Virus record (IMG/VR): IMGVR_UViG_3300002143_000137
Direction: 5' to 3' (one strand)
DNA: 56,131 nt
Source of the DNA: a virus
Part shown: positions 1 through 56,131 of the stretch, piece after piece
How the letters are laid out: every line of letters starts with the position of its first letter
Position numbering within the stretch: position 1 is the first letter of the stretch
Notes under the pieces: generated by a model
The model's input: the letters and a program-made list of their open reading frames with translations, nothing else
The model's database searches: none
Told to the model about the DNA's origin: nothing
Made by a program: the position numbers and the translations under genes

Positions 1-166
1 ACCGCTAGGTACATAAGCATCATCGACGGCTCGGTCGAGAGCCCGGTGAGCCCTAACCAGATCAAGCGGCATAAAGAGCGGATCATATAGGTCAGCCAAC
101 GTCGATTCATGGTGGACTGATCTAGTGTCGATGACTGCTTGAGCCGCTTTTTCAATTGCAGCTCTA
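1..166. repeat. Terminal overlap copy 1 (identical to 55966-56131)
   Basis: Base-for-base identity read directly. It lies inside a coding frame. Confidence 0.95.
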
Positions 167-2649
167 TGCTGGTCGGTGGCATCAATAGGCCAGGGATAGT
201 TGTTGTAAACAATTCCTGTGGAATATCGGTACCTACTCTCCAGTCTCCCGCCAACAATTCGCACCCAAGCCATATGCATCGTGCTCGTTAGCACACCGAA
301 GTCGAATGAAGTTGCGTTCGGCACGATATAAGCTTGATTTGATGCAATTACATCTGGTGGTAGATAAGCCATCGGAATGAAGTTGCGGCGCTCTGATGAT
401 GCAGTGGGGATCGCAACGTACTGGGTTGTTGGTTGCCGTATCTCAGCAAAAAGAGCCGGCGTGACGGCTAGTTTCTTTGTAGCGGCGCGATTACTCGACT
501 CTCTCCATAGCCGGACCGCCTCAACTCGTCTCTTGATTGCAGGTAGTTTGTTGATTTTTTGGGGGGGAACGCCAGAAAGCCAGAGGCAATATCGATTGAT
601 TGAATAGAGCAGCTCATTTCCTCCCACGAACGGCTTCAGAAATTCCTGTGCCTCAGGGCACTCGGCAAGAATCTCAGTACGAGTGCCCTCGTCTATAGTG
701 TAATTTCCATCGTCGAGTGCAAAACTTCCGTAATTCATAGCTGCGGCAGATGGCGATAACGGCTTTGTTCGTTTAGGAATGACGATGTTAGGTCCGTCAA
801 TTAGATACGGATTAATAGACTTAGCGGAAACTCGATGCGGTTCTCCTGCTACGTCATCATAATCAAAGATCACTGGCGCAGATGATGGAAACCGCGCGAA
901 TCCAATAATTATGCAATGGACTGCGGCGACACCTTTAGCCTCGTTACGCCACCTAAAGGTGCGGTGCGCAAAATGGATTTTTACGCCTTCTCCGATCATC
1001 CAGCCCCAAAGGGGAGCTACTTGCTCGCCTTGGCATATAGAGTTTGTGGAAACGAAAGCACAGCGAGTATGTTGCGTAGAGTATCTCACTGCCTTGATAT
1101 ACCACGCAGCCACGAAATCTAATACGGGTGCTCCTATAACCCCTTGTGTGGCTTCAAAGAAGGATGCTTTCTGCTCAGGCTTCTGCTCTTTTTTTCCAAG
1201 AAACGGTGGATTCCCAAACACGTAGGTGAGCTTCTCGGCCGGCACGACAGATCCCCAGTCCAATCTTAAAGCATCGCCATGCACAACATTAGCTGACTTT
1301 ACTAAGGGAATTCGGACGAGCGCCTGACCAAAAGCCTTACCTACCAGCAGATTCATTTGGTGATCAATCAACCACATAGCGACGCGAGTGATCTGGGCTG
1401 GCCACTCTTCGATTTCAATACCGTGAAACTGATCCACATCGACTTTTACATACTGGTCAACAGCATCCATTGAGAGCTGTTGCTGCCCCTTGCTGTAGAG
1501 GCGTTTAATCACTTCTAGCTCTAGTAAGCGTATCTCTCGGTAGCTGATAACGAGAAAGTTTCCGCAGCCGCAAGCAGGGTCAAAGAAGTTTAGCGACCCT
1601 AATTTTTGATGGAACTCCTGCAGCTTCTTCGGCTGCGTCTTAACTTTTTCAAATTCGTCACGCAGCTCATCCATGAATAATGGGCCAATGACTTTTAAGA
1701 TGTTTTTCTCACTGGTGTAATGCGCCCCAAGATTACGGCGCGCCTTTTCGTCCATAATGCCCTGGAAAAGCGAGCCAAAAATAGCTGGGCTAATCGCACC
1801 CCAGTCGAGTTCGCAACAATCTAGTAGTGTTTCGCGCATTGCGCGGTCAAAACTGGCCTGTGGCAAAAACTCTTCAAATAGCTTGCCGTTTACATATGGG
1901 AATGCGGCAATCTGCTCATCAAGGTTTTTAAGACGCTTTTCGGGTGCCGTGTTGAGTGTTTGAAAAATCTGATTGAGACGTGGAGCAAGATCTGAGCCAT
2001 CTTCGGCTGTACGAACCCGAATAAAGTCTTCAAAGGCGCTACGAGGCATAAAAATGCCGGTATCATCAGCAAACATACAAAATAAAATGCGGACAAGATA
2101 GACCTCAAGCTCATGCCCTTCATAGCCTATATCCTTAAGTGCATCGTGAAGCTGCGCCAATTTCTCTGCAGCCTTTGTATTTACCGGGTCTTGCTCCTTG
2201 TATTGCCGAGTTTCATAACCGGCAATAAAGCTAAAATGGGATAGCCTTTGGGGTAACTCACTCAATGGGAATTCGTAATTTTCGTCAGTATCAAGGTTGC
2301 GAATTCTGAATCGAGCAAAATCTGAAACTATGATGTATCGAGGTAGCTCTTTATCACTCAAGCCTGGGAAGTAGTCCGTCGCTTGGTCGTAGGCCGAGTC
2401 CAAATTCTTTCCTCTGGACTTGTGCTCAGCCAGCAACATTCCCGGCCAAAAAAGGTCGATAAAACCATCTTTACCGTTAGCTTTTTTAATGTGCTTTTCA
2501 AATGCAGCGAGTCGACGCCTACTTACTCCAAAAACATTAAAAAACTCATCCCAGAAAGTTTTGGCTTCTGCGTGCTCGGAGGATTCATTTTCCCACTCGC
2601 GCACAAAGGCAACAGAGCGATCTCTGATTTCATTCCATGAAAGTGGCAT
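1..2649 (-). CDS. MmeI-family Type IIL restriction-modification enzyme, codons 1-883 (ORF leaves the left edge and is completed by 55846-55965)
   Basis: My own reverse translation from the ATG at 2649 stays open to base 1: MPLSWNEIRDRSVAFVREWENE... Motifs: D-x9-ExK nuclease (GFIDLFWPGMLLAEHKSRG), SAM motif I (FFDPACGCGNFL), motif IV (FGNPPFLG). Absent from the ORF track because it has no in-window stop. Confidence 0.85.
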   Translation of the reverse strand, partial: MPLSWNEIRDRSVAFVREWENESSEHAEAKTFWDEFFNVFGVSRRRLAAFEKHIKKANGKDGFIDLFWPGMLLAEHKSRGKNLDSAYDQATDYFPGLSDKELPRYIIVSDFARFRIRNLDTDENYEFPLSELPQRLSHFSFIAGYETRQYKEQDPVNTKAAEKLAQLHDALKDIGYEGHELEVYLVRILFCMFADDTGIFMPRSAFEDFIRVRTAEDGSDLAPRLNQIFQTLNTAPEKRLKNLDEQIAAFPYVNGKLFEEFLPQASFDRAMRETLLDCCELDWGAISPAIFGSLFQGIMDEKARRNLGAHYTSEKNILKVIGPLFMDELRDEFEKVKTQPKKLQEFHQKLGSLNFFDPACGCGNFLVISYREIRLLELEVIKRLYSKGQQQLSMDAVDQYVKVDVDQFHGIEIEEWPAQITRVAMWLIDHQMNLLVGKAFGQALVRIPLVKSANVVHGDALRLDWGSVVPAEKLTYVFGNPPFLGKKEQKPEQKASFFEATQGVIGAPVLDFVAAWYIKAVRYSTQHTRCAFVSTNSICQGEQVAPLWGWMIGEGVKIHFAHRTFRWRNEAKGVAAVHCIIIGFARFPSSAPVIFDYDDVAGEPHRVSAKSINPYLIDGPNIVIPKRTKPLSPSAAAMNYGSFALDDGNYTIDEGTRTEILAECPEAQEFLKPFVGGNELLYSINRYCLWLSGVPPQKINKLPAIKRRVEAVRLWRESSNRAATKKLAVTPALFAEIRQPTTQYVAIPTASSERRNFIPMAYLPPDVIASNQAYIVPNATSFDFGVLTSTMHMAWVRIVGGRLESRYRYSTGIVYNNYPWPIDATDQHRAAIEKAAQAVIDTRSVHHESTLADLYDPLFMPLDLVRAHRALDRAVDDAYVPSG

Positions 2650-2778
2650 TTAGCTTTTACTCTAATTATTAATAAAATTACCGTTAGCGTAATCTGTCTA
2701 CTGCGCATTTGAATGTACTCACTCCCACAACAATGAGCGGAAAATCCCATTCTGCGCGCACTTCAAAAATCAGTGATT

Positions 2779-2821
2779 TTAACCCACCACTTACCCACAC
2801 TTTATCCACAGAAGACCCACA
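2779..2821 (+). promoter_or_regulatory. Four 11-bp-phased DnaA-box-like repeats, including a perfect TTATCCACA
   Basis: CCCAC at 2783, CCCAC at 2794, TCCAC at 2805, CCCAC at 2816. TTATCCACA at 2802-2810 and TTACCCACA at 2791-2799. Confidence 0.45.
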
Positions 2822-3234
2822 ACATCTTGTGCTTGCGAAATCATGCAAATCTTATCAAGCTACAGAAGTGCTCTTAAATAAAGAGCCAATTAGAGGAAAA
2901 TGCTTAGCGGATAAATTTAAACAGATGGCCCCTTACTCGAAGGGGCACAGGTTCTTGGGGCTCGCCGCAAAACTAGGCCCAAGGTGTCACAACCGAATCT
3001 TAGCTAATCAAAATACAGTTGGCTAGTATAGATTCAAATTAAAAGGAATTGCCCTGTGATTACATTAATCATAGTACAGGTGATCGTAGACTGCATGGCG
3101 CAATTAATTGCTGCTTTACTACCATGCGTGTGTGAAAGCCTTGCTTGGACTTGCTTAATCTTTATCTAACCGCAAGGATGAAGCCTTAGTGCTAAATTTG
3201 CGCAAAGGCTTCAGCTTACTTTTGAGTGATCATT

Positions 3235-3450
3235 ATGAGCTTACTGCTTGTAATCTTGGCTACTATCGCATCCATCGCCGCCCTCGGTGTCCATGGCCTT
3301 TGGGTCTTTTTAATTGGCTTAGGCTTATTGTCAGCCATAGAAAAAAAACACCCAGGGACGAACTTTGTCGAGGGTGCCGTTTCGATCATTGGCATTTTGA
3401 TTGTCGTAATGATGGCGGCGGAGATCCTTCTCCGCACCCTTCAAGGTTAA
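3235..3450 (+). CDS. Small hydrophobic membrane protein (71 aa, 2-3 predicted TM segments)
   Basis: MSLLLVILATIASIAALGVHGLWVFLIGLGLLSAIEKK...IIGILIVVMMAAEILL. No competing gene on the other strand. Stop overlaps the stop of the giant gene (TTAA). A hairpin at 3180-3212 lies upstream. Confidence 0.5.
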   Translation: MSLLLVILATIASIAALGVHGLWVFLIGLGLLSAIEKKHPGTNFVEGAVSIIGILIVVMMAAEILLRTLQG

Positions 3451-6400
3451 GCGCTAACCCTGTCGACCGCCCGCTTCTGGATCTCATTCATTATTTGCTG
3501 AATTTTGTTTAGCCGCTCGCGCTTCTGCTCTGAAGTTAGCTGTGAATCACGGTAAACGGCATCTTGTTGCTTTCGCAGCATAGACAGTCGCATGTTCGCC
3601 CCGACCAGCATTTTCCGCGCTTTCAGCTCAGTGCCATAGTCTTCGATAATTTCCGCCCGCCGCTCAGCGTCCGTGTTTGGGTCGCGAATGGTGCTGTATG
3701 CCTGGTTCGCTCGGCTCACTAAACGGTAGAAATCGTCAGAATACTTCGTGCCTACCGGGTCATCGCCACGAGCAAACCAACCAATTACAGGGTAATCACG
3801 CCGATTCATGGCCGGCGTTGTATTGCCCGACAGCATGTGGACCACAGCATCAGTGGCCGACAACAGCGATATACCCATTGAGCCGGTATAGCCTTTGATG
3901 ATGTGATCTATCCGCTTGGGGGATGCCATATCACCGGTTACCCCCAGGTCTTCGAGCATCGCGCCCATCCCCGTGGCTAGCGCAGAGGTATAGAGCGACT
4001 TCCGACTTCCAGGGAGATTGCCAAGATCAGATTGGTTGTCGATACTCCGGCCCCGGAAAAAATCATAGTTGAATGCCGCCTCTGTAATCGGCATTACCGC
4101 TTGCGGCATTGGGTTCATGCTTAGCGTTTCCAGCATATTCGAGCCAACCGACTTGAAAAACACGCGAGCGTCATCATCGCCATTAGCTAGCCGCGCAGCC
4201 CGCTCAGGGATGGTTGAGAACATAAGCCCCAGCTCGAACGGTTTTGGTATGCGTAAATGCTCGCCGTCTAGGAATATGTGCCAGTTGGCATCCTTGTCCC
4301 AGTCGCGTAATGCCTGGTAATCCTCGTCATCCTCATTAATCGCATAGAGCGCCAAGGTCGCTGCAGCTACCAACGCCCCTTTAAACGCCACCATTTGCGT
4401 TAATTCAGCCATATTTTTCTGATTGCCAACCACTCGGCCCAGCTTGTACAAGCCTTGGATACGCGCATTCATAAATGGCACTGTCTGGATAAGGAAGTGC
4501 ATAATCCCGGCGCGGCCATGTAGCGAGAAGTCCATGAGGTCTTTTGCTCGGTAAGCTGCATCAAAGTAACTATGGCCGGAGTCGAGGGCATCGCGGAACA
4601 TTTTTTGCCGCGCCATGTTTTCAAAGCGCTCGCCCTTCTCCCGGTACCACTCCCAGCTTTGCTTACTGCCATCAAACAGCGATGACATATAGCCATCCAC
4701 CGACTCTGTGCTCATGCCCTTCTTCCGCAATTGCTCGCGCAGTGCTTGAGCATTGCTTGTGGCATCATTGCTGTAGCGGTAGCCACCCATAAACGCAGAG
4801 CCCGCCATCATCATATCAATGGTGTCGTCGTCGATCTTGAGTGCATCGCGGAATTGTCCAAGCGCCTTGCTGGCTTGCCATTTCACGTCCTCGCTCTGCA
4901 TCCAGCTCGCGGTAATGTCTCGTATGGCGTTACGCAGCATAAATGTTGGCGTTGCGGTAACCCCGGCCGTGAGTAGCTGCTTTGGTATGCCCAAGAGGCG
5001 GGTGATCGCCGTAGACTGCATATCGTTCATGGCAGTCAGCGCGCCCAGCACACCAATATCATGCACCCGGTAATACTCGTTTTGGCCATCGCGGCGAACC
5101 CGAATCACGTTATTGCCCGAGCGGTTCCCCTCATGCGCAACCGATAGCACTGAGTTTTCCGAGCCGGTATCGACCTCATTAACAATGCGGAGCAGCGCGT
5201 TATTCTTAACGCTGGCGTCAATGGCGCGCGTGACATTCATCAGCATGTTTTTCAGCGGATCTTGTAGATTTGACGTGCCGCCCTTCAGCTTCTCAATGCC
5301 GTCTTTCTGGTGCGACAGTCCGCGCTTAGTGAATGACGCGACCACATCGACTTCGCCCGTCTCGTCGGTCACTTCGCGGTAAAACGGTATGTAGTAGGCA
5401 TCCTGCTTGAAGTGGTCGGCGCTTGCCTGAGTAATCAGATTACCGCCCGCCATTAGGTCCAACATGGCGCCGTTGTAAGCCTTCCATTCATCCGCCACCG
5501 ATTGATAGAGCGCCGCTGTTTCCGGGCTCACATCCAGCAGTGTCGCGATTTCTTGCTCGGTCAGTAGGTTTTCCCGGTCGCTGGCCATTAAGCCCTCGGC
5601 CCGCTTTGCGACCATCCAGCTAACCCAGCCGTTAACGTCACCTTCTATCGGCTTGAGTACATCCAGCAAACCCTTGCTGCCGCGCTTCGCTTTAAGAATG
5701 CCATCCTCGTGCCACTCCGGTGTCGCATGGCCCAGTGCTGCGGCTAATGCTGCCCCGGTGTTGGTGCTCATGCGCGCCCGCATGTAGGCCTCGGCGTTGA
5801 TCTTTTTCAGGTCGTAGAATTTATCGGCCACCGAGGGTATAAAGCCGTCCATGACTTCGCGCCACCAATCCTTCATGGAGTCTTTCGCCCTGGCGATTGG
5901 TGAGCGATTGTCTTGAGCCATGCCCAGCTTTGCGGCCATTATGGCTTCGCGGTCTGAGACTGGCTCGGCGATGCGAGAGTAGAGAATATTTGAGCTGCCG
6001 TCCTCTGCCGAATCAAACGCTGCATTGACCGAGCGTATGTTGGCGGGGTTAATTACTATAACTTGATCGACATCTCCAGTTTCCTCGTCTACTAAAACGG
6101 CAGAGTCATAGCCTTGCGCCTCAATCTCAAGCATATCCAGTCCACGATTAACAAACGACTCCCATTCTGGCGAGCCGTAAGACGCCGTGACCGTATATGA
6201 ATTTTCTAGTTTTGCGAACACGGGGTATATTGCGCCCGCAGCCCCAGAATCACCAAAAAGCTCGTTAGTGAAGCCCTCAGCGTATGTGGGGTCGGGTGTT
6301 AGGTATATGCCATCAGGGCTATGCTGCCGCGAGAACTCTTTAATATCTACGCCCGGACGGGTGCCGTGATATAAAACCGTATCGGTATCAAAGCCCATCG

Positions 6401-9400
6401 CCTTAGCCCGCCGCATTCTCGCATCCTTGGACATATCCAAGCCCTTAGCGTTAGCGGCATCCCACGCTAGTGAGCCTTTGCCGTTATCTTGGCCTAATTC
6501 ACGGCTGAACAAGTGCTGCTCACCTCGATCCCGGTTGTACTTATTGACAATATCATCTTTTGTAAGTATATTTTTTGGCAAGTCTTGACGCCGTTTAGGG
6601 GATTGTTCCCGTCCAGGCGCGGCTTTTGAAGCCCTGATTTCGATCAGGGCTTCTTCATTTCTGACATACAGCAAGCCCCCTCTTGAAATATCGCCCCACA
6701 AACGCTCCACTCCGCTAGAATTTTCGCCGTGGTGTTTCGGGGTAATCGTTTTTATCTCCCCTTCATTAATGCCAACCAGTATAGGCTCGCCCTCAGCAGT
6801 ACGAACCTCGATAACAACATTAACCTCCCCTTCCCCCTTTCCGGCACCTCGGGTATAAACGGCCTGCGGGTCAGCAAGCAATAGGGGCAAGTCTTCCAAA
6901 ACACTATAAGGCAAATCGCTGTGCTTATTCTGAATTGCCATGATACGTCGCTTGGTGATTTCTATCTTGCTGATTACTTTTAGCTCTCGAAGTATTAGCG
7001 GGGCTTTAACCGACAACACAAAATCCTGTTTATCAGCATTACGCATCAAGGATAATTTCTTACTCCACTGCGCCATCACTTTGTCGGCTTCGCTCGCTGC
7101 CTCACGATTGAAAACAGCATCGTCGAGATCGACACGACGGCGAGCCCGCTGCCCCTCTGCAAACGCATCTCCAATGCGGTACACCAAGTCTTTACCTTGA
7201 CGATGCGCCGACACATCGACATTAAAGCCAGCCCGTTTAAGTAAGCGCTGCAATGCCAAAACAATGCGATTCCACACTTTATCGGTAAAGGTAAGCTTCT
7301 CTTGGGCAATGCGCGCTAGGATTTCTTCGGCTTTTAGTTGGTCAGATCGGCCAGATTCTACGCGCTCAACTTCGTCCAAGACCGACGCAAGCTCGGGTGA
7401 ATCTTTGGCCGCATTACGTAGACTTGTAAGAAACTCGGCAGCGTGAACAGGATCAATAAAACCAATGCCTTTATGCACCAAGACCTCATGCTGCAAGGTT
7501 TCTTCGAGGTCGGCGAGGGAATCAAGTGCTTCGGTATAGACAAATAAGGTATCGGTTTTGGGGTCGTACCCTCCTTTGGTTCTGAATGGTGCTGGCGTTC
7601 CGTGCGCTTCTTCATGGGTGCGAAATACCTTTACGGTTACATCGTTGGCACCCTTATATTGCTTGAGGAATTTATTTATCGCAATCTTGGCCGCGCCCAG
7701 GCCTACACCTTTCGGCGTTGCGGCCCTCTTTAGCTCGGATGTGCGGCTGTAAAATATCCCCTCTTCTTTGTTCAGGCTGCCGCCTACCGCTGCATTCGAT
7801 TTACCACCGATAAACACATCCAGCACTCTCATGCCGATATTGTTTAGCGCCCTGGATGCGTTGATTGCCGCGTCAACTTCGTCGGCATCGATATTCAGGA
7901 TGGCGGTTTTGGCGCTGGCGTTATTCAGGGTTTCAAGAAGGCGCCGGTAACCGTCACCACGCAAGTCGGATAACTCTTCTGTCGTCATCGGCACAAACGC
8001 TGCTGGTGCATTTTGGGTATTCAGAAACAGGACGCCGCTCGGTAAATCCTTAACCGCCACGCGCGCAGTATCAGCTGATGTAATAGATGTTTGCTTGCTG
8101 CGGGCAAGGATTTTCGATTCAGTTACCGGCACCGTGCGCTTGCGCAGTAGCGGCTTAACCTTAATCGGGTTCCCGGTAGTGAGATCGTCAAAGAAGTAAG
8201 CGCCCGCGCCTTCACCCAGAATTACATGGCCCATCGTATCGATGCCGGATGGCTCCAGGGTACCGACGATTTTATCGGTAATCATGCGGTCAGCGTCGGA
8301 GGGCTTAGTCATTCCACTAGGGTGATTGTGGCCCAGGTAGATTTTGGCCGCGCCTGGAGTGGCCGCAACTGCGCCAGCTAACTCCTCAGGGTTAACGCTC
8401 GCGCTATCCATTGCGCCCTTGGTGTGACGAATAACCGATAGTGGCCGGTCGTCTTTATCCAAGACCAGGACAAGCATGTTTTCCTGGGCGTTTTTACGGA
8501 ATGATGAAAGGACGTGTGCCGCGTCCTGGGGAGATTTAACAAACTCGACGCCGGTTTTTACCGTGTCTACTTCTCGGAGTGCGGCTTTGGAATAAAACTC
8601 TGTGGCGGCAACTGATTTTTTGGCGAGCTGATTGAATAAGTCGCCCTGGGCTGGCTGCTGGTCAGCGGCCGGCTCGGTAATACGATTTGCACCACGTTGC
8701 CCGCGGCGTATGTCTTGGGTTTCTCGCTCATTGCTTGAGTATAGCGCTGATCCCGTATTTTCGGAAATAATCCCTTCGTCATTAACTTCAATGGTGTCAA
8801 TCAAGCCATCAAATGCCTTATTGATCGCCGCGCGCTCATCCCCTTGCGGGAACCATTTTGTAGCTGCCTCTCCATAAATGCCGTCTTCAGCGCCCAGATT
8901 CTTCCATGCCGCCGTAAGGTAGTCATTCCGCTTTTCATCCAGCCTTAACTTATCAAGCACATAGGTTTCAAATGCCCGCGCAAACATTTCGAGCCGCGTC
9001 GACCAATAGGGGTCTTTCTTCTTTCCGTCCATATCCCTTGCGTTGCGCCGGTACTCTGTCATGCCGCTTTGCTGGGGTTTGTGAGTTTCGGCAAACTTCT
9101 CAGCATCGACCGCGTACTCAATCATGCCCGCCGCGGTATCGGCATGAGTAAATTGATCCGCCGCAATCGCTCGCCCATATACCTCACTAGCAATCTCTCT
9201 GGCGGCGTTGATATTCTTGCCGACGAGCTGCTTAGTTTTGCCGAGGGCTACATAGTCGCCGCGATCACCCGCGCGCAGCTTATCAACAATGGCATTTAGC
9301 TTGTTTTGCTGGGCCTCGGTTGCGTTAGTCATCCATCGCTGCCAAGAGGCGACAATCCTATCAAGCGATTCCCGGCTGCTCGCCAGCGACGAAAGCCTGG

Positions 9401-12400
9401 CGGCCTCCATATCCTCGGCAGTCCTAATGACCTCAATCTTTTCCATGGCGCCAAGGATGGCTTTATAGGCCGCAACAATCTCTGGCCTGGCGTTGCTGCC
9501 CTTTAAGAGCCAATCCCTGTCTGCATGCTCACTAAGGAATGGCCCCTCCTGCCGAGCTAGGCCCGCAATTACACCGAAATGATGATCGACCGCATGGCCA
9601 AACTCATGGGCCAAGCTTCCTGCGCCCGCCGTTTTTGTAATATTGATTTCATTTAAACCGGGGACAAAGTGCGCCGCCGCGTGGCTGCCATGACCTTGAG
9701 CGCCAAAGGCAACGCCGAGCATTCCACCAAGCGACATTGACTCCGGTGGTACGCCCATCACCTCCGCCAAATCCAGGAAGGCATCATAAGCGGCGTTAGT
9801 GTGCTGCTGCCGGTCTGCTGCATTCATCCAGTTGCCAAAATTCACCCCCCGGAAACCAAACGTAGTCCGAAGCTGGTCGGCCGTTACATCGCTTTCTCTT
9901 CGCGCCTCACCAATTCGCTCGACGTGATCCATTGAAACGCTTGGCTCCTTGAAAGATGCCTCTCGTTCAACCTTCGCCAAGTCTCTCGCCGCCTGAATCG
10001 CCGCCTCCTGCGTGTCGTGCTCGCTTAATACGCTACGGAAGCGCTTTTTACTCACCCCCCATTTATCACCCTTTTGGGTGACCGTATATTGTTTCTCCCA
10101 CGCTTCACGCTTAGCGGGCCATCCCTCGGATATTTCCTTAACCGCTTTACGCAAATCAGCAGAGCCAATATCGGCGCGCTTTATAAACCTGTTGCCGCCA
10201 ATGGCGAGGATATTGCGATTACCCTCCGGGTTTTTCTTACCCCAGCGAGCGCCGTTATCGTTTTCAGGAAAGGCCGCCTCGTATATTTTGTGAGTTATCG
10301 CTTTTAATGAGTCTGCTACCGACTTGCTGGCTCGCTGCTGTGCCAGATAGTCAGACCCGGCAGACTGTATTACTTGCAAAGACTCGAGAATTTTTTGCGC
10401 ATATTCCCGCGACCCAGCGTAATCCATGACCACGTCGCGCACTTTGCTGGTTGTTTCAACGAATGCCCGGACACCCTCCTCGCTTTTGCTGTCGGGCTTC
10501 ACTGCCATAGAGTCATAAATGTGCTTCAAGGTGTACGCGGCCAGTGGGTTCATGCCATCATTAATCAGCGCCTCATAATCCGGCTTTGGCCAAATTTTCG
10601 CCTTTACGGCCATCTTCACTTGTTCGGCGTCATTCATTCCCTCGAAGTCACGCATTGTTAGGCCGGTTGATCTGCGACGATTAGCTCCCAGCTCCTCGCC
10701 ACTATCGGCTAATTTCTTTTGAGGCTCAGTCTTGGTTTCTTGATTGCCGGCGCTGGATTTTTCAGTTGATCGACTGGAGCCCTTGCTGCTCTTGGCTTTC
10801 AGCTCTTGATCGGCTTTTGATCCTTTCGCGCCCCGGTCAACATCAGCGCTCGGAAACTCCTTAACCTGCTCCAGCAGCTCAGTGATGGGCGCATCTAAAC
10901 GAATTACCCGCACTTCCTCGTTGTTGTCGCGCTTGGCCATCCATTGGTGGTGACCATCAAGCACATGGCCGTCGCCGGAAACGAGGATAGCGCGGTCGCC
11001 GCCAGTGAAGTCCTTGGCTTTGGCCACCTTAGCTTCGGAAAACTCTTTTTGTGTTGGCTTGAGCGAGCTGGCTGCCACCGTCTCTTCGGTACCGGCAATG
11101 CCGCGCGCCTTGAGGAAGTTTGCCAGGGCGCCGCGGTGCTCAGCCTTAACTTGCGGCATCTCGTCGCGAGGAATATTCAGGGTACCGGAGTCGGTAGAGA
11201 ATGCCGTCCACTCCTTGTCGATCTTGGCGCCGCGAATGTCTCGACCGCGCGCCAACTTCTGTATGTTGCGCAAGGCAACAATATTTGAGTTGTGATCGCC
11301 TCGGTACTGCTTGGCTAGCGCATTATATTCGTCGATTTCATCGGCGGATCGTATAAGCGCGTTCTCAAGCGCTTTTTTGGCGGAAAGCGGCTTAAATGTG
11401 TCGCTCGTTAAGCTTTTTGCCGCAGGCCCGTCAAACAAAGAGTTTTGGCCCCGAGAGTTGGCAATATCAGCCGGCGCGCTGGAGCCAGACAAAGTGAAGT
11501 CGTTAAGCTCTTTGTCGGCGTCGAGTTTTGCGGATATTGCGGCTTCTGCGGATTTTGCGGAGGCTTCGGCGTCAGCTTTCGCTTTCGCCTGGTCGACTAG
11601 CTCTTGCTCGGTGTACTGGTTGAGGCTGAAGTTGTCTTGGTTCCCAGTTTGCCCAAGGCCTTCAGCGCTCCCTTCGCCTCGGTTGGCAGGCTCTCCGTTG
11701 GCGTTCCGTTCATTAGCTCCGTCATTAGCGACTGCCCCGCCTTTGTTCCCAGCACCTTGCGCGTTAAATTGCTGCTCATTGTTAAATGCCTCTTCAGTTA
11801 AGGTAGCGGGCGATCTTTTTTCAACCGCGCCAAACATATCTTCTGCTGGTTTTACGGACTCATTGTATAGCGCGTCAGCTAGTGCTGTCAGCTTGTCGCC
11901 AATCGCTTTCGCTGACCGAATATTTTCAGAGAACATTTGCAGTATAGGCCATGTTTCCGGGGCCACTGTCATATCGGATTGCTGAATAAATTCTTGAAGG
12001 CTTCGGCCTTGCCGGCGCGCATTCACCGCTATGGCTGCCGCCTCAGACACAATCGCCCTTACGTCATAGTTACCCTGGCCCTTGAGGCGAGAAAGCGGCC
12101 CCGCTGCTGCCAATAAGCCAGACATAACCGTGCGCGCTTCGGGGTCGGTTGCTTGTGCCTGCAATCGAATCAGCTCGTCGTTATCAAAAGACGCAGCAAA
12201 TATTGCGTTTTCCATGCGCTCATAGGCGCGCTTGGACGGCAATTTTCCGTCACGCAGGCCGCCTCGCTCCGACTCCGGCATAGCGTTTATAAACTGTTCT
12301 GCCGCTTCTTGCGTTAGCTGCCCATCAGGGCCAATGATCGCGGTACCGGCCACATTGATCCGCCGCGCATCGTTACGCGCCTGCTCTACAGGGGATAGTT

Positions 12401-14927
12401 CAGAGACGCCGCTAATGTTTGACTCGTCACCAATATCATTCGTAATTTCAGAGCTGGGCATTACCCGCACCAGCACCGGGTTTTTCATGCGACGGATTAC
12501 ACCCGGGTCGATTCCGTGCGTATTGTCCCCGGCCATCTCTTGCTTGTATTGGCCGCCTTGGCCACTGCTGTGTGCGTGCTGCAGCCCGGTTACTCGGCCA
12601 TTACCAGCAATCGCGCGAGACTTGCCTTCCATGCCGGCATCGTAGCCTTTAACCGGCGAGCCGTTTATGTCATTGCTCGACAACAACTGGTCGGCCTCAA
12701 CAACGGCATATTGAACTGGTATTTTTCTGCCGCTACTGGAAGTGGCCACGTCTTTACGGCCTAAATTTTGGCGAGGAATATCCGCGCCCGCCTCAACCAC
12801 TGGCGCGCCGGCCGATAAGTCACGCGAAAAACTCAATCGAGAATAATCTGGATTACTCGCGATACTGCGCATTTGCGCGATACTTTCCGGCGTGGAGCGG
12901 TCGCGGTTTTGTAGTACCGGCTTGTCGGCTTGCGCGCTTACCTGGCTAGCTTCGCTATTGGTGGTTGCGCTCAAGTCGATTGATTCTGGCGCGGTCGGCA
13001 CTCTCTCGGTCCGAGTGCGGCCGCGTCCTGGCACGCCAGAATTTTGCGCGCCAATCTGCCCTTCATAAGCAGCAGTATTTTCGCGCTGCTTGCGCGCCCT
13101 TTCCTGCTCGGCGTCGTAGGTTTCCTGGGCATCGCCGCGCATATCATCATACCGGCGTTGGCGCACATCGTCGGGCTCGGTACCGAAAACGTCGCTCGTC
13201 TTGCCTAGCTTTAGTGTGCCGTCAAGATCCTGGCTAATGCCTGGCTGTTTGCCGGGCTTTGGCTCTGCCGGAATGTGCTCGCCATCCAGGATGTGTTGGC
13301 CGATTTGCAAAGGATCTTTAATGGCTTGACCATCATAAGTCTCACCTTGCGCGCTCGGGCTCCCGGCGACGGGCATCGTCGCACCGGGGATAAACTCGCC
13401 TTTCGTGGCGCTGACGGCTGGCAGGCCGCCATTACCGCCACCGTCATTACTGCCAGTGTTGTCATAGAAGCGAGCCAGAATGTCGTCGGCGTTTTGATAA
13501 AGCCGGCTTGCCATGCCCTCCTTACCTTCAGCCTGGAGTTTTTGCGCGCGGCGATAGAGGTTTCGTGCACCAGTTAAGACGGTTGCGCCTTCTGTGTCGC
13601 CAGCGCGCTCAAGAATAAGGATGTCGCCATCGAGGCCGGATAATCGGCTTTTACGGCTGTTGTTTGATTCCTTAACCGTTGCGCCTGGTGTCATTCCAGC
13701 CGTGCGCTGGTCGCTGCTCGCGGGCTTGCCGGAAAAGGCGCGCTCCACTTCGGCGGCATTCAGCCCGTCAAGCTCGGCTTGGCGCTGTCGCAGCATCTCC
13801 ATTTCTGCCGGGTCGGTAAAAATACGCGACCGGCGATTCTGCATGTCTACTGCTGCGGCGTCCGATCCCGCCAGCTCTTGCTCAAGCGCATCGCCACCGG
13901 CATCCGCTGCTTTTTTCCGGGCCTCGTCGACGCGACCGATAGCGCCCAATGGAGCGCCCACGCCAAAGCCGACTACAGCGCCGGTTAGCGCTTGCGGCAG
14001 TACGTTATCGTTGGTAATTGTCGGGTCAATATTGCGCGCGGCATTGTTAACAGAAAGTGCTGCCGAGCCTTCTTCGACAAACTCCTGAGCCATCTCCGTT
14101 GAGCCGACTAGCGCAGCGTTACCCAGGCGGGACTTGCCAAGAGTCCCTTTCAATAAGCCGTCAAATACCTTGCCCATTACGGCGTTCGATAAGAAATTGA
14201 CTGCGGCCAGTTCAGGATCGCGCATAACTTCGGACGCGGCAGTGTCAGCTAAATGCTTGCGAGCATTGGTGGCGTTTGTAATTTCGTCCTGGCTCTCGTC
14301 GTAAAAATCCGAGTTCCACAGATCCAGGAAAGCCTTGCTTTGATACAGGGTTTCGTCGGGGATATTCATCACGGTAGAGCGCGCATCTTCGCCCGCCATA
14401 CCTTGCGCCATGCCGCCACCGACAGCGCCAGATCCCATTGCTCCGGCTGCAGAAGCTAAGCCTCGCCCGGCGCCAAGCATTTTGGCACCCACGCCGACTG
14501 CACCACCACCAATAAGCGTTGGGATCGTGGTGCCCAAGCCCTGCGCGGTCATCATGGCTAAAGTTCTGGCATTCGCGCCTTCGCCAAGCTCCAGTCCGTT
14601 TTCGCCGTTTCGGAAAACTTCTTTCGTTAGCGCTTCCCGGCCTTCTGGGCTAATGGTTTCACGCTGGTCATCAGCCCAATTATTAAAGACCTCTGCGACG
14701 CCCTGGCCGTAGCCGGTAAATTCCTGAGCTAGCGAAAACAGGCCGCCGACACCCTGAAGCGCGCCGCGCTGAGTCATATCCACTAAATCGCCGGTAATGC
14801 CCTGACGGTCTTTGCTCAATGCTTCGGGAGATACTGCGCTGGACTGCGCAATATGCGTGTTCAGAAAATTGATTTTTTCTTCGTCGGAAAGGTCGTCAAA
14901 GCCGGGGATAAACGGATTATTGCTCAT
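3447..14927 (-). CDS. Giant multidomain polyvalent virion protein (3,826 aa)
   Basis: One uninterrupted ORF, the last gene of the late operon. Multiple enzyme motifs are listed as sub-features below. Confidence 0.95.
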   Translation of the reverse strand: MSNNPFIPGFDDLSDEEKINFLNTHIAQSSAVSPEALSKDRQGITGDLVDMTQRGALQGVGGLFSLAQEFTGYGQGVAEVFNNWADDQRETISPEGREALTKEVFRNGENGLELGEGANARTLAMMTAQGLGTTIPTLIGGGAVGVGAKMLGAGRGLASAAGAMGSGAVGGGMAQGMAGEDARSTVMNIPDETLYQSKAFLDLWNSDFYDESQDEITNATNARKHLADTAASEVMRDPELAAVNFLSNAVMGKVFDGLLKGTLGKSRLGNAALVGSTEMAQEFVEEGSAALSVNNAARNIDPTITNDNVLPQALTGAVVGFGVGAPLGAIGRVDEARKKAADAGGDALEQELAGSDAAAVDMQNRRSRIFTDPAEMEMLRQRQAELDGLNAAEVERAFSGKPASSDQRTAGMTPGATVKESNNSRKSRLSGLDGDILILERAGDTEGATVLTGARNLYRRAQKLQAEGKEGMASRLYQNADDILARFYDNTGSNDGGGNGGLPAVSATKGEFIPGATMPVAGSPSAQGETYDGQAIKDPLQIGQHILDGEHIPAEPKPGKQPGISQDLDGTLKLGKTSDVFGTEPDDVRQRRYDDMRGDAQETYDAEQERARKQRENTAAYEGQIGAQNSGVPGRGRTRTERVPTAPESIDLSATTNSEASQVSAQADKPVLQNRDRSTPESIAQMRSIASNPDYSRLSFSRDLSAGAPVVEAGADIPRQNLGRKDVATSSSGRKIPVQYAVVEADQLLSSNDINGSPVKGYDAGMEGKSRAIAGNGRVTGLQHAHSSGQGGQYKQEMAGDNTHGIDPGVIRRMKNPVLVRVMPSSEITNDIGDESNISGVSELSPVEQARNDARRINVAGTAIIGPDGQLTQEAAEQFINAMPESERGGLRDGKLPSKRAYERMENAIFAASFDNDELIRLQAQATDPEARTVMSGLLAAAGPLSRLKGQGNYDVRAIVSEAAAIAVNARRQGRSLQEFIQQSDMTVAPETWPILQMFSENIRSAKAIGDKLTALADALYNESVKPAEDMFGAVEKRSPATLTEEAFNNEQQFNAQGAGNKGGAVANDGANERNANGEPANRGEGSAEGLGQTGNQDNFSLNQYTEQELVDQAKAKADAEASAKSAEAAISAKLDADKELNDFTLSGSSAPADIANSRGQNSLFDGPAAKSLTSDTFKPLSAKKALENALIRSADEIDEYNALAKQYRGDHNSNIVALRNIQKLARGRDIRGAKIDKEWTAFSTDSGTLNIPRDEMPQVKAEHRGALANFLKARGIAGTEETVAASSLKPTQKEFSEAKVAKAKDFTGGDRAILVSGDGHVLDGHHQWMAKRDNNEEVRVIRLDAPITELLEQVKEFPSADVDRGAKGSKADQELKAKSSKGSSRSTEKSSAGNQETKTEPQKKLADSGEELGANRRRSTGLTMRDFEGMNDAEQVKMAVKAKIWPKPDYEALINDGMNPLAAYTLKHIYDSMAVKPDSKSEEGVRAFVETTSKVRDVVMDYAGSREYAQKILESLQVIQSAGSDYLAQQRASKSVADSLKAITHKIYEAAFPENDNGARWGKKNPEGNRNILAIGGNRFIKRADIGSADLRKAVKEISEGWPAKREAWEKQYTVTQKGDKWGVSKKRFRSVLSEHDTQEAAIQAARDLAKVEREASFKEPSVSMDHVERIGEARRESDVTADQLRTTFGFRGVNFGNWMNAADRQQHTNAAYDAFLDLAEVMGVPPESMSLGGMLGVAFGAQGHGSHAAAHFVPGLNEINITKTAGAGSLAHEFGHAVDHHFGVIAGLARQEGPFLSEHADRDWLLKGSNARPEIVAAYKAILGAMEKIEVIRTAEDMEAARLSSLASSRESLDRIVASWQRWMTNATEAQQNKLNAIVDKLRAGDRGDYVALGKTKQLVGKNINAAREIASEVYGRAIAADQFTHADTAAGMIEYAVDAEKFAETHKPQQSGMTEYRRNARDMDGKKKDPYWSTRLEMFARAFETYVLDKLRLDEKRNDYLTAAWKNLGAEDGIYGEAATKWFPQGDERAAINKAFDGLIDTIEVNDEGIISENTGSALYSSNERETQDIRRGQRGANRITEPAADQQPAQGDLFNQLAKKSVAATEFYSKAALREVDTVKTGVEFVKSPQDAAHVLSSFRKNAQENMLVLVLDKDDRPLSVIRHTKGAMDSASVNPEELAGAVAATPGAAKIYLGHNHPSGMTKPSDADRMITDKIVGTLEPSGIDTMGHVILGEGAGAYFFDDLTTGNPIKVKPLLRKRTVPVTESKILARSKQTSITSADTARVAVKDLPSGVLFLNTQNAPAAFVPMTTEELSDLRGDGYRRLLETLNNASAKTAILNIDADEVDAAINASRALNNIGMRVLDVFIGGKSNAAVGGSLNKEEGIFYSRTSELKRAATPKGVGLGAAKIAINKFLKQYKGANDVTVKVFRTHEEAHGTPAPFRTKGGYDPKTDTLFVYTEALDSLADLEETLQHEVLVHKGIGFIDPVHAAEFLTSLRNAAKDSPELASVLDEVERVESGRSDQLKAEEILARIAQEKLTFTDKVWNRIVLALQRLLKRAGFNVDVSAHRQGKDLVYRIGDAFAEGQRARRRVDLDDAVFNREAASEADKVMAQWSKKLSLMRNADKQDFVLSVKAPLILRELKVISKIEITKRRIMAIQNKHSDLPYSVLEDLPLLLADPQAVYTRGAGKGEGEVNVVIEVRTAEGEPILVGINEGEIKTITPKHHGENSSGVERLWGDISRGGLLYVRNEEALIEIRASKAAPGREQSPKRRQDLPKNILTKDDIVNKYNRDRGEQHLFSRELGQDNGKGSLAWDAANAKGLDMSKDARMRRAKAMGFDTDTVLYHGTRPGVDIKEFSRQHSPDGIYLTPDPTYAEGFTNELFGDSGAAGAIYPVFAKLENSYTVTASYGSPEWESFVNRGLDMLEIEAQGYDSAVLVDEETGDVDQVIVINPANIRSVNAAFDSAEDGSSNILYSRIAEPVSDREAIMAAKLGMAQDNRSPIARAKDSMKDWWREVMDGFIPSVADKFYDLKKINAEAYMRARMSTNTGAALAAALGHATPEWHEDGILKAKRGSKGLLDVLKPIEGDVNGWVSWMVAKRAEGLMASDRENLLTEQEIATLLDVSPETAALYQSVADEWKAYNGAMLDLMAGGNLITQASADHFKQDAYYIPFYREVTDETGEVDVVASFTKRGLSHQKDGIEKLKGGTSNLQDPLKNMLMNVTRAIDASVKNNALLRIVNEVDTGSENSVLSVAHEGNRSGNNVIRVRRDGQNEYYRVHDIGVLGALTAMNDMQSTAITRLLGIPKQLLTAGVTATPTFMLRNAIRDITASWMQSEDVKWQASKALGQFRDALKIDDDTIDMMMAGSAFMGGYRYSNDATSNAQALREQLRKKGMSTESVDGYMSSLFDGSKQSWEWYREKGERFENMARQKMFRDALDSGHSYFDAAYRAKDLMDFSLHGRAGIMHFLIQTVPFMNARIQGLYKLGRVVGNQKNMAELTQMVAFKGALVAAATLALYAINEDDEDYQALRDWDKDANWHIFLDGEHLRIPKPFELGLMFSTIPERAARLANGDDDARVFFKSVGSNMLETLSMNPMPQAVMPITEAAFNYDFFRGRSIDNQSDLGNLPGSRKSLYTSALATGMGAMLEDLGVTGDMASPKRIDHIIKGYTGSMGISLLSATDAVVHMLSGNTTPAMNRRDYPVIGWFARGDDPVGTKYSDDFYRLVSRANQAYSTIRDPNTDAERRAEIIEDYGTELKARKMLVGANMRLSMLRKQQDAVYRDSQLTSEQKRERLNKIQQIMNEIQKRAVDRVSA
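6020..6400 (-). other. ADP-ribosyltransferase-like module of the giant protein (about aa 2845-2970)
   Basis: VLYHGTRPGVDIKEF...DGIYLTPDPTYAEGF...VLVDEETGDVDQVIVINPANI. This is the H-Y-E type ART pattern seen in polyvalent proteins. Confidence 0.55.
7300..7640 (-). other. Second HExxH module of the giant protein (about aa 2430-2540)
   Basis: LEETLQHEVLVHKGIGF at nt 7471-7491. Confidence 0.35.
8190..8600 (-). other. RadC-like JAB/MPN module of the giant protein (about aa 2110-2245)
   Basis: KIYLGHNHPSGMTKPSDADRMITDKI. The HNHPSG motif is at nt 8313-8335. Confidence 0.75.
8940..9880 (-). other. Zincin-like metallopeptidase module (LPD1-type) of the giant protein (about aa 1685-1995)
   Basis: FGFRGVNFGNWMN...GAGSLAHEFGHAVDHH...EMFARAFETYV. 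Confidence 0.6.
10865..11180 (-). other. ParB/sulfiredoxin-like nuclease module of the giant protein (about aa 1250-1355)
   Basis: LKPTQKEF...AILVSGDGHVLDGHHQWMAK. Confidence 0.7.
12400..12910 (-). other. Possible additional ParB-superfamily module of the giant protein (about aa 675-840)
   Basis: IPVQYAVVEADQLLSSND...GKSRAIAGNGRVTGLQHA...NPVLVRVM. Confidence 0.4.
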
Positions 14928-14963
14928 AGGAGAATGGCGCCTGCTGGTTAGACAATCGCCATA

Positions 14964-14994
14964 ATCCTAGGTAAGTCGAGGTTTGCGCGGAATC
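14964..14994 (-). promoter_or_regulatory. Late promoter-like motif copy 1 (upstream of the giant gene)
   Basis: Minus strand reads AGATTCCGCGC, 17 nt, TAGGAT. Confidence 0.45.
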
Positions 14995-15735
14995 TTACCG
15001 CTGCATTAGACTTCCATTTTTTGCTTGTAGCTGCTCGTAGTCGGCGCGCTTTTGTTGCACCTTAGTCCTTAGCGATTCATTCCAGCCGCCCAGCGTGTCG
15101 CCTACCATGGAGAACAACCCCTGTTTCTCTGCGACCTGCTGCGAGCCCGGCTGAGTTCCGCGTGCAGGCGGCAAAGCACCACTGCTCGGCACTGCATCGC
15201 CACCAGTGCTAGAAGGTGGTGGTGGCGCAGCAGAAAGCCGGATTGCCTCTGACACCGCCGCACCTACAGGCTTACCCATATCAATTAGGGTTTTCGCTCG
15301 CTGGCCTACCGGCGTACTAAAGTCGATGAATTGATTGCCATCACTAACGCCGCTAACAGACTTGGTTCCGTACTCGTCCGAACTTTCGACCGGCTTCCAT
15401 TTATTTTCTTTATCGGCGCGACCATCCCCTTTTAAGCCCTTGTCCAAGTAGTAGTCGGTCAATTCCTTTTTGCCGCGCACCTCTTCATCGACTCGGAATT
15501 TTGCCATTTCTCGCTCGGCCGCTACGCGCTTGTCAGCTTCTCCGGAGGCGTATTCGTTCTGCATCCCCATCAGCTCTTTGTCGCGCGCAAATTTACCATC
15601 AGCCGCCTCGGCCGAAATTTTTGCTAAGCGTTCATCGCGCATTTGCTGAAAGTGGTCTGCCAGGGCCATTTGCCCAGCTTGCGCAATCCCCTGGCCTAGT
15701 CCGGCCAATAACCCATACTCAGCCCTGCCCGGCAT
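14995..15735 (-). CDS. Hypothetical virion/ejection-module protein (246 aa)
   Basis: ORF in the late operon. GGAGGT lies 5 nt before the ATG at 15735. No recognisable motif. Confidence 0.6.
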   Translation of the reverse strand: MPGRAEYGLLAGLGQGIAQAGQMALADHFQQMRDERLAKISAEAADGKFARDKELMGMQNEYASGEADKRVAAEREMAKFRVDEEVRGKKELTDYYLDKGLKGDGRADKENKWKPVESSDEYGTKSVSGVSDGNQFIDFSTPVGQRAKTLIDMGKPVGAAVSEAIRLSAAPPPPSSTGGDAVPSSGALPPARGTQPGSQQVAEKQGLFSMVGDTLGGWNESLRTKVQQKRADYEQLQAKNGSLMQR

Positions 15736-16228
15736 ACTTACCTCCAATACGGCTTATTTCAGGTGCCAACTGCTGATCCTGCGCGCCAGCCCGCAAATCG
15801 GCCGCATCTATGTCGTAGCTCTGCCCCAAATTCTTCGCCGCCTCCATGAGTGCGGCCTCAATAGTGTCATCGCTAGTTTCCAGTATGTCGGCAGCATCAG
15901 CCATTTCAATGAGCGACATCGTGACCGCCTCAGCCAACGGCAATAGGAAGTCGTCGGGCAAATCCATTTTTTGATCCACGACCTCAACAACCTGGCTTAC
16001 TGCCAGGCCTATGCCTACCGCGGGATCTGGTGCGCTGCCAATCATATCCAGTAGCGCCGCATTCGCCTCGTCAGACTTGTAAATCATATTCCCGACTTCG
16101 GCTAGCGCCTGATCCATCAGCGATTCCTCTTCCGGCGTCGCCGCTTGATTGCCGGGGCTGGATGTCGCGCTACCAATAGACATTTTTGGTTCAGGCGCCT
16201 CGGCCTGCTGTAGTAATCCTTTTGGCAT
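15719..16228 (-). CDS. Acidic hypothetical protein (169 aa)
   Basis: ORF coupled to both neighbours by overlapping stop and start codons. Confidence 0.6.
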   Translation of the reverse strand: MPKGLLQQAEAPEPKMSIGSATSSPGNQAATPEEESLMDQALAEVGNMIYKSDEANAALLDMIGSAPDPAVGIGLAVSQVVEVVDQKMDLPDDFLLPLAEAVTMSLIEMADAADILETSDDTIEAALMEAAKNLGQSYDIDAADLRAGAQDQQLAPEISRIGGKYAGQG

Positions 16229-17091
16229 TACACCGCCCCCTGTTTGAGCAATCCCTGCGTTGTGTACTGCTTGGAGAGATTGGTATTAACACGTAAATTT
16301 TCCGGCAAGAAAGCCTCGGTGCTGCCGCCTTCACTCTCGCCCGTCATAGGGTTGTATTGAAACCCGGCGAGGTTATCGAAATTAACGTCCGGTACACGAT
16401 TGCCGTCGATGTAGCGCTGGCGTGCTTTCTCTGCTTCTTTCTCTCCGTCCGCTGCCGCCTTACCTTGCATCGCACCAGAGATAGCGTTGCCGCCCGCCAT
16501 AACTGCGCCGTACTGCACCATTGGATTGCTAAGCAGTCCGCCAGCAGCAGCCCCGCCTCCCGCAAGCGCTGTACTGCCGCCCGCAGTAGCGCCGGTAGTT
16601 GCTGCAGCGCCATTTAAACCAATCCCCGTACCCGTAGTACCTAGCCCCGCCGATACGCCAGCAGCTTCCGCTGCGCCAACTGTTGTCATTCCGGGAATGG
16701 CCGCACCCGATGTCGTTGCAGTAACGCCGCCAGTCGTTGCCGCACCAGCAGTAGTCGCACCAGTAGCACCGGCACCAGTAGTGCCACTACCAATACCAAC
16801 CGCAGACCCCAGTTGCGCGCCAACGGCTGCCGGTTGCGAAAGCGCTGCAGCAAACGAAGTGGCGCCAGCACTGTTGTAAGCCAGCATTGCCGCGCCACCA
16901 ACATAAATTAGCGCGGCGGCAATCACAATTTTACCTAGGTCCGTCTTGGCAAAGCGCTTAATTTCCCGCCCAACACTACGGAGGCCATCAACAATCTTGC
17001 TCCCAATTTTCTGCACGCCACCAAACACTTTTTTAATGCCGCCAGTGATTTTTTTTACTGCCTTTGTGACGGACTTAAATGGATTTCCCAT
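16228..17091 (-). CDS. Gly/Ala/Thr-rich internal virion protein with one TM segment (287 aa)
   Basis: GAGGA lies before the ATG at 17091 (MGNPFKSVTKAVKK...). TM segment IVIAAALIYVGGAAMLAY, followed by a long G/A/T tract. Confidence 0.6.
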   Translation of the reverse strand: MGNPFKSVTKAVKKITGGIKKVFGGVQKIGSKIVDGLRSVGREIKRFAKTDLGKIVIAAALIYVGGAAMLAYNSAGATSFAAALSQPAAVGAQLGSAVGIGSGTTGAGATGATTAGAATTGGVTATTSGAAIPGMTTVGAAEAAGVSAGLGTTGTGIGLNGAAATTGATAGGSTALAGGGAAAGGLLSNPMVQYGAVMAGGNAISGAMQGKAAADGEKEAEKARQRYIDGNRVPDVNFDNLAGFQYNPMTGESEGGSTEAFLPENLRVNTNLSKQYTTQGLLKQGAV

Positions 17092-17470
17092 TAGTTCCTC
17101 GCTCCCAGATAAATACCGCACCAACACGCCGAAACCCAAACCGCGCAAGAATCTTTCCCAGCCGGGCATCCTCAAAAAGAGGTGTAACCGTTGCCAGCCT
17201 TATCGCCTTGCGCGACTTAATCCAGGTCATCCACTCTCGAAACATCACAACACCCTCACCGCTACCGATCCAAATCGTAAGCGCGCACTGCTTGCGCGTG
17301 CTAAATGGCAAATTATCGGTTTGCGCGGCAAGCACATTATTCCCGCGTTCACGATAAAAGTGCTGTGGCGAGCTTTTTAGCGACACCAAGCTTTGTCGCA
17401 ACACAACCTTATCCACCCTTAGCGAAGGAAAGGTCTGCTCAATTTTTGCGGCAATTAAATCTACAGCCAC
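17075..17470 (-). CDS. Hypothetical protein (131 aa, GTG start)
   Basis: ORF fills the gap and is coupled to the upstream stop. Confidence 0.45.
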   Translation of the reverse strand: MAVDLIAAKIEQTFPSLRVDKVVLRQSLVSLKSSPQHFYRERGNNVLAAQTDNLPFSTRKQCALTIWIGSGEGVVMFREWMTWIKSRKAIRLATVTPLFEDARLGKILARFGFRRVGAVFIWERGTNGKSI

Positions 17471-19218
17471 TAGAAGAAACGCCCCATTTGATTGAGTATC
17501 TGGGGCGCAGCAATGCTAAATTGCTCCGCCGAAATTTCTTGCTGCGACTTCGGTGGCGCTGCCGTCCCGGTCACGACCGAGCTAGTAGCCGGAGTCGGAG
17601 TCGCCGTAGCGAGCTTTCCCGCCTGCGCATTGAGCGCGTTCAGCTCGGCCTGCCTGCGCTCCATCTCTCCACGAATTTGTCGCTGAGCATTTGCGCTTGT
17701 CGTCGAGTAATACTGAATTTCAAGGTCTTTCAAGTTCGCAGCGACAAGCGATTGCCGCGCCTTAATGCCTTCAGGTGTATTTGCGGGCAGCTTGTTTGCC
17801 AGCTCGGTGAGGCGACTAGCTTCGTCTCTCAATGCCTGCAGATTACCCTTGTCATACTTCGACGCATCAAAACTCAATTGCTGATCTGCCGGCGTACTTG
17901 GCAGCGAAGGCGTAGCTGTCGCGGAGTCTTCTGGAGAAATTTCCACGCCATTAATACCTGCCGCTTTCATCAGCTCGGATTGAGTGGCAAGACTTTTATT
18001 GCTCAGCGCCATAAGCTGATTTATTGCCGCCGCCTTCTGCTCCGGGTTCATATCCGGGCTCGTGCTTATAGATGAAATCTGTTGTGCAAGATCCTGGAAA
18101 CGATTAGCCGCCGACTGCGATTGCTGCAATAGCATCGCGTGCTGTTGCTGCACGCCTAACAGCTCCATTCGCGAACTTTCATCCATCGACTGTAGCGTTT
18201 TCTGGAATTGGAATTGCTGCTCAGCCGCCTGGGAATTTTCAGCCGCACCCTGCGCCTGCAATGCCGACTGGTAACCGGCCTGGCTGGCTTGCAAGCCAGC
18301 TTGCTGCGTAGCCTCCTGCGCCGACAAGTTAGACGTAAGCTGGCCCTGCTGGTTTGCAAGCTCGCTGGTGCCTTGAAACTGCTGCTGAATTTCACCGGAG
18401 CGCTGCGTGGAGTCCTGTGCTGAAAGCTTACTGGTGTTCACTGCCTGCTGATCGGCAAGGGACGTGTTATTGAAGTAACCTTGCTTGGTCAGCTCGGATT
18501 GCGCATGAGTGCTCGCATCCTGCTGAGCAATTGGTAGTGCGGCATCAATCGCTGCCGCGGTGCCTGCGCCCGCCGCCATTGAGCTGTTTAACATTCCACG
18601 ACGGTTTGCTGCGACCGCAGCAGTTCCTTGAGCGCGCTTTAAGTAATCGCTATTGCCGCTCAGTAGCCCGGTTAGTCGATCCTCAACCATTGAGTCACTG
18701 GACATTTTGAAATCGGTTGCGCGCTGATCTAGCGATTTGTCCGCCTCAAATGCGTCATATTTGCGCGTCTCTGGCGCACTTACGGCCACGCCCACGTTGC
18801 GCGGTTCGTAGTTCGCCACACTCGGTATCGCCAATCTTTCTGGCGGCGCTGCTCTTGCTACTGTTGGCGTTGGCGTTGGCGCTGGTGCTGGGTTGCTTGT
18901 CGCGGCCTGCGAAAACATTCCACCACCCATTGATGTCGATTGCGCTGGTCGGCTCGGCGCCGACTGCTCCACTCGGCCCGTCGATGGGGGTTGATATGAC
19001 GGCGCAGAAGGAATCGCATTGCCACCACTATAATTAATTCCGGCACCGGTTGAGCCGGCACCTGTTGAGCCGGGAGTGGTTGCCGCTGAAGTAGAAGTCT
19101 TGGCGGTTGGCATAGCCATCGTAACGCCCGCCCCGGATGTCTGCGCCACGCTAACGCCGCCTATTTTCGGCTGACTATTTGCTCCAAGGCTTTTAAACGC
19201 GCTACTCAAAAATCCCAT
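17470..19218 (-). CDS. Ser/Thr/Ala/Gln-rich internal virion protein (582 aa)
   Basis: Long ORF with a low-complexity N-terminus and a Q-rich, coiled-coil-like centre. Preceded by late motif copy 2. Confidence 0.7.
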   Translation of the reverse strand: MGFLSSAFKSLGANSQPKIGGVSVAQTSGAGVTMAMPTAKTSTSAATTPGSTGAGSTGAGINYSGGNAIPSAPSYQPPSTGRVEQSAPSRPAQSTSMGGGMFSQAATSNPAPAPTPTPTVARAAPPERLAIPSVANYEPRNVGVAVSAPETRKYDAFEADKSLDQRATDFKMSSDSMVEDRLTGLLSGNSDYLKRAQGTAAVAANRRGMLNSSMAAGAGTAAAIDAALPIAQQDASTHAQSELTKQGYFNNTSLADQQAVNTSKLSAQDSTQRSGEIQQQFQGTSELANQQGQLTSNLSAQEATQQAGLQASQAGYQSALQAQGAAENSQAAEQQFQFQKTLQSMDESSRMELLGVQQQHAMLLQQSQSAANRFQDLAQQISSISTSPDMNPEQKAAAINQLMALSNKSLATQSELMKAAGINGVEISPEDSATATPSLPSTPADQQLSFDASKYDKGNLQALRDEASRLTELANKLPANTPEGIKARQSLVAANLKDLEIQYYSTTSANAQRQIRGEMERRQAELNALNAQAGKLATATPTPATSSVVTGTAAPPKSQQEISAEQFSIAAPQILNQMGRFF

Positions 19219-19241
19219 ACATCACCTCAATCAATCTCCCA

Positions 19242-19275
19242 GTATTAGGCCAATTTCCAGTGTTGCGCGGAATCT
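19242..19275 (-). promoter_or_regulatory. Late promoter-like motif copy 2
   Basis: Minus strand reads AGATTCCGCGC, then 18-20 nt, then CCTAATAC. Confidence 0.4.
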
Positions 19276-19525
19276 ATGCCCCGGTTCGGCGCCGATAAAG
19301 ATAGAGGCCAATGCTGGCCAGCAAGCACGCAATTACAACCTCTGGCGGCTGATCCTGGTCAATCAGCAGCACGCCACCAGCGCCAATACCTATCTTGGCA
19401 ATAGTGGTCGATACCGCTGCCGAGTTCTCCTTGCGTACCGCTTGGTCGGTAATGATTTTTTTAGACTCAGCCAGTGACGGCGCTAGCGCGGTAAAGAACG
19501 CCAAAAACTGCATTAAAATATTCAT
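19274..19525 (-). CDS. Small membrane protein in the lysis cassette (83 aa, holin or spanin candidate)
   Basis: Three hydrophobic segments. Lies directly after the endolysin gene. Confidence 0.5.
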   Translation of the reverse strand: MNILMQFLAFFTALAPSLAESKKIITDQAVRKENSAAVSTTIAKIGIGAGGVLLIDQDQPPEVVIACLLASIGLYLYRRRTGA

Positions 19526-19528
19526 AAA

Positions 19529-20029
19529 CTACCCCTTGGTGGATTTCAGAAATTGGATTGCATAATGGAATGACTCCATCACTCGACGCATCCAGCCGCG
19601 ACCAAAGCGATCAACAAGGTCGTCATTAAGCGAGGCGTAATAACACGCGCGCTCAGCCGAGAAGTTAATGCAAAGGTCTTCGGTGGAATACTTGGAGAGT
19701 GCCGCCTTGGATTTGGCGCCAAAGTGACCGTCCGGCGTTACTTTGAGCGTGATTTGCAGCACTTTAATGGCGCGACCAACACCGGCATTTACCGCGAAGT
19801 CAAACACCAGGTAATCTAGTGGTTCAGGCAAGGTCGGCAGCTTAACCCAGTAGTCGCGACGATAAAGGCGCTCAGCGTATTCGAGCGACATAGCCGCAAT
19901 GTCGACATCCGGGTATGCCCGCTTGCTAATGCCGTACTTTGTTTCGCCGCCTGGATCTTTAGGGTCGTTAACATACCCGCCTTCCGATTTAATGACGCGC
20001 TTCACAGCGAGGTCAAAACTCATATTCAC
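19529..20029 (-). CDS. Endolysin, glycoside hydrolase family 108 type
   Basis: EGGYVNDPKDPGGETKYGI signature near the N-terminus, with a PG-binding-like C-terminal half. Confidence 0.85.
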   Translation of the reverse strand: MNMSFDLAVKRVIKSEGGYVNDPKDPGGETKYGISKRAYPDVDIAAMSLEYAERLYRRDYWVKLPTLPEPLDYLVFDFAVNAGVGRAIKVLQITLKVTPDGHFGAKSKAALSKYSTEDLCINFSAERACYYASLNDDLVDRFGRGWMRRVMESFHYAIQFLKSTKG

Positions 20030-20045
20030 ATCCTCTTAAAATTCA

Positions 20046-20381
20046 TTAACCGCCCTGCGTTTTAACCAAGCTTACAAGCGCATTTATTGCCCACGCGCCA
20101 ATCAGACCAAGCCCCCCTATCACCCCTGCCACCATTAGTGCGCCAATAACCTGGTTGCGAAGTTTGCGCGCATCATCCTGGCGGCGCTCACGCGCATGGC
20201 GCTCATTGGAAACAAAGTTCAGCACGCCCGCCCATGCCTCCGCGTCTTTGCGCATTTGCCGAATTAATAAGTGGTCATGGTAGTGATCTTCTCTTGGGAC
20301 ATGGAACGGTCGCTCAGAATCGCACAGCTTTTCGGCAGTTAAGCTCGCAATTGCCTCTACGTCATCTTTACTTAACGCCAT
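20046..20381 (-). CDS. Membrane protein with a C-terminal TM segment (111 aa, holin candidate)
   Basis: VIGALMVAGVIGGLGLIGAWAINALV. Lies directly upstream of the endolysin. Confidence 0.5.
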   Translation of the reverse strand: MALSKDDVEAIASLTAEKLCDSERPFHVPREDHYHDHLLIRQMRKDAEAWAGVLNFVSNERHARERRQDDARKLRNQVIGALMVAGVIGGLGLIGAWAINALVSLVKTQGG

Positions 20382-20472
20382 GCTTTAAATTTTCCTGTGG
20401 TCATCTATCTGTCTTCAAAGTGTATCGACTTATAACCGGCCTTAATTCCTAGGCTTTTTCCTGTTTTAAAAG

Positions 20473-21684
20473 TTACGAAGGGGTGCTGGTTGGCGCTGGG
20501 AAAGCGTTGTCGTCGTAAGATGCCCTCGCAACCTGCGCTGGGGTAATCGCCGACGAGAACATAGCCAGGGTAACGAAGGGCAATTCGGGTGCACCAAACG
20601 TAACTGTCGCGGCCGTATTCCCAGAAGTGCCTATGATGGGGCTGGCGTCCAGCTCAAAAATAAAAGGCGTCTCCTGATCGGGCGTTGTAACAATTAATTG
20701 AGTGCCCACTCGATGTACGCTGTAAACGAACCAGTGAGCCTGGTTTACGTTCTCGTCTATCATAAACTCTTGGAAGCCCCCGGACTCTGTGGCTACCCCG
20801 AAATAAAGGGCTAGTTCCCTTTGGTATGGGCGTTCTGAGTCGTAGTCCTGCCGTATACGGAATGCGGGTTGGCCCCCAACAGTAACGCCCACATGGGTAC
20901 TGTCTGTAATTGCGAAAACGTCATCGTAGTCATACCATGCGCGGGCTTGGAAGATGACCGTGAAGTCTGTGCCGTTGCCAAATATTTCGCTGCAGGGAAT
21001 GCCTCCTGTGCTGGCTGTCGAAGCCAAAATCATCCCGCCAGTAGGACTTCCCGGTGTGTCGTAATAATCATGCGCCGGTTCAATTACAGGTGAGCCAGTT
21101 AAATTATAAGGGGCGCTGGCACCGAGCGTTCCGTGGTTGGTCGTGTCAGTCTCATAAATTGGGAATTGGTAGTAAAGCTGCGCGGTTTGTAGCAGAGGCG
21201 CCGAGTGAAGCAGTATCGACCACGAAAACAGCGTGCCGACGTCACCACCATATTGATCGTCAATATGCAGAGTCCAATCGCCAGCAGCATCTTCCCCTTC
21301 AAAATCTGTGACACCGAAAATCCCTTTTACAAAACCATCGTTGTAATCAGGCTCCTCCACAATCGTGGCAGTGACGCCACCTTTCTCCAGGGTAATAATC
21401 ATGTCCCCCGGCCAAGTGTGCTCGATGTGAAGGAACACCTCGACCAGACCAACGATACCGGCTTGAGTCACCGATATGGTATCGCTAACGATAGCCACAT
21501 CCTGGATAGCCAGGCTAGGGTAGGTAGCTTTTCCATAAGGCAAGCCTGGTGGTGGTGCTACGAGTGCCGGGGTACATAAACCCCAGAGCATTCCCCTCTC
21601 TGGCGCGCTTAGATGCCGAGCGAAGCCACTAAATTTTGAAAAACGTCCGCCCCTGTTACCGAGTACCGTGCGAAAAATAGGCAT
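20473..21684 (-). CDS. Tail fibre / receptor-binding protein with a proprotein-convertase P-domain (403 aa)
   Basis: VEVFLHIEHTWPGDMIITLEKGG...GEDAAGDWTLHIDDQYGGDVGTLFSWSILL. Confidence 0.6.
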   Translation of the reverse strand: MPIFRTVLGNRGGRFSKFSGFARHLSAPERGMLWGLCTPALVAPPPGLPYGKATYPSLAIQDVAIVSDTISVTQAGIVGLVEVFLHIEHTWPGDMIITLEKGGVTATIVEEPDYNDGFVKGIFGVTDFEGEDAAGDWTLHIDDQYGGDVGTLFSWSILLHSAPLLQTAQLYYQFPIYETDTTNHGTLGASAPYNLTGSPVIEPAHDYYDTPGSPTGGMILASTASTGGIPCSEIFGNGTDFTVIFQARAWYDYDDVFAITDSTHVGVTVGGQPAFRIRQDYDSERPYQRELALYFGVATESGGFQEFMIDENVNQAHWFVYSVHRVGTQLIVTTPDQETPFIFELDASPIIGTSGNTAATVTFGAPELPFVTLAMFSSAITPAQVARASYDDNAFPAPTSTPS

Positions 21685-21698
21685 AATATTTTCCCTTA

Positions 21699-23981
21699 TT
21701 AATTAGGCGGTGTTTTGCTGCTATAGATCGTGCCAAGCAGCACATTATCCATATACACCGAGGTAACCCACTTATTTATGCTGCCATCGAACTCCCCGAG
21801 GATGCAGAATAAGTGCGCCGTGGTATCAATACGCCAATCCCGCAAATCATCCAGGGCTTGCTCTACGCCGCCCGCCTGAAAGAGCAGTTTTCCGTCGGGT
21901 CCAACCCGCAAATAGCAGCGATTCGACTCGGAAGACCATATCGCTGGCGTGTAAAAATCAACGATCACGTACCCGTCAAGATTTATCTGAGAAGCTGCGA
22001 AACCAAACACATACGTAAACGTGTCATCCGCGGTAATTGCCACGTTTGTGGAATCAAACTCCGTCCTGAAATGCGCTGCCTCCGAGGTTTGAACCGACTT
22101 ACCCATACCCAATATACCGGGCAGATCTACGCCTAGAGGGGGCTCGCCATAATTGCTAAAGCTGCCATTGGAATTAGGGGCAGTACCCAAGTTCAGCATG
22201 GGGTCAGTGGCGTTAGTGACATTTACGGGGTAATGCACATCCGCGCCTAAGTGGTAGATCGCCATATCATAGGGATCAAACACCGGAACCTTCGCAACAC
22301 CCGTAATACCGACTTGCTTGACCCAGCCCCGCTCTTTGGGAGTCCGCTCATACTTGTAGACCGCGACATTATCCAGGATGCCGTCGAAGCCTTTATTGCT
22401 AGTGGCCCCTGTTAATGGGAAAAAATGCTGCCCACTTACCGGGTCATAGCTCGTCCCTAGCATTGCCCCTACTGCGCTGTTGTGAGCACTTAGACCCACA
22501 GCACTTTCGGAAGCGACCTGTACCCCGCCCACAAATAATTTGAGAGTGTCTTCAGTGACATTCACCAAGCCACTAATTAAGTGCTTGCCTGTTGTGTCGA
22601 GGGTTGAAGTGCTGAAATTTGCGCGCTTAATAACGCCGTTTTGCGCAACACCCACCGAGAGGTATTGCCCAACAATACCAAATGCCCAGCCGTTCGTATT
22701 ATCCCCTTCGCGATAGATAACTTGGTCGGCCACCAGATCATTAAACTTGGCCCAAACTTCAATCTCTTTAACAGGAAGCGCGTCCGACTCCAGCAAAGGC
22801 GCGGCAGGGGTAGCAAGCGTGATTCCCTTGCTGCCATTAAAGCCTTTTGCGTACTCGGTTGAAGGGTCGAACGCATCCAAGAACTCAATGATCGCTTGAT
22901 TAAACGCCCCGGTGACATCGTAGTTAGTGCTATTTTCAAACCGCAAAGACCACATGCCTTGCGATGAGCTGCCGTTGAATACCGTAAGACCTGCTACAGT
23001 GCGGTCGCCACCAAGCTGCGCATCACTGACATAAACTAGGCGTAAGTTTTCCTCGTCCTCGTAGATGTAATTATGGAGCGGTACCACAGTTGCCCCGCGC
23101 ACCAGAGATACCTTTAATTCGTCCAATTGGTAAGGGTAATACAGGTCGAGGTACACCCGGATTCCCGCAATATTTATGTCCTCGCCAACAAGGAAGCTAT
23201 AGCTGTAATCCAAGGGCGAATTACGGTATAGGCTGACGTTCGGCGTCTCATTTTTCACTACGATTTGACGGGTATGTGCTTCGTCATTATGAGTGAGTGG
23301 CAGCACCACATCAGGTGTGTCCATCAACGGCTGCACTTGCAAATTTGCGGCAGCCGTTGCGTCATACAGAACAACAGACCAGCTTTTCAGCACTGCGCCG
23401 TTGCCATAAATATCCTTAACGTAAAGCTGCATATTGCCCGCAGGGGAAATCCCTATGATGTTGTAATCGAAGTGACCTACATGGATTTCATCAGGCTTGT
23501 CTTTGCTTATATGGCTTGTAAACCATTGCGTTAACTCTGGCGCGCCAATGGATTTTTCATTGAATAAAATAGAAAACCCATCACCGCCCCCATCGAATTC
23601 AATGTTTAAAATAGAACTCTGCGTGTCCTCCATTTCAACATGGACGCGAATTGCCGCCACCGTAAACCCCGTATTGGCCGCGAGGGTGTAGGTCATCAGC
23701 GTGTTGTATGGAATCGAAGAGTTGGGCGTTTGCGTATAGGTTACTTGCTGCCCGCCATTCGCTGGCAGACTATAAACAACATCATAGCTGCCGTTGCGAC
23801 CATAGCCGGATAAATCCACCAGCACTTGCTTTGTCGCCACACTGGTGTCGTTGCCAACCGCAGATTCATCCAGGGGCCAATATGCCCATGCGCCGAGCCT
23901 TGCCATTAAACCTTTATAATTAAGATCTACTGCGGCCTCGCTGAGTGACACGAATAAGCCATGGATTAGCGGGAACATCAT
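21699..23981 (-). CDS. Large tail fibre protein with two P-domain-like and LamG-like modules (760 aa)
   Basis: GNMQLYVKDIYGNGAVLKSWSVVL and GIRVYLDLYYPYQLDELKVSLV...GMWSLRFENS. The C-terminal halves have concanavalin/LamG-like segments. Confidence 0.6.
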   Translation of the reverse strand: MMFPLIHGLFVSLSEAAVDLNYKGLMARLGAWAYWPLDESAVGNDTSVATKQVLVDLSGYGRNGSYDVVYSLPANGGQQVTYTQTPNSSIPYNTLMTYTLAANTGFTVAAIRVHVEMEDTQSSILNIEFDGGGDGFSILFNEKSIGAPELTQWFTSHISKDKPDEIHVGHFDYNIIGISPAGNMQLYVKDIYGNGAVLKSWSVVLYDATAAANLQVQPLMDTPDVVLPLTHNDEAHTRQIVVKNETPNVSLYRNSPLDYSYSFLVGEDINIAGIRVYLDLYYPYQLDELKVSLVRGATVVPLHNYIYEDEENLRLVYVSDAQLGGDRTVAGLTVFNGSSSQGMWSLRFENSTNYDVTGAFNQAIIEFLDAFDPSTEYAKGFNGSKGITLATPAAPLLESDALPVKEIEVWAKFNDLVADQVIYREGDNTNGWAFGIVGQYLSVGVAQNGVIKRANFSTSTLDTTGKHLISGLVNVTEDTLKLFVGGVQVASESAVGLSAHNSAVGAMLGTSYDPVSGQHFFPLTGATSNKGFDGILDNVAVYKYERTPKERGWVKQVGITGVAKVPVFDPYDMAIYHLGADVHYPVNVTNATDPMLNLGTAPNSNGSFSNYGEPPLGVDLPGILGMGKSVQTSEAAHFRTEFDSTNVAITADDTFTYVFGFAASQINLDGYVIVDFYTPAIWSSESNRCYLRVGPDGKLLFQAGGVEQALDDLRDWRIDTTAHLFCILGEFDGSINKWVTSVYMDNVLLGTIYSSKTPPN

Positions 23982-24712
23982 GCGCGCTCACCCCCAAGCC
24001 ACCAGCCCGCCTCTGCAAAACGGAAGAACGAAACGGGTGCATATTTTTGCGCAGTGGAAAACAGGTCGCCAGACGAAACAATAACCGCTCCGCCGCTACC
24101 AGCAAAAGTCACTGCGCCATCGCCTGCCTGAATAGCGATGCCTTGTAGGTAATTTTCAAACGGCAATGCGGCACCAGGGAAAGTCACGGTAACCGGCGAG
24201 TCACTGGTGAGCCATAATATTTTGCCGTTATCCTCTGCCTCAAAGGTGTAGGCCGAAGCACTAATAACCTTTATTTTTGCAAAGGGATCAATTGAGTCTC
24301 GAAGATCATCCACCTCTTCCCCTAGCCCGTTGACCGCATCAACTACCGATTGTGTTGTGGTGCTTAACGCATCAATCGCGCCGACCAACGGGGAAACTGC
24401 ATCGCCAAGGTCGTCAAGCTGCTGTTGAATACTGGAGCTAAGATCGTCAAGATCGGCCTGCAATTCATCGGCGGTTACGTAATCCCCCCCGACTGCCTCA
24501 TTTAGCTGCTCAATGGTTGCTGCATGGCTCGGCTCAGTCCCCGCAGGAATAGATATGGGCTCGCTAAACCCTTTTTTTGCGTCATTGCGCGGCGCAGGTA
24601 GCTTCTCAAACCCAGCATTGATCGCGTCGACTTTCTCATTCACATCAGCCGCCCTGGCGGTCGTGCCAGGCAATAGATTGGGTGTCGGGGTAACGTAATC
24701 TTGCGCAGCCAT
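23978..24712 (-). CDS. Tail fibre/adaptor-type structural protein (244 aa)
   Basis: The N-terminus TPTPNLLPGTTARAADVNEKVDAINAGFEKLP resembles fibre N-termini. Position supports the call. Confidence 0.5.
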   Translation of the reverse strand: MAAQDYVTPTPNLLPGTTARAADVNEKVDAINAGFEKLPAPRNDAKKGFSEPISIPAGTEPSHAATIEQLNEAVGGDYVTADELQADLDDLSSSIQQQLDDLGDAVSPLVGAIDALSTTTQSVVDAVNGLGEEVDDLRDSIDPFAKIKVISASAYTFEAEDNGKILWLTSDSPVTVTFPGAALPFENYLQGIAIQAGDGAVTFAGSGGAVIVSSGDLFSTAQKYAPVSFFRFAEAGWWLGGERA

Positions 24713-26451
24713 TATCTCTCCAATCGCCTCATGCTGTAGTGAATTGCAGCGCCATATATCGTGTGTGAGCCATCTTCGATTCCTTCTGAGGCGAATGTCA
24801 GCGACATATTCCTTGCAAGCCCCATCAAGCCTACTGGCTGCACCGAGTTAACTGGCGCAGCCCACTCAAACGCATCCCACTCCGATAAATCCCAAATGCC
24901 GCCGCCCGAGTGCTCGGTAACAATCTCAACGTAGGGCGTAATCGGCACTTCACTGTTTCCAAAGTCGTAGTCTGGTTTAACAAGAATATGCGCGGAATCT
25001 CCTTCTGTTTTGATATCGAACATCGCTTTGCGTAGTTGCTTTATGGAGGTCGGTGCTCGCATAAAATTAAATGCGATGGTGAAATGCGCAAGTATTGGCA
25101 AGCCCGCATATTTGTAGGAGCGATTTGAGCGAAATACTTTGCCATCGCTGCTGCCGAAGAAAAGCACCTCTTTCCCTTGCGCATCTTCGCCCGCTGCAGT
25201 CGTCAGCACTGGGTCGGCGTAGCGAACTGGCGTTATCCCTGCCAACTGATTCCCGGCGTAAGTGAAGTAATAGCCATCCTGGCCAAAGAACAATCGGTAT
25301 TGCGACTTTTCTTTTGACACGAACGAACCTGTCGGCAATAGGTCGGTGCGCAGATTTAGTAGAAGCGGGTTTATTAGGCGAGACTGCGATACCGCCTCGA
25401 AATCCCCGAAAGCTTGCGTGGTTTGTAGGTTTTGCACTCCACGGTTATCGAGAACTAATGAGTTGCCGCCCACTTCGCCAAACGAAAATGGCTTCATGCC
25501 GTGCTGGCCAAAAGGCTGCAATTCCCAGCTTAGGTAATCATTGCCGTACAGCATTTGAATGGAGTCATCGCAACCAACAGCAAGCACGCCACCAGGCACC
25601 CGATTAAGCCCATGAATGGTGTCGCCTACCGCAATTTCAGAGGCTCCCAAAATAGCGTCAAATATTAATGGCTCGCCCGGCGCGGAAATCATTAAGCTTC
25701 CGCTTCTGTAGGCGAGGAATAAGTGTTTTTTGTGGATTGCGATGTATTTCGGGTACTGACTGCTGATCGCCGATTTGATTGTCGCAAAGACAACACCATC
25801 AAACTCAAAAGCATCGCCTTCACCAGAAACTCCGTACATCCGCTCAAGGCCGTCTTGGCCAAAAAAGTTGCCGTTATCGAAGCTGTATCGACCGCCTTTC
25901 GGTAAGCTATTTGCGAATTGACTGCCATCCGCCTTCGCAATGACATCAGGTCCAATTTTCAAGTCCTCGCCGTCGATAAACGTACCGACAATGTTTGATA
26001 GCGCTAGCCTGCCGAAGCTATCACCCACACCATTAGAGCCACCAGCAAAAACAACACGCTCAATCTTTGCGCTGGCACCGGCTCCAGTGACCGTCGCGCC
26101 CTCAATAAAATCTTGAACGCCAAAATTAAAATCGAGCGAATAACCCAGGTCTATCGCCACCCAGCCGGCGCCAGACTCGCGAAACAATCCGCCTTCCGTT
26201 GCTTGATCCCGTATCGCGTGCAACTGCCCCCTAAATACGGTAACGCCACGGATTTCACCCTCACCCGGTACCGGGTGCGGTGAAATGGAGCCGTCATACA
26301 GCACATAGCCATCTATCCGGCGATACCCGCCTTCAGGAAGGCACTCGTAATTGAGACACTGGATCATTCGCCCCGCTGGCATCTTAAAATAAGGCGTGAC
26401 AACATCAAGACCGCCTTCCATTGCGAAATATTCAAAGGACACAGGCATCAT
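24712..26451 (-). CDS. Tail structural protein (579 aa, tubular-B-like by position)
   Basis: Position and size only. Confidence 0.45.
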   Translation of the reverse strand: MMPVSFEYFAMEGGLDVVTPYFKMPAGRMIQCLNYECLPEGGYRRIDGYVLYDGSISPHPVPGEGEIRGVTVFRGQLHAIRDQATEGGLFRESGAGWVAIDLGYSLDFNFGVQDFIEGATVTGAGASAKIERVVFAGGSNGVGDSFGRLALSNIVGTFIDGEDLKIGPDVIAKADGSQFANSLPKGGRYSFDNGNFFGQDGLERMYGVSGEGDAFEFDGVVFATIKSAISSQYPKYIAIHKKHLFLAYRSGSLMISAPGEPLIFDAILGASEIAVGDTIHGLNRVPGGVLAVGCDDSIQMLYGNDYLSWELQPFGQHGMKPFSFGEVGGNSLVLDNRGVQNLQTTQAFGDFEAVSQSRLINPLLLNLRTDLLPTGSFVSKEKSQYRLFFGQDGYYFTYAGNQLAGITPVRYADPVLTTAAGEDAQGKEVLFFGSSDGKVFRSNRSYKYAGLPILAHFTIAFNFMRAPTSIKQLRKAMFDIKTEGDSAHILVKPDYDFGNSEVPITPYVEIVTEHSGGGIWDLSEWDAFEWAAPVNSVQPVGLMGLARNMSLTFASEGIEDGSHTIYGAAIHYSMRRLER

Positions 26452-27134
26452 TCAGCCCTTATGACAATATCAACACCTTGGGATCGTCCGTGCATTTGCT
26501 GCGCACTCGGCAAATACCTGGCCTCAAGATTTGATAGCGCCAGCTCGTAGTTGTAGGCTGCCTTTTGGTACTCGGCCTCAGCCTCGTTAAAGCCCGCCCA
26601 CAGCATTACCGCGCGCCAAATAATCGCGTCATCGTAAGCCGGATCAAACTTGGGAATACTGGTGTTGGCAGAGAGTGACTCAGCCGTTTCCCAATACTCA
26701 AAATCAAGCACGAAGCTGTCATTTGGTGCAGGCAATAGGCGCAGCGTTTCGTTTGGCATCAGAGTGAAGTACGCCGGGACGCCGGGAAGCGCAAAAGCAT
26801 GTTTATCCCGTCGATAATCGTCGTATTCCAAAAAATTAAGCGGGTAATTGGAAAGGCCGCCATCACCACCGGATAAATACACACTATCTTCATTCACCTG
26901 ACGACAATTGGTCGGCAGCGCGTAATCGCTCTGCCCAGGCGTTAGCGTAATTACACCCTCAGCCCATAAGAAATTCCAGTCAGCCCACTTATTGCAAATA
27001 TCGAGATAGGCTTGATTCGTCCAGCTAACAAGCTGGGCAAGCTGCCCTTGTTGGTTGGTGATGGTAACCGGCCCAGTTCCCGCGGTGCCGGTTTCCTGTC
27101 TGACGCGCTGCACCAACTGGAGAAACTGAGCCAT
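26448..27134 (-). CDS. Virion structural protein (228 aa, adaptor or tubular-A-like by position)
   Basis: Position and size only. Confidence 0.45.
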   Translation of the reverse strand: MAQFLQLVQRVRQETGTAGTGPVTITNQQGQLAQLVSWTNQAYLDICNKWADWNFLWAEGVITLTPGQSDYALPTNCRQVNEDSVYLSGGDGGLSNYPLNFLEYDDYRRDKHAFALPGVPAYFTLMPNETLRLLPAPNDSFVLDFEYWETAESLSANTSIPKFDPAYDDAIIWRAVMLWAGFNEAEAEYQKAAYNYELALSNLEARYLPSAQQMHGRSQGVDIVIRAE

Positions 27135-27138
27135 GATT

Positions 27139-27435
27139 TTACGCCCCTGCAGTAGCTTCGCTATTGGTAGCGTCGGCGGCGCCGTCAGTCACGGCGACTG
27201 CATTTGTCACCGATCCCGATTCTGGCTTTTTCTTGCGAGGCTTTGGCGCGACTGGCGCGACTGGCGCGACTGGCGCGATGGTGTCGTCATTGGTGTCACC
27301 ATCAAACCTTGCTACATTGCCATCGCCAGAAAAGTACGTGCCATCTTGGACATAGCGCACGCCCACAAAGCCATCGACTTCGCCATCGCCGCGAACTTCG
27401 CCGTAAGGCCGAGATTTATCTAATTTTTTGGTCAT
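27139..27435 (-). CDS. Hypothetical protein with an (APV)n linker (98 aa)
   Basis: GGAGG lies before the ATG at 27435. The longer 138-aa reading in the track has no SD. Confidence 0.5.
   Translation of the reverse strand: MTKKLDKSRPYGEVRGDGEVDGFVGVRYVQDGTYFSGDGNVARFDGDTNDDTIAPVAPVAPVAPKPRKKKPESGSVTNAVAVTDGAADATNSEATAGA
27245..27278. repeat. 9-bp tandem repeat GGCGCGACT x about 3.7 (coding)
   Basis: Read directly. Encodes APVAPVAPVAP. Confidence 0.9.
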
Positions 27436-27452
27436 AGCCTTGCGGCCTCCGA

Positions 27453-27659
27453 TTAGTAGTAGGACGGTTCCGCCCAGCTGGTTTGCACTACTGCGTCGTG
27501 ATCTGCTTGGCCGGATTTTGAAACAGAGCGCTCCAGGCGCTCTTTTGACCGCCAATGGTCATCGTCGCAACAGTCCATTGTTTGGTGCGCGGTTACGCCT
27601 TCGGTAAGGCTGGAGCCTTTTTCGGTGGTGTCCGGCGCATACGGTAATTTGTGTCGCAT
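27453..27659 (-). CDS. Small protein, paralogue of 27711-27905 (68 aa)
   Basis: Shares YAPD..T..KGSSLTEGVTA with its neighbour. Confidence 0.5.
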   Translation of the reverse strand: MRHKLPYAPDTTEKGSSLTEGVTAHQTMDCCDDDHWRSKERLERSVSKSGQADHDAVVQTSWAEPSYY

Positions 27660-27672
27660 TGTGATTCCCCAG

Positions 27673-27695
27673 AAAAAACGGGGGATTTCTCCCCC
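27673..27695 (-). terminator. Rho-independent terminator after the capsid gene block
   Basis: Minus strand reads GGGGGA-GAAA-TCCCCC followed by GTTTTTT. Confidence 0.8.
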
Positions 27696-27710
27696 TAAGC
27701 GCTGCTGAAA

Positions 27711-27905
27711 TTAAATGCGGTCGTGGCCTTTCGGCATACGATTGGTACCTTCATTGGGCGCGTACATATCTTTTACAGAAATGCTTTCGCGCGCCGATAC
27801 ACCCTCGGTCAGATTGCTACCGGAGCCCCAGTCTTCACCTTTTTTGCCCGCTTTGTCGCTGATTTTCATAGACTGCGCAGCGGTTGCTACTTTGCCGTTC
27901 TTCAT
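27711..27905 (-). CDS. Small protein following the major capsid gene (64 aa)
   Basis: AAGGGAG lies before the ATG at 27905. Sequence: MKNGKVATAAQ...GSGSNLTEGVSA...MYAPNEGTNRMPKG. Confidence 0.6.
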   Translation of the reverse strand: MKNGKVATAAQSMKISDKAGKKGEDWGSGSNLTEGVSARESISVKDMYAPNEGTNRMPKGHDRI

Positions 27906-27957
27906 TAGGATTACTCCCTTGTTCGATAAACACATAAAGGGGCTTGCGCCCCTTCAA

Positions 27958-28896
27958 TTAGGCGGCTGAGCCCCAGCGCAGAATGCGGCTGTGCTCGGCT
28001 GCGGTGTGGCAGATACCAAAGCCGCCCAAGTAATACCAGGCAACACCCTTCGAGCGACCGAAGTCGGAGGGGATCTTGCCGCGGATTTCCTCGGGAATAA
28101 CGATACCTTCCGCTACGGTGTCAGCACCGAAGAAGAAAGCCTCGTCCGACTTGCCGTTAGTCCACGCCTTGCTAGCGATACCTGTCTGCTCGGTAAAGCG
28201 GATGCTTTCATAGCGGCCGATTTCACCGTTCAGAATCATGCCAAAGCCTTCAGCGACGTACTTGTGGATGTCCTCAAGTTCGTTTTTGAAGGGACGGAAG
28301 GTTGACGGACGGCCGCACGCGGCATAATTCTCGCCGTCATACGGAGTGATTGAGCGCTCTTTCATCTCGTCAGAAATTGCTTTGACGTGACTTTTACTCA
28401 ATGGCGTGTCGTTGGTCGCGGTAGGTGTGCCGGTTGTCTCTACCACAATATTGGTGGTAGATGTGCCGGCAACCGGGGTTACGGTCAGTTTGGTTTTAGC
28501 AAACTCATCGTAAGCGGCTTTTTCCAAAGTATTACGCGCGTCGTTCTTGAGGACTTTATGAATCACCTCAATAACTGAGTGCTTGCTCAAGTCATCCAGT
28601 TTTTTGCTGTACGGGATTGAGTTGCCGTACTCTTCCACGGTCAAGCTTTCTTGACGAATGGTGTAGTTGGTTTCAGGCATCGCGACGTTTTCGGTCAGCT
28701 TGGCGCCCTGGGTCTGTACATTGCTGTACACGTTCCAGTAGAGCTTATCGCCTTTAGATTCACCCTTGCCTTCCTTGATGTCACAGAACTGACGGAAGCG
28801 CGCCATCGGTTGAAGCGACGTGCGCAGGATGTCGGAAAGCTCGTCGCTATACATATAGCCGCCGAGCGTATTACTGCCCCATAATTGTCCAGCCAT
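27958..28896 (-). CDS. Major capsid protein (312 aa)
   Basis: Follows a scaffold-like gene. Size fits HK97-fold coat proteins. A strong terminator lies shortly downstream. Confidence 0.75.
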   Translation of the reverse strand: MAGQLWGSNTLGGYMYSDELSDILRTSLQPMARFRQFCDIKEGKGESKGDKLYWNVYSNVQTQGAKLTENVAMPETNYTIRQESLTVEEYGNSIPYSKKLDDLSKHSVIEVIHKVLKNDARNTLEKAAYDEFAKTKLTVTPVAGTSTTNIVVETTGTPTATNDTPLSKSHVKAISDEMKERSITPYDGENYAACGRPSTFRPFKNELEDIHKYVAEGFGMILNGEIGRYESIRFTEQTGIASKAWTNGKSDEAFFFGADTVAEGIVIPEEIRGKIPSDFGRSKGVAWYYLGGFGICHTAAEHSRILRWGSAA

Positions 28897-28920
28897 AGCT
28901 AGATCCTCTCTCTCAAATCA

Positions 28921-29940
28921 TTAATAAGTCTGGCCACGTCGACGCTTCATATCCCCGATAACATCGGTGCGCGTCTTCGGTGGCGGTTCGTCGTGTCCCA
29001 GTGTCATGGCTGCATTTGCGCCACTCACTGCCACCATCGCTTGCCGCTTTCTCTGCGAACGATCTGACAAACCGGCGTTGCCGCTCTTGGCTTTAAGCCA
29101 ATTGCGTACTCTGTTGCCCGCCTCTTGCATGATTTGGTAGGGCTCTAACTCCGGGTTTTCATTCGCTATTTCTAGCGTGAATCTGTCAGCCATTCCGAAT
29201 AGTTCCGGGTCGCTGGCAACATCGTTAAATTCAGCTTTAAACTTGCTTGCGGCACTTTGCAGTGCGCTTACTCGTTCACGCTGTTCAATTGCAGCATTTG
29301 CCGCTTGCTGCGCGCGCTGGTCGATTTCATCGTGACTTATCGCGTTATGGGTAGGCTGCTGCCGCCCGGCTGCAAATAATTTCGCCAGTGCTTTTTTGGC
29401 TGTTTCGTCATCGCCTGAATAAATTGCTTCCAGTGCGGTGCCTACTTCAGCTTCAACGTCATCGCTCGCGCCCGGTGTACCGGGTGGCTTGCTTTGCTGC
29501 TGCGCTTGTTGAGAGCGCAGCAAAAATTCCTGTTCTCGTTGCCGTAATTCCAAGTCCCTTCGTTCTAGCTCCCGCTCCATCTGGGATGCTGCCGCCAAGC
29601 GTTTATCGCCTGCCAAATACTTCTGAGCGTTGGCCACCATCTTAGATTTTGGTAGGTCTATTTTCTGACCATCGACAATCAAGTGGTAAACATCGTCTTC
29701 GTCATCCGGCTGCTCGCGCTTCGGTTCCAGCTCGGCAGTAGTGGTACCTTCACCATCGCCATCGCCCCCCTCTGCTCGCTCCTCGCGACGGCGGCGAACC
29801 AGGTCTTGCATTGCCGCGCTACGAGGATCTATGCCCGCGTTAACTTCCGCTTCAGCGCTTCCATTCTCGCTTGAAGTATTTGCCTCCATTTCATTGCGCG
29901 GAATGTCCCCATCTATATTTTTTGTGCTGTCTCTCGACAT
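28921..29940 (-). CDS. Scaffolding protein (339 aa)
   Basis: Acidic, E/Q/A/R-rich and coiled-coil-like. Lies between the portal and capsid genes. AGGAG SD present. Confidence 0.7.
   Translation of the reverse strand: MSRDSTKNIDGDIPRNEMEANTSSENGSAEAEVNAGIDPRSAAMQDLVRRRREERAEGGDGDGEGTTTAELEPKREQPDDEDDVYHLIVDGQKIDLPKSKMVANAQKYLAGDKRLAAASQMERELERRDLELRQREQEFLLRSQQAQQQSKPPGTPGASDDVEAEVGTALEAIYSGDDETAKKALAKLFAAGRQQPTHNAISHDEIDQRAQQAANAAIEQRERVSALQSAASKFKAEFNDVASDPELFGMADRFTLEIANENPELEPYQIMQEAGNRVRNWLKAKSGNAGLSDRSQRKRQAMVAVSGANAAMTLGHDEPPPKTRTDVIGDMKRRRGQTY
29875..29909 (-). promoter_or_regulatory. Late promoter-like motif copy 3 (inside the scaffold gene 5' end)
   Basis: Minus strand reads GGACATTCCGCGC, 17 nt, AATACT. 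Confidence 0.3.
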
Positions 29941-29984
29941 GACATACTCCTGTGCCGCCCTTTACGGGTGGGCTTTGGTTGCGG

Positions 29985-30317
29985 CTAGGCCAAGGGGCCG
30001 TCGCCAAAAGAATCCTCGTGATCGCGCTCCTCAAGTGCTAACTGGGCCTGCTCACCGTTTGATACGGCTTCACTAATAAACCGCATCGCCATCTGCGCCC
30101 CGCGCGCCTCTGCGTGACGCTTAATAAACTCGTCCGTGCCTGGCGTAGCAGACTTCAGCACCCACGAATTAAACTCCCCGACCACGACGCGACAGCGGCC
30201 AAGCAAATACCGGCCGGGTGTTGTGCGCAGGAAGTTTTCCATCTCAATGCCGACTTGCGCTTCCGCAAAAAGAAATTCATCGCTTACCGTTTCGAGGTCG
30301 ATAACGTCAGATTCCAC
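29985..30317 (-). CDS. Acidic hypothetical protein (110 aa, GTG start)
   Basis: ORF lies between the portal and scaffold genes. Confidence 0.5.
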   Translation of the reverse strand: MESDVIDLETVSDEFLFAEAQVGIEMENFLRTTPGRYLLGRCRVVVGEFNSWVLKSATPGTDEFIKRHAEARGAQMAMRFISEAVSNGEQAQLALEERDHEDSFGDGPLA

Positions 30318-32460
30318 TACCCATCTCCTGTTTCAACATCATTTCGTTAGTGCGGTTGCGCTCAGCCAATGCCACGGTGTCGCGCTTGGTTTTGTCTTTC
30401 TGAAATTCCAAGGCTTCGCGTCGATCTTCGCGCTCGCGCTCAAAATCAAGGCGGGCATACAGTTGGCTTAACGAGATATTTTCGCGTGCGGCAATATCCG
30501 CCATGCGCAGCTCGCGTTCCTGCTCAAGTCGCCGGTTTTCTAGGTCGAATTTCTGCTTAATCTCCTGCTCTTTAAGCTGGTATTGCAGCATTTCGGGGGA
30601 TGGTGGCGGCTGTTGTTGTTCCTGGCCTTCTGGTGGTGTAAAGAAGCGCTTGCCGTTTTTGTAGCCCAGGGCGCCAAAAACTTCGGTAATGACTTCCTCG
30701 ACGTTCACCTTTTCCATTGCGCCCGGCAGGCCGGCCACGGTACTGATACCGTAGGCTAGGCGCTCGACTTTTTGCTGTGGATTGGTGGCGCCCATGCCGA
30801 CGTTGACCGTCAGTGATAGCTCTTTCATTAGCAGCTCGTCAGTCACTTCGGAGACGCCAAACTTTTCCAGTTTTGCAGTTTCGGAGGCGAGCGCTAATAC
30901 CACTGCGTCATTTTCGTAATGCTGTTCGAGCAAGAGTAGTTGGCGCAAAACCGGCTCCACCCACGTCTCAACGAAACAGCGAATGGTGTACTCGCTCACT
31001 GCCGAGGCAGACGAGTTCATAATATTCATGCCGCCCACGGTTTCGTTTAAATTGCGATTACTGCTGACCGAGGACTGACTGAGCGAGCCCATCATTTCGT
31101 CAATCTGCACATCAAAACGATCTTGCTCGTTGTAGCTTGAGCTGGTGACATCGGATGTTTCCAATACCCGCACATCCTTTTCGGGGTCTTGGGTAACCAC
31201 GGCGCCACCTGGCACATTGCGCATCAGCGCGGAGGTGTCGATATTCTGGCCGCGCTTGAGTAGGTAGCGCTTATTCAGCACCAGTGCGACGTTATCGCTA
31301 CGCTGGTTCTGGACATCGTTCGTGCCTTCCTGAAGGCCTTCGATCATTTGCGTGTGCGCGGCAGGAATGGCTTTGTGCGCCTCGATGTTAGAGATACCGA
31401 TAACGATCGGTCGCTTGCCATGGAAATACACTTCATCCAGTGGCGCCGGGTCGCTCAGTAATCGGTCGCTACCAAGCGTCCAGAACACATACTCCTCACC
31501 ATTCACCCGCACAAAGTTTTCGTGGCAATCGATTAGCGAGTAAATACCTTGGTCCACATCGGCACTATCGCTTCGGCCGGCCTCGCGCGCGCTGCGAGTG
31601 CTGTCGTGATCGCTAACTTTGTGCGACAAAAGCGTGGCCAGTGAGTAGCTTTTCCAGGCTTGCTGCCCAGGACGCGACTGCTGCATTCGCTCAAGCACGT
31701 CGCAAGCAAACAGCGGCGCCATGCGAATAAAGTACGGACTTGAATTTACCGGCTCGCGCCAATCGGCGGCTGGATGAAAGCGCATGTTTTCCGGCATAAG
31801 CAGATCAATATTGGGGCAATCTCTCACTAGCTTAGTTTTTTTGTGGGTTACGTACTCGCCGTCATCACCGACAATCGGCTGACCACTGGAATCGTAAACA
31901 ATACTTTCCACCTCGCGCTCAAGGTAATCCCAGTATTGATAACTGCCACAAATACCGTAGTTTTGCGTGTCCTGGAATGCGCCAACGGTCGTTAGGAACC
32001 ACGGTATTGTGTGCTGCAAGCGATATTCGAGCAGTGCATGGCCAATGGCGGCAGACGCCTTTGATTCTTGCCGCTCGTCGTTTTGAGGCGTTACTGACAC
32101 CAGGTCATTGGTAGAGAACATCGCCGCGGCAATCGCCGCTTCATTCTGCCGCACCGAGGCGCGCGTCTTCGGCCTAAATATGCGTGATCGTTTTTGGTAT
32201 GCCGGCGAATTGTATTTGGAGCCAGGTGCAAAGCGGCTATTGAAGTGCGCTAAGTTTTTCTCCCACTGTCTGCGCAGCGACATATCAAGCCAGGATGTCG
32301 ACTGACGAAACGCATTGGCCGACAAATCGATCCAAAATTGATCCTGCTTGGTTTGCAGTTCGTCGCCAGTCAACTCTTCTATGCCAGACATATCCTCGGC
32401 GGCCATGTTTTCCACGCTACCAAGCTGCTCTACACTTTTACTGCTGTTATTTTGCGCCAT
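30307..32460 (-). CDS. Portal protein (717 aa from the ATG at 32460)
   Basis: Size, and position immediately after the terminase block and before scaffold/capsid. Confidence 0.7.
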   Translation of the reverse strand: MAQNNSSKSVEQLGSVENMAAEDMSGIEELTGDELQTKQDQFWIDLSANAFRQSTSWLDMSLRRQWEKNLAHFNSRFAPGSKYNSPAYQKRSRIFRPKTRASVRQNEAAIAAAMFSTNDLVSVTPQNDERQESKASAAIGHALLEYRLQHTIPWFLTTVGAFQDTQNYGICGSYQYWDYLEREVESIVYDSSGQPIVGDDGEYVTHKKTKLVRDCPNIDLLMPENMRFHPAADWREPVNSSPYFIRMAPLFACDVLERMQQSRPGQQAWKSYSLATLLSHKVSDHDSTRSAREAGRSDSADVDQGIYSLIDCHENFVRVNGEEYVFWTLGSDRLLSDPAPLDEVYFHGKRPIVIGISNIEAHKAIPAAHTQMIEGLQEGTNDVQNQRSDNVALVLNKRYLLKRGQNIDTSALMRNVPGGAVVTQDPEKDVRVLETSDVTSSSYNEQDRFDVQIDEMMGSLSQSSVSSNRNLNETVGGMNIMNSSASAVSEYTIRCFVETWVEPVLRQLLLLEQHYENDAVVLALASETAKLEKFGVSEVTDELLMKELSLTVNVGMGATNPQQKVERLAYGISTVAGLPGAMEKVNVEEVITEVFGALGYKNGKRFFTPPEGQEQQQPPPSPEMLQYQLKEQEIKQKFDLENRRLEQERELRMADIAARENISLSQLYARLDFEREREDRREALEFQKDKTKRDTVALAERNRTNEMMLKQEMGSGI

Positions 32461-32800
32461 CGAATACCGGCCTTTTTGCAAAATCCCGCTTTAAGTCTAG
32501 GATTGCATCCGCGCTTACTTCGCCGCGCTGCATCTTAAACCGCTCTAAAATTTCACCACCCGCCCGCATGACTTTGGATTTAAAGTCGTCCTCGCTGCGC
32601 AGCTTATCGAGGTGCAAGTAGTAGCCATGCGACCCGCTTAACGCCAAATTGCGCACGGTCGCCACGGTCTTTTGCACATGCACGGCCCATAAGTGTCCGG
32701 GGTAATGCTTGTGTAAATTCTCAGCAATACGCCAAGCGACGTACTCTTCCGCAGGTGTCGGCCTATCTGGCGCGTCATTCTTCAGGCTGGCTTGGCTCAT
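32447..32800 (-). CDS. Hypothetical protein (117 aa)
   Basis: ORF lies between the terminase and portal genes. Confidence 0.5.
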   Translation of the reverse strand: MSQASLKNDAPDRPTPAEEYVAWRIAENLHKHYPGHLWAVHVQKTVATVRNLALSGSHGYYLHLDKLRSEDDFKSKVMRAGGEILERFKMQRGEVSADAILDLKRDFAKRPVFDGAK

Positions 32801-32942
32801 CTAGCTCAATATCCTTAAATGGGTTGTGGTCTTCGCGCTCGACTTTCGTCACGCGGTTGCCGAAGTGATAGGCCGGCACAAATCGGGCTCTACGCCCTTC
32901 CGCTTGCTCTACCAGTGCTTTTGCATCAAATACTTTCGCCAT
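32775..32942 (-). CDS. Possible small ORF (55 aa) coupled to the terL stop
   Basis: ATGA overlap with the terL stop. Sequence MAKVFDAKALVEQAEGRRARFVPAYHFGNRV... Below the ORF-track cutoff. Confidence 0.35.
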   Translation of the reverse strand: MAKVFDAKALVEQAEGRRARFVPAYHFGNRVTKVEREDHNPFKDIELDEPSQPEE

Positions 32943-34501
32943 CACGCATACTCAGGTTCGTAATACTCGCCGCCATATAACGCGCTATCGTCGCCAGGCT
33001 CGTAGCTCATTGCTGAATCACCAATTGGCACCGGCTCTGCAAAGGTCAACGCCACCGCATCGCCCTCGTCCGGAGAGCGCAGGAGACGCTTTTTCATCTC
33101 CTCTTTTTTCTCAAGCTGCCAGCGGCCATTGCTGTCAAACTTGTACTGCACGGCGCCAATGTCGCTCGCCAGGCTGTCGGTGTCCGGGATCTTTACCGGC
33201 GCATCCTTGAGCCATTCCCGAAACTCGCCCCACATTTCAGTGCGCTTGTTAAAGTAGTGCTTGTCGTCAATCGCTCGCTCGGAGCTATTCACCGCTACTA
33301 CAATGTCACCAAGACCTAGCTCGCGAAGCCGGTCGACAACACCAGCACCCACACCAATCACATCGACAAATATCCGTTTAAAGCGGTACTGGCGATGCAG
33401 CACCATGACCTCGCCTACCGTGTCCATCGTGCTGTACTTGAGCTTGCGCTTGACCCAGTGAACAACGCGGCCCTCGCGAAACGCGAAAGTAGTCGCGTCA
33501 TCACCAAAGCGTGCTACGTCGACACCCAGCACCGGAGCGCCAAACGGGTCGGCGCTCGCCTTCCTTGCGCGCTCAATCAAACTTGCCACTATGAAAGCAG
33601 CGTCCGCACTTGCGCGGAATGCTTCTTGTGGCGTGAAGGGGTACTCTTGCTTGAATAATTCAGGGCCAAGCTCGGCAATTTTGTCGCGGCGCCACGCCAT
33701 TTGCTCAAGGTCTAAACCGTAAAGCCTGGCGATTTCTTCCTCGTCATCATCTAGCTTTATCGGCTTATCAAGGCGGTAGCCGTCATCCCAGTGCCACGGC
33801 ACAAACACCGCTTCAAAGTCGCTATCCCCTTTCTCGGCCTTCACCCACTGCTCGTGGAAGTAGTTACCGATACCGTTCGCCGTCGACTCCAAGAATATTT
33901 CCGTGCCTCGAGCTTCCCGGCCCATTGGAATCGCCTGCATCAAGCCCGCAGCATGCTCCTCGGCGTGCGGCCAGAACGCCACCTCCGAGCCATGCAAAAA
34001 TTGCAGCGTTGAAGATCGGCCAGCGCCTTTATTCCCCGCGGTACCGACTTTAAAAGCACTATTGAGCCCGTCGAATACCAATTCCTTAGCGTTACTTGCA
34101 CCAAGCTGTGGCTTGACCATTGACGGCAAGTGCTCGTAATACCGCTCGGTCATCTCGAATAAGTTATCGGTCGCCGCTTGTTCGTGCGTAAGAATGTAGG
34201 AGCGCACACCGCGGCGGCGCGTGACCTTCCAAATTGCGCGCCCTTCGATATACGTCGACGCCCCTTGCTGCCGACCCTTGAGCAAGATCATTCGCACATA
34301 GCCGCGCGCTTTAAGCTGAGCTTCGGCTTTGTCGTGGATGTAGAGCTGCGCCCGGTTGAGCGTTAACGGCTTTATCTCGCCGGCTTTAGGTCGAATGCGC
34401 AGGCATTGCTCGGCGTAGAATTGAAAATCCTGGTCAAACGCCTGGTTTAAACGCTTCTGGCGCTCAATCAGCTCGGGGTCAAGGTCAATGCGCCTTCCCA
34501 T
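32942..34501 (-). CDS. terL: Terminase large subunit
   Basis: Walker-A-like LLKGRQQGAST plus a nuclease-like C-terminal half. Overlaps the terS stop. Confidence 0.85.
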   Translation of the reverse strand: MGRRIDLDPELIERQKRLNQAFDQDFQFYAEQCLRIRPKAGEIKPLTLNRAQLYIHDKAEAQLKARGYVRMILLKGRQQGASTYIEGRAIWKVTRRRGVRSYILTHEQAATDNLFEMTERYYEHLPSMVKPQLGASNAKELVFDGLNSAFKVGTAGNKGAGRSSTLQFLHGSEVAFWPHAEEHAAGLMQAIPMGREARGTEIFLESTANGIGNYFHEQWVKAEKGDSDFEAVFVPWHWDDGYRLDKPIKLDDDEEEIARLYGLDLEQMAWRRDKIAELGPELFKQEYPFTPQEAFRASADAAFIVASLIERARKASADPFGAPVLGVDVARFGDDATTFAFREGRVVHWVKRKLKYSTMDTVGEVMVLHRQYRFKRIFVDVIGVGAGVVDRLRELGLGDIVVAVNSSERAIDDKHYFNKRTEMWGEFREWLKDAPVKIPDTDSLASDIGAVQYKFDSNGRWQLEKKEEMKKRLLRSPDEGDAVALTFAEPVPIGDSAMSYEPGDDSALYGGEYYEPEYA

Positions 34502-35159
34502 GGCGGCCCTCCATTGCCTTTTCCATCTGCGTTACCCACTGCTCCATCGTGATCCCTTCGCTTATCTCCAGCACATCCTTGAACATGCCGAAATGGCGGC
34601 CGATATTTTCTAACGCCTTAGTTGCGCCAGCAGGATTGAATGTCAGTTGGAAAACGGCCTCGCCATTTTCGTCGAGCTTGATTATAGGAACGTGGCCAAG
34701 GCACTTTTCAGCGACTTCGTGGAGCGATGCGAGCACATACGACTCGTCAATTAAGACGTGCTTGCGGATTTCGATCTGCAGCTTTTCCACCTCAGCGACG
34801 ATCCTGGGGTGGCGCATAATGACGTGGCCGTGAGAGTTAATGCTGGTGTCGGCATAGCCACCAGCGCGCAGCGCCTCAACCGGGTTTCGGTCAATCACAA
34901 AGCGCTCAGCAATCGTCCTGGCCTTGTCTGCGCTTGGGTTAAACCAGGTAAACACTTTTTCTACGTAGGATTTCGTGGCGGATTTCGCCGGATTGCGCGT
35001 GCTAGGCCCGCTCTTAACTGGACGCTTTTTGGCGGGGGCTTTGGGCTTTGCTTTGGGTTTTGCTGCGGCCTTTGCTGCCAGTTTTTTAGTGGCGGCGGCC
35101 TTGGGTAGTGCTTTTGGTAGCGCTTTGGGCGCAGTTGGTGCGGTCTTCTTAGCGGTCAT
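34485..35159 (-). CDS. terS: Terminase small subunit (Terminase_2-like) with a Lys/Ala/Pro-rich N-terminal tail
   Basis: RFVIDRNPVEALRAGGYADTSINSHGHVIMRHPRIVAEVEKL. The N-terminus reads KALPKALPKAAATKKLAAKAAAKPKAKPKAPAKKRP. Confidence 0.8.
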   Translation of the reverse strand: MTAKKTAPTAPKALPKALPKAAATKKLAAKAAAKPKAKPKAPAKKRPVKSGPSTRNPAKSATKSYVEKVFTWFNPSADKARTIAERFVIDRNPVEALRAGGYADTSINSHGHVIMRHPRIVAEVEKLQIEIRKHVLIDESYVLASLHEVAEKCLGHVPIIKLDENGEAVFQLTFNPAGATKALENIGRHFGMFKDVLEISEGITMEQWVTQMEKAMEGRHGKAH

Positions 35160-35228
35160 GCTCTTTCCATCTAGGTGGACAGGTCTGTTTCACAACAGTC
35201 CGTGTCGCCATCGCGGCGAGGAGTGGCT

Positions 35229-35264
35229 AATCTACTTGGTAAAAATTTTGCGCGGAATGTCCTA
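35229..35264 (-). promoter_or_regulatory. Late promoter-like motif copy 4 (upstream of terS)
   Basis: Minus strand reads AGGACATTCCGCGC, 17 nt, TAGATT. Confidence 0.45.
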
Positions 35265-35450
35265 TTCTTCGTCAACCAAGTACAAAAAGACGTTAGGTAA
35301 TGCCACCTCGATTTGCCCTAGCAACGATTCATTAATGCCCTGTGCAATTTCATTTATCACGGCAATCAGCAAATTCACTTTGCTTTCTAGCTCAGCTATC
35401 CGATCCTCAGCCTCAGTGTTGACTGGGGGTAGTTGAAGTCTTTTGGCCAT
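35262..35450 (-). CDS. Small coiled-coil protein (62 aa, fibre assembly candidate)
   Basis: Start is coupled to the stop of the tail-collar protein. Confidence 0.45.
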   Translation of the reverse strand: MAKRLQLPPVNTEAEDRIAELESKVNLLIAVINEIAQGINESLLGQIEVALPNVFLYLVDEE

Positions 35451-36052
35451 TACTGCGCTCCCGCGTAAATAATCCAGTTGCCGGCTAAGGATGGTGGCCG
35501 GTTGTCGATAGTTCCCAAGTTGGAAGATATGGTGTGATTATGATTCGCAGGAGCAGCCGTCTCGCCAGGAAGGAGGCCACTTACCGCGACTGACCCCGCA
35601 TTGCCCGTATTTCCGCCGTGGTTGTGCGCTAAATTGTGAGACGCAGCGCCAATGGATGAGCCAAGTGAAATACTGCCACCAGACCCGGTAAATGCCAGAC
35701 CGTTTAGATTTGGCAGCCGAAATGTTGTGGAGCCATCGCCAGCACCAAACAAATGAGTGGCCCCAGTAATAAGGCTGTTTGTGTTGGCCCACTCGAAAAG
35801 CCATTGGTATGTGCTGCGACTTACCGTGCCGCCAATGCAAAGCAGCCACCCTTTCGGTGCCGCGCCAGTCATCCAGGCCGATAGCGCGCCAACAGGAGTG
35901 CCTATAACAGCCTCGCCGCCGCCGAAAAACGTAGCGATCAGTTGACCTCGCCGCATAGCAACATGAGCAAACGCCCCGGAGTCGGGTTGTCGTGTTTCAC
36001 CAGTTGTTGCCAGCGAGTGTGGCAATTGTATGCCGCTCGAAAATCTATCCAT
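35450..36052 (-). CDS. Tail-collar-domain fibre protein (200 aa from the ATG at 36052)
   Basis: PKGWLLCIGGTVSRSTYQWLFEW...GDGSTTFRLPNLNGLAFTG matches the phage tail collar pattern. Confidence 0.75.
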   Translation of the reverse strand: MDRFSSGIQLPHSLATTGETRQPDSGAFAHVAMRRGQLIATFFGGGEAVIGTPVGALSAWMTGAAPKGWLLCIGGTVSRSTYQWLFEWANTNSLITGATHLFGAGDGSTTFRLPNLNGLAFTGSGGSISLGSSIGAASHNLAHNHGGNTGNAGSVAVSGLLPGETAAPANHNHTISSNLGTIDNRPPSLAGNWIIYAGAQ

Positions 36053-36263
36053 GCGGTAAAAATCTCCCCCGCTCGTCCCTGGTCGGTTTAGTTTGCTTTT
36101 CCAATCGTGCAATGCGCTTTTCTAACGCATCAAATTGCGGCCAAACTATTTCCAGCATGGCGCGCACATCCCGAGCCCTTTCAGCCCGGTAGTGCATAAT
36201 CCCCATGCTGGTCATAGTGGCAAGATTTGCGACGAACCAGGCTTGAAATTGTTCGTCGCTCAT
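36045..36263 (-). CDS. Hypothetical protein (72 aa)
   Basis: ORF within the fibre cassette. Confidence 0.4.
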   Translation of the reverse strand: MSDEQFQAWFVANLATMTSMGIMHYRAERARDVRAMLEIVWPQFDALEKRIARLEKQTKPTRDERGRFLPHG

Positions 36264-36265
36264 CT

Positions 36266-37087
36266 TTACGCGGTTGCTTCGGCGCCGAGTACGGTTACAC
36301 GCACACCCGTTAACGCGATCAACGAAGTCAGCGTTAAGCTGTTCGCATCAACCGAGTCAATATCAACGCTGATCTGGCTGTTACCCAGCATACAGTTCAC
36401 GACAAACGCATCGCGATCTTGTAGCGCCAGGTTGTGAGTCACCGTCGCAGGCGTGGCCGCCGTCAAGTTGAGTGACTGAGTATATTGGCGTGCGAGATTG
36501 CGGTTTTTAATTGACTGCTCAAGCTTTTCGGACGTAATGACCTTGGTGCCGCCAGAGCCATCATCAGCCTCAGTTTGGCTAGCCAGGCGCACATTACCCA
36601 GTACCGCCTCGGTGGCCTCGGCATCATTACGCTGAATAGCGTAGGCTTGGGTGGTGCTGGTGAAAAGGATCTGATCGCCCACTTCCAGTGATTGACTGCC
36701 AACCAGTGTGACACCACTCGACCCAGCATCAAATGTGCCAGCCGTCGTGACGACATACTGATACCCGGCTTTCGCTTCGACTACTTGAGACTGGCCGCCA
36801 TCATCAATCGCAAGACTGGCATCTACTGTACCCCTGAAAATCACGTCACCATCGACATTCAATGCTTGGGCGACAAACGCGGTGCCATTCCATATTTTGA
36901 AAACGCCCGCAGCGGACGCGCCGGCCAACTGATCCTCGGTGTTGAAGATCATAAGGCCTTTATTGGCTACGCCAAGCGAGCCCTCTAGGGTAGTTTGCCC
37001 AGTATTGTCGACGTTATGAATGCGGGTATTAGTGATCTGGCCAACGCTGACCAAATCAATATCGTGGTAAAACTGTTTAGCTGTCAT
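36266..37087 (-). CDS. Tail fibre-like structural protein (273 aa)
   Basis: GNVRLASQTEADDGSGGTKVITSEKL is a fibre-type repeat motif. Confidence 0.55.
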   Translation of the reverse strand: MTAKQFYHDIDLVSVGQITNTRIHNVDNTGQTTLEGSLGVANKGLMIFNTEDQLAGASAAGVFKIWNGTAFVAQALNVDGDVIFRGTVDASLAIDDGGQSQVVEAKAGYQYVVTTAGTFDAGSSGVTLVGSQSLEVGDQILFTSTTQAYAIQRNDAEATEAVLGNVRLASQTEADDGSGGTKVITSEKLEQSIKNRNLARQYTQSLNLTAATPATVTHNLALQDRDAFVVNCMLGNSQISVDIDSVDANSLTLTSLIALTGVRVTVLGAEATA

Positions 37088-37097
37088 GGTTAATGCC

Positions 37098-37727
37098 TCA
37101 ATGTAAGACGGCTGTATGCCCGTCTAATGCAATGTTGGAGTTAATTGTTACTGTCACTGTGGTGATATTCACCACCACGCCCACCTCGTCACCAGCTCCG
37201 TTTAAAACCGCCACACTCGGGTATGCAATCCCCGATTCAGTGGTAGGTATCGACGCCGAAAACCCTGTTAACGCCTTTAGATAAACCTTGCGCGGATGAC
37301 GCTCGACGTCAATGAGGATTGTGTCTGCACTAACCGCATGACCGACTTCTGCTAAATACCCGGTGATTGGTCGCGTCTGGGTTAGCGCGCCATTCATGCC
37401 CGCATAAATTACTTGACCTGCAATCCAGCTCCACGCCGGGTTCGATAGCGTGCCTCGATACACCACTTCAAAGAGCGCGCCCGGTAAGACAGACTGCGCC
37501 GAGATTCCTAGTATTTCCCTAGTATTGGGATTGTTAGCGCTTGCTCGGTAGGCGGACTTATTGGCTTGCTGATAGACGATTTCGCCTAGCCCAATCGCTT
37601 CGCCAGCCGCTAGCCTTAGGGTTGATCCTGGCAGTAAGCCATCGACAGCCGAAGACGATCCCCGCTCACTTGCGTGTGAGCGGACGACGTTCGAGAATCT
37701 TGAGCCAGAGGATCGTGTCATGGACAC
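37098..37727 (-). CDS. Hypothetical structural protein (209 aa)
   Basis: First long ORF of the cassette upstream of the terminase genes. Confidence 0.5.
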   Translation of the reverse strand: MSMTRSSGSRFSNVVRSHASERGSSSAVDGLLPGSTLRLAAGEAIGLGEIVYQQANKSAYRASANNPNTREILGISAQSVLPGALFEVVYRGTLSNPAWSWIAGQVIYAGMNGALTQTRPITGYLAEVGHAVSADTILIDVERHPRKVYLKALTGFSASIPTTESGIAYPSVAVLNGAGDEVGVVVNITTVTVTINSNIALDGHTAVLH

Positions 37728-37729
37728 GA

Positions 37730-37765
37730 ATATTGCTAGGAATTATTGTGGCGCGGAATGTCCTG
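37730..37765 (-). promoter_or_regulatory. Late promoter-like motif copy 5
   Basis: Minus strand reads AGGACATTCCGCGC, 17 nt, CAATAT. Confidence 0.35.
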
Positions 37766-37909
37766 GCTACGCGGTGAGCCATCAACAGTGATGGTTTTTT
37801 CCGAGATGATTTTTAAGACGACCTCGCCAGCACCACTGTCTACGACAGTAATGATAGTGTCGTCGTCAATGCGTAGGGACTGGCCGATACCGCGCGTGAG
37901 AGATAGCAT
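37736..37909 (-). CDS. Divergent CsrA-like small protein (57 aa, below the ORF-track cutoff)
   Basis: GGAGGA lies 6 nt before the ATG. MLSLTRGIGQSLRIDDDTIITVVDSGAGEVVLKIISEKTITVDG aligns without gaps to the phage CsrA, with 16 identities over 44 positions. Confidence 0.6.
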   Translation of the reverse strand: MLSLTRGIGQSLRIDDDTIITVVDSGAGEVVLKIISEKTITVDGSPRSQDIPRHNNS

Positions 37910-37988
37910 GATTGATCCTCCATGATCATTTGCCGAATTACTGTATATTGATTAAAGCAAATGATCTGGCAAGCATCAATGTTGCAGT

Positions 37989-38037
37989 AAAAATAACCCA
38001 TCGTTGCGCGGGACAGAGCCCGCGAACTGGGTGGGTT
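37989..38037 (-). terminator. Rho-independent terminator separating the nin-like region from the late region
   Basis: Minus strand reads AACCCA..CGCGGG-CTCTGT-CCCGCG..TGGGTT followed by ATTTTT. Confidence 0.7.
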
Positions 38038-38043
38038 ATGCCG

Positions 38044-38253
38044 CTAGCAAGGCTCCATGCCTTTTTTGAATATGCGCCACTTTTGGTCAGAGCTGTGCAT
38101 TGGTGTTTTCCGTTGCACATATTCGCCGGAATCGGTCAGGCTCCTTATCATCATATCGCCAGCAGGCTCGTAATCGTCCCGAATGTGAGCGGTTAATACC
38201 CCTTCCCTCCCGCTGCTATCAATTCGATTTTTAAGTTGGTCAATTTCACTCAT
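38044..38253 (-). CDS. Hypothetical protein (69 aa)
   Basis: ORF only. Confidence 0.4.
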   Translation of the reverse strand: MSEIDQLKNRIDSSGREGVLTAHIRDDYEPAGDMMIRSLTDSGEYVQRKTPMHSSDQKWRIFKKGMEPC

Positions 38254-38599
38254 TAAATTTCAACCCTTCTACAGTTAACACACCATCGACCACTCTTGCC
38301 TTAACCGTGCAATCTTTGTCCTTGCCAGCAGGGTCTACACCAATAAATACGCGGCCCTCATTAGAATACTTGCTGTACCCACCCCGAATAATCTCAATGG
38401 TTTTGGGGTGCGCGTAAATTGCACCATATAGCTCAACAACTGGGCGCGTATAAATAAAGCCAAACCGCTTATCCCACTTCTTTTGAATACGCGCATGGTA
38501 AGATTTGCGCATCCATTTGCGGCGACGATGCACTCTAGCCGACTTGCTATCAATCTCATTAAGGTAAGGATTTTCTATTAGCTTTACGCCGCCTATCAC
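38246..38599 (-). CDS. Hypothetical protein (117 aa)
   Basis: ORF only. Confidence 0.45.
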   Translation of the reverse strand: MIGGVKLIENPYLNEIDSKSARVHRRRKWMRKSYHARIQKKWDKRFGFIYTRPVVELYGAIYAHPKTIEIIRGGYSKYSNEGRVFIGVDPAGKDKDCTVKARVVDGVLTVEGLKFNE

Positions 38600-38967
38600 C
38601 GCCAGCCCTCCACAATAATGCCACCCGGCACTAACTGCTGAAGCACCGCAGCCCGCTCGTATATTGTCGGTTGCCGGAGCCAGTTAGCCCCATAAATACT
38701 CTTCGCCTTAATTTCACAAACACTACTGATTTCAATCCATTCACCCCTCGCAGCAATGAGCACTCTCGCCAGCGGAGGATTATTAGGCAGAATGCCCTCC
38801 CCATATTCCCTTACGCGCCACCCCCACCAAGTCTTTTGCACTCCGCATGACTTATCGCCACTTGCATAACGCCGCTTCACAGCGTCGTGGGTGAATTTAT
38901 ACGAAAAATGCTCTAATAGCATTAGTGCTGCGGCTATTACTGCAAGCAGCGCCATAAATTCAGCCAT
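38596..38967 (-). CDS. Hypothetical protein with an N-terminal TM segment (123 aa)
   Basis: MAEFMALLAVIAAALMLL. Confidence 0.45.
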   Translation of the reverse strand: MAEFMALLAVIAAALMLLEHFSYKFTHDAVKRRYASGDKSCGVQKTWWGWRVREYGEGILPNNPPLARVLIAARGEWIEISSVCEIKAKSIYGANWLRQPTIYERAAVLQQLVPGGIIVEGWR

Positions 38968-39229
38968 GCTCTTGCCTCTCCTGCCTCTTTCGCCGCTTAC
39001 TCAGGTTTATCGGGCCAAGCACACTAAGTACCCCTCTCTGCAAACATCCGCAACTTTGGGTTCTCCCTGAGCGCAACATCGAGCCAATCTTTATGGTTTC
39101 CTCGCCGCAGTCGCACTTGCATAACCATTGTGCTTTTCTGTGCTTATTGGATGCCGCTCTCTCAATAACAACTAATCGGCCAAATCGCTTTCCGCTTATA
39201 CTCATTACCCGCCTCTCGTCGGTTTCCAC
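38960..39229 (-). CDS. Cys-rich zinc-finger-like protein (89 aa)
   Basis: WLCKCDCGEE...SCGC. Confidence 0.5.
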   Translation of the reverse strand: METDERRVMSISGKRFGRLVVIERAASNKHRKAQWLCKCDCGEETIKIGSMLRSGRTQSCGCLQRGVLSVLGPINLSKRRKRQERQEHG

Positions 39230-39660
39230 GCCAATATCGCAGCCTTAGCCGCAACCCCACTTTGCTTTACCCGCTTAACACCTAAATCAGCCAAGCGAAC
39301 ATGCTGCTTATCGTCGCTTAACGCGACCAAACCCAATGACTCAAGATCGACCAAGGTGTCGCGCAAAATCTTGGGCGCCACTGGCACCTTATGCGCCAAA
39401 TTACTAATGGCCGACCACTTGTATTCACTCTCACTAATATTTATCAGCGTTTGGTCCACAAAGTAATCAGTCGGAAAAGCGAGCGGCGGGTAGTAACGAT
39501 CTGCAATCACACGCACAAAACCTAGCGAGGCGTGAAACTGCGCAATCCTTGCCACCGTTCGCCGTTTTACCCTGGGGCGACGAGCACAAATTTCACAGAC
39601 TGAAATACCGGCATCACCAGACTGCATAATTAGCTCTCTTGTAATTGCGGCTGTGCTCAA
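39205..39660 (-). CDS. Winged-helix-like hypothetical protein (151 aa, start uncertain)
   Basis: ORF. The wHTH call rests on weak pattern only. Confidence 0.4.
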   Translation of the reverse strand: MSTAAITRELIMQSGDAGISVCEICARRPRVKRRTVARIAQFHASLGFVRVIADRYYPPLAFPTDYFVDQTLINISESEYKWSAISNLAHKVPVAPKILRDTLVDLESLGLVALSDDKQHVRLADLGVKRVKQSGVAAKAAILAWKPTRGG

Positions 39661-39685
39661 ATACTCGCCCTCCGGCCAAGGATGG

Positions 39686-39949
39686 TTAATGTTTAGTCTC
39701 GCCAGTTTTGATTATCGTGCCTTGCCTTGCCGCAATCCCCAGCAAGGTCTTGCCGGTCATAATTTCCAGTTTTTTCTGTAATTTCTCAAAGCGCAACATA
39801 TCAGCCTCCATTTGGGGGTCTGGGTTGTCGTTATTATCATCATCTTCTTTAGTTGCGCGCGCGGTCATCGCAATAATCGTTACCGCTGAAACAATGTCCT
39901 CCAGCTCATATTCATCAATTTCAATCACGCCTCTTGCTTCGTGTTGCAT
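39686..39949 (-). CDS. Acidic hypothetical protein (87 aa)
   Basis: ORF only. Confidence 0.4.
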   Translation of the reverse strand: MQHEARGVIEIDEYELEDIVSAVTIIAMTARATKEDDDNNDNPDPQMEADMLRFEKLQKKLEIMTGKTLLGIAARQGTIIKTGETKH

Positions 39950-39965
39950 TGTTATCCCCTATTAA

Positions 39966-40352
39966 TTATTGCGGACCTTTTAACACATGCTCTTTTGGTG
40001 TGAGCGGTAATGCCATATAGCTTTTGATTGTGCTTTGCGCTGCTGCGTAGCCTTTCGCCCAGGTAGCAAACCACCCTTCCTCAGCAAAGCTATCTAACCA
40101 ATCAAACTGGTCGGCGGTCGGCTTTGGTCCTTTATCCGCTTTTAGCTCAATCGCCAACCCGGTAAAACCGCCCCGGCGTTGCACTAATATCAAGTCTGAA
40201 AATCCGCTACTCACGCCCATTTTCTTTTGCTTAACGCGGTACTGCACTTTGTGCTGCCCCTCGTTTGGGCTGTGGTGTAGCTTCTTTGCCGCCTTCGGGT
40301 ATTGCAGTTGAAACCACTCAACTAGGGCGATCTGAATTTGCTCCTCCGTCAT
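39966..40352 (-). CDS. VRR-NUC domain nuclease
   Basis: PD-(D/E)xK pattern: GVSSGFSDLILV...GLAIELKADKGPKPTADQFDWL. Confidence 0.75.
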   Translation of the reverse strand: MTEEQIQIALVEWFQLQYPKAAKKLHHSPNEGQHKVQYRVKQKKMGVSSGFSDLILVQRRGGFTGLAIELKADKGPKPTADQFDWLDSFAEEGWFATWAKGYAAAQSTIKSYMALPLTPKEHVLKGPQ

Positions 40353-40355
40353 CGT

Positions 40356-40568
40356 TTACGCCGCCTCTTTGTGCTTGTCGGCCAGCTCTTGGTCATAACG
40401 GCCAAGGTGAATCACGCCAATGATCGCCGCTGCTCGCGCCTCAATATTTTCAATGTGGTCCAGCCGTACACGCCGCCTAAACTCATAATTTTTTGCGCTG
40501 TTACGCGATTCAGTCATTTCCAGTGCTACCAGCGACTGCTTTGCTAAAGCCTTACTTGCCACCAACAT
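40356..40568 (-). CDS. Hypothetical protein (70 aa)
   Basis: ORF only. Confidence 0.4.
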   Translation of the reverse strand: MLVASKALAKQSLVALEMTESRNSAKNYEFRRRVRLDHIENIEARAAAIIGVIHLGRYDQELADKHKEAA

Positions 40569-40577
40569 ATCTAAACC

Positions 40578-40910
40578 TCACATTTCTGAAATTAACTGGT
40601 TAACATCAATAACCAAATCACGACACTTACTCAAAAGCGCCAGCTCAGTGCCGTACTCACGCGCAAACGCCTTGCGGCCATTGCCGTGCAAACTGATCCA
40701 TAGCGGGTTTGAAAAGGTACTAGGGATGCGGTGATGGTTGCAGCACAGTGGTATTGTCTTAAAGTGGCAGCCCGGTTTGCGGCTACCATCAATGTGGTGG
40801 ATTTCAGGCGGCGTAAATACCGATAAGTGCAGCCTGCAAACAATGCAGCCTAAATTTGCAATGGCATTCAGCCAGATTTTCTCGTCTTTTGTGGGGGTTC
40901 TACCGTTCAT
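40578..40910 (-). CDS. Ref-like HNH nuclease (recombination enhancement family)
   Basis: GCIVCRLH...EIHHIDG...IPLCCNHHR...FAREYGTE. Confidence 0.65.
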   Translation of the reverse strand: MNGRTPTKDEKIWLNAIANLGCIVCRLHLSVFTPPEIHHIDGSRKPGCHFKTIPLCCNHHRIPSTFSNPLWISLHGNGRKAFAREYGTELALLSKCRDLVIDVNQLISEM

Positions 40911-41451
40911 TAATGGCAGCCTCAGCAGGCATGTAGCCAAGGTTCCGCATTAAGAACCGCGACATTTCTTTGGCTATATGTGTTTTAGCGTCGGGCAAAT
41001 AACGCAGCGACATATCGTCTATTGCATAGCCAACATTTTGCTCTTGGTACTCAATGCGAAAATGTACGCGCTTGCGTAACTCGTCAACGATGTGGCCGCC
41101 ATGAATAATCGGCAGCACTTGCTCTAAGAATGCTGTGGCAGGCAGCTCGTTTTGAAGCACCCCCATAGGCGGTCTGTGCCGTCTTTCTACGGCTCTGCGC
41201 CACCCCCTATTTAGCGAATCTAGGTGCTTAATTTCTACTGCCGATGGAGGCAGCGTCACAAAGTGATTGCCCAGTACTGCCGCAGTCTCCTCAACTATTT
41301 CCGCGTTCCGGCGACCCAAAAATTCAAGCGTCTGCATTGCTTCCTCAAGCTCAGTAATGCGCTTTAAGGCCGCTCTCTTCTGATTCCGCCCATACCGCTT
41401 ACTCACTACCTCACCCCCGCTATTCTTGAAATAAAAAACGCCATGCCGCAT
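40900..41451 (-). CDS. Hypothetical protein (about 183 aa, start uncertain)
   Basis: ORF. A 51-aa hydrophobic ORF (41409-41564), coupled by ATGA to the ninB stop, may occupy the 5' part. Confidence 0.45.
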   Translation of the reverse strand: MRHGVFYFKNSGGEVVSKRYGRNQKRAALKRITELEEAMQTLEFLGRRNAEIVEETAAVLGNHFVTLPPSAVEIKHLDSLNRGWRRAVERRHRPPMGVLQNELPATAFLEQVLPIIHGGHIVDELRKRVHFRIEYQEQNVGYAIDDMSLRYLPDAKTHIAKEMSRFLMRNLGYMPAEAAINER

Positions 41452-41560
41452 ATCGCTAAACAAAAATCGAAACCCGCCGTGGAAAATGGTGGCGCACCGT
41501 CTTGCAGGTCAAAGTGCCTTGCTAGTGCGACTAAAGTGCATATCAGTAAACCGAGTACGT

Positions 41561-42016
41561 TCATGCCGCAGCCCGCCATAATTCCTCTGCCGCCTTTGGT
41601 GGCTCACTCCAGCGCACACCCTTTTCCGCACCAAAGGCGTAAATCAGCTCGACCAAATCACAAAACTTCTTTTTGCTTAGCGACCGCGTACTTAAGCCCA
41701 GCATGACCATGCGGCCATCAAGGCCCATCGCCATGCGCGCTTCCTGTTGCAGTGACGCGGTAAACACATCCTTCCAATCTTCCTTGCTTGCCCAAACCGG
41801 CCAGCCATTGATGTGCATTTGCACCTGTTTGGCCACGTCATTAAGCATCGGCCAGAGTTTTTTGTTTTGATCTATAGTGCGACGAGGACGGCAAATAATT
41901 AACTGCACTGCGCCAGCCGGTAATCCCGCTAGCATCCAATGGCGAGCCCACTGCAAGCCTTTCCCTATCTCGTCGTTGTTATTAACGACTAGGACGAGTT
42001 CTTTGCGCTTGGTCAC
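41561..42016 (-). CDS. ninB: NinB-like recombination protein
   Basis: RRTIDQNKKLWPMLNDVAKQV...SKEDWKDVFTASL. Confidence 0.75.
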   Translation of the reverse strand: MTKRKELVLVVNNNDEIGKGLQWARHWMLAGLPAGAVQLIICRPRRTIDQNKKLWPMLNDVAKQVQMHINGWPVWASKEDWKDVFTASLQQEARMAMGLDGRMVMLGLSTRSLSKKKFCDLVELIYAFGAEKGVRWSEPPKAAEELWRAAA

Positions 42017-42351
42017 CCCGGCGACTCCGGCTTAATTTCAGGGCTTTTCACGGTTAAGGGATTAACACTCAAGGCGTACTTGTAAAGCCCTCGACCAAAG
42101 TGCTGTTTAGTGACTGTATGGCCGCCAAAGCGAGGTTTACGCAAGTGCCGAAGCTGTGCACTCACGCTGCTTTCTGGGTCGCCAGTGCTGACGCTAATCT
42201 CAGTAAGCGACCGGGGCTTACCATCGCGCATGAGCGCAAAAATACGACTCGTTTGGCTGGTTAAGCGAATATTGTCTCGCGCACTATCGTAGTCCGGGCC
42301 GTTAAACCGCGCAGTTTTATGGTCGATGTCGAGTGCTGCGTGCTGATTCAT
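42013..42351 (-). CDS. wHTH protein in the replication module (112 aa)
   Basis: RIFALMRDGKPRSLTEISVSTGDPESSVSAQLRHLRK. Confidence 0.5.
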   Translation of the reverse strand: MNQHAALDIDHKTARFNGPDYDSARDNIRLTSQTSRIFALMRDGKPRSLTEISVSTGDPESSVSAQLRHLRKPRFGGHTVTKQHFGRGLYKYALSVNPLTVKSPEIKPESPG

Positions 42352-43151
42352 AGTCCGTCCGCCCATGATCTATCGGTGTGCTTGCTCACGAAGCCGGCGC
42401 TATCCGGTGCCTTCACTGGCGGCGCCAACCACTCTGCTCCGTAGCGCTTCCACTGCTGCGGACAGCGCTGAAGAAACGAGGCGTCCCAAGAAGTCTTTGG
42501 CGCCCCACGATCACGCCAATAGGTTTTAAACTCGGCAAGCTGCTCGATGATGAATTGTTCGGGAATCTTGTGGATGACTTGCAAAAACTCCATCGTTGCC
42601 TCGGCCGGCAACCACTCGTCGATAACACTTTGGAAATTTTCAATCTTTCGCGCTGGCGGCGGTGCGTCAGCACCAATGTTGTAAATAGGTGAAGGTGAAG
42701 GTGAAGGTGAAGGTGAAGGTGAAGGTGAAGGGCATTCCTCATGCACTGCTTGAGGAATGCTTGGAGCATTACTTGAGGAGGTCTTTACAGGCTCACCCTC
42801 TTTATTTTTGTCTTTCCCCCACCTAGCCGCTGCTGCGCGCTCCGCTTTTTCCTTCGCGACACGCTTTTTCGCATACGCCGAACTCAATTCTTGTTCTATG
42901 CGCTTATGCTTCCAGCATCCTTGATCTATGCTAAAGAAATGCTCCAAGCATCCTCTAGCATTGCTCCAAGCATTCAATGACATGCGGGTAATAGACGCCA
43001 AGGTTTGATCGTTATCCGGTAACGGGCCATTCATCCAATAGTCCATTATCAGCAGCATGTAAGCACCGTGCATTTCGGTCGTTAGGCGCGACGTACCTGC
43101 TAGGTAGTCGCCGATATACAGCGGCATAAAGACATCAGGCTTATCCATCAC
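42348..43151 (-). CDS. DUF1376 (YdaU-like) replication-module protein with an (SP)7 linker
   Basis: FMPLYIGDYLAGTSRLTTEMHGAYMLLIMDYWMNGPLP. Confidence 0.7.
   Translation of the reverse strand: MMDKPDVFMPLYIGDYLAGTSRLTTEMHGAYMLLIMDYWMNGPLPDNDQTLASITRMSLNAWSNARGCLEHFFSIDQGCWKHKRIEQELSSAYAKKRVAKEKAERAAAARWGKDKNKEGEPVKTSSSNAPSIPQAVHEECPSPSPSPSPSPSPSPIYNIGADAPPPARKIENFQSVIDEWLPAEATMEFLQVIHKIPEQFIIEQLAEFKTYWRDRGAPKTSWDASFLQRCPQQWKRYGAEWLAPPVKAPDSAGFVSKHTDRSWADGL
42688..42729. repeat. Hexanucleotide microsatellite GGTGAA x7 (coding)
   Basis: Read directly. Encodes SPSPSPSPSPSPSP on the minus strand. Confidence 0.95.
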
Positions 43152-43438
43152 TCTTCTCCACGGTACTCAAGTGATTCGGCGCCCTTGATTGAAGCCATAT
43201 GCTGTTTGGCGATCAGAATGTAGGGCTCAATATCTTCCGGCCGGTAGCACTTGGTGTCGACTGGCACGACCTTTAATTCAAGCGTCTCTAAAAGAATTGC
43301 AATCTTTGGTAGCTGTTCGCTCTGGAGTCGACTAACGGTCGACTCAGATACATCCATCGCTGTCGCGCAGGCTGACTGTCCGACCTTTGCAAGTCGCTGC
43401 AAAATTAGCGATTCATACTTGCGGGCGTTTTCATGCAT
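43148..43438 (-). CDS. cII: CII-like transcriptional activator
   Basis: ESLILQRLAKVGQSACATAMDVSESTVSRLQSEQLPKIAILLETLEL aligns with the lambda CII HTH region. Confidence 0.65.
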   Translation of the reverse strand: MHENARKYESLILQRLAKVGQSACATAMDVSESTVSRLQSEQLPKIAILLETLELKVVPVDTKCYRPEDIEPYILIAKQHMASIKGAESLEYRGEE

Positions 43439-43462
43439 AACAGCGCACCTTTCTAGTTAGAG

Positions 43463-43702
43463 TTAACAGTTGTTGCTGGTAGTTTGCAGAGGAGCTTCAA
43501 TGTCATATCTTTCGGGGTAAAGAATTTCCAGCTCGCTCATTTCCCCATTTGAAGCCGCTGCCAATCGCTCAGCGAGTTTTTTCCCGCAAGAGCCCTTGGC
43601 TATTGCGATAAGCTTAAAATTATCGAAATTAGTACCGGCACTACTGCAGACGGCGCTTACACGGTCGCGATCATAGGTTTTGTAAAACTGTCGTGGAGTC
43701 AT
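43463..43702 (-). CDS. Cro-like early regulator (79 aa)
   Basis: First gene transcribed from the PR-like promoter, divergent from cI. GGAGGGA SD present. Confidence 0.55.
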   Translation of the reverse strand: MTPRQFYKTYDRDRVSAVCSSAGTNFDNFKLIAIAKGSCGKKLAERLAAASNGEMSELEILYPERYDIEAPLQTTSNNC

Positions 43703-43732
43703 GCTTCCCTCCAGGGTGATAAATTTGAGGCA

Positions 43733-43804
43733 ATATTAGTGTTTTAGTAACATTTGGTCAATATTACTTTACTACTAACTATTAGTGTTTTACTCCAATA
43801 CAAT
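43733..43804. promoter_or_regulatory. OR-like operator cluster with divergent PR-like and PRM-like promoters
   Basis: 21-bp sites at 43733, 43761 and 43779 (ATATTA-N9-TAATAT family). PR on the minus strand: TTGACC, 17 nt, TAATAT. PRM -10 TACAAT at 43799-43804, 7 nt before the cI ATG. Confidence 0.65.
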
Positions 43805-43810
43805 ACGATT

Positions 43811-44176
43811 ATGGAAATCACTGAAGTACGACGAGAAAACTTCCGCTACCTAGCCGACAAAATAGGCAGGAGCGCGCTCGCCCAAAAAATGGGTTACAAC
43901 GATGTGGGGTACATTAATGGCTTGCACGCAGGTCACGGCAGTTTTGGAGGGAGAACGGCGCGGAAAGTAGAAAAATCGCTAGGCCTTGAAAACGGGTGGA
44001 TGGATGTCGCTCACCCCGAAATTACATCTCTAGGAACGGATTCGGGTCAAATACCTGTCGAAGAATTGATAAGAATTTCTGGGCGTCTAAAGGATTTAGC
44101 CCCGGAAAACATTGCAGCGTTAGAGGCATTTCTTGACAGCTTGATTGCTCGAACAAATCAACAGCCTGGGAAATAA
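43811..44176 (+). CDS. cI: CI-like repressor, HTH only, no S24 peptidase domain (121 aa)
   Basis: MEITEVRRENFRYLADKIGRSALAQKMGYNDVGYINGL...RTARKVEKSLGLENGWMD. No SD upstream, so probably leaderless. Confidence 0.7.
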   Translation: MEITEVRRENFRYLADKIGRSALAQKMGYNDVGYINGLHAGHGSFGGRTARKVEKSLGLENGWMDVAHPEITSLGTDSGQIPVEELIRISGRLKDLAPENIAALEAFLDSLIARTNQQPGK

Positions 44177-44433
44177 ACACCTCAAATCGAGCCCGCTCCG
44201 GCTCCATTAAGCCAGATAAAACAACATTCAATACTTCTAGGGTTAAGTTAGTCATGGCAACTCCTTTGGCATGCGCAGTAGATTCATATCTGATTATAAA
44301 AATAGAACTCTTAATACTTGAGTGCTGGCACTGACACTAACAGCTGGCGCAGCAGCGGCGGCCAAAATGCATTAATTGAAATAAAATTACCAGAAAATTT
44401 TAAAACCTATGTGGTCCGTATAAAGGTGCTTCC

Positions 44434-44619
44434 ATGACAAATAAATCCGCTTTTGTGATCGCCATTGCAATTATTATTCACGCAATCCTCTACGCGGGAT
44501 CGCATCGTTATCTGGCAGTGCCGTCTCCACTAGCAAATATAATCATTACAAAAGACACATGGACTGGCACGGTTAAGGTCTGCAATTACAACAACTGCCA
44601 ATCCAGCCAGTCAAAATAG
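44434..44619 (+). CDS. Small membrane-anchored protein in the immunity region (61 aa)
   Basis: FVIAIAIIIHAILYAG is a TM segment. Lies between cI and OL/PL and is followed by a terminator. Confidence 0.55.
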   Translation: MTNKSAFVIAIAIIIHAILYAGSHRYLAVPSPLANIIITKDTWTGTVKVCNYNNCQSSQSK

Positions 44620-44645
44620 CTCCCCCCCTTAAATAATTGTTTCTC

Positions 44646-44671
44646 AAAACCGCCCAACAGCGGTTTTTTTT
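44646..44671 (+). terminator. Rho-independent terminator
   Basis: AAAACCGC-CCAACA-GCGGTTTT followed by a T-run. Confidence 0.8.
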
Positions 44672-44685
44672 CATCCCAAGAATTT

Positions 44686-44741
44686 ATATTACTGTTTTAC
44701 TAATATTTACCCTTGACTGAATATTTGTATTTTACTAATAT
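44686..44741 (+). promoter_or_regulatory. OL/PL-like element: two 21-bp operators around a near-consensus promoter
   Basis: ATATTACTGTTTTACTAATAT (44686) and ATATTTGTATTTTACTAATAT (44721). TTGACT at 44713, 17 nt, TAATAT at 44736. Confidence 0.7.
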
Positions 44742-44885
44742 TTATTCATACCGAACACCCCCCACGTCCGAGTACGGGCCGCGACAAGGGATAAGGAGTT
44801 GACCCGCTCCGGTGTTGCTAAAGGCTTACCGAAAGGCGCTAGCGGCAGGTAATTAACCTAACCCAAATTGCAAAAGGAAATTGAA

Positions 44886-45257
44886 ATGTCGAAAGAAGCT
44901 ATCGCAGAAATCATTGAGAGCGCCCTAAGAAAATCGGCGCAAGCTCGCGATGAAAAGCCAACCGCGCTACAGAATGAAGCTGCTGGCGAACAGCTCAAAG
45001 AGTGGTTTTCGGTCTACGGTGAGAAGCACACTTTTCATCCTGGCCAGCTTTTAACCATAAAGCCAGGCATCCCCTCGCCCTACAAGCTCATTGAGCACGG
45101 TACGCCTGTTGTTTACGTTCGGGCGGTCACTAACGAAGACAGATCGAGCCGCGATCACGGCGATAATTTTTTAAGCGAAGACTTTATAGGCGGCAAACAC
45201 ATTCACGGCAAATTTGTGATGTTTACTTTCGACGCCGGATTTTTCCAACCACTCTAA
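44886..45257 (+). CDS. Hypothetical first gene of the early-left operon (123 aa)
   Basis: AAGGAA lies before the ATG at 44886. Confidence 0.55.
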   Translation: MSKEAIAEIIESALRKSAQARDEKPTALQNEAAGEQLKEWFSVYGEKHTFHPGQLLTIKPGIPSPYKLIEHGTPVVYVRAVTNEDRSSRDHGDNFLSEDFIGGKHIHGKFVMFTFDAGFFQPL

Positions 45258-45272
45258 TCACCTGGGACTTTG

Positions 45273-45297
45273 CCCCTCTCTGCGGAGGGGATTTTTT
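45273..45297 (+). terminator. Rho-independent terminator / attenuator
   Basis: CCCCTC-TCTGCG-GAGGGG followed by ATTTTTT. Confidence 0.7.
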
Positions 45298-45319
45298 AGC
45301 CAATAAAGGGAGTTAACCC

Positions 45320-45628
45320 ATGAATCTAAGCAACTATCCAGACAATATTCGCAGCTTCGACCATTGTCCAGGTAGCCCGTTTTATAGCGGCCCTATTATG
45401 ACTGACAGCGAAATGCTTGAAGTTGAGTTGGATGGCATTCTTGAGAATGAAATGGATGATCTTTTTGGCGAGTCCATTACCGAAAGCCCTGAATTTAAAG
45501 CCATTGTCGCTGCCGCCAATCTCGGCAAAGCAAAGGAACTACTGCTCCTTATTCAAACTGCGCGCGCCCGGTACGCGCAAGAGGTCGCGATAGCGCGCGT
45601 TAAAAACGGCGCCTGTCTCTGGGTGTAA
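45320..45628 (+). CDS. Acidic hypothetical protein (102 aa)
   Basis: ORF with an SD (AAAGGGAG). Confidence 0.5.
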   Translation: MNLSNYPDNIRSFDHCPGSPFYSGPIMTDSEMLEVELDGILENEMDDLFGESITESPEFKAIVAAANLGKAKELLLLIQTARARYAQEVAIARVKNGACLWV

Positions 45629-45801
45629 CTATGAAGCGCCTTGATCCCAGCCTTACTCAACAAGACCTTATTCGCATGTTTGGACTGCGGTTTCGTCTGC
45701 GCTGGAGGCGAGAATGAAAGCACTGCTGATTTTAATTTTAGCCTTACTTGCACACAGCTGCGCAGTAAATGAAGACACACGGCACACGGAGAGCGTGAAC
45801 A

Positions 45802-46752
45802 ATGAACACTCAAGAGCAACAAGTCTACACCCCGGCCACTAACCATCCAGTGGCATCAATCAACAACGACCAAGAATTGCAAAATCTGCTGTTTAATCAT
45901 CAGGCAATGGCGCAGCTTCATGCGCTGGCCACCACGATGGCAAGCAGCAAAATAAGCGTGCCAGCGCACTTTCGCGGCAACGTCGGCGATTGCATGGCGG
46001 TCTGTATGCAAGCCGCTCAGTGGCGAATGAACCCCTACGCCGTGGCGCAAAAAATGTTTATCGCCCAGGGCGGGCAGCTAGCTTATGAGGCGCAACTGGT
46101 GAATGCCGTTGTAACTTCAAATGCGCCAATTAAGTCACGCCTGGACTACGAGTTTTTGGGCAACTGGGAAAAGATCCTTGGCAAAGTCGTTGAGCGCGAA
46201 GGCAAAGGCGGCGGCAAATACTTCGCGGCCGCTTGGAATCAAAACGACGAAGAAGGCCTTGGCGTTCGTGTTTACGCAACACTGAAAGGCGAAGACACGC
46301 CACGCGAACTGCATCTACTACTCAAGCAGTGCTACCCGCGATTTTCGACTCAGTGGGCTACAGATCCACAGCAGCAAATCACTTACTTGGCCGTCAAGAA
46401 ATGGGCGCGCCGCTTTTGCCCGGATGTGATTCTCGGTGTTTACACGCCGGATGAACTGCAAGATTACGCGCCAGCCGAGCGCGACATCACGCCGCGTGCC
46501 GCGAGCATTAGCACTGAGGCTTTTCTTTCTGCAGAGCAAGTAGCCACGATCAAAAGCCAGCTGGCCGACATTGGCTACACCGAGCAAAAGTTAGCTGAGG
46601 TCGCAGGGGGATTTAAGTCGCTACAACAGATTCCCGCGTCCGGCTATACCCGCGTAATCCAGTACATCGACCGCGTAAAAGAAAAGCGCGCAGCGATTCA
46701 GAGCCAAGCCCAAGAAGCTAGCGAAGCGGAGGGTTACGACTATGCGAATTAA
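45802..46752 (+). CDS. recT: RecT/Bet-family single-strand annealing protein
   Basis: WATDPQQQITYLAVKKWARRFCPDVILGVYTPDE parallels the Bet/RecT C-terminal core. Adjacent to an exonuclease gene. Confidence 0.75.
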   Translation: MNTQEQQVYTPATNHPVASINNDQELQNLLFNHQAMAQLHALATTMASSKISVPAHFRGNVGDCMAVCMQAAQWRMNPYAVAQKMFIAQGGQLAYEAQLVNAVVTSNAPIKSRLDYEFLGNWEKILGKVVEREGKGGGKYFAAAWNQNDEEGLGVRVYATLKGEDTPRELHLLLKQCYPRFSTQWATDPQQQITYLAVKKWARRFCPDVILGVYTPDELQDYAPAERDITPRAASISTEAFLSAEQVATIKSQLADIGYTEQKLAEVAGGFKSLQQIPASGYTRVIQYIDRVKEKRAAIQSQAQEASEAEGYDYAN

Positions 46753-47494
46753 GCCCCCAGCAATCGAGTGGTGTACTAACCCCCAGGGCTCCAATGGCTG
46801 GCACGACGACCGCGCAGGCGTCATTAGCGCCAGCAAATTCCACCTGTTCATGGAGAAACTGAAAACCGGCCCTAATGCTGGTGGCTATAAAGCCGAAGCC
46901 GTTAAGTACGCCTATGAGCTGGCTTTAGAGCGCATTATTGGCGGCTGCCTTGACGACACCAAGTACAGGACTGAGCACGCCAGCCGCGGTAACGAGTTGG
47001 AGCCCGAGGCGCGCGCCGCTCACGAAGATATGGCCGGCTGCATTGTTTACGAAGTCGGCTTTATTCGCACCCTGGACCGCAAGTTTGGCGCAAGCCTAGA
47101 TGGCGTTATTCGTCCAGGCGGCACCGCTGAGTACAAGGCGTTTACTGACCCGGTAAAAGTCATGGACGCATTGGTTCGCGGCATGGATGACGAGGTAAAA
47201 GCGCAGGCTCAAGGTGGTTTGTGGTTGTCTGACAGCGATTGGTGCCACTACGGCCTCTATCTCCCTGGGCTTAAAAAAATTGCTCGCGACATCAGCATTA
47301 TTGAGATTGAGCGCGACGAGGAATATATCGAGCGACTAGACCACGAGGCGCGCTTGTTCGACAACCTCGTTGTTGAGTTTATGAACCAAGTTTTAGAGAG
47401 CCGTCAGGCGCCGCTGAAGTACCCGGCCAGGACTGCAGTAAAAAAGCCACAACAACAGCCAGAACCCGAGCTAGAGCTGCATTTTAATTTTTAA
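46742..47494 (+). CDS. YqaJ-type (lambda-Exo-like) recombination exonuclease
   Basis: DRAGVISASKFHLFM...; PD-(D/E)xK-like core. Coupled to recT. Confidence 0.7.
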   Translation: MRIKPPAIEWCTNPQGSNGWHDDRAGVISASKFHLFMEKLKTGPNAGGYKAEAVKYAYELALERIIGGCLDDTKYRTEHASRGNELEPEARAAHEDMAGCIVYEVGFIRTLDRKFGASLDGVIRPGGTAEYKAFTDPVKVMDALVRGMDDEVKAQAQGGLWLSDSDWCHYGLYLPGLKKIARDISIIEIERDEEYIERLDHEARLFDNLVVEFMNQVLESRQAPLKYPARTAVKKPQQQPEPELELHFNF

Positions 47495-47504
47495 GGAGAA
47501 CGCC

Positions 47505-48485
47505 ATGACCGCACTACAAATTATCCATACACCAGGGTTTGTAAGAGCAAACCTTGCCGAGCTTGAGGAGCGCGTAATTGCCCGCCTGGCGAGCTATAAA
47601 GGCTTGGTGTTAACTAATGAGCAAATCCCCGAAAGCAAAAAAGAAGCGGCCAATTTACGTAAGGAGAAAAAAGAATTATCGGTGGCGCGCATAAAACTAA
47701 CCAAAGACAACGATGCCGCTATTGCAGACGTTATTGGTACGCTTAAAAGGCTTGAATCACTTTACGAAGAAGCTGCCGATGATTTAACCGCGCAAGCTAG
47801 AGAGAGCGAAAGCATCCGTAAGACCGAAGCGCGCGACACTCTGCTGGCATCATTGATTGCAGCCTGGGACGCCAGCGATGTTAACCAGGAGCACCGCACC
47901 GCGACTATCAATGACCTAGTGACGCTCACAGCCGTTACTATCAAAGGAAACCCGACCGCCAAAGTCAGTGCAGAAATTAAATGTCGCGCCGCCGCTGACC
48001 GCGCCAATCAAGACCGCACCAAAATGCGTTTACTTGAGCTTGCCAATCAAAGCTACGAGGCCGGGCTGGATGCACCTCTTACGCGCGGCCATGTAGAAAT
48101 GTTCCTTTTTGCTGATGACGAGACTTACCGCAGCGGCATAGAGCGCATTATTACCACCGAAATCGAGCGCCAAAAAGTTACTGAGGCGCGCGTAGAGCAG
48201 CGCCAGCAGCAAGAGGCCGAAGCCGAGCAGCGCCGTCAAGCCATTGCGCCACCGCCTGAAGTAGCGCCCGCGCCTGCGGCTGAAGCAGCACCCGCCGCCA
48301 CACCTGTTGCGCCGCAAGCGAATACCCGCACTGTAACCATTGTTTGCACATTCCAGACAGGCGTGCCAGCCGGAGCCTCAGAAGCACAAGTAGAGAATTC
48401 AATCAAAAAACAACTAGAGGCCAAAGGCTTCACAAGCCTGTCCTCAGTTAAAGCCACTTTCGACCCACAACAAACCGCAGCATAA
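47505..48485 (+). CDS. DUF1351-like protein (326 aa)
   Basis: N-terminal pattern NLAELEERVIARLASYKGLVLTNEQIPESKKEAANLRKEKKEL. Proline/alanine-rich linker. Confidence 0.45.
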   Translation: MTALQIIHTPGFVRANLAELEERVIARLASYKGLVLTNEQIPESKKEAANLRKEKKELSVARIKLTKDNDAAIADVIGTLKRLESLYEEAADDLTAQARESESIRKTEARDTLLASLIAAWDASDVNQEHRTATINDLVTLTAVTIKGNPTAKVSAEIKCRAAADRANQDRTKMRLLELANQSYEAGLDAPLTRGHVEMFLFADDETYRSGIERIITTEIERQKVTEARVEQRQQQEAEAEQRRQAIAPPPEVAPAPAAEAAPAATPVAPQANTRTVTIVCTFQTGVPAGASEAQVENSIKKQLEAKGFTSLSSVKATFDPQQTAA

Positions 48486-48494
48486 GGAAATAAC

Positions 48495-49076
48495 ATGAGC
48501 CCAATACTGTTTTTCGACACCGAAACCACTGGCATACCTGCTTGGAAAGACCCTAGCGATTCCGAGCACCAGCCACACATCGTCCAGCTCGCCGCCATCG
48601 TGTGTGATGAAGACACCGGCAAGGTGCTTAGTATCATGGACGTGATTGTGCGGCCTACTGACGACTGGGAGATACCCGCAGAAACCACAGCGATTCATGG
48701 GATTACCCCGGAGATTGCTGAGACGTATGGCGTGCCGGAGCATCTTGCCCTGGATATGTTTTTAAACCTATGGCGCGGAAGCGTGTGTGTCGCGCACAAC
48801 TCCCCGTTTGACCAGCGCATCATTCGTATTGCAATGAGCCGGTTCAATAAAAACGAGGCAATGAAAGCCGCATGGAAATCGAGCGACGGCCACTTATGCA
48901 CAATGAGCCAAGCGCGGCGAATCATGGGCGGCAGCAAGCCGCCGAAGCTTAGCGAAGCCTACGAGCACTTTACTGGCAAGGTGCTTGAAGGCGCGCACTC
49001 AGCAATAGCAGACGCCAGAGCTTGCATGGAAATTTACTTTGAAATGAAAGGAAAAGGAGCAGCAATAGCATGTTGA
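48495..49076 (+). CDS. DnaQ-like 3'-5' exonuclease
   Basis: [10 protein letters not shown] (ExoI), [10 protein letters not shown] (ExoII), HSAIADARA (ExoIII). Confidence 0.85.
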
Positions 49077-49252
49077 TACTGACGCGCCGTATTGGCGAAA
49101 CCATGATGATCGGTGATGACGTAACCGTCACCGTTCTGGGCGTTAAAGGTAACCAGGTTCGCCTTGGCGTGACTGCGCCAAAGGAAGTGAGCGTGCATCG
49201 CGAAGAGATTTACGAGCGCATTCAAAACGAGAAAGAGGCACAGCCAGCATGA
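49070..49252 (+). CDS. csrA: Carbon storage regulator CsrA/RsmA homologue (60 aa)
   Basis: [55 protein letters not shown]. Confidence 0.95.
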
Positions 49253-49611
49253 CCACTGATTCAAATGAATTTCTAACAGACCTGGACGGCGGCAATTTTG
49301 ACGCCGACCTAATGCGGGCCTTGGGAGTCACCGCGCTATCTGCCATTGAGCAAGAGCGCGTCTCCAAAATCTCCATCCAATTCAAGCTAACCCCTATTGG
49401 CGGCGGCCATCAGGTAATGGTTGATCACACCATTTCCTATGAGCGCCCTACCAATAAGGGTGAGATGAAGGAAAAGCAGTCGGGCAGAACACCGATGTAT
49501 GTCGGAACGCACGGCCGCTTAACATTCTTCCCTGAGAATCAGGGGACTATGTTCGATAAGCAAGGCGGTATTACCACCAACACATTCCCAACCAAATCTA
49601 AGGAGCAATAA
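49249..49611 (+). CDS. Hypothetical protein (120 aa)
   Basis: ORF coupled (ATGA) to the csrA stop. Confidence 0.55.
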
Positions 49612-49616
49612 GCATT

Positions 49617-50456
49617 ATGATCGACCAATCAGCTATCCAAGAGCTTCAACAGAACCCTACCACCATTGAAGCAAACAAAATACTTGCCGGTCTAGGCTTG
49701 CAAGTGCCGTCCATCGCACTGCCGAAAGACTTTAATATTACAAATCTTGAGGGGCGCCTACCGGCGCCAGTGCGCAAGCGCGGAACAATGAGCACCAACA
49801 GTATCGCGAGTTTCGTTAGCTACGTTAGTAGTGAAAGCACCGACCATAGCGTCTGCTTTGTTCTTTCCGACAAGATGACTGCTACCGCAATTCTGAATCA
49901 CGGCAACGCAGAAAAACCACAGCACGGCGATTACCGGGCGAAAGCGACTCTGGAAAAGCTACCGGATTACGAGGCCATGCTGCGCATAGATGGTGTCAAG
50001 CTATCGCAACAGTCAATCGCTGAATGGCTTGAAGAGTATCGCCACTGCATTACCTTCCTTGACAGCCAGGGCAGCACCATTCCGGCGGTAAAAGCCATTT
50101 CCGCCGTTAGAAATGTGAAAACCAAAAAAGAGAGCGTCGTCGATAACAAGGTCGACACCTTTCATGCTTCGCGTGGCGCTTTTGAAAGCGCCGAGATTAA
50201 GGGCGACGGCCTGCCAAGCTTTATTCGGTTTACATGCCAGCCTTATGACCCGCTTAGCGAGCGCGAGTTTGATTTTCGGTTATGGGCAACCACTGACACT
50301 AATCCCGTCTTTGGGCTGAAGTCGATGAACCTTGCCAAAACCCAACTGTATATCGCGGAAGAGTTTGCAGAGCTAATCGTGAACGAGCTTCGCGACGAAG
50401 CTGTGCCGGTTTATATCGGTAGCTTTGGTAATGGCAGCCGCTACGAAGACGCTTAA
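49617..50456 (+). CDS. DUF2303 (YfdQ-like) protein
   Basis: ALPKDFNITNLEGRLPAPVRKRGTMSTNSIASFVSY...HGDYRAKATL...QQSIAEWLEEY. Confidence 0.55.
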   Translation: MIDQSAIQELQQNPTTIEANKILAGLGLQVPSIALPKDFNITNLEGRLPAPVRKRGTMSTNSIASFVSYVSSESTDHSVCFVLSDKMTATAILNHGNAEKPQHGDYRAKATLEKLPDYEAMLRIDGVKLSQQSIAEWLEEYRHCITFLDSQGSTIPAVKAISAVRNVKTKKESVVDNKVDTFHASRGAFESAEIKGDGLPSFIRFTCQPYDPLSEREFDFRLWATTDTNPVFGLKSMNLAKTQLYIAEEFAELIVNELRDEAVPVYIGSFGNGSRYEDA

Positions 50457-50520
50457 AAACTGCATGGCGGCGGCGTTAACGCGCCGCCACTACTAAACGA
50501 TAAAGAATTAAGGAGCCGTC

Positions 50521-51108
50521 ATGGCCAGAGGCATAAACAAAGTAATCATCGTGGGCAACTTGGGCCAAGACCCTGAGACGGCATACATGCCAAGCGGCGG
50601 CGCGGTAACAAAAATATCTGTCGCCACCAGTGAGCAATGGAAAGACAAAAATACTGGCCAGCCCGTCGAAAAAACCGAGTGGCACCGCATTATATTTTTT
50701 AACCGCCTAGCGGAAGTCGCGGGCGAGTACCTGAAGAAAGGCAGCAAGGTCTATGTTGAGGGCTCGCTGCGCACCCGCAAGTGGACCGACCAAGCCGGCG
50801 TGGAGCGCTTCACGACCGAGATAGTGGCTAGTGAAATGCAAATGCTGGACGGTCGCAGCGACAACCGTCAAACGGGAAACGGCCATTCCCCTGCGCAGAA
50901 TGCTCCTGCCCAGGGCCAGCCGAGGACCACTGCCCCATCACAGGGTCATGGTTCTGCCCCGACGACGAATAACCAACGCGGCGCACCCGGCGCACCGCAG
51001 CATGGCTACCAAAACCAGCAAGAGCCGGCGCCTCAGTACGGTGGCGGCTGGGATGCTATGGACGATGATATTCCGTTCGCCGAGATCGGCCCAGAGGGCA
51101 TGTTTTGA
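50521..51108 (+). CDS. ssb: Single-stranded DNA-binding protein
   Basis: [19 protein letters not shown]...[11 protein letters not shown] fold, Gly/Gln/Pro tail, and a DDDIPF acidic tip. Confidence 0.95.
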
Positions 51109-51287
51109 TGAACCGAATAACCGCCCTAGTTACGTCAATGTTCGCGTTTGCGGGCGTTGACTTACCCAAGCGGCGCAGCCTACCAAAAAAGCTGTGCCTC
51201 GAGTGCAATAAACCGCACCCCCATAGCAACGCATGGTGTAGCGCTCAATGCTGCAAAGACTACCGCGACGCGAGAAAAGCAAAATGA
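51108..51287 (+). CDS. Small Cys-rich protein (59 aa)
   Basis: CLECNKPHPHSNAWCSAQCC. Confidence 0.45.
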   Translation: MNRITALVTSMFAFAGVDLPKRRSLPKKLCLECNKPHPHSNAWCSAQCCKDYRDARKAK

Positions 51288-51424
51288 GCGACCAACCTAA
51301 GCGCGAAGACTTTGAAAGCGAAGAGGCTTACGACGATGCGGTGGATGAATATCTTGAAGAGCAAGCGTTAAGTAATCCGAAGTTTGGCGGGGCATTTGCT
51401 GAGATTCTTGGAGGTGCGAAGTGA
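51284..51424 (+). CDS. Small acidic ORF (46 aa, below the track cutoff)
   Basis: ATGA coupling to the previous stop. Sequence MSDQPKREDFESEEAYDDAVDEYLEEQ... Confidence 0.35.
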   Translation: MSDQPKREDFESEEAYDDAVDEYLEEQALSNPKFGGAFAEILGGAK

Positions 51425-51473
51425 ACTACTGCAACTCATTACATTACCGAGCCAGGCGCGTATAGGAGGCATA

Positions 51474-51674
51474 ATGTTTCTCTCGCCAGAAGAAATACAC
51501 CAACTTACCGGATACGAACCAAATCAACGTGTGCGAATCGCTCGATGGCTAACAGTAAACGGCTATCCCTATACTACTAATCGCCTTGGCGACCCAGTAG
51601 TAAGGCGCTCTGACGTTGAAAGCAGCATTATTCCATCAACAGAACCCAATTTAGAATGGCTTAAATCAGCATGA
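51474..51674 (+). CDS. DUF4224-type excisionase-like protein (66 aa)
   Basis: TAGGAGG SD. MFLSPEEIHQLTGYEPNQRVRIARWLTVNGYPY. Overlaps the int start. Confidence 0.65.
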   Translation: MFLSPEEIHQLTGYEPNQRVRIARWLTVNGYPYTTNRLGDPVVRRSDVESSIIPSTEPNLEWLKSA

Positions 51675-52654
51675 GTCCTAAGCGATCAAGAACAAATAAA
51701 GGCCCAGAGCGCACCACCTTTAAAAACGGAGCCTGGTATTACCTTAAGCCGATTATAAAAGCGGGTAAAAACACCACCCAATGGATCCGGCTTGGCAAAA
51801 CCGAAAAGGAGATGTACCAACAACTTGCTGAACTGAAGTCAGAAGGTGCTGGCTTAATGGCCGCTATTATTGAGCGATACCGCAAGGAAATCATCGTTAA
51901 GAAAGCAGTCAACACCCAGAACGCACAGGGCAAGCAGCTAGACCGTCTTAAGAGAGCCTTTGGCCATATGCGCCCTAGCGACTTAAGACCTTCTCACATC
52001 GCAAAATATCACGATTTAGTGGGCGATAAAGCTCCATTCCAAGCGAACCGCGAATTGGCTCTGATGACGCACGTCTGCAAATACGCGGTCCGCTGGGGCC
52101 ATATCGACGACAACCCATGCCGCGAAGTTCAACGGTTCCCCGAGCAAGCCCGAGAACGCTACATAAGCGATGCCGAATACACCGCCGCCCGTGATATTGC
52201 GCCACTGTGGGTACAAATCATCATGGACCTAGCATACGTGACCGGCCAACGTAGAATCGACCTACTAAGCCTCACACGCAACCAAATCACCGACCAAGGC
52301 ATACTCATAAAACAGAGCAAGACCGGCGCCAACCTACTCATAGAATGGACGCCAGACCTTGAAAGCATCATCACCAGGGCACAAACCGAACTATTACCGG
52401 CCGGTACGGCATCTATCTACATTATCTGCGACAGTAGCGGTCAAAAAAGAAGAGACGCCGCATTCACAACCGCATGGACACGCTTAATGAACAAAGCCAT
52501 CAAGGCCGACGTAATTACGGAAAAATTCCAATTCAGGGATATTCGAGCCAAGGCAGGATCAGACAGTAGCGGTGAACAGCTGGGGCATAAATCAGCGACA
52601 ATACTCAATAAGCACTATAAGCGCCTACCAAAAAGAGTTAAGCCGACTCAATAA
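51671..52654 (+). CDS. int: Tyrosine integrase
   Basis: GQRRIDLLSL (Arg box) and LGHKSATILNKHYKR (H-x-x-R...Y region). Confidence 0.9.
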   Translation: MSPKRSRTNKGPERTTFKNGAWYYLKPIIKAGKNTTQWIRLGKTEKEMYQQLAELKSEGAGLMAAIIERYRKEIIVKKAVNTQNAQGKQLDRLKRAFGHMRPSDLRPSHIAKYHDLVGDKAPFQANRELALMTHVCKYAVRWGHIDDNPCREVQRFPEQARERYISDAEYTAARDIAPLWVQIIMDLAYVTGQRRIDLLSLTRNQITDQGILIKQSKTGANLLIEWTPDLESIITRAQTELLPAGTASIYIICDSSGQKRRDAAFTTAWTRLMNKAIKADVITEKFQFRDIRAKAGSDSSGEQLGHKSATILNKHYKRLPKRVKPTQ

Positions 52655-52874
52655 GCTAAAAGAAAGACAGCCACACCATAAGTTTCTCTCGCGAAACACA
52701 TGTCACAGCCCTCGCGCAGCCCTTTTGCTATTTCTATTTCGTAAGCTATTGATATAACAGCATAGGTTTCAGGAAATTACAGGAGGGATACTCAAAATCA
52801 CAATTTAAATTCTCCAACTCCATTTTAATAATTTCGCGTTTCCCTCGCCTAAACCTTTTTTTGTAATCATTTGC

Positions 52875-52911
52875 TTGCCGGAAGGAAAATATACTGTTAA
52901 AGTGTACAGTA
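52875..52911 (+). promoter_or_regulatory. LexA (SOS) box overlapping a sigma70-like promoter
   Basis: TACTGTTAAAGTGTACAGTA at 52892-52911 (CTGT-N8-ACAG). TTGCCG at 52875, 17 nt, TAAAGT at 52898. Confidence 0.7.
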
Positions 52912-53016
52912 ATTAAAAAGGCTGCAACTCGTGGGGAGTGGCAGCCTTCGTTAGAACCCAGCTATTAAGCCTTTTTCATTGTTAATAAGGCACTGGCATC
53001 GTTTTTGGTAAGCGAA

Positions 53017-53595
53017 ATGATAGAGAAACATATTGAATTAGTCAAGAATCAGATCAGTTTTCACGAATATCGTGCAGGCTCCTCCAAAAGCGAGCATGCG
53101 CGCAAGAAGCAAGAAACACTCGTAGCTGGATTCACCGACCTCTTAAAAGACCTCGTTGAACTAAACGGTCATCCGGTCGCAAACGGGTGCAGCAGCATAC
53201 CCGACTTTCTCAAAGCAGTATTAACCGCAGCAGACCCACGCAAACCAACTTCTGACCCAGTACAACTATTAGGCGACCTCTCGCCTAACGATTTAGAGGG
53301 CCTCCCAGACGACGTCCTCGCCAAACTAGGCCTACGCCCCTCAGACAAGCAAGATTTCCTTATTGTCGACATCATCAAAGAGCTTGGTGGCGCGGCTATC
53401 ATTACTAAAATCCTCATTAGAATATATCAGCGCACTGGTGAAGCACCAGAGCGAAATACGCTCGGCGCTAAGCTATACCGAATGACTGCCAAAGGCCTAA
53501 TCAAAAGCTCAAATTTAGGAAAAGGTTGGTACTGCCTGCCTGAGCACGAAAGCGCCAGCGACAAAAATGATGATGAGGACTCAAGCGAGGACTAA
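53017..53595 (+). CDS. SOS-box-controlled protein with a C-terminal wHTH-like domain (192 aa; antirepressor candidate)
   Basis: First ORF downstream of the LexA box. DFLIVDIIKELGGAAIITKILIRIYQRTGEAPERNTLGAKLYRMTAKGLI. Acidic tail. Confidence 0.6.
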   Translation: MIEKHIELVKNQISFHEYRAGSSKSEHARKKQETLVAGFTDLLKDLVELNGHPVANGCSSIPDFLKAVLTAADPRKPTSDPVQLLGDLSPNDLEGLPDDVLAKLGLRPSDKQDFLIVDIIKELGGAAIITKILIRIYQRTGEAPERNTLGAKLYRMTAKGLIKSSNLGKGWYCLPEHESASDKNDDEDSSED

Positions 53596-53813
53596 ATGAG
53601 AAGAAATTAAGGCTGGCTCAGGCGGCCGAGAAGTAACGGAGGAATGGTTTAGTTGGACGCTGCACCCTCCCCCGCTAATCCTGAGTTCATGCTGTGGTGT
53701 CGAGGCTAGCCACGGCAGCCGTCAGCAATAAACGATCAACATCGAAATTATTGCACATATTGATGGTTTTCGCCAATTCGGTCTCTAACACTTTTAGAAT
53801 TGAGGTGTTAGGA

Positions 53814-53924
53814 ATGAAGCATTGTACTTATCCTATGCCGGTATTCGTGCATGCATATACTCGCCGCCGCCTAGGCCGCTGGGAAAATGTATCCGCACAT
53901 TGCCGTAGTAATCCCCGCACATAA
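53814..53924 (+). CDS. Small basic ORF (36 aa, below the track cutoff)
   Basis: GAGGTG SD. MKHCTYPMPVFVHAYTRRRLGRWENVSAHCRSNPRT. An intrinsic terminator follows immediately. Confidence 0.4.
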   Translation: MKHCTYPMPVFVHAYTRRRLGRWENVSAHCRSNPRT

Positions 53925-53932
53925 GTGCGCTC

Positions 53933-53958
53933 AAGGGGCGATCTTCGCCCCCTTTTTT
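53933..53958 (+). terminator. Rho-independent terminator
   Basis: GGGGCG-ATCTT-CGCCCC followed by CTTTTTT. Confidence 0.75.
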
Positions 53959-54073
53959 ATGCCGGAAACTGTCTAATAGTGCAACTAAGCCCCAATAGAA
54001 TCAATCACTTATAAACCGACCCCATTAGACAAAAACACCGCAAGCAATTGATTTTTATACAATGTCGCAGAAA

Positions 54074-54118
54074 CTGTTAATCATTGGGTCGCTGGTTCGA
54101 GCCCAGCAGGCGGAGCCA
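54074..54118 (+). other. attP core: 3' half of a tRNA-Asn(GTT), from the anticodon loop to CCA; not a complete tRNA
   Basis: CTGTTAA loop, TCATT, GGGTC variable loop, GCTGG-TTCGAGC-CCAGC T-arm, AGGCGGA acceptor strand, G, CCA. There is no matching 5' acceptor, D-arm or anticodon stem upstream. Confidence 0.75.
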
Positions 54119-54127
54119 AACAAATCA

Positions 54128-54160
54128 AAGGGTTGCATCGAAAGATGTAACCCTTTTTTA
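54128..54160 (+). terminator. Hairpin terminator directly after the tRNA fragment
   Basis: AAGGGTTGCATC-GAAA-GATGTAACCCTT followed by TTTT. Confidence 0.75.
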
Positions 54161-54202
54161 TTGGTTGTCTAATAGGTGTCTAATAAAAAATGTAGGCATA
54201 AC

Positions 54203-55018
54203 TCAATCGTTGCTCGCTGATCGCTCCTCTATCTTCGCAATTGCAGCATCAAAGGCTTCCGTTGCGACACTAGGCCTATTCCAGAAATATGTGCGCCGCT
54301 TAAGAATTGAAAGCAGTTCAGAATCGGCCACCGGATCAAATACCAATGGCTCATTTTCTCGGGCATAAGGATATAGCCGCTCACATTTTGCGTGGACCAT
54401 CGCTACATTAAGTATTTCGGAGACAACATCACTCCTCCCATAGCCGGCACTTCGCTCATTAAGCCCGCCAACCCTAGAGTGGATAATTTGCAACTTTGAA
54501 AGTATTGACGCCATAAACTCCGCAACATTCGGCGGAGCATGGACAATGCAGTCGCGAAATACAGCTTGATAAGATGCCGGAAGTTTAGGCAATTCAAGTA
54601 CAAGCGTATCCGGGTCGTTCTCATCAAAATAGCCCTCCCTTGGCAAAGACTGATAAAGGCCCGAAAAAATGACATTCACATCATCAAAGTAGCCATGCAA
54701 CTCTGACAAAGACGCGGTTAAAAAAACCTTAGCAGCTACAAACTCTCTGCGACGCTGCTCCTCGACGAGTTCCTTTTGCTGAGCGACTTGCCTTCGAGCC
54801 GCCCACAAGGCTATAAAACTTGCTCCGAGGGCAATCATCGCAGCATTGAATGTCTGCCAGCGCCCCCAAACTTCTTGAACATAGCCCCAATCCCATCCGC
54901 TAATAGCAAACGGCCAAACAACCATCGCGATGAAGTACAAGGCAAACGGCAGAATCACAAAAAAAAGGAATATCCAAGCAGCTGGCTTCTTTAAGATCCC
55001 GTTCAATTCCTGCACCAC
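54203..55018 (-). CDS. Membrane protein: 2 N-terminal TM segments plus about 190 aa of helical cytoplasmic domain, no recognisable family
   Basis: AAWIFLFFVILPFALYFIAMVVWPFAI and FNAAMIALGASFIALWAA. The start overlaps the nuclease gene by 16 nt. Confidence 0.7.
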   Translation of the reverse strand: MVQELNGILKKPAAWIFLFFVILPFALYFIAMVVWPFAISGWDWGYVQEVWGRWQTFNAAMIALGASFIALWAARRQVAQQKELVEEQRRREFVAAKVFLTASLSELHGYFDDVNVIFSGLYQSLPREGYFDENDPDTLVLELPKLPASYQAVFRDCIVHAPPNVAEFMASILSKLQIIHSRVGGLNERSAGYGRSDVVSEILNVAMVHAKCERLYPYARENEPLVFDPVADSELLSILKRRTYFWNRPSVATEAFDAAIAKIEERSASND

Positions 55019-55452
55019 GCTGGTTTTTTCCCTCCATCATACGGAACTGCATGTCCAGACCTGATCAGGCTTTCACCCAAACTAACGCCATCTATCCAGA
55101 CCTCGGCCAACAACCTGAAATATTTGTCTCGTTCCAATGCCCGCAACTCAACCGATTTCCCAGCCCGGAGCATAGACACGGCATATTGTTTCGCCGCCCT
55201 GGCCGCGTACTTTTCTGCGTGGCATTTACCTCGTAGCTCTGGGGTATCAACCCCTTTAACGCGAACAGAAATACTCTCCCCCACTATTGCAGGCCAATTA
55301 TTAATATCGACTTTGAACGAATCCCCGTCGTAAATAGTGCGGATCGCCGAGACAGTGACAGCGCCGTATCCTTCTGCATATACTAATTGAGGCGCTAACA
55401 ACGTCAAATATAGGGAAAGCCATCGAGCGATAACATTACGACGCCGACTCAC
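55003..55452 (-). CDS. Secreted staphylococcal-nuclease (thermonuclease) homologue
   Basis: Signal peptide MSRRRNVIARWLSLYLTLLAPQLVYA. Catalytic pattern DGDSF...VRVKGVDTPE...DKYFRLLAEV. GTGA overlap with the upstream stop. Confidence 0.8.
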   Translation of the reverse strand: MSRRRNVIARWLSLYLTLLAPQLVYAEGYGAVTVSAIRTIYDGDSFKVDINNWPAIVGESISVRVKGVDTPELRGKCHAEKYAARAAKQYAVSMLRAGKSVELRALERDKYFRLLAEVWIDGVSLGESLIRSGHAVPYDGGKKPAWCRN

Positions 55453-55691
55453 TTAATGACGCTCATGCATCGCACTTGAACCGACGGGCTTTGGCTCGGC
55501 AAGTTCGGTTTGATGCCCTGACTCTGCCTTGCGTCCCCCACCATATCAATCAAAGTTCCCGCCGCGGTCACTGCTGCACTATCACAGGCCTGCTTAGTCG
55601 AGAAACCGTCAATCATACTTAAAGAAGGATCTCTTATTGTCCCTTGTTCAGAAGAAATCGTAAGCACTACAACCAGTACCCATTCAACCAT
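55449..55691 (-). CDS. Small exported or membrane-anchored protein (80 aa from the ATG at 55691)
   Basis: GAGGGAG SD. MVEWVLVVVLTISS hydrophobic N-terminus. Confidence 0.55.
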   Translation of the reverse strand: MVEWVLVVVLTISSEQGTIRDPSLSMIDGFSTKQACDSAAVTAAGTLIDMVGDARQSQGIKPNLPSQSPSVQVRCMSVIK

Positions 55692-55845
55692 TTGGAGCTC
55701 CCTCTCATAAAAAATGATAAATTGATTATCTCTGGAATTGAGCCTACCACTGAGCCCGCTTCCACAGATCACTCTACAATTTCAAAGACTGCAGTCACAC
55801 CCCCAATGAATTCCTAAAAAGCCAGTCGCAAAGCATCTATGCCGC

Positions 55846-56131
55846 TCACACCGGCTTTTTCCGTTTAGCTTTGGGCCTATCTACAGGAAGCAATGATGTG
55901 ACCTTCTCGTAAAGCTCGAAAAGGAACGCCACCCTCTCTGCCTCGGTGGCCCAGCTTTTCTTGCCACCGCTAGGTACATAAGCATCATCGACGGCTCGGT
56001 CGAGAGCCCGGTGAGCCCTAACCAGATCAAGCGGCATAAAGAGCGGATCATATAGGTCAGCCAACGTCGATTCATGGTGGACTGATCTAGTGTCGATGAC
56101 TGCTTGAGCCGCTTTTTCAATTGCAGCTCTA
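55846..56131 (-). CDS. C-terminal end of the MmeI-family enzyme (55966-56131 duplicates 1-166)
   Basis: The frame continues ...DDAYVPSG then GKKSWATEAERVAFLFELYEKVTSLLPVDRPKAKRKKPV, with the stop at 55846-55848. Confidence 0.85.
   Translation of the reverse strand, partial: RAAIEKAAQAVIDTRSVHHESTLADLYDPLFMPLDLVRAHRALDRAVDDAYVPSGGKKSWATEAERVAFLFELYEKVTSLLPVDRPKAKRKKPV
55966..56131. repeat. Terminal overlap copy 2 (identical to 1-166)
   Basis: Read directly. Confidence 0.95.

Follow-up and report, generated by a model that had tools for sequence, protein, structure and literature searches.

The 3,826-amino acid (aa) protein whose gene closes the late operon is, judged by its sequence, a phage-type polyvalent protein as defined by Iyer et al. 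2017, and we think it likely that it is packaged in the head and ejected through the tail as a protein of three tiers: an N-terminal leader, an exchangeable train of enzymes and a C-terminal block. This reading builds on domain assignments, on homologies, on end modules that keep fixed N- and C-terminal positions and on cysteine statistics, all observed here; the presence of such proteins in the virion and their need for infection have been demonstrated in relatives, by others. The N-terminal leader appears remotely homologous to a part of the virion RNA polymerase (vRNAP) of phage N4.

The giant gene and its place in the late operon

The giant gene (Table 1) takes 11,481 bases, or 20.5%, of the window, by which we mean the whole stretch of viral DNA analysed (56,131 bases). 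Its reading frame starts with an ATG, is translated throughout without a stop, and cannot extend further because an in-frame TAG is found at 14969-14967 with no other start codon between this TAG and the ATG at 14927. A preliminary description of the DNA had proposed an uninterrupted ORF of about 20% of the genome that closes the late operon behind a run of low-complexity proteins, and each of these statements agrees with the measurements: there is no internal stop, the gene is the final minus-strand gene after the terminase, portal, capsid and tail genes, i.e. it lies among the late/virion genes, and the four ORFs located between the endolysin and the giant gene (582, 315, 169 and 250 aa) are of low complexity and rich in Gly, Ala, Thr and Gln. 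Family searches with these four ORFs gave no match, and a comparison with N4 gp51-gp55 likewise gave none; two of them are homologous to ORFs at the equivalent position of Pseudoalteromonas phage vB_Pun_Y3 (Y3) (E 4e-17 and 2e-9). They are free of cysteine (0 Cys in 1,316 aa) and are probably co-packaged ejection or internal proteins.

No Pfam match was found for the antisense ORFs within the giant gene, nor any significant one for the small downstream ORFs, where a sub-cut-off match of ORF 911-1225 to Sprouty (E 0.011) is at chance level. No Rfam family and no tRNA was detected in the window, and megablast against 50,697 phage records detected no close DNA relative of the giant gene.

Table 1 Features of the giant protein and of the late operon (all on the minus strand)
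Feature	Residues (aa)	Position in the window	Strand	Remarks
Whole giant gene	1-3826	3447..14927	(-)	3,826-aa polyvalent protein (predicted), no cysteine; ORF list and translation
N-terminal domain	30-335	13923..14840	(-)	probable remote homologue of N4 vRNAP residues about 151-446
Linker	336-659	12951..13922	(-)	low-complexity, probably disordered
DdrB-like ParB superfamily domain	660-822	12462..12950	(-)	motif GKSRAIAGNGRVTG at aa 768
Post-ParB extension	823-1139	11511..12461	(-)	common to the Pseudoalteromonas phage Y3 giant
Unnamed 'DGHHQ' domain	1240-1378	10794..11210	(-)	very conserved, phage-only
LPD5 module, N-terminal part	1425-1660	9948..10655	(-)	includes DUF2188, aa 1614-1655
CLCA_X/LPD5 zincin-like domain	1661-1800	9528..9947	(-)	FGFRGVNFGNW ... 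HEFGHAVD
Helical insertion between LPD5 and LPD1	1801-1950	9078..9527	(-)	largely specific to the giant protein
LPD1	1951-2060	8748..9077	(-)	Pfam PF18796
RadC-type JAB domain	2121-2244	8196..8567	(-)	complete JAMM motif
HExxxH...E metallopeptidase-like domain	2395-2615	7083..7745	(-)	motif LQHEVLVHKG
MuF-C (PBECR, predicted RNase fold)	2664-2722	6762..6938	(-)	below threshold
ART-PolyVal ADP-ribosyltransferase	2834-2975	6003..6428	(-)	polyvalent-protein type
C-terminal helical block (~830 aa)	3000-3826	3450..5930	(-)	Pfam LPD38, aa 3534-3715
Small terminase		34485-35159	(-)	late operon
Large terminase		32942-34501	(-)	late operon
SU10-type portal		30307-32481	(-)	late operon
Capsid protein		27958-28896	(-)	late operon, tail genes next in order
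Endolysin		19529-20029	(-)	late operon, after the tail genes
Four upstream ORFs		17470-19218, 16228-17175, 15719-16228, 14995-15747	(-)	between endolysin and giant gene

Domain architecture of the giant protein

Polyvalent proteins unite 2-15 unrelated effector-type domains on one polypeptide, and both LPD38 and DdrB-ParB are listed as phage-only (Iyer et al. 2017). In the giant protein the Pfam models of ddrB-ParB (E 7.3e-17), LPD1 (E 5.9e-19), RadC, ART-PolyVal and LPD38 (E 9.2e-37) score above their cut-offs, and NCBIfam recovers a CLCA_X zincin at the HEFGH motif. These profile-confirmed modules, ParB, zincin/LPD1, RadC, ART and LPD38, argue for a polyvalent protein of the phage type, the architecture that the preliminary description had proposed.

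All eight motif strings on which that proposal was built are present, at aa 768, 1314, 1690, 1772, 2199, 2478, 2851 and 2874. When checked by profile searches, the motif at aa 768 (by the DdrB-type ParB profile), the zincin (by CLCA_X and invariant HExxH residues), the JAB domain at GHNHPSG (by the RadC profile and an intact JAMM motif) and the ART-like domain (by ART-PolyVal) were recovered, but the motif assigned to ParB/Srx, at aa 1314, found no ParB profile. The three long stretches left without a named motif all turn out to be conserved modules: the "Gly-rich hydrophobic N-terminal roughly 330 aa" is an apparently N4-type domain with a glycine-zipper segment, residues 1425-1660 of the stretch aa 1400-1650 are the front of an LPD5-family module, and the C-terminal ~830 aa form a helical block, conserved and containing LPD38. 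The linker at aa 336-659 matches a family in no library and was found in only one of 146 giants. In a phmmer search of the whole giant protein against PDB sequences the sole match was the RadC homologue 2QLC (E 9e-7).

The ParB module and the DGHHQ domain

The DdrB-type ParB domain (Pfam PF18763) scores 62.1 bits against a cut-off of 27.6, and R771 is invariant across the family alignment. The post-ParB extension is similar to residues 742-1005 of the Y3 giant (BLASTP E 1e-23), and phrog_5143 matches aa 772-1139 with E 1.5e-45.

The DGHHQ domain was detected in 4,306 representative proteins at E<=1e-3, nearly all of the best 150 matches being giants of 2,000-6,379 aa, and in 211 phage records and no plasmid record. 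Pfam (searched with 16 members), NCBIfam and two PDB profile searches all returned no match for it. Its 'DGHHQW' at aa 1314 had been taken for a motif of "ParB/Srx type", an assignment which is not borne out by Pfam, NCBIfam, PDB profiles or hhalign, the probability against the ddrB-ParB profile being 0.3-0.4% in two hhalign runs. What remains is the motif itself and the sole profile signal for ParB in the family, a weak one (ParBc_2, E 0.046) in a distant stand-alone relative. In the 147 copies from giant proteins Q1328 is invariant and the active-site arginine of the DGxHR-type motif is absent; only distant stand-alone copies from large myoviruses, which read DG[HST]HR, have the arginine. 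The DGHHQ domain is possibly a ParB/Srx derivative that lost this arginine, a derivation that is plausible.

Relatives in Bcep22-like and Ralstonia phages that share DGHHQ and LPD38 are annotated as DarB-like, and by this annotation the giant would be a packaged methyltransferase-helicase that shields the entering phage DNA against type I restriction. We regard this as extremely improbable and did not adopt the annotation, since neither a methyltransferase nor a helicase domain was found in the giant protein with Pfam, NCBIfam and PHROGs, and since its similarity to those proteins is confined to the shared end and DGHHQ modules.

Metallopeptidase-like modules

In BLASTP, residues 1404-1893 align collinearly with the stretch of the phi24B giant leading into its LPD5 domain; used alone as a phmmer query, residues 1425-1660 matched 12 of the 146 giants, and the DUF2188 within them reached E 8.6e-5 when the whole protein was searched and 1.6e-5 when a sub-window was used. 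The subsequent zincin-like domain is matched at aa 1673-1787 by CLCA_X (NCBIfam NF041907, E 3.7e-34; 118 bits, where the cut-off for a whole protein is 260 bits), a family of zincin metallopeptidases described by Lenart et al. 2013 (PMC3650047), and homologues of the module carry the Pfam domains LPD5 and LPD1. Invariant in the module are H1753, H1774, E1775, H1778 and D1781, i.e. HExxH followed by an Asp. In the AlphaFold model pLDDT exceeds 90 in the core, and the model's top six Foldseek matches in the PDB are anthrax lethal factor, weakly (E 0.5-0.9, probability 0.3-0.6); the same protein ranked first, also weakly, with the PDB profile of the module. LPD1, with invariant Y1974, W1975, E1980, R1984 and E2031, always occurs together with LPD5 in homologues and is probably the C-terminal half of one zincin-like unit with it. 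The helical insertion that separates the two in the giant protein, modelled as long helices (AlphaFold model positions 197-308), is a gap in most homologues, P0018 and P0036 aligning partly.

The domain around LQHEVLVHKG has no Pfam match, and the MPTase-PolyVal model did not match it at E<=1. In its 80-member family H2480, E2481, H2485 and E2535 are conserved in 89%, 90%, 95% and 99%, respectively, and of the 42 proteins compared, 23 carry the domain, almost all being giants that end in LPD38. An HEXXXH clade of metallopeptidases, which the HExxxH...E motif fits, was described by Iyer et al. 2017; on the strength of this conserved motif at aa 2478 we propose the domain as a candidate second zincin. 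Its profile scored merely 3 bits at the HELVH motif of N4 vRNAP, and a relationship with that motif was rejected.

RadC/JAB, MuF-C and ART modules

The RadC-type domain (Pfam PF04002, E 2.7e-20) retains the JAMM residues E2149, H2200, H2202, S2210 and D2213. MuF-C (Pfam PF18819) is matched with E 1.4e-4 to 1.6e-5 at 22-25 bits, under the cut-off of 27.6, and the region lines up with MuF_C in the phi24B giant, where this domain is strong (E 1.2e-17). ART-PolyVal (Pfam PF18760, E 2.7e-8) reaches 35.1 bits against a cut-off of 31.2, with H2854 and D2941 conserved. The column which holds a Tyr in 87% of the ART family is occupied by F2886, and the domain may lack the conserved Tyr; the alignment is possibly shifted here, Y2875 and Y2882 being close by.

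The metallopeptidase-like domains could also be seen as cell wall-cutting parts of a structural protein that builds a periplasmic channel, or ejectosome, a role that the phi24B authors propose for gp47 (preprint). The essentiality of the PTXU04 homologue, the hydrophobic segments aa 309-331 and 3509-3531, the lytic transglycosylase domains of some relatives and the lack of cysteine which the giant shares with the channel-building T7 gp15/gp16 are all in line with a channel. We nevertheless hold it to be quite unlikely as the function of the giant: Pfam finds no lysozyme or transglycosylase domain in it, both zincin-like domains come from families linked to self-processing or protein cleavage and not from known peptidoglycan hydrolases, the ParB, RadC, ART and MuF-C modules point to cytoplasmic targets, and two hydrophobic stretches are all that its 3,826 aa contain.

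The end modules

The N-terminal ~300 aa are, by profile comparison, homologous to a part of the N-terminal domain of N4 vRNAP, and the link is a remote one. The profile of the N-terminal family scores 70.3 bits against N4 vRNAP, 1,000 shuffles giving at most 1.6 bits; a leave-out profile scores 54.2 bits on the giant protein and 72.3 bits on N4, and the reciprocal jackhmmer search started from N4 recovers the giant protein with E 6e-20. Taken together, the reciprocal profile matches amount to 54-72 bits, and the shuffle controls to at most 9.7 bits. Direct pairwise comparison with N4 was not significant, and a one-step profile detected only a 10.5-bit piece. E278, E282, G320 and G324 are conserved in the family, and the domain is terminated by the hydrophobic glycine-zipper segment of aa 309-331. 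Against the polymerase domain of N4 vRNAP (aa 1008-2104) BLASTP gave only chance-level pieces of the giant protein (E 1.2-8.3), and neither Pfam nor NCBIfam found an RNA polymerase family in it.

At the other end, the LPD38-containing block spans aa 2951-3825 by HMM and is matched by phrog_18222 with E 5e-97. Its AlphaFold model is mostly helical and of moderate quality (pLDDT 66.9), includes the hydrophobic helix of aa 3509-3531, and superposes with a TM-score of 0.7-0.78 on the C-terminal parts of numerous polyvalent proteins from phages; among solved structures Foldseek found none that is similar (best E against the PDB 0.8, TM below 0.12). Across 78 proteins the median distance between the end of the block and the C-terminus is 8 aa, and stand-alone versions of 809-887 aa exist. 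It behaves like an autonomous module, invariably C-terminal and in some cases encoded by a gene of its own; its position, and analogy, suggest that it may act in packaging. Identity with the N4 C-terminal domain was considered and rejected: with a profile of 9 N4-like sequences, for which eight N4-like vRNAP C-termini had been retrieved, hhalign gave a probability of 2.5% (P 0.018), which is within the background of unrelated modules. The HMM of the N4 domain had no match in the giant protein, and no protein of the comparison set carries both the LPD38 block and the N4-type C-terminal domain.

These ends bear on the reading of the giant as anti-defence cargo and nothing else, a bundle of counter-defence enzymes with no part in DNA delivery and dispensable on hosts free of defence systems. 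DdrB-ParB, RadC, ART, PBECR/MuF-C and metallopeptidases are indeed of the types proposed for early counter-defence (Iyer et al. 2017), and the central modules vary greatly among relatives, as an arms race would predict. The end modules, in contrast to the middle, are conserved and fixed in position, and the N-terminal one is of the kind found in N4 vRNAP, where this domain has been tied to genome injection (PMC13492108). Furthermore, a relative is required for plaques on a laboratory E. coli host: knock-down of PTXU04_00025, a 'Fit' gene, strongly lowers plating on that host, suggesting that it also has a core role in delivery, although a polar or a host-defence-dependent cause could underlie the effect. 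We judge the cargo-only reading to be unlikely. PTXU04 gp25 is the sole relative with functional data.

Cysteine avoidance and presence in the virion

The giant protein has not a single cysteine in 3,826 aa, compared with 0.59% in the 39 other ORFs counted, the four Cys-free upstream neighbours included (P about 1e-10). The same avoidance is seen in 35 prophage giants of the LPD38-ending group (11 Cys in 91,709 aa; 1.18% in neighbouring ORFs) and in the 146 giants (64 Cys in 422,043 aa). N4 vRNAP, gp51 and gp52 have 0 Cys each, as do T7 gp15 and gp16 and the eight N4-like C-terminal domains, and the cysteine content of stand-alone LPD5-LPD1 proteins, 0.69%, is normal. Cysteine is mentioned neither in Iyer 2017 nor in the N4 cryo-EM paper. 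We read its absence as a constraint of the transit route, on which disulfide or metal-thiol traps would have no place; it could also have another cause, e.g. oxidation inside the head.

The preliminary description had called the giant a virion protein, and its homologues agree with this by analogy: phi24B gp47 was found by virion proteomics (phi24B preprint), and JC1 gp69 yielded 51 unique peptides from CsCl-purified virions. That the giant is not packaged, being a late cytoplasmic product such as a toxin or an assembly factor placed by chance at the end of the operon, is very unlikely in view of these homologues in purified virions of two phages, of the Cys-free signature common to proteins known to be ejected and of the N4 vRNAP type of N-terminal domain.

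Proposed working of the giant protein

We infer the following course for the packaged and ejected giant protein. Its first tier would be the ~300-aa leader ending in the conserved glycine-zipper hydrophobic helix; its second, an exchangeable series of enzyme modules with low-complexity linkers between them (DdrB-type ParB, DGHHQ, CLCA_X/LPD5-LPD1, RadC/JAB, HExxxH, MuF-C/PBECR and ART); its third, the conserved ~830-aa helical block containing LPD38, which would recruit the protein into the procapsid or the ejection complex. At infection, the giant protein would thread, largely unfolded, via the portal/tail channel across the periplasm, the four Cys-free upstream proteins travelling along with it, and the leader would engage the inner membrane. 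During the first minutes of the infection, host nucleic acids, nucleotides and proteins would then be the targets of the enzyme modules, which the two metallopeptidase-like domains may have released.

A wider idea, which we put forward tentatively and with less than even confidence, is that N4 vRNAP and the LPD38-type giants are variants of one protein-delivery chassis of short-tailed phages. Such a chassis may consist of a shared N-terminal injection/membrane leader, a swappable middle, be it an RNA polymerase, a counter-defence enzyme train or cell-wall enzymes, and one of a few C-terminal packaging blocks. If it holds, it would explain how such different enzymes are swapped into giants; the ban on cysteine would be a hard physical rule for proteins threaded via the tail and the periplasm, by which ejected proteins could be predicted from sequence alone, and a route would open to engineered phages that inject chosen enzymes or other protein cargo. 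Giant polyvalent proteins make up one fifth of many podovirus genomes, those of Shiga-toxin phages included, and there are now three handles on them: a front domain apparently common to N4 vRNAP, the only giant injected protein studied in depth; a C-terminal block acting as a self-contained module of fixed position; and a cysteine ban that also holds for T7 and N4 proteins proven to be ejected. Besides, the very common phage-only DGHHQ domain, with more than 4,000 representative proteins, has been nameless in the libraries.

Comparison with known systems

The gene layout is the same in phi24B, PTXU04, Y3, Vibrio phage douglas 12A4 and N4, where the giant gene comes last, after small Cys-free ORFs; in phi24B (gp47, vb_24B_48, 2,807 aa) and the 933W group it is likewise the last gene of the structural module. 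The phi24B giant shares four collinear modules with ours, the LPD5 region, LPD1, HExxxH with MuF-C, and the LPD38 block (E 5e-35, 4e-9, 5e-10 and 2e-22), and has an N4-type N-terminal domain at aa 108-438 and 2 Cys; it lacks DdrB-ParB, DGHHQ, RadC and ART, and the shared parts are just 21-37% identical. PTXU04 gp25 (2,197 aa) resembles the giant protein in its C-terminal block (31% identity over ~820 aa, E 4e-98; TM 0.78 with the BFVD structure), its HExxxH domain and its 0 Cys; it is much shorter, LPD38 is its only Pfam domain and an N4-type N-terminal domain was not detected in it.

The giants of Y3 (3,421 aa) and douglas 12A4 (3,026 aa) share the N-terminal domain (E 1e-23 to 1e-26) and 0 Cys, and are both preceded by Cys-free ORFs. 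DdrB-ParB, LPD5/LPD1, ART and HExxxH domains are also present in the Y3 giant. The order of modules differs from that of our giant, Y3 carries a methyltransferase, and the LPD38 block is not detectable in either. Among the 'DarB-like' proteins of ~4,500 aa (Burkholderia phage JC1 gp69, Bcep22 gp75), JC1 gp69 has LPD38 near the C-terminus, and the Bcep22-like giants (Bcep22, BcepMigl) contain the DGHHQ domain; the JC1/Bcep22 giants carry lytic transglycosylase, methyltransferase and helicase modules, which the giant protein lacks. The prototype of the DdrB-like ParB domain, DdrB of phage P1, is head-packaged and combined with a metallopeptidase (Iyer et al. 2017); it is a much smaller, two-domain myovirus protein without the LPD38 block.

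N4 vRNAP (gp50, 3,500 aa) differs from the giant protein in its middle, where the giant has a train of other enzymes in place of an RNA polymerase domain, and in its C-terminal domain, to which the C-terminal block of the giant bears no detectable similarity. It has a metallopeptidase-type HExxH motif at the beginning of its C-terminal region. Like the protein described here, it is a Cys-free giant whose gene closes the late operon, behind the Cys-free gp51 and gp52, and its N-terminal domain (N4 aa 151-446) appears homologous to that of our giant; N4 vRNAP is both packaged and injected.

Genomic context of the giant gene

The giant gene is a single unbroken ORF that, according to ORF listing and translation, encodes 3,826 aa from an ATG (Table). 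It cannot be longer, because no start codon is present between its ATG and an in-frame TAG 14 codons further upstream. As the preliminary description had stated (an uninterrupted ORF of about 20% of the genome closing the late operon), it takes up 20.5% of the window and stands last in a minus-strand late operon, in the order small and large terminase, SU10-type portal, capsid protein, tail proteins, endolysin, four ORFs without family matches, and the giant. Two ORFs of the tail region, with proprotein-convertase P-domain and concanavalin-like Laminin_G_3 matches, likely encode receptor-binding proteins. The other arm of the genome carries an integrase, RecT, a YqaJ exonuclease and an SSB; the phage is temperate. 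Within the phage collection, the portal closest to its own, from Vibrio phage 1.232.O, is only 39% identical, megablast found no DNA relatives of the giant gene, and antisense ORFs within the gene have no Pfam matches.

Beyond the 3' end of the giant gene, a stretch of ~3.4 kb has a lower G+C (0.47-0.49) and contains no convincing ORF, Rfam family or tRNA; it may harbour the attachment site or regulatory DNA of the temperate phage. A very hydrophobic 74-aa ORF with three apparent membrane helices and no Pfam match runs towards the giant gene, overlapping the stop codon of the latter. Elsewhere in the window, an ORF shows a strong match to DUF2303; in Burkholderia phage JC1 a DUF2303 protein, gp10, was unexpectedly detected in virions.

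Table. Positions of the giant gene, of the domains of its product (aa) and of other features of the window (nt)
Feature	Position	Support
Giant gene	3447-14927 (-)	ORF listing and translation
Region downstream of the giant gene	1-3446	
Hydrophobic 74-aa ORF	3226-3450 (+)	
DUF2303 ORF	49617-50456 (+)	E 1e-45
Tail-region ORFs	20473-21684 and 21699-23981 (-)	P-domain E 3e-12; Laminin_G_3 E 2.5e-6
N-terminal domain	aa 41-314	stretch that matches N-termini of other giants
DdrB-like ParB (aa 768 motif)	aa 660-822	Pfam E 7.3e-17
DGHHQ domain, unnamed	aa 1240-1378	
DUF2188	aa 1614-1655	Pfam E 8.6e-5
CLCA_X/LPD5 zincin	aa 1673-1787	NCBIfam E 3.7e-34
LPD1	aa 1967-2047	Pfam E 5.9e-19
RadC/JAB	aa 2131-2243	Pfam E 2.7e-20
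HExxxH...E domain	aa 2395-2615	family conservation
MuF_C, below cut-off	aa 2664-2722	Pfam E 1.4e-4
ART-PolyVal	aa 2851-2968	Pfam E 2.7e-8
LPD38	aa 3534-3715	Pfam E 9.2e-37

Domain architecture

The classification as a polyvalent protein stands: Pfam and NCBIfam recover the ParB, zincin, RadC/JAB and ART modules, and all eight motif strings quoted in the preliminary description were found (aa 768, 1314, 1690, 1772, 2199, 2478, 2851 and 2874). The aa 1314 motif (DGHHQW) had been taken for a ParB domain; profiles recover ParB at aa 768 instead. Three stretches in which no motif could be named earlier are now placed: the N-terminal one as a domain of the N4 virion RNA polymerase (vRNAP) type, aa 1400-1650 within an LPD5-family module, and the C-terminal ~830 aa as a conserved helical block containing LPD38.

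Pseudoalteromonas phage Y3 and Vibrio phage douglas 12A4 have giants whose N-termini match the N-terminal domain, and the profile of this family matches residues 151-446 of the N4 vRNAP with 70.3 bits (1,000 shuffles of the N4 segment reached at most 1.6 bits, the reversed sequence -27). A profile built without the giant and its close relatives scored 54.2 bits for the giant and 72.3 bits for N4, while a search seeded from N4 recovered the giant (E 6e-20). The homology is remote, since a direct alignment of the pair falls short of significance and the one-step profile is weak, yet it is reciprocal; on these profile comparisons we regard the giant's N-terminus as a homolog of the N4 vRNAP N-terminal segment. 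The domain, for which Pfam has no model, ends with a conserved ExxxE motif and a glycine-zipper hydrophobic segment, and it also starts the phi24B giant and seven prophage giants.

Among the central modules, the HEFGH region is missed by Pfam and matched by NCBIfam to CLCA_X, a family that Lenart et al. 2013 (PMC3650047) defined in phages and plasmids and described as zincin-like. Most of its homologs stand alone, at 480-560 aa, and carry Pfam LPD5 and LPD1, and H1753, H1774, E1775, H1778 and D1781, together with E1980, R1984 and E2031 of the LPD1 part, are invariant across the giant and these homologs. We read LPD5 and LPD1 as one zincin-like unit, split in the giant by a 150-aa helical insertion. 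The best PDB matches of an AlphaFold model of aa 1641-2070 (pLDDT 77 overall, >90 in the core) are anthrax lethal factor, a weak signal, and the sequence profile of the zincin region ranks the same family first among real matches, likewise weakly. BLASTP shows aa 1404-1893 to be collinear with the region of the phi24B giant leading into LPD5; aa 1425-1660, which include DUF2188 and are matched directly by 12 of 146 giants, we read as the N-terminal part of the LPD5-family module.

The RadC domain has a full JAMM motif and matches the solved RadC homolog 2QLC. Iyer et al. 2017 described RadC as confined to the polyvalent proteins of conjugative elements; this statement needs updating, as RadC also occurs here, in at least three other LPD38-ending giants and in the split locus described below. 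The aa 2478 motif belongs to an 80-member family (H2480, E2481, H2485 and E2535 conserved at 89-99%). Pfam's model fails to match it, but the motif fits the metallopeptidase clade that Iyer et al. described as HEXXXH. The MuF-C match, though below threshold, is collinear with a strong MuF-C domain of the phi24B giant. The ART domain scores above the Pfam cut-off; its activity is uncertain because a Phe aligns with the conserved Tyr of the family.

The DGHHQ domain

The 135-aa DGHHQ domain has about 40 nearly invariant residues, among others R1254, Q1259, R1265, Q1293, E1295, R1312, D1324, H1326, H1327 and Q1328. Its profile retrieved 4,306 representative proteins from a library of 1.84 billion, and the best 150 of these are nearly all giants (2,000-6,379 aa). 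Among phage records 211 contain it, but no plasmid record does; no name for it was found in Pfam, NCBIfam or PDB profiles, and profile-profile comparison with DdrB-ParB gave only background. In large myoviruses its relatives are stand-alone genes of 133-161 aa that read DG[HST]HR, the classical ParB/Srx form, and one such copy has a weak ParBc_2 match (E 0.046) exactly on the motif. A ParB/Srx identity is thus plausible, though not established; if it is true, the giants' copies have swapped the catalytic arginine for an invariant glutamine.

Such stand-alone DGHHR-motif relatives (e.g. Aeromonas phage 65 gene 65p144) lie in several phages next to genes for a nucleotide pyrophosphohydrolase, a DprA-like protein, a deoxyribonucleotidase, thymidine kinase and a DNA helicase. 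Adjacency to nucleotide-metabolism or replication genes suggests a nucleotide- or DNA-directed activity. Two N4-like vRNAPs with a full N4-type C-terminal domain, P0198 (3,525 aa) and P0193 (3,725 aa), contain the DGHHQ domain towards the N-terminus, which ties the vRNAP group directly to the polyvalent group.

The C-terminal LPD38 block

The last 830 aa form one conserved block, far larger than the Pfam LPD38 model, in which 14 sequences share 27 invariant residues. The structure model (pLDDT 66.9), largely made up of helices, has the same fold as many phage polyvalent proteins show at their C-termini (TM 0.7-0.78); no solved structural relative was found. The block always occupies the extreme C-terminus, in 35 prophage ORFs (Pseudomonas to Chloroflexi and Clostridia) and 78 proteins overall, and also exists as stand-alone proteins of 809-887 aa. 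In a metagenomic phage (JGI Ga0642625_09685, 1-12628) it has a gene of its own (875 aa), which lies seven genes downstream of one for a >2,078-aa giant with InPase, DdrB-ParB and RadC, therefore end block and cargo have undergone fission or fusion. No protein of our set combines the block with an N4-type C-terminal domain, and no similarity between the two could be demonstrated. In Pseudoalteromonas phage vB_Pun_Y3 (13923-27297) a 3,421-aa giant is followed by a separate, cysteine-free 1,027-aa "ADP-ribosyltransferase" gene; the block is undetectable in both proteins, hence other kinds of C-terminal module must exist.

Cysteine avoidance

None of the 3,826 residues of the giant is a cysteine, nor is any of the 1,316 aa of the four upstream ORFs; cysteine makes up 0.59% of the 39 other window ORFs counted, these four included. 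The giants of phiARM81mr, Y3, douglas 12A4 and PTXU04 have none, that of phi24B (2,807 aa) two, 35 prophage giants 11 in 91,709 aa (neighbouring ORFs 1.18%), and 146 giants reached via the DGHHQ domain 64 in 422,043 aa. Cysteine is also absent from the N4 vRNAP, gp51 and gp52, from eight N4-like C-terminal domains, and from T7 gp15 and gp16. Stand-alone LPD5-LPD1 proteins have a normal content (0.69%), while the giants and the ejected proteins of N4 and T7 are near zero; avoidance is thus a trait of ejected proteins as a class rather than of the domains they contain. The T7 portal, tail and terminase proteins and N4 gp53, gp54 and portal contain cysteine; the N4 major capsid protein, N4 gp57 and T7 gp9 are likewise cysteine-free. 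Absence of cysteine may be a general sequence signature of ejected proteins. Cysteine is mentioned neither in Iyer et al. 2017 nor in the N4 cryo-EM paper, and a limited literature search found no discussion of it.

Comparison with known giant proteins

On the best reading, the giant is packaged and injected and is organised in three tiers: a leader of the N4 type, then a series of exchangeable enzymes, and finally the C-terminal block. It would be threaded out together with its small cysteine-free neighbours. The analysis itself demonstrates the domain assignments, the homologies, the constant placement of the two end modules and the cysteine counts. We infer packaging, unfolded transit, membrane tethering, self-cleavage and the targets of the enzymes; an anti-defence role is a proposal.

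Presence in virions and a need in infection have been shown only in relatives. The phi24B giant, gp47, four modules of which are collinear with ours, was detected by virion proteomics, is invisible in cryo-EM maps, and was proposed by its authors to be an ejection protein. JC1 gp69 (4,515 aa, LPD38 at 4195-4401) yielded 51 unique peptides from CsCl-purified virions. A CRISPRi-ART screen classed PTXU04_00025, whose C-terminus matches the giant (E 4e-98), as "Fit", and a single guide against it strongly lowers plating. The conservation of the end modules and the PTXU04 result both speak for delivery as one part of the giant's function. The giant is a real, well-described feature, and its interest stems from the connection to N4, the cysteine rule and the DGHHQ domain that no library names, rather than from its architecture as such.

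Follow-up and report, generated by a model that had tools for sequence, protein, structure and literature searches.

CsrA is a major post-transcriptional switch in the Gammaproteobacteria, where it governs carbon storage, motility, biofilm formation and virulence. The CsrA dimer is very stable, each of its RNA sites is composed of β1 from one chain and β5 from the other, and many CsrA targets carry two or more binding sites. Canonical CsrA proteins are also known from phages and plasmids, including the rsmM-type proteins of Pseudomonas phages, a Vibrio phage CsrA and the plasmid-encoded RsmQ. To our knowledge, CsrA is antagonised by decoy RNAs and, at the protein level, by FliW and CesT, both of which have folds unrelated to that of CsrA and bind the finished CsrA dimer.

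Arg44 is required for RNA binding in every canonical CsrA tested (PMC7652899; PMC7366521). Engineered one-site heterodimers with R44A on one subunit have been described (Mercante et al. 2009, as summarised in PMC7652899), and CsrA dimers carrying this substitution at one site repress glgC only incompletely (PMC7652899). In two-hybrid assays, RsmQ from plasmids forms heterodimers with the Rsm proteins of the host (PMC9928087), and the Lessievirus (Bcep22-like) phage JC1 harbors in its structural region a 'CsrA' moron, gp47 (PMC9144972).

The window analysed here, a 56,131-nt stretch of viral DNA, encodes a canonical CsrA of 60 aa in its early block (49070..49252, plus strand; Pfam CsrA, 92.8 bits), which presents every residue found invariant in an alignment of canonical sequences (L2, L4, T5, R6, A36, P37, R44 and E46). 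The initial annotation of the window had pointed to a second, hidden CsrA-like ORF of 57 codons, which we designate mini-CsrA. This ORF is present as described at 37736-37909 on the minus strand, with an ATG start at 37909 preceded, at exactly the claimed distance of 6 nt (TCAATC), by a GGAGGA Shine-Dalgarno (SD) sequence (37921-37916). The results presented below indicate that mini-CsrA is very probably a genuine, selected and divergent CsrA-family gene carried on a cassette.

Sequence comparisons consistently relate the product to CsrA. Gap-free BLASTP against the phage's own CsrA (49070-49252, plus strand) returned 16/42 identical positions (E 4e-8), to which positions 43-44 add none, in keeping with the 16 identities over 44 positions counted initially. 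The PF02599 profile scored 29.2 bits (E 9e-7, model positions 1-42 of 53), above its gathering score of 27, a cut-off that members of the family described below fall on either side of (25.2-35.7 bits). Mini-CsrA also matched a PHROG of 'CsrA-like regulator' proteins (E 2.5e-5), a profile search of solved-structure sequences returned RsmE (E 6e-5), and profile-profile alignment of the mini and canonical CsrA alignments with hhalign yielded a probability of 98.9% (E 4e-17). The AF2 monomer model (pLDDT 72) contains strands at residues 11-14, 18-24 and 30-36, corresponding to β2-β4, and leaves β1 and β5 unpaired, as expected of a strand-swapped fold modelled alone. The 15 best Foldseek matches of this model in the PDB were all CsrA, RsmA or RsmE, with a probability of 1.00 for the first 14 and TM-scores of ~0.55, and the CsrA-like assignment thus held at the level of both profile and predicted fold.

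The interleaved β-sandwich of CsrA is built from twelve alternating hydrophobic positions (2, 4, 8, 12, 14, 20, 22, 30, 32, 34, 40 and 42), all of which (12/12) are kept in mini-CsrA. The Pfam match to residues 1-42, hhalign, the AF2 and Foldseek results and the selection signal together delimit a CsrA-fold core (β1-β5) in codons 1-44 (37778..37909, minus strand), followed by an unconserved tail of codons 45-57 and the stop codon (37736..37777, minus strand) that enters a regulatory motif of the next gene. Measured against the invariant residues of an alignment of 10 canonical sequences, β1 of the window protein presents L2, L4, T5 and R6, with R7 replaced by Gly, whereas β5 has Gly at position 44 instead of R44. 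S36-E37 stand in place of A36-P37 and P46 in place of E46, and the residues past position 44 are Pro/Ser-rich and form no helix in the AF2 model. The residue-level description in the initial annotation, with L2, L4, R6 and V42 retained, R7 and R44 changed to Gly and the VHREE segment missing, is accurate on each point. Judged on these residues, mini-CsrA has lost the RNA-gripping features of the β5 side.

Mini-CsrA shares with canonical CsrA/RsmA/RsmE proteins (PF02599) the β1-β5 order, the hydrophobic core pattern and an N-terminal 'MLxLTR.GxS.xI.D' sequence, as well as its carriage by mobile elements (PMC7366521, PMC9928087), with canonical-type phage csrA genes occurring in 89 GenBank phage records. 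It differs from them in lacking R44, A36-P37, E46 and the C-terminal helix, in being acidic rather than basic, and in having a core of 44 aa as opposed to about 53 aa plus a tail. The Pfam match of JC1 gp47 is likewise limited to residues 1-44, with a weak E-value, but its gene sits between portal and capsid genes, its host is Burkholderia, and tblastn detected no similarity between the gp47-type CsrA and mini-CsrA. We also found natural single-chain tandem CsrAs (L094, from a Lysobacter MAG; L098, from a viral contig; P0007). Like mini-CsrA, these proteins harbor a degenerate domain, with Asp at position 44 ('ILDD'/'VTDD', compared to 'ITVDG'/'ITIDD' in mini-CsrAs), and the window protein matches the L094 protein's N-terminus at 64% identity in residues 1-22. 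In L094 and L098, an N-domain with Asp44 and a C-domain with a degenerate β1 make up a one-site pseudo-dimer. The tandem proteins differ from mini-CsrA, however, in joining degenerate and canonical halves in one chain, in being chromosomal, in keeping A36-P37 in the degenerate domain and in showing neither a moron context nor the ribosome-binding-site (RBS) hairpin discussed below.

An exhaustive HMMER search, followed by alignment-based searches, uncovered a family of ~34 protein clusters (46-66 aa) related to mini-CsrA, originating from prophages of aquatic and marine Gammaproteobacteria and represented on contigs from many samples. Position 44 in this family is occupied by D (21), P (5), G (4), R (1) or N (1), positions 36-38 read T-D-Q, and position 6 is mostly L or V, not R, in its wider membership. 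Specific to the family is the conservation of R/Y13, D15-D16, T18, W26 and D43. Its members retain the hydrophobic β-core, are without A36-P37, E46 and the C-terminal helix, and for the most part are strongly acidic. The core carries a charge of -2 to -10, except for P0002 of the related phage L081 (+1), compared to 0 to +3 in canonical CsrA. On these grounds, mini-CsrAs form a sequence-defined subfamily separate from canonical CsrA. An HMM of the acidic mini-CsrA clade from which the window protein had been left out gave this protein 50.1 bits, compared to 33.0 bits on the canonical HMM, its relatives reside in unrelated temperate phages, and the gene is absent from the close relatives L001 and L002. 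The initial description of a degenerate CsrA paralogue therefore stands as regards a divergent CsrA-family gene, but not as regards its derivation from the phage's own CsrA, of which mini-CsrA is, by these sequence criteria, not a recent paralogue.

DNA and protein searches that took the region, the mini protein and the family consensus as queries detected no member of the family in 50,697 GenBank phage records, and the family comes so far only from metagenomes and prophages. Other routes were equally unproductive: a word-indexed protein search with the window protein returned the query alone, an exact-sequence contig look-up gave no match, viral contigs scanned by back-translation for the mini protein and for the downstream gene gave none either, and 80 terminase-related viral loci contained no CsrA-like ORF apart from that of the window. 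An incomplete literature search for truncated or R44-less CsrA, CsrA morons and phage anti-CsrA proteins found no description of the family, which is apparently undescribed.

The gene travels as a discrete unit. A three-way DNA alignment revealed that a ~235-nt block, from the terminator T-tract to the regulatory motif, is missing from L002, and L001, from an independent metagenome, presents the same junction as L002 and likewise lacks the cassette. The cassette, with an approximate extent of 37770..37986 on the minus strand, is shared by the window and L081 but found in neither L001 nor L002, and the mini gene lies between two elements that are directly joined in close relatives, the arrangement that characterises a moron. 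Upstream, the claimed terminator was confirmed as an intrinsic terminator (37987..38039, minus strand; stem-loop at ~37993-38039) with a fold of -26.3 kcal/mol (z = -2.6) followed by AUUUUU. L001 and L002 have kept the sequence of this terminator and present the ACATTCCGCGCC motif immediately next to it. This terminator closes the upstream early/middle unit; it lies outside the cassette and marks its upstream boundary.

Within the cassette, we read by eye a candidate sigma-70-type promoter (37951..37979, minus strand) consisting of TTGATG (37979-37974), a 17-nt spacer and TGc-TTTAAT, an extended -10 element (37959-37951). The TGCTnTAAT sequence is kept in L081 although nearby synonymous sites are saturated, and other family members present TGCTATATT or TATATT 11-14 nt upstream of the hairpin. 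A promoter scan of the window did not call this candidate, owing to the T at position 2 of its second hexamer, and called instead TAGCCA-16-AATAAT, which spans the late motif. No terminator was found 3' of the mini-CsrA ORF in the window, so that a transcript would run into the late genes, an awkward arrangement for a gene expressed in lysogens. Elsewhere, family genes occupy a prophage edge adjoining queA/tgt or the gap between integrase and acyltransferase genes, and in a P2-like phage the mini gene lies between tail-fibre and sheath genes, on the opposite strand. To judge from its sequence context, mini-CsrA behaves as a self-contained, moron-like cassette of temperate phages, and the positions of its relatives, at prophage ends and beside an acyltransferase gene, hint at possible expression from the prophage to the benefit of the lysogen.

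The most conserved feature of the whole mini-CsrA family is, by sequence comparison, the RBS hairpin (U-GAUC-AUGGAG-GAUC-A; 37913..37928, minus strand), which has a 4-5 bp stem and a 6-nt loop with GGA. The SD sequence lies inside this hairpin, which forms in the minimum-free-energy fold. The sequence GATCANGGAGGATC is invariant in 14/14 distinct family loci, including 10 that were identified solely through protein similarity; the flanks are unconserved, and all four nucleotides (U, C, A and G) occur at the N of the loop. Across 98 loci, the hairpin sequence was found at mini-CsrA ribosome-binding sites only. It has a single match in the window, where 0.06 are expected, and its 7 matches in 2.9 million viral contigs all (7/7) precede mini-CsrA genes, as do 11/45 metagenome matches for CsrA-family genes at large. 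The joint effect of a strong SD and chance can be set aside fully for the family as a whole, although it may account for any one locus taken singly.

The hairpin matches the CsrA core CANGGANG and the features of CsrA sites obtained by SELEX, with loops of 6 nt and stems no longer than 4 bp (PMC7652899), and, overlapping the SD, it constitutes a predicted CsrA site. The stem never varies over the family and hence provides no covariation proof of RNA structure; its two GATC sites could act at the DNA level instead, for example through Dam methylation. The mini-CsrA leader contains this single GGA hairpin only. The full CsrA 10-mer WCANGGANGW has 5 matches in the window against 4.1 expected, which indicates no enrichment of CsrA sites in the phage, and the matches singled out no target in the late leader. 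Scanning the window for Rfam families and tRNAs returned no match, arguing against a CsrB/RsmZ-like decoy RNA of a known family.

These observations suggest a model, which we favor while rating it as somewhat short of an even prospect, wherein CsrA gates the translation of mini-CsrA, which, once made, acts in turn on CsrA itself, probably via mixed dimers. The first part is rather likely: an SD embedded in a hairpin matching a high-affinity CsrA site implies that translation is probably repressed by CsrA. With abundant free CsrA, translation of mini-CsrA would be repressed at the SD hairpin, and sequestration of CsrA would release it. The gating CsrA would be that of the host and, in the window phage, possibly the phage's own canonical CsrA too, which may be a regulator of mini-CsrA, a partner, or both.

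The second part, antagonism of CsrA through mixed dimers, is the weakest step and less probable than not. The heterodimer or dominant-negative action proposed in the initial annotation nonetheless represents the most attractive predicted mechanism, whereby mini-CsrA would pair with a CsrA subunit and act on the Csr system at the protein level. The sharing of β1/β5 sites between chains entails one dead site in a CsrA:mini dimer: CsrA β1 would face mini-CsrA β5 in a dead site, and mini-CsrA β1 (L2, L4, T5 and R6 in the window) would join CsrA β5 to form at most one working site. A two-handed, bridging repressor would in this way become one-handed, weakening CsrA control. The predicted geometry, one intact and one dead β1/β5 surface, resembles that of the engineered one-site heterodimers, but those are laboratory constructs, whereas mini-CsrA is natural, separately encoded and phage-borne, and its pairing is predicted only. 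Mixed pairing would be in line with the heterodimers of RsmQ and host Rsm proteins, with the one-site pseudo-dimers of the tandem CsrAs L094 and L098, and with the joint carriage of a canonical CsrA and a mini-CsrA by the window and L151. Given the high stability of the CsrA dimer, mixed dimers would need co-translation. As with FliW and CesT, CsrA activity would be lowered by a protein and not by a decoy sRNA; unlike them, mini-CsrA shares the fold of CsrA and would work by mimicry or as one of its subunits, and neither protein has sequence similarity to it.

An alternative is that mini-CsrA homodimerises as an acidic CsrA-fold protein and acts on something that does not belong to the Csr system, such as a host or phage protein, serving lysogenic conversion or exclusion, and that CsrA only times its translation at the SD hairpin. 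We regard this as a doubtful but real contender. It accords with the moron positions of the family genes, including those beside an O-antigen-type acyltransferase gene in the L087-L090 loci, with the strongly negative core, and with the conservation of R/Y13, D15-D16, T18, W26 and D43, which CsrA pairing leaves unexplained. In most mini-CsrA phages, moreover, a canonical phage CsrA is not seen in the ~10 kb around the gene, so that a phage-encoded CsrA is not a general partner; against this, canonical CsrA and mini-CsrA occur together in two unrelated phages, the window and L151. The alternative also has no known candidate partner. A conserved neighbor, a 111-aa gene without a Pfam match, is found in only 3 family loci and has no counterpart in the window, and the full CsrA dimer core retained by mini-CsrA is equally consistent with CsrA pairing.

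It is less likely still that mini-CsrA is an RNA-binding homodimer with altered recognition of GGA hairpins that autoregulates at its own SD hairpin. E. coli CsrA offers a precedent, being autorepressed at the level of translation through its SD (PMC7652899), gene and hairpin stay together across the family, and an identical RBS hairpin is found on some canonical csrA genes (L110, L112, L131, L134 and L136). The window and L081 proteins, in addition, keep L2, L4, T5 and R6, with L081 also retaining R7 and reaching a net charge of +1, and some RNA binding by these two proteins, the least acidic members (-3 and +1) with T5-R6 kept, may occur. The essential R44, however, is Gly here and Asp in most of the family, the canonical invariants A36-P37 and E46 are lost along with the C-terminal helix, and with core charges down to -10 most mini-CsrAs appear too acidic for nucleic acid binding to be plausible.

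The initial annotation had offered the late leader RNA and the late motif as possible targets, and we consider an effect on late expression exerted through them very improbable. The late block begins immediately downstream of the gene, whose last codons do overlap, as claimed, a copy of the ATTCCGCGCMA motif (ATTCCGCGCCA; 37749..37759, minus strand), one of six minus-strand copies in the window where 0.21 are expected. The same motif, however, lies upstream of the orthologous downstream gene in L001, L002 and L081, and its presence in L001 and L002, where motif, terminator and late gene are all intact in the absence of a mini gene, assigns it to the downstream gene. The overlap is confined to the unconserved tail, the protein is acidic, and in other phages the family is not found at late-operon heads: its members occur in sipho-like, P2-like and T7-terminase-like phages, at prophage ends or within tail clusters, on the strand opposite to the late genes. 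The downstream gene (37098..37721, minus strand) is the first of the structural, late block and encodes a tail-associated product with matches to PHROG 4368 and 30025, the N-terminal part of which matches a domain of larger phage proteins; past it lie tail-fibre-like genes and the terminase, portal and capsid genes. Its start is likely the ATG at 37721 instead of the listed GTG at 37727, since the orthologues in L002, L001 and L081 begin at the aligned ATG (MTKSTGSR / MRSTTGQR vs MTRSSGSR). We take the location at the head of the late block to be accidental in origin, the cassette having landed in a permissive gap behind a terminator, and mini-CsrA is probably tied to the host CsrA control system rather than to phage late transcription.

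Conservation in related phages, which the initial annotation had named as a check alongside profile hit and fold prediction, likewise speaks for the gene. The ORF is kept at the same site in the related phage L081, where comparison with the window gives pS 0.81, with saturated synonymous sites, and pN 0.17, a combination of saturated synonymous and constrained replacement sites that identifies mini-CsrA as a selected gene. Family-wide, pN/pS ranges from 0.16 to 0.74 in 78/78 pairs. Tails vary in length and sequence over the family; the L081 ORF is 21 codons longer than that of the window, and the two tails share only 'DIPR', which results from translation of the DNA motif gACATTCCGCGC in that frame. 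The reading of mini-CsrA as a non-functional remnant or chance ORF, which could appeal to its shortness, a Pfam score barely over the cut-off, the unconserved tail and the lack of the gene in a close relative, is effectively refuted by the selection signal and is further opposed by the conserved start codon, SD and hairpin and by the recurrence of the same 44-aa core in the ~34 clusters.

The preferred model of CsrA gating and action on CsrA can be taken one step further, although at this point it becomes speculative. Mini-CsrA might be a 'poison subunit', an RNA-blind, acidic, 44-residue CsrA-fold protein that is repressed by CsrA, disarms CsrA dimers and locks the lysogen in a low-CsrA state. 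A fall in host CsrA activity would allow mini-CsrA to be made, and each dimer that it joined would lose one RNA surface, generating a double-negative loop that would be the protein-level phage counterpart of the CsrB/RsmZ decoy RNAs.

With this family, the known diversity of CsrA comes to include a naturally occurring CsrA-fold protein, carried on mobile elements, in which the dimer core persists and no β5-side RNA contact remains. Databases label its genes 'carbon storage regulator', implying an RNA binding activity that is very probably absent. If the proposed mechanism is correct, mini-CsrA might represent a new class of Csr modulator, translated from an mRNA with a family-invariant predicted CsrA site, and phages carrying it would be using subunit mimicry to rewire a global regulator of their host.

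The 57-aa ORF at 37736-37909 on the minus strand, with product MLSLTRGIGQSLRIDDDTIITVVDSGAGEVVLKIISEKTITVDGSPRSQDIPRHNNS, is preceded by a GGAGGA Shine-Dalgarno (SD) sequence at 37921-37916, 6 bases 5' of the ATG, as the initial annotation had stated. The terminator reported upstream of it is likewise present as a long GC-rich stem at ~37993-38039 followed by AUUUUU (-26.3 kcal/mol, z = -2.6), which a simple terminator scan missed because of its internal loops and whose sequence is kept in relatives. The proposed likeness to the canonical phage CsrA (49070-49252, plus strand; 92.8 bits with Pfam) was recovered by ungapped BLASTP (16/42 identities, E 4e-8), and the residue assignments hold: the product, hereafter mini-CsrA, retains L2, L4, R6 and V42, has Gly at R7 and R44, and lacks VHREE and all sequence beyond. 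It scores 29.2 bits on the Pfam CsrA profile (gathering score 27) and matches the PHROG 'CsrA-like regulator' (E 2.5e-5). The mini-CsrA family profile matched RsmE and CsrA among solved-structure sequences, and profile-profile comparison with canonical CsrA was colinear across residues 1-53 (98.9% probability, E 4e-17). An AF2 monomer model of moderate confidence (pLDDT 72; strands 11-14, 18-24 and 30-36) has only CsrA, RsmA or RsmE among its top 15 PDB matches (probability 1.00 for the first 14, 0.72 for the 15th; best TM ~0.55, rmsd 2.6 Å over 42 residues), and phage CsrA-like proteins are its best matches in a viral structure library. Together, these results demonstrate that the mini protein is homologous to CsrA and, by structure prediction, of the CsrA fold class.

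An exhaustive HMMER search and two alignment-seeded searches delineated a family of ~34 clusters (46-66 aa; consensus MLVISLKVGESIRIDDNTIITLIEKWTGEVALQVETDQVITIDD), whose members bear the automatic label 'carbon storage regulator' (e.g. in Zhongshania guokunii and Z. marina). A clade HMM built without the window protein gives it 50.1 bits, a canonical CsrA HMM 33.0, so that the gene is not a recent copy of the phage's own CsrA and the suggested degenerate paralogue is not supported; E. coli CsrA scores 23.3 and 109, respectively. Position 44 is occupied by Asp (21), Pro (5) or Gly (4), T-D-Q replaces A36-P37-K38, the R6 position is mostly Leu or Val, and the helix is absent. The 44-aa core carries a net charge of -2 to -10, except in the protein of L081, a metagenomic relative of the window phage (P0002, +1), whereas canonical CsrA has 0 to +3; the window protein (-3, T5-R6 retained) and that of L081 are the least derived members. 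In alignment with the canonical phage CsrA, 12/12 alternating hydrophobic core positions are retained. As read from these alignments, the family keeps the fold and dimer strands and has an erased ligand site, with the β5-side RNA contacts lost from the mini protein. It is by sequence a member of the CsrA superfamily, but since R44, A36-P37, E46 and the helix, the defining functional features, are missing, we do not file it as 'a CsrA'. CsrA homologues occur in ~1.2% of phage genomes (PMC7366521), among them the Lessievirus CsrA 'morons' (PMC9144972), and the phage and plasmid homologues in these studies and in PMC9928087 are all treated as RNA-binding regulators. In the literature searched, of limited coverage, there was no account of an acidic CsrA subfamily devoid of R44 and the helix, nor of an invariant CsrA-site ribosome-binding site or a protein-level CsrA mimic.

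The most conserved feature of the family, as judged by sequence comparison, is its ribosome-binding site. GAUC-ANGGAG-GAUC lies directly 5' of the start codon in every member examined, and this 14-mer is fixed across 14 distinct loci save for N, which is any of the four bases. The flanks upstream carry almost no information and neighboring synonymous sites are near saturation; ascertainment does not explain the invariance, because protein similarity alone had identified 10 of the 14 loci. In 98 fetched loci (~1 Mb) the pattern is confined to mini-CsrA ribosome-binding sites, and when extended by ATGCT it yielded seven matches in 2.9 million viral contigs, all preceding mini-CsrA genes. Among 241 million metagenome records, 5 of 45 matches precede mini-CsrA and 6 precede canonical csrA (82-84 aa). 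The predicted fold is a 4-5 bp stem with a 6-nt A-N-G-G-A-G loop that contains the SD. High-affinity CsrA sites present GGA in a mostly 6-nt loop on stems of ≤4 bp, the SELEX consensus is RUACARGGAUGU, and sites overlapping the SD block translation, the means by which CsrA represses its own (PMC7652899). The element thus has the architecture of a high-affinity CsrA site, albeit a predicted one, and free CsrA probably represses translation of the mini gene. The hairpin shows no covariation because its stem never varies, and as both GATC sequences are Dam sites, its conservation may have a DNA-level reason. Canonical csrA genes on five metagenome contigs (L110, L112, L131, L134 and L136; 82-84 aa, VHREE present) carry the identical hairpin GATCAAGGAGGATCA, which suggests that some csrA lineages have long used it for autoregulation and that the mini family retained it. 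The leader of the window's canonical csrA has two GGA motifs (AAAGGAAAAGGAGCA) that may be autoregulatory sites, and the start of this gene overlaps the end of a 193-aa exonuclease-like ORF (48495-49076) by 7 nt (49040-49076, plus strand).

By analogy with known CsrA proteins, we tentatively propose that the mini product targets CsrA by joining it as a defective subunit. The RNA surface of CsrA combines β1 of one chain with β5 of the other (PMC7652899), so in a CsrA:mini dimer one surface would be dead and no more than one functional. Engineered dimers that carry R44A at a single site fail in full glgC repression because two-site bridging is lost (PMC7652899), and a two-hybrid assay shows that RsmQ, a plasmid homologue, forms heterodimers with the Rsm proteins of the host (PMC9928087). 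Single-chain proteins of at least two CsrA domains also exist (L094:7746-8396, from a Lysobacter MAG; L098:7098-8396; P0005, P0007 and P0008). The L094 and L098 proteins combine an N-domain with intact β1 and Asp ('..DD') at the R44 position with a C-domain of degenerate β1 and intact VHREE; these complementary defects make them natural one-site pseudo-dimers, the same design as that proposed for CsrA:mini. Alternatively, though this is rather doubtful, the protein may form an acidic homodimer directed at a non-Csr target, CsrA merely timing its synthesis. We regard a residual RNA binder that regulates itself as unlikely, although this reading fits the window/L081 branch a little better than the acidic clade.

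Mini-CsrA genes occupy classic moron positions. They lie at a prophage edge adjoining host queA-tgt, convergent with tail-fiber genes (L083, L087 and L153); in the circular phage form, with the integrase on one side and a co-oriented Acyl_transf_3 gene on the other (L088-L090); at the end of a Zhongshania prophage (L086); and on the opposite strand between the tail-fiber and sheath genes of a P2-like myovirus (L154 and L155). The queA-tgt loci, on bacterial contigs of 78-765 kb, hold different prophages at one chromosomal site, with mini-CsrA as the outermost gene ~340-400 nt from queA. A conserved 111-aa protein (66-92% identity between loci) adjoins the gene at L082:1920-2255, L086:9626-9961 and L152:182-517; Pfam has no match for it, and the window lacks a counterpart. 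No mini-CsrA was found in 50,697 GenBank phage records, 89 of which contain canonical CsrA.

At the window locus, the gene also shows the behavior of a mobile cassette in genome comparisons. L001 and L002, from separate metagenomes and structurally closer to the window phage than L081 (terminase 81% identical), have no mini gene there: ACATTCCGCGCCA and the orthologous late gene come within ~10 nt of the conserved terminator. The ~235 nt extra block in the window and L081 holds the ORF, its ribosome-binding site and a candidate extended -10 promoter (TTGATG-17-TGcTTTAAT in the window, TGcTCTAAT in L081), which we infer to be that of the cassette and which a promoter scan of the window did not call. 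There is no terminator after the ORF in the window, so the transcript would enter the late genes. Genes upstream of the terminator (38044-39229, minus strand), including an 89-aa HNH-endonuclease-like ORF (38960-39229), differ among the window, L001, L002 and L081, and the region therefore resembles a mosaic hot spot.

The last codons of the ORF do enter the late motif ATTCCGCGCMA, as had been noted, 'DIPR' being gACATTCCGCGC read in frame. The 11-mer ATTCCGCGC(A/C)A, which in most cases follows (G/A)AC or AG, has six minus-strand copies in the window vs 0.21 expected (14983-14993, 19263-19273, 29894-29904, 33610-33620, 35248-35258 and 37749-37759). Four lie 28-99 nt upstream of the starts of the giant ORF, a 582-aa ORF, the small terminase and the 209-aa gene (37098-37721); the other two fall within the large terminase gene and at the 5' end of a 339-aa ORF. 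The motif, probably a late promoter or activator element, also precedes the 209-aa orthologue in L001, L002 and L081, and the mini protein's tail differs in length between the 57-aa window protein and the 78-aa L081 protein, as it does across the family. These comparisons assign the motif to the late genes rather than to the mini protein. The suggested action on the late motif or leader is very improbable: motif, terminator and late gene stand in L001 and L002 without the mini gene, and the family is spread over phages differing in morphotype and late control, which argues against a phage-specific late-regulatory role. The start of the 209-aa gene is most likely ATG 37721 rather than GTG 37727, with no visible SD. 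A strong hairpin forms at its codons ~13-20 (CCGCUCAC...GUGAGCGG; 37640-37727, minus strand); hairpins with other stem sequences form at the equivalent position in L081 and in L001/L002, and this may represent a conserved RNA element within the coding sequence.

The ORF is conserved in L081, whose early-gene proteins are 80-93% identical to the window's, immediately upstream of the 209-aa orthologue; the database start of P0002 is too far upstream, the true one being the aligned ATG behind identical gatcatggaggatcaat. Within codons 1-44, synonymous differences affect 27 of 33.3 sites (pS 0.81, saturated) against a pN of 0.17, and pN/pS is 0.16-0.74 for all pairs of 13 family members, which understates constraint because distances are uncorrected. 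These substitution patterns show selection on the gene and exclude a chance ORF or decaying pseudogene, leaving a remnant with negligible probability. The window phage is temperate, with integrase, RecT/exonuclease, NinB-like, terminase, portal, capsid and tail-fiber genes; judged by terminase, marine Vibrio and Pseudoalteromonas phages are the cultured phages nearest to it (40-47% identity). Its single 3826-aa ORF (3447-14927, minus strand) matches several large phage-protein PHROGs, has methyltransferase-like and repair-like segments and, by literature description, resembles in kind the giant DarB-like virion proteins found in Bcep22-like podoviruses.

Canonical phage CsrA co-occurs with mini-CsrA in 2 of ~12 contexts, as counted on partial contigs: L151, which like the window carries both, has the former in its early region and the latter beyond the integrase, and the remaining loci have no canonical CsrA within ~8-10 kb. 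The repressor of mini gene translation would be host CsrA everywhere and, in the window phage, also the early-expressed canonical phage CsrA. If the mini product does act as a defective subunit, its CsrA-gated translation would create a double-negative loop reinforcing the low-CsrA state.

Follow-up and report, generated by a model that had tools for sequence, protein, structure and literature searches.

How does a canonical CsrA/RsmA gene come to sit among the recombination genes of a temperate phage, and what could its product do for that phage? The window in which this question arises, by which we mean the whole 56,131-nucleotide stretch of DNA analysed here, starts and ends with the same 166 bases, and this identical terminal repeat indicates that the contig is circular and complete, the circle measuring 55,965 bp. 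It is the complete circular genome, about 56 kb long, of a lambdoid phage, which we call temperate because an integrase and a CII-like gene are present. Most of the minus strand is taken up by a late region with genes for the terminase (small and large), portal, major capsid and tail-fibre-like proteins as well as for a polyvalent protein of 3,826 aa. A replication and Nin-like region encodes a primosomal protein, NinB, a match to the Holliday-junction resolvase family (RusA-like), a Ref-like nuclease and an HNH protein. What had appeared to be a gene-free stretch of 3.4 kb at positions 1-3447 was rejected as such because it is actually an ORF spanning the circular junction. With the exception of a 75-nt match in SSB, no near-identical DNA was found in GenBank phages or E. 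coli genomes.

The gene itself (hereafter copy 1; 49070..49252 on the plus strand, with an ATG start) encodes a canonical CsrA/RsmA of 60 aa. Its product scores 92.8 bits against the Pfam CsrA profile (PF02599; cut-off 27), with profile positions 1-52 of 53 aligned, and 118.7 and 102.1 bits against the NCBIfam equivalogs NF002469 (cut-off 73) and TIGR00202 (cut-off 70.1), respectively, and it matches the PHROG "CsrA-like regulator" with E=1e-33. The alignment with residues 1-58 of E. coli CsrA is ungapped at 82% identity; with all family cut-offs passed, this bears out a preliminary description of this DNA that had credited the 60-aa product with every hallmark of CsrA. The top matches among solved structures are RsmA/CsrA proteins (1VPZ, 1Y00 and 2BTI; residues 1-59, ungapped), and by alignment copy 1 is colinear with these structures over about 60 aa, with five beta-strands and a C-terminal helix. 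The residues L4 and R44 are known to be critical for RNA binding by CsrA, R44 being essential (PMC7652899). Both are kept in the alignment together with L2, R6, V42, H43, E46 and I47, and the RNA-binding residues of strands beta-1 and beta-5 (L2, L4, R6, R7, V40, V42, R44 and I47) are present without exception. Judged by its sequence, copy 1 is a member of the CsrA family in every respect examined, and the aligned residues make its RNA-binding surface indistinguishable from that of cellular CsrA. Its C-terminal tail (NEKEAQPA) is lineage-specific.

Copy 1 belongs to a run of plus-strand ORFs (45320 to 52654) that abut or overlap one another. Two small ORFs are followed by genes for RecT (45802-46752), a YqaJ exonuclease (46742-47494) and a DUF1351 protein (47505-48485), all three assigned by Pfam, and then by a gene for a DEDDh (RNase_T or DnaQ-like) 3'-5' exonuclease (48495..49076; 84.5 bits against Pfam RNase_T, with NCBIfam and PADLOC DEDDh matches), by csrA and by a YfdP-like gene (49249..49611; from the ORF list, with PF27127 YfdP on record for an identical protein). 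Next come genes for a DUF2303 protein (49617-50456) and SSB (50521-51108), after which the operon runs on through small ORFs to DUF4224 (51384-51674) and a tyrosine integrase (51671-52654), these last four being recognised from Pfam or precomputed domains. Upstream of the whole run, a consensus scan detected a putative pL-like promoter (TTGACT-17-TAATAT, 44713-44741, plus strand) that is flanked by TTTTACTAATATT-type boxes. Similar boxes are found at a divergent promoter-like site from the same kind of scan (43733-43761, minus strand), which lies upstream of a Cro-position ORF (43463-43702, minus strand) and of the CII-like gene (43148-43438, minus strand; 30.1 bits against Pfam Phage_CII). 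The Cro-position ORF and a repressor-position ORF (43811-44176, plus strand) are assigned from position alone. In the same immunity region, a small membrane ORF lies on the plus strand near the repressor-position ORF, and a terminator-like hairpin is found at 44646-44667.

With its divergent promoters, shared operator-like boxes and a gene order leading from recombination functions to an integrase, the region has the predicted layout of a lambdoid pL-type early operon. The earlier placement of csrA inside an early recombination operon thus holds, given the tightly packed run that it forms with RecT, YqaJ, SSB and the integrase behind the pL-like promoter at 44713-44741. This architecture favours early expression of csrA, on infection or induction, as the most likely timing. 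Our scan of the operon found no promoter or terminator adjoining csrA, and its one consensus promoter match inside the operon, in the exonuclease gene (48610-48637), is weak at 9/12. The scan also predicts a terminator-like hairpin with a T-run behind the leading gene of this operon (45273..45290, plus strand), which might restrict how much csrA is transcribed if there is no read-through. By analogy with lambda pL, csrA would be a delayed-early gene that needs such read-through, and the repressor would keep it silent in a lysogen just as it does for the lambda pL operon.

At both of its ends, csrA is interlocked with its neighbours. The TGA stop codon of the exonuclease gene lies inside the sequence ATGTTGA (49070-49076), a 7-nt overlap with the csrA start, and the YfdP-like ORF starts at 49249 within an ATGA that overlaps the csrA stop, so that both overlaps behind the previously claimed coupling on either side are confirmed in the sequence. 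The ATGA overlap of csrA and YfdP is kept in both of two related phages known from metagenomes, L004 and L013. The ATGTTGA overlap is kept in L013, but the upstream ORF there is a different one (a 114-aa ORF), and L004 has a 175-nt spacer in its place. A Shine-Dalgarno sequence, AAGGAG, can be read at 49054..49059 (plus strand), 10 nt before the ATG, which is a long spacing. The gene is without a leader region of its own, and three GGA motifs are found at most 45 nt upstream of it (49028, 49050 and 49056). These are possible autoregulatory sites by comparison with E. coli csrA (PMC7652899).

The preliminary description had asked whether this csrA was captured recently or belongs to a phage lineage. 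We found the exact copy 1 protein only on this contig and on one 5-kb contig with the same neighbours. In L004 (P0002; CsrA 83% identical in amino acids) the gene order is RecT, YqaJ, DUF1351, RNase_T, the 175-nt spacer, CsrA, YfdP, DUF2303 and SSB, and in L013 (P0024; 87%) it is RNase_T, the 114-aa ORF, CsrA, YfdP, DUF2303, SSB and DUF4224, so csrA is directly upstream of YfdP in these two genomes as in the window. All three share an identical 10-residue CsrA tail, and the exact tail of copy 1 is absent from the 40 other top CsrA matches that were compared. Comparison of the three csrA genes gives a saturated dS of 1.0-1.4 and a dN/dS of 0.08-0.12; the flanking proteins of the window and L004 are 58-77% identical, and csrA has the same GC and GC3 as the neighbouring genes. 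Because of this synteny, the common tail, the saturated dS and the matching composition, we regard csrA as a resident phage gene. On this comparative evidence, which answers the question in favour of a phage lineage, it is an old resident under purifying selection (dN/dS about 0.1) and not a recent capture.

One observation could be taken to speak for a recently captured host gene, or for a neutral passenger without any role for the phage. Over the core of copy 1 (residues 1-51), our identity tables give 88-94% to cellular CsrAs but only 80-84% to the syntenic phage copies, and cellular csrA genes in an alaS-lysC-csrA setting (P0007 and P0021) encode proteins that are 85-87% identical to copy 1. 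That the core lies closer to cellular CsrAs than to the syntenic phage proteins tells us that a protein of 60 aa has too constrained a core for a tree of its origin. Three diverged phages share both the gene's position and its exact lineage-specific tail, which speaks against recent capture, as do the substitution and GC3 values given above. The contig is circular, moreover, and independent samples show the same arrangement. We therefore consider recent capture or neutral passage very improbable.

Beyond these three phages, csrA lies between DUF2303 and SSB in a prophage (L073) and directly after a YqaJ-DUF1351 fusion in a further locus (L047), in both cases in the same kind of operon. Only 2/54 RecT-related viral loci have csrA within 10 kb, which makes it an accessory gene of the recombination module and not a core one. 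The nearest relatives of the capsid protein are in Vibrio crassostreae phages (59%) and in E. coli Xuquatrovirus (54%, phage Pondi), and all of these have csrA; in the Vibrio crassostreae phages, it lies in an operon diverging from the replication genes. Searches of species-representative genomes for relatives of the DUF2303 protein, with the single protein and then with an alignment as query, found none, and a set of 5.8 billion proteins likewise gave no relative in a named genome.

The window also encodes a second, divergent CsrA-like protein of 57 aa (copy 2; 37736..37909, minus strand), a CsrA-fold paralogue that has neither R44 nor the C-terminal helix. It reaches 29.2 bits against Pfam CsrA (cut-off 27) over profile positions 1-42 only and stays below the NCBIfam cut-off (22.8 against 73), and hhalign aligns it with CsrA at 95% probability over residues 1-44, that is, strands beta-1 to beta-5. 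The residues H43-R44-E45-E46-I47 are replaced by D-G-S-P-R and the helix is missing, while L2, L4 and R6 are kept. Relatives are scarce. An exhaustive HMMER search recovered only P0122 and the weaker P0129, which show the same loss in the R44 and helix region. A word-based protein search returned only the query itself, tblastn against phages found no relatives, nor did searches of viral contigs by protein and by a 22-nt leader pattern, and a metagenome scan yielded mostly ordinary CsrAs plus two short forms lacking R44. P0122, which is 68% identical to copy 2, is encoded at the syntenic place in L011, a contig colinear with positions 42029-36389 of the window, and the comparison of the two genes gives a pN of 0.17 and a pS of 0.80 (saturated). 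This syntenic homologue and the excess of pS over pN identify copy 2 as a real gene, and its Pfam and hhalign matches point to a true, if weak, homologue of CsrA. L011 and L013 come from the same sequencing run, SRR29257462, and probably one relative phage carries both paralogues. RNA binding requires R44 (PMC7652899), and with that residue lost, copy 2 probably does not serve as another GGA-binding regulator. Of the two-component manipulation of the Csr/Rsm system that the preliminary description had proposed, it is true that a divergent second copy exists and is a CsrA homologue, but without H43, R44, E46, I47 and the helix the proposal is not supported as it was worded. What does suggest that the two copies are linked is a conserved hairpin with an ANGGAN loop in front of copy 2.

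Just upstream of copy 2 lies a strong terminator-like hairpin followed by U5 (37984..38044, minus strand; -26.2 kcal/mol, z = -3.3), and the gene precedes the tail-fibre-like and terminase genes, so that it looks like the first ORF of a late transcription unit placed after the terminator. Its leader includes a 19-nt block, ATGATCATGGAGGATCAAT (37911..37929, minus strand), that is identical in L011 at 19/19 positions while other intergenic DNA has diverged. Within this block, UGAUC-AUGGAG-GAUCA (37913-37928, minus strand) forms a hairpin that covers copy 2's Shine-Dalgarno sequence, its 5-bp stem closing an ANGGAN hexaloop. The hairpin is present in the predicted minimum-energy fold, the genome has just one other Watson-Crick hairpin of this kind, and the leader contains an exact match to the CsrA consensus WCANGGANGW. 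High-affinity sites of CsrA/RsmE have a GGA in a six-base loop that is closed by a short stem (PMC7652899). The leader hairpin is a credible candidate for a CsrA target, and it is reasonable to hypothesise that copy 1 regulates copy 2.

From the identity, conservation, operon position and selection of copy 1 we infer when it would be expressed, how it would bind RNA and how it would affect host and phage. Our preferred reading, which we hold with moderate confidence, is that copy 1 is a functional, canonical CsrA and a long-standing phage gene that is expressed early and adds CsrA activity to the infected cell. The pL-like promoter, firing on infection or induction, would most likely drive csrA along with the genes for recombination, SSB and integrase. 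Translation of csrA would depend in part on coupling to the upstream exonuclease gene, and that of the YfdP-like gene would in turn be coupled to csrA. The product should dimerise like other CsrA proteins and recognise GGA motifs presented in hairpin loops where ribosomes bind, an expectation based on the fact that both RNA-binding strands are the same as in cellular CsrA. Added to the host's CsrA pool, it might exceed what the host's sponge RNAs can absorb and so establish a CsrA-high state; such flooding of the host Csr system, as the preliminary description had proposed, is plausible. CRISPR-Cas is repressed by RsmA, and it has been proposed that the RsmA homologues of phages could exploit this and reshape host physiology (PMC8450108). 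Copy 1 could likewise lower CsrA-repressed defences such as CRISPR-Cas. Among the phage's own transcripts, a candidate target would be the hairpin that covers the ribosome site of the degenerate paralogue, the first late ORF. We found no Rfam match to a Csr/Rsm sponge RNA in the window and no GGA cluster in its non-coding DNA, and any sponge RNA antagonising copy 1 would be encoded by the host. The only strong GGA cluster on the plus strand (43751-44225) was rejected as a sponge as it lies inside the repressor-position ORF. Against the preferred reading count the lack of such a sponge RNA in the window, a genome without enrichment of CsrA consensus sites, the terminator-like hairpin behind the operon's leading gene, the long Shine-Dalgarno spacing of csrA and its rarity at RecT-related loci.

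The temperate lifestyle indicated by the integrase and the CII-like gene would also fit a different use of csrA, namely lysogenic conversion, in which the prophage expresses the gene and thereby alters biofilm formation, motility and virulence of the host for the lysogen. Indeed, a published list of prophage genes with a presumed influence on biofilm formation includes csrA (PMC11295528). However, csrA here has neither its own promoter nor its own terminator and is locked by its overlaps between lytic-cycle genes, and the operator-flanked pL-like promoter should be repressed in a lysogen. Typical conversion genes form separate transcription units of their own, and we consider it quite improbable that csrA is one of them. 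A role inside the phage is possible, if on balance unlikely. Here, the main job of early CsrA would be to act on the copy 2 leader hairpin as a translational timer or brake, perhaps extending to genes coupled to copy 2, and effects on the host would be secondary. The hairpin sits exactly over the Shine-Dalgarno sequence in the minimum-energy fold, has the form of a high-affinity site as described previously (PMC7652899) and shares its structure with only one other place in the genome, and the 19-nt block has stayed unchanged in L011 despite a pS of 0.80 and diverged intergenic surroundings. Yet this conservation is seen between two sequences only and covers a ribosome site that would be conserved in any case. 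The CsrA consensus WCANGGANGW is not enriched in the genome (5 found versus 4.1 expected), and neither is the number of ANGGAN hairpins genome-wide significant (6 versus 2.7 +/- 1.8 expected). The inverted repeat contains two GATC sites and could instead be a protein-binding DNA site or a Dam methylation site, and related phages that have csrA but no homologue of copy 2 cannot use such a circuit.

An extended form of this phage-internal role would assign a function to copy 2 as well, with the CsrA brake on copy 2 being followed by copy 2 acting as a protein anti-CsrA, and we think it quite unlikely. Early CsrA, together with that of the host, would clamp the ANGGAN hairpin and hold the first late ORF off until late transcription outruns the brake and the paralogue lacking R44 and the helix is made. 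This paralogue would co-assemble with CsrA into dimers with one working RNA site, and Csr control would be reset late in infection. That copy 2 could co-assemble with CsrA is suggested by its retention of the dimer core of strands beta-1 to beta-4. The known protein antagonists of CsrA, FliW and CesT, have unrelated folds, and as far as we are aware an antagonist of CsrA that is a degenerate paralogue has not been described.

The preferred reading, a phage CsrA that adds to the activity of the host's own, concerns a class of genes that is routinely annotated (phrog_9500 is the PHROG family of phage CsrA). A survey of phage csrA found the gene in 30/2,517 phage genomes (Sobrero and Valverde 2020, PMC7366521), further sets of phage CsrA/RsmA have been reported (Campa et al. 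2021, PMC8450108), and our tblastn search returned 89 phage records with a CsrA homologue, among them the Vibrio phages that have the most similar capsid. The sole reported phenotype of a phage csrA is that of PTXU04, a virulent E. coli phage, in which CRISPRi-ART knock-down of the csrA homologue gp28 resulted in smaller plaques (Adler 2025, PMC11879866). Phage-borne CsrA is thus already documented, and copy 1 is a further example that is less novel than the preliminary description implied. What goes beyond the existing catalogue is the conserved junction at which csrA resides in an operon of recombination, SSB and integrase genes, the quantified selection, and the R44-less paralogue with its conserved CsrA-type hairpin. 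The genome offers a well-defined case of a near-cellular CsrA in a temperate early operon, at a conserved position and under purifying selection, together with a candidate target in the phage itself, and it makes two ideas testable, host reprogramming or anti-defence on the one hand and phage-internal timing on the other. It leaves knowledge of the Csr system unchanged, and we regard the paralogue and its hairpin as a modestly interesting lead.

Compared with known systems, copy 1 closely resembles the chromosomal CsrA/RsmA proteins of E. coli and P. aeruginosa (PDB 1Y00 and 1VPZ), with which it shares its length and, in the case of E. coli, 82% of its residues. It differs from chromosomal CsrA in its lineage-specific tail NEKEAQPA, in the lack of an own leader region and in its location in a phage early operon instead of the alaS-lysC-csrA context (P0007 and P0021). 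Previously surveyed phage CsrAs (PMC7366521, PMC8450108) are likewise found in tailed phages of gammaproteobacteria. Copy 1 is set apart from them by the overlaps that wire it into an operon of RecT, YqaJ, DEDDh exonuclease, SSB and integrase genes and by the accompanying degenerate paralogue, and its 82% identity to cellular CsrA contrasts with 58-65% for the csrA of the Vibrio phage relatives. The Xuquatrovirus phages (the PTXU04 group) have the capsid (54% to Pondi) and the giant polyvalent protein in common with the genome studied here. Our comparison of their csrA was made on the sequence of Pondi. The Pondi protein is 30% identical to E. coli CsrA and keeps the H-R pair but has no helix, and its gene adjoins the polyvalent gene; the 50 kb examined show no annotated integrase. 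Finally, CsrT of a Legionella ICE and the csrA alleles of plasmids (PMC7366521) are likewise regulators of the CsrA family that mobile elements bring into a cell. These paralogues are diverged and reside on conjugative elements or plasmids, whereas copy 1 is near-canonical and forms part of a lytic-cycle operon.

The two ends of the window (1-166 and 55966-56131) carry an exact 166-bp direct repeat, and the contig is therefore circular, or circularly assembled, and represents a complete genome of 55,965 bp. An intact minus-strand ORF of ~930 codons runs across the circular junction (from about 2640 down via 1/55966 to 55846), which is why it was missed in the ORF listing. By eye, its product combines an MmeI/YeeA-like N-terminus (IDLFWPGMLLAEHKSRG) with a methyltransferase-like C-terminus (AERVAFLFELYEKVTS) and resembles either an orphan methylase or a restriction-modification enzyme of type IIL. 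Between this methylase-like gene and the integrase, the accessory region encodes a staphylococcal-nuclease homologue with a hydrophobic N-terminus (55003-55452, minus strand; Pfam SNase, 39.5 bits). In the Nin-like region, the ORF at 40578-40940 (minus strand) matches the family of Ref-like RecA-filament endonucleases (phrog_2321, E=2e-15) and adjoins NinB and a match to the Holliday-junction resolvase family (RusA-like).

The late region is closed by the gene of a 3,826-aa polyvalent protein (3447-14927, minus strand), in which a RadC/JAB-like HNHPSG motif and further enzyme-like segments can be recognized by eye. In the E. coli phage Pondi, a 2,192-aa counterpart of this protein is encoded next to the phage's own csrA. 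Immediately beyond the stop of the polyvalent gene lies a minus-strand hairpin (GCGGAG-AAGGAT-CTCCGC, 3418-3435) that, besides the one in the leader of the degenerate CsrA paralogue, is the sole ANGGAN hexaloop with a Watson-Crick stem of at least 5 bp in the window. It falls within a convergent plus-strand ORF for a 74-aa membrane protein (3226-3450). This ORF has a counterpart, with 72% conservation, at the end of L004, a metagenomic relative locus with a syntenic csrA.

Short CsrA-like ORFs of 46 to 63 aa that likewise lack the H-R-E motif and the C-terminal helix were also seen in the metagenome loci L074/L075 and L076. There may thus be a class of truncated mini-proteins with the CsrA fold that occurs in scattered places, though the match in L076 overlaps a long ORF in a different frame and may be spurious.

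Repeated TTTTACTAATATT-type boxes (43733-43800 and 44673-44745) overlap both divergent early promoter-like sites and are likely operators for the phage repressor. The first gene of the early operon (44886-45257, plus strand) encodes a 123-aa protein for which a search for a family match found none, and directly 3' of this gene lies a terminator-like hairpin followed by a T-run (45273-45290, plus strand). Together, the gene and hairpin resemble the N-tL1 layout of phage lambda, an analogy which suggests that the early operon may be controlled by antitermination.

What the first reader, a model, noticed from the sequence alone, without database searches (positions are those of the whole stretch)
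52875..53595. Perfect LexA box in front of an orphan wHTH gene, with a cI that lacks a protease domain: antirepressor-type induction?
TACTGTTAAAGTGTACAGTA (52892-52911) matches the CTGT-N8-ACAG SOS box, with both palindromic arms TACTGT/ACAGTA intact. It covers the -10 (TAAAGT) of a TTGCCG-17-TAAAGT promoter.

The first ORF downstream (53017-53595) has a winged-helix-like C-terminal half and an acidic tail.

The cI-like repressor (121 aa) has only an HTH plus a short C-terminal segment. It has no S24 (Ala-Gly / Ser-Lys) autocleavage domain, so RecA cannot inactivate it directly.

In coliphage 186 (Tum) and the Gifsy phages, induction in this situation is achieved by a LexA-repressed antirepressor. 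This gene is the obvious candidate here.

A long hairpin (52918-52948) lies in the predicted 5' leader.
Basis: partly seen in the sequence, partly recalled or inferred. Interest (0 to 1): 0.65.

Follow-up and report, generated by a model that had tools for sequence, protein, structure and literature searches.

The report
SOS-gated, antisense-guarded winged-helix phage gene
A temperate phage carries, between its integrase and its attachment site, a gene for a DNA/RNA-binding winged-helix protein that looks doubly locked (a LexA "DNA-damage" operator on its promoter plus a conserved antisense RNA over its leader); it may or may not be the phage's induction trigger, and its relatives elsewhere sit next to odd tRNA genes with changeable anticodons.

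Summary
This covers the perfect TACTGT-N8-ACAGTA box over the -10 of a TTGCCG-17-TAAAGT promoter, the 192-aa ORF with a winged-helix C-terminal half and acidic tail, the 121-aa cI without an S24 domain, and the leader hairpin.

The box is the only CTGT-N8-ACAG in this 55,965-bp circular phage genome. It scores like genuine E. coli SOS boxes and its core is kept in the closest relatives. SOS control is therefore likely.

The antirepressor reading is not backed by any positive evidence.
- The protein resembles no known antirepressor.
- Its roughly 725-cluster family lies mostly outside phages, often beside IS1595 transposases and once at the end of a Tn7-like element.
- Its basic winged helix looks nucleic-acid-binding.
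- A 95%-identical copy travels with xis-int, not with this immunity region.

New here: a sigma-70 promoter is embedded antisense in codons 1-10. It is conserved at synonymous sites across the family. The "leader hairpin" is best read as the terminator of the resulting ~100-nt antisense RNA. LexA plus a cis-antisense RNA is the logic of symE/symR.

Most relatives also carry a tRNA-Ser-like gene with a variable anticodon just upstream of the ORF. The window copy lacks it.

The parts
52842..52862 (+). Conserved upstream element: CCCTCGCC followed by a T7 tract (UP-element-like), about 15-35 nt upstream of the -35
   Evidence: The CTCGC and T-run columns are invariant in the alignment of window, L001-3, L004 and L005. 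Similar TTTCTCTCGC motifs lie near the promoters of distant family loci. Its function was not tested.
52875..52903 (+). Sense sigma-70-type promoter TTGCCG-17-TAAAGT (8/12 match)
   Evidence: Sequence. Positionally conserved as TTGACG-17-TATTCT in L004 and TTGCGC-17/18-TAGAAT in L005. Not reported by the 9/12 scanner.
52892..52911 (.). LexA (SOS) box TACTGTTAAAGTGTACAGTA, covering the -10 and the predicted start site
   Evidence: The CTGT-N8-ACAG core is kept in L001-3 and L038, where the box reads CACTGTTAAAGTATACAGGA (17.98 bits). This holds despite about 27% divergence in the 30 nt upstream.
52918..52948 (-). Stem-loop. Best read as the intrinsic terminator of the antisense RNA, with a U-tract from 52917 to about 52905 on the minus strand. 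It is also a 5' stem-loop in the sense mRNA.
   Evidence: On the minus strand the stem is followed by UUUUUAAUU. On the plus strand it is followed by UCGUUAG. A hairpin at the same place in L001, L004, L005, L008, L009, L011, L017 and others has a different sequence (compensatory changes). Where the automatic picker found the hairpin correctly, the A-rich 5' flank exceeds the T-rich 3' flank.
52961..52997 (.). Small conserved stem-loop: CCAG-CTATTAA-(inner hairpin GCCTT...AAGGC)-CA-CTGG
   Evidence: GCTATTAAGCC and GGCAC.GG are invariant in three lineages. Compensatory changes occur in both stems (CCAG/CTGG becomes CGG/CCG; GCCTT/AAGGC becomes GCCCC/GGGGC). In tRNA-bearing relatives the counterpart is CCGGCTATGGNGCCGG.
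53017..53045 (-). Antisense sigma-70 promoter embedded in codons 1-10: -35 TTGACT (53045-53040), 17 nt, -10 TATCAT (53022-53017). Predicted start near 53010.
   Evidence: 10/12 match. The same promoter is found in 20 of 24 family loci. The Val codon inside the -35 is GTC in 24/24 loci, against 30% elsewhere in these ORFs. The codon supplying 'TA' of the -10 is NTA in 20/24, against 20% for Leu/Ile codons elsewhere.
52905..53010 (-). Predicted cis-antisense RNA of about 100 nt, complementary to the whole 5' UTR and ribosome-binding site of the ORF
   Evidence: It folds into a single-stranded 5' anti-RBS segment, a small stem-loop and a terminator. Free energy is -31.2 kcal/mol and the z-score is -3.3. 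Its ends are inferred from the promoter and the terminator. No expression data exist.
53017..53595 (+). 192-aa protein: N-terminal helical hairpin (probable dimerisation), acidic linker carrying a DLEGLPxxxLxxL motif, basic winged helix (residues 105-176) and acidic tail
   Evidence: No Pfam, PHROG, NCBIfam or PADLOC family and no PDB sequence match.
53935..53958 (+). Intrinsic terminator (GGGGCGA-TCT-TCGCCCC then T6). Probable end of the LexA-controlled transcript.
   Evidence: Sequence. Conserved in L038. A short ORF with an SD lies between the ORF and this terminator at 53815-53925. That ORF was not analysed.
54073..54120 (+). attP core: the 3' half of a tRNA-Asn(GTT) gene, from anticodon loop to CCA
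   Evidence: The sequence reads ACTGTTAATCA..GGTTCGAGCCCAGCAGGCGGAGCCA. The comparison with E. coli tRNA-Asn is from memory. Contigs L001, L002 and L003, from three samples, all end inside it, about 506 nt after the ORF.
43811..44176 (+). cI-like repressor, 121 aa, with no S24 domain. Operators ATTAGT-N5-ACTAAT lie at 43735-43797 (three) and 44688-44739 (two).

Best explanation
The region is a self-contained accessory cassette. It lies between int and attP of a complete temperate phage and is kept silent by two locks.

Lock 1 (inferred from sequence): host LexA binds the 20-bp box that overlaps the -10 and start site of the sense promoter.

Lock 2 (inferred; strongly supported by comparative sequence): a near-consensus promoter is embedded antisense in the first ten codons. 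It makes an RNA of about 100 nt that is complementary to the entire 5' UTR and ribosome-binding site. This RNA ends at the 'leader hairpin', which is a proper terminator only on the minus strand.

After DNA damage LexA is cleaved. Sense transcripts then outnumber the antisense RNA and the protein is made.

The protein is most likely a dimeric nucleic-acid-binding protein, with a helical-hairpin dimeriser and a basic winged helix. I infer that its unscheduled expression is harmful.

The cassette therefore works like symE/symR: an SOS-induced, antisense-guarded DNA-binding 'toxin-like' protein. It also resembles other type I toxin-antitoxin or addiction cassettes carried at the edges of mobile elements.

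The LexA lock is a recent add-on of this phage lineage. Whether the protein's action in this phage includes switching the prophage to lytic growth is open.
For: LexA box:
- It is unique and high-scoring.
- Its core is conserved in relatives despite flanking divergence.

Antisense promoter:
- 10/12 match in the window.
- Present in 20 of 24 family loci.
- Conserved at synonymous sites: GTC in 24/24 loci against a 30% background, and NTA in 20/24 against 20%.

Terminator orientation and antisense RNA fold. Compensatory changes in both leader stem-loops.

Protein:
- Confident winged-helix model.
- Basic winged-helix domain across the family.

Context:
- Family members lie at the edges of mobile elements. 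They follow an integrase, lie beside an IS1595 transposase (8 of about 20 loci), follow TniB-TniQ-TniQ, or sit in a defence-island-like region.
- The cassette lies between int and attP, closed by its own terminator.

symE precedent: a LexA site, with the SymR promoter embedded in the ORF (PMC1891008). SymE is a DNA-binding, nucleoid-condensing protein (PMC11894785).
Against: - No expression data exist. Neither transcript has been seen.
- The sense promoter is only an 8/12 match.
- The host is unknown, so its LexA motif is only inferred. cI relatives occur in Ralstonia, Burkholderia and Acidovorax phages and terminase relatives in gammaproteobacterial phages.
- Only two independent versions of the box are available: the window, and the identical L001-3/L038.
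- Toxicity is pure inference from the tight control and the mobile-element context.
- The protein has no homology to SymE.
- The family loci are not phylogenetically independent. The codon statistics therefore overstate significance; I estimate about 15 independent lineages.
- In tRNA-bearing relatives the antisense RNA would have to be about 230-250 nt long. This is unusual.
Confidence: 0.5

Rival explanations
1. The ORF is a LexA-repressed antirepressor that binds the 121-aa non-cleavable cI and so induces the prophage, as Tum (186), GfoA/GftA (Gifsy) and AntC (N15) do.
For: - It carries the only LexA box in the genome.
- cI lacks S24, and no other S24 protein or known antirepressor domain is found among 56 ORFs.
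- Known antirepressor genes also lie outside the immunity region under LexA control (PMC3121763).
- From my own knowledge: antisense RNA control of antirepressors has precedents (P22 sar, P1 c4).
- The acidic linker and tail could mimic DNA.
Against: - No similarity to any known antirepressor or to DinI.
- The family is mostly non-phage, beside IS1595 or Tn7-like genes, with no cI homolog in any of the roughly 35 loci.
- The LexA box is confined to the closest relatives.
- In L038 the 95%-identical ORF and the same int follow a different early region with no cI, cro or cII homolog in 10 kb.
- The conserved basic recognition helix and wing argue for a nucleic-acid ligand.
- The Nitrosomonas prophage copy sits among head genes without a LexA box.
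Confidence: 0.2
2. The ORF is an ordinary, non-toxic transcription regulator of the mobile element. It could be an autorepressor or a regulator of recombinase, excision or neighbouring genes. It would bind DNA motifs such as the upstream CTCGC element. LexA simply times its expression to the SOS response.
For: - The winged-helix fold is closest to PadR, MarR, Fur and RosR regulators.
- Conserved upstream CTCGC motif.
- Recurrent position next to integrases and transposases.
- N-terminal dimerisation-like hairpin.
Against: - No inverted or direct repeat operator was demonstrated.
- The position of the CTCGC motif relative to the promoter varies between loci.
- A plain regulator would not obviously need a conserved antisense promoter overlapping its own start codon.
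- Its orientation relative to the transposase is not fixed.
Confidence: 0.2
3. The LexA-like palindrome is a chance or vestigial sequence and the gene is not SOS-regulated. The cassette is controlled only by its antisense RNA.
For: - The CTGT-N8-ACAG core alone is expected 0.5 times per window.
- The spacer (TAAAGTGT) is less AT-rich than the consensus.
- 1.3% of random 56-kb sequences reach the PWM score.
- Homologs elsewhere lack a box.
- The host LexA motif is unverified.
Against: - All 12 arm bases match; about 0.003 such sites are expected.
- The box lies exactly over the -10 and start site of a positionally conserved promoter.
- The core is retained in L001-3, while the flanks and the upstream spacer diverged.
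Confidence: 0.12

Closest known systems
symE/symR of E. coli (SOS-induced type I toxin-antitoxin-like locus; Kawano et al. 2007, PMC1891008)
   Same: - A LexA site at the sense promoter.
- A constitutive cis-antisense RNA whose promoter is embedded in the 5' end of the ORF and which covers the 5' UTR and RBS.
[quoted passage not shown]
   Different: - SymE has an AbrB/MazE fold and 113 aa. Here the protein is a coiled-coil plus winged helix of 192 aa, with no sequence or fold relationship.
- Toxicity is unproven here.
- This cassette is phage- and mobile-element-borne.
- In most relatives it includes a tRNA gene.
LexA-controlled antirepressors: Tum (phage 186), GfoA/GftA/GfhA (Gifsy), AntC (N15) (Lemire et al. 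2011, PMC3121763)
   Same: - The phage repressor is small and lacks the Ala-Gly/Ser-Lys cleavage module.
- A single LexA-boxed promoter lies outside the immunity region.
- The gene has no other obvious function.
   Different: - No homology to these proteins. Tum is 146 aa with a DinI-like half, and the Gifsy proteins are about half that size.
- This family is widespread outside phages.
- The ORF does not co-occur with the cI family.
- It is predicted to bind nucleic acid.
Antisense-controlled antirepressors (P22 ant/sar; P1 ant/c4).
   Same: A small antisense RNA over the translation start of a gene whose leaky expression would be deleterious to the lysogen.
   Different: Those systems are controlled by Arc/Mnt or by C1, not by LexA. 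The proteins are unrelated.
Oligomerisation domain + linker + C-terminal DNA-binding domain proteins such as Rok (B. subtilis) and H-NS-like silencers carried by mobile elements
   Same: - Size and architecture: about 190 aa, an N-terminal helical oligomeriser, a flexible linker and a C-terminal winged helix.
- The Rok DNA-binding domain and phage Rok-like proteins are among the fold hits.
   Different: - The Foldseek E-values are only 0.004-0.09 and any winged helix scores similarly.
- There is no sequence relationship.
- The acidic tail and the DLEGLP motif are not Rok features.
allo-tRNAs and other tRNA-Ser-like genes with non-serine anticodons (Mukai et al. 2017, PMC5389517; review PMC7609411). 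This applies to the relatives, not to the window.
   Same: - Long variable arm and a G73-type serine identity.
- Highly variable anticodons, including GCG, GUC and Leu.
- Found in soil metagenomes near transposable elements and toxin-antitoxin genes.
   Different: - The tRNAs found here fold as ordinary 7/5 class II tRNAs, not 8/4 or 9/3.
- They sit in a fixed module, 18-32 nt upstream of this ORF family.
- By text search I did not find that association described.

Membership tests
Gamma/Betaproteobacterial LexA operator (SOS box) | Palindrome CTGT-N8-ACAG with TACTGT/ACAGTA arms, scoring within the range of proven sites | tested here: met
   12/12 arm bases match. It is the only such site in the window.
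Gamma/Betaproteobacterial LexA operator (SOS box) | Overlaps the promoter or start site of the regulated gene | tested here: met
   It covers the -10 TAAAGT (52898-52903) and the predicted +1 of a positionally conserved promoter.
Gamma/Betaproteobacterial LexA operator (SOS box) | The host encodes a LexA that recognises this motif, and binding occurs | not testable with these tools
   The host is unknown. Phage relatives point to Beta- or Gammaproteobacteria.
LexA-controlled phage antirepressor (Tum / Gifsy Gfo-Gft / AntC) | The cognate repressor lacks the RecA-stimulated autocleavage domain | tested here: met
   cI is 121 aa. It has no Pfam hit and no Peptidase_S24. It hits PHROG repressor families.
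LexA-controlled phage antirepressor (Tum / Gifsy Gfo-Gft / AntC) | Sequence or fold relationship to a known antirepressor (Tum/DinI half, Gifsy Gfo/Gft, Ant, KilA-C, Bro) | tested here: not met
   No hit in Pfam, PHROGs or NCBIfam for the ORF or for 76 family members. The fold hits are generic winged helices.
LexA-controlled phage antirepressor (Tum / Gifsy Gfo-Gft / AntC) | Co-occurrence with the repressor family it inactivates | tested here: not met
   No cI homolog in any family locus. L038 has a 95% identical ORF but a different early region. About 2 kb of that contig was not seen.
LexA-controlled phage antirepressor (Tum / Gifsy Gfo-Gft / AntC) | Binds the repressor and causes induction | not testable with these tools
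   This needs genetics or biochemistry.
Type I toxin-antitoxin-like locus of the symE/symR kind | A cis-encoded antisense RNA overlapping the 5' UTR and RBS, with its promoter inside the ORF | tested here: met
   This is a prediction only. TTGACT-17-TATCAT lies at 53045-53017. It is conserved in 20 of 24 loci, with synonymous-site constraint. The terminator follows on the minus strand.
Type I toxin-antitoxin-like locus of the symE/symR kind | The protein is toxic when the antisense RNA is removed or the gene is overexpressed | not testable with these tools
   Inferred only from the double lock and the mobile-element context.
Type I toxin-antitoxin-like locus of the symE/symR kind | Homology to SymE (AbrB/MazE fold) | tested here: not met
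   The model is a helical hairpin plus a winged helix. Two of 76 members give marginal MazE_antitoxin hits (best E = 0.006), which I do not count.
Winged-helix transcription regulators (PadR/MarR/Fur-like) | Winged helix-turn-helix fold with a basic recognition helix and wing | tested here: met
   pLDDT is above 90 over residues 108-173. Foldseek probabilities are 0.96-1.0 to LmrR, MarR-type, RosR, Fur and LexA-NTD. The pI is 9.7.
Winged-helix transcription regulators (PadR/MarR/Fur-like) | Sequence membership of a curated family | tested here: not met
   The best hit is PaaX at E = 0.08, below the cut-off. Penicillinase_R is hit by 2 of 76 members at E of about 1e-3.
allo-tRNA (for the tRNA genes next to relatives of the ORF) | 12-bp acceptor/T branch in an 8/4 or 9/3 arrangement | tested here: not met
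   RNAfold and ARAGORN cloverleaves show 7-bp acceptor and 5-bp T stems. They match the standard tRNA model RF00005 at 49-58 bits.
allo-tRNA (for the tRNA genes next to relatives of the ORF) | Serine-type body (long variable arm, G73) combined with diverse non-serine anticodons | tested here: met
   The genes are 93-98 nt long. G73 occurs in 13 of 16. There are nine different anticodons in 16 loci. No such tRNA is present in the window.

The most novel reading that the evidence does not exclude
The ORF would be the protein component of a so far undescribed mobile-element module, made of these parts in order:
- a promoter;
- a bidirectional hairpin;
- a small CTAT-loop hairpin;
- a tRNA-Ser-like gene whose anticodon changes from locus to locus (Leu, Arg, Asp, Pro, Val, Ile, Gly);
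- a winged-helix protein;
- an antisense RNA that starts inside the ORF and runs back across the tRNA.

Such a tRNA would insert serine at the wrong codons. The module could therefore be a mistranslation-based toxin, addiction or abortive-infection device. It would be held in check by the antisense RNA and the winged-helix protein.

The phage copy would be a derivative that has lost the tRNA and has been rewired to the SOS response.
Probability: 0.3. Interest if true: 0.85.

Novelty: new variant of a known kind. Interest (0 to 1): 0.62.

Why it matters
For this phage, the cassette marks the one place where the SOS signal can enter a genome whose repressor cannot be cleaved. This makes a simple deletion or induction experiment informative whatever the outcome.

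More generally, it gives a second, unrelated example of the symE/symR design (LexA plus an ORF-embedded antisense promoter), this time on mobile DNA.

It also assigns a regulatory architecture to a family of at least 725 protein clusters that has no annotation.

The same family is the fixed neighbour of tRNA-Ser-like genes with variable anticodons and of IS1595 transposases. That gives a concrete genetic handle on the open question of what natural 'mistranslating' tRNAs are for.

Tried and rejected
- DNA similarity of 52600-53700 to 50,697 phage records: no match.
- Rfam on 52600-54300: only sub-threshold hits. One, at 54116-54163, is the terminator-like hairpin next to attP.
- Pfam, PHROGs, NCBIfam and PADLOC searches of the ORF and of 76 family members, plus a PDB sequence search with their alignment profile: nothing above threshold.
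- Foldseek against PDB (two models) and BFVD (first model): only generic winged helices, none with E <= 0.001.
- A sigma-54 reading of the conserved GGCAC-N5 motif in the leader. I rejected it by eye because the -12 element does not fit.
- A search for cI operators (ATTAGT-N5-ACTAAT) near the ORF promoter: none, so cI does not obviously control it.
- A search for a LexA box in the first 28.5 kb of a phage with a related short cI, Acidovorax phage ACF1: none there, so no guidance.
- A family-wide locus search with the 76-sequence alignment failed because the alignment was too diverse. It succeeded with a 15-sequence sub-alignment.
- Automatic hairpin picking mis-called several loci. For those loci the orientation argument rests on reading the sequences.
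- Literature searches for a described tRNA/winged-helix/IS1595 module found nothing relevant.
Full report
**Setting**

The window is a circularly assembled genome. Bases 1-166 repeat exactly at 55966-56131, giving a unit length of 55,965 bp.
- Structural and late genes run on the minus strand from about 43.4 kb down to 3.4 kb.
- The immunity region holds a cII-like gene (43148-43438, minus), a cro-position gene (43463-43702, minus) and a 121-aa cI-like gene (43811-44176, plus).
- Five copies of an ATTAGT-N5-ACTAAT operator lie at 43735-43797 and 44688-44739.
- The early-left operon on the plus strand encodes RecT, a YqaJ exonuclease, SSB, CsrA and others. It ends with xis (51384-51674) and int (51671-52654).

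The finding lies just after int.

The attachment site is not between int and the ORF. At 54073-54120 lies the 3' half of a tRNA-Asn(GTT) gene, from anticodon loop to CCA. Three contigs from three samples that carry a 95%-identical copy of the ORF all end inside that sequence, about 506 nt after the ORF.

The order is therefore xis, int, LexA box with ORF, terminator (53935-53958), attP. In the prophage the gene stays at the int end. This is a typical place for accessory cassettes.

**The observation**

- The box TACTGTTAAAGTGTACAGTA is the only CTGT-N8-ACAG in the window and the only exact TACTGT-N8-ACAGTA. I expect about 0.003 of the latter from base composition.
- I built a PWM from 19 E. 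coli SOS boxes written from memory. It gives the site 18.9 bits. The training sites range from 13.0 to 28.1 bits with a median of 21.0. The next best site in the window scores 11.7 bits. Four of 300 random 56-kb sequences reach 18.9.
- The box covers the -10 of TTGCCG-17-TAAAGT. That promoter is only an 8/12 match and was not reported by the scanner. However, a promoter of the same geometry stands at the same place in homologous loci whose ORFs are only 52-56% identical.
- The closest relatives (L001-3 and L038, identical to one another here) read CACTGTTAAAGTATACAGGA. One of the 16 core bases has changed, against 8 of the 30 bases just upstream. This is modest evidence for constraint, from only two independent versions.
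- More distant homologs have no box. This includes one in a Nitrosomonas prophage.
- The host is unknown. cI relatives occur only in Ralstonia, Burkholderia and Acidovorax phages. Terminase relatives occur mostly in phages of Gammaproteobacteria (Vibrio, E. coli, Pseudoalteromonas). So a CTGT-N8-ACAG-type LexA is plausible but not shown.

**The protein**

The ORF has no Pfam, PHROG, NCBIfam or PADLOC family and no PDB sequence relative.

A word-indexed search found only five relatives. A full profile search found 725 cluster representatives, of which 417 have E <= 1e-10. Nearly all of the 150 listed are 100-240 aa (most 160-210), and most match over nearly the whole length.

With a 76-sequence alignment AlphaFold2 gives pLDDT 88. 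The model has four parts:
- a long helical hairpin (residues 2-51) and a short helix;
- a low-confidence acidic linker carrying the conserved D-L-x-G-L-P-x-E-L-L motif;
- a winged helix (residues 108-173);
- an acidic tail.

Foldseek finds only generic winged-helix DNA binders, none better than E = 0.004. They include LmrR/PadR, MarR-type, RosR, Fur, Rok and the LexA N-domain.

The nearly invariant residues lie in the third helix and the wing (R146, Y154, R155, M156, K159, G170, Y172). The domain is basic, with pI 9.7 and a family median of 9.6. I read this as a dimeric nucleic-acid-binding protein.

**A conserved antisense promoter**

The scanner's best hit in the region is on the minus strand, inside the first ten codons: TTGACT-17-TATCAT at 53045-53017, a 10/12 match. 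The same promoter is present in 20 of 24 family loci.
- The -35 is the reverse complement of the F/L-V-K/N codons. The valine codon is GTC in 24 of 24 loci, against 30% of valine codons elsewhere in these ORFs.
- The 'TA' of the -10 comes from an NTA codon (ATA, CTA, TTA or GTA) in 20 of 24 loci, against 20% among Leu/Ile codons elsewhere.

The loci are not all independent; I estimate about 15 lineages. Even so, proteins only 25-50% identical should not share synonymous sites unless the DNA itself is constrained.

**The leader hairpin**

A transcript from this promoter would start near 53010 and run back across the ribosome-binding site and the whole leader.

The 'long hairpin' at 52918-52948 is followed by UUUUUAAUU on the minus strand and by UCGUUAG on the plus strand. 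In the other loci the hairpin has a different sequence but the same place. Where the automatic picker found it correctly, its 5' flank is A-rich and its 3' flank is not T-rich. So it is a terminator for the minus strand.

The predicted RNA of about 100 nt folds with a free 5' anti-RBS segment, a small stem-loop and the terminator. Its free energy is -31.2 kcal/mol and its z-score is -3.3.

The small stem-loop (52961-52997) is itself conserved, with compensatory changes in both of its stems.

The sense 5' UTR (about 52910 to 53016) and the antisense RNA are almost coextensive.

**How it most likely works**

In the lysogen LexA occludes the sense promoter. The constitutive antisense RNA neutralises any leak-through by pairing with the leader. 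After sustained DNA damage the sense transcripts exceed the antisense pool and the protein is made.

All steps are inferred from sequence. The antisense part has strong comparative support.

This is the design of E. coli symE/symR. There the sense promoter has a LexA site, the SymR promoter is embedded in the symE ORF and the RNA blocks translation (PMC1891008). SymE is now regarded as a DNA-binding, nucleoid-condensing protein that is harmful when overproduced (PMC11894785). The proteins are unrelated, so this is a functional analogy and not membership.

**Is it the antirepressor?**

- Gifsy repressors (136 aa, no cleavage motif) are inactivated by small antirepressors. These are encoded outside the immunity region under LexA control. 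Tum and AntC work likewise (PMC3121763).
- The window encodes no S24 protein and no recognisable Ant, Bro, KilA, DinI or Tum domain among 56 non-structural ORFs.

But nothing positive links this ORF to cI, and several results point away.
- It has no similarity to known antirepressors.
- Its family lives mainly outside phages. Members follow an IS1595-type transposase (L017-19) or lie within about 1 kb of one in 8 of about 20 independent loci, in varying orientations. Others follow TniB-TniQ-TniQ of a Tn7-like element, sit in a defence-island-like region, or sit among head genes of a Nitrosomonas prophage.
- None of the fetched loci encodes a cI homolog.
- In L038 the xis-int-ORF block is 86.5% identical in DNA to the window, but the 8 kb upstream are unrelated. 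That stretch encodes RdgC, HNH, GerE and a P4-cII-like gene, with no cI, cro or cII homolog.

I put the antirepressor model at about 0.2. It is easily tested by deletion.

**What the relatives add**

In 16 of the 24 family loci I compared in detail (plus near-identical copies of some of them), a 93-98-nt class II tRNA gene lies between the small hairpin and the ORF. It ends 18-32 nt before the start codon.
- ARAGORN and the Rfam tRNA model (49-58 bits against a threshold of 29) both call these genes.
- The body is tRNA-Ser-like: a long variable arm, G73 in 13 of 16, and usually an encoded CCA.
- The anticodon differs between loci: UAG six times, GCG, GUC and UGG twice each, and GAU, GCU, AUC, UAC and UCC once each.

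Seryl-tRNA synthetase does not read the anticodon (established knowledge; PMC7609411). Such tRNAs would therefore misinsert serine.

They resemble the 'allo-tRNAs' of Mukai et al. (PMC5389517) in anticodon spectrum and in their soil and mobile-element setting. But they fold as ordinary 7/5 tRNAs. I found no description of their fixed linkage to this ORF family, to its antisense promoter or to IS1595.

The window's clade (window, L001-3, L004, L005) has no tRNA. The window copy is thus a tRNA-less derivative that acquired a LexA box.

**Verdict**

- SOS control is likely (about 0.75).
- A cis-antisense RNA is likely (about 0.7).
- The antirepressor assignment is unproven and, on context, unlikely.

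The finding is a new variant of a known regulatory design, wrapped around an uncharacterised and widespread protein family. It carries a potentially much more novel tRNA-linked module in its relatives.

Noticed in passing
window 1-166 and 55966-56131: An exact 166-bp terminal direct repeat. The window is a circularly assembled 55,965-bp phage genome, so the region after int is phage DNA and not host flank.
   Followed up: yes
window 54073-54120; L038 11050-11085: The 3' half of a tRNA-Asn(GTT) gene is the likely attP core. Three related contigs from different samples all break inside it.
   Followed up: partly
L011 9886-9979, L017 2253-2346, L020 2163-2258, L022-L025, L027-L035 (upstream of each ORF homolog): Class II, tRNA-Ser-like genes of 93-98 nt with nine different anticodons. 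Each lies 18-32 nt upstream of a homolog of the window ORF. Each is preceded by a conserved CCGGCTATGGNGCCGG hairpin and a large hairpin. The window has no such tRNA.
   Followed up: partly
L004 4310-5347, L017 1144-2106, L020 2994-3950, L022 944-1144, L028 3690-4496, L034 1241-1666, L036 2436-3233: IS1595/ISXO2-type DDE transposase genes lie within about 1 kb of the ORF homolog (about 1.5 kb in L036) in 8 of about 20 independent loci. Their relative orientation varies. In L014-16 the homolog instead follows TniB-TniQ-TniQ.
   Followed up: partly
window 24988-25002, 29894-29908, 35248-35262, 37749-37763, and the GCGCGGAATCT part of the 20-nt repeats at 14976-14995 and 19256-19275: The motif GCGCGGAAT(G/C)TCC recurs six times in the late/structural region, several times at gene junctions. 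It could be a late promoter, an activator site or another regulatory site.
   Followed up: no
window 3447-14927 (-): A single 3,826-aa ORF next to tail genes (a Phage Tail Collar domain is encoded somewhere among the scanned ORFs). This is very large for a 56-kb phage.
   Followed up: no
window 49070-49252 (+); also L001 1304-1444: A phage-encoded CsrA homolog (E = 1e-26) in the early-left operon. It is conserved (81%) in the related contig although the neighbouring genes differ.
   Followed up: no
window 55846-56064 (-): A 72-aa ORF matching only the C-terminal domain of MmeI-type restriction-modification enzymes (PF20467, E = 1e-17). It appears to be a gene remnant near the assembly junction.
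   Followed up: no
window 55003-55452 (-) and 54203-55018 (-): A staphylococcal-nuclease-like protein with a signal-peptide-like N-terminus. It overlaps by 16 nt the start of a 271-aa predicted membrane protein of no known family. This may be an accessory or exclusion pair between attP and the tail genes.
   Followed up: no
window 53815-53925 (+): A short basic ORF (MKHCTYPMPVF...) with a good SD lies between the winged-helix ORF and the terminator at 53935-53958. It is conserved in L002, L003 and L038. It may be co-transcribed with the LexA-controlled gene.
   Followed up: no
window 42687-42731 (-): A tandem 6-nt repeat (GAAGGT on the + strand) encodes a (PS)n linker in the replication-initiator-like protein (DUF1376).
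   Followed up: no
L008 1257-1344: An 88-nt 'tRNA-Pro(TGG)' lies downstream, not upstream, of the ORF homolog in a locus whose leader lacks a tRNA.
   Followed up: no
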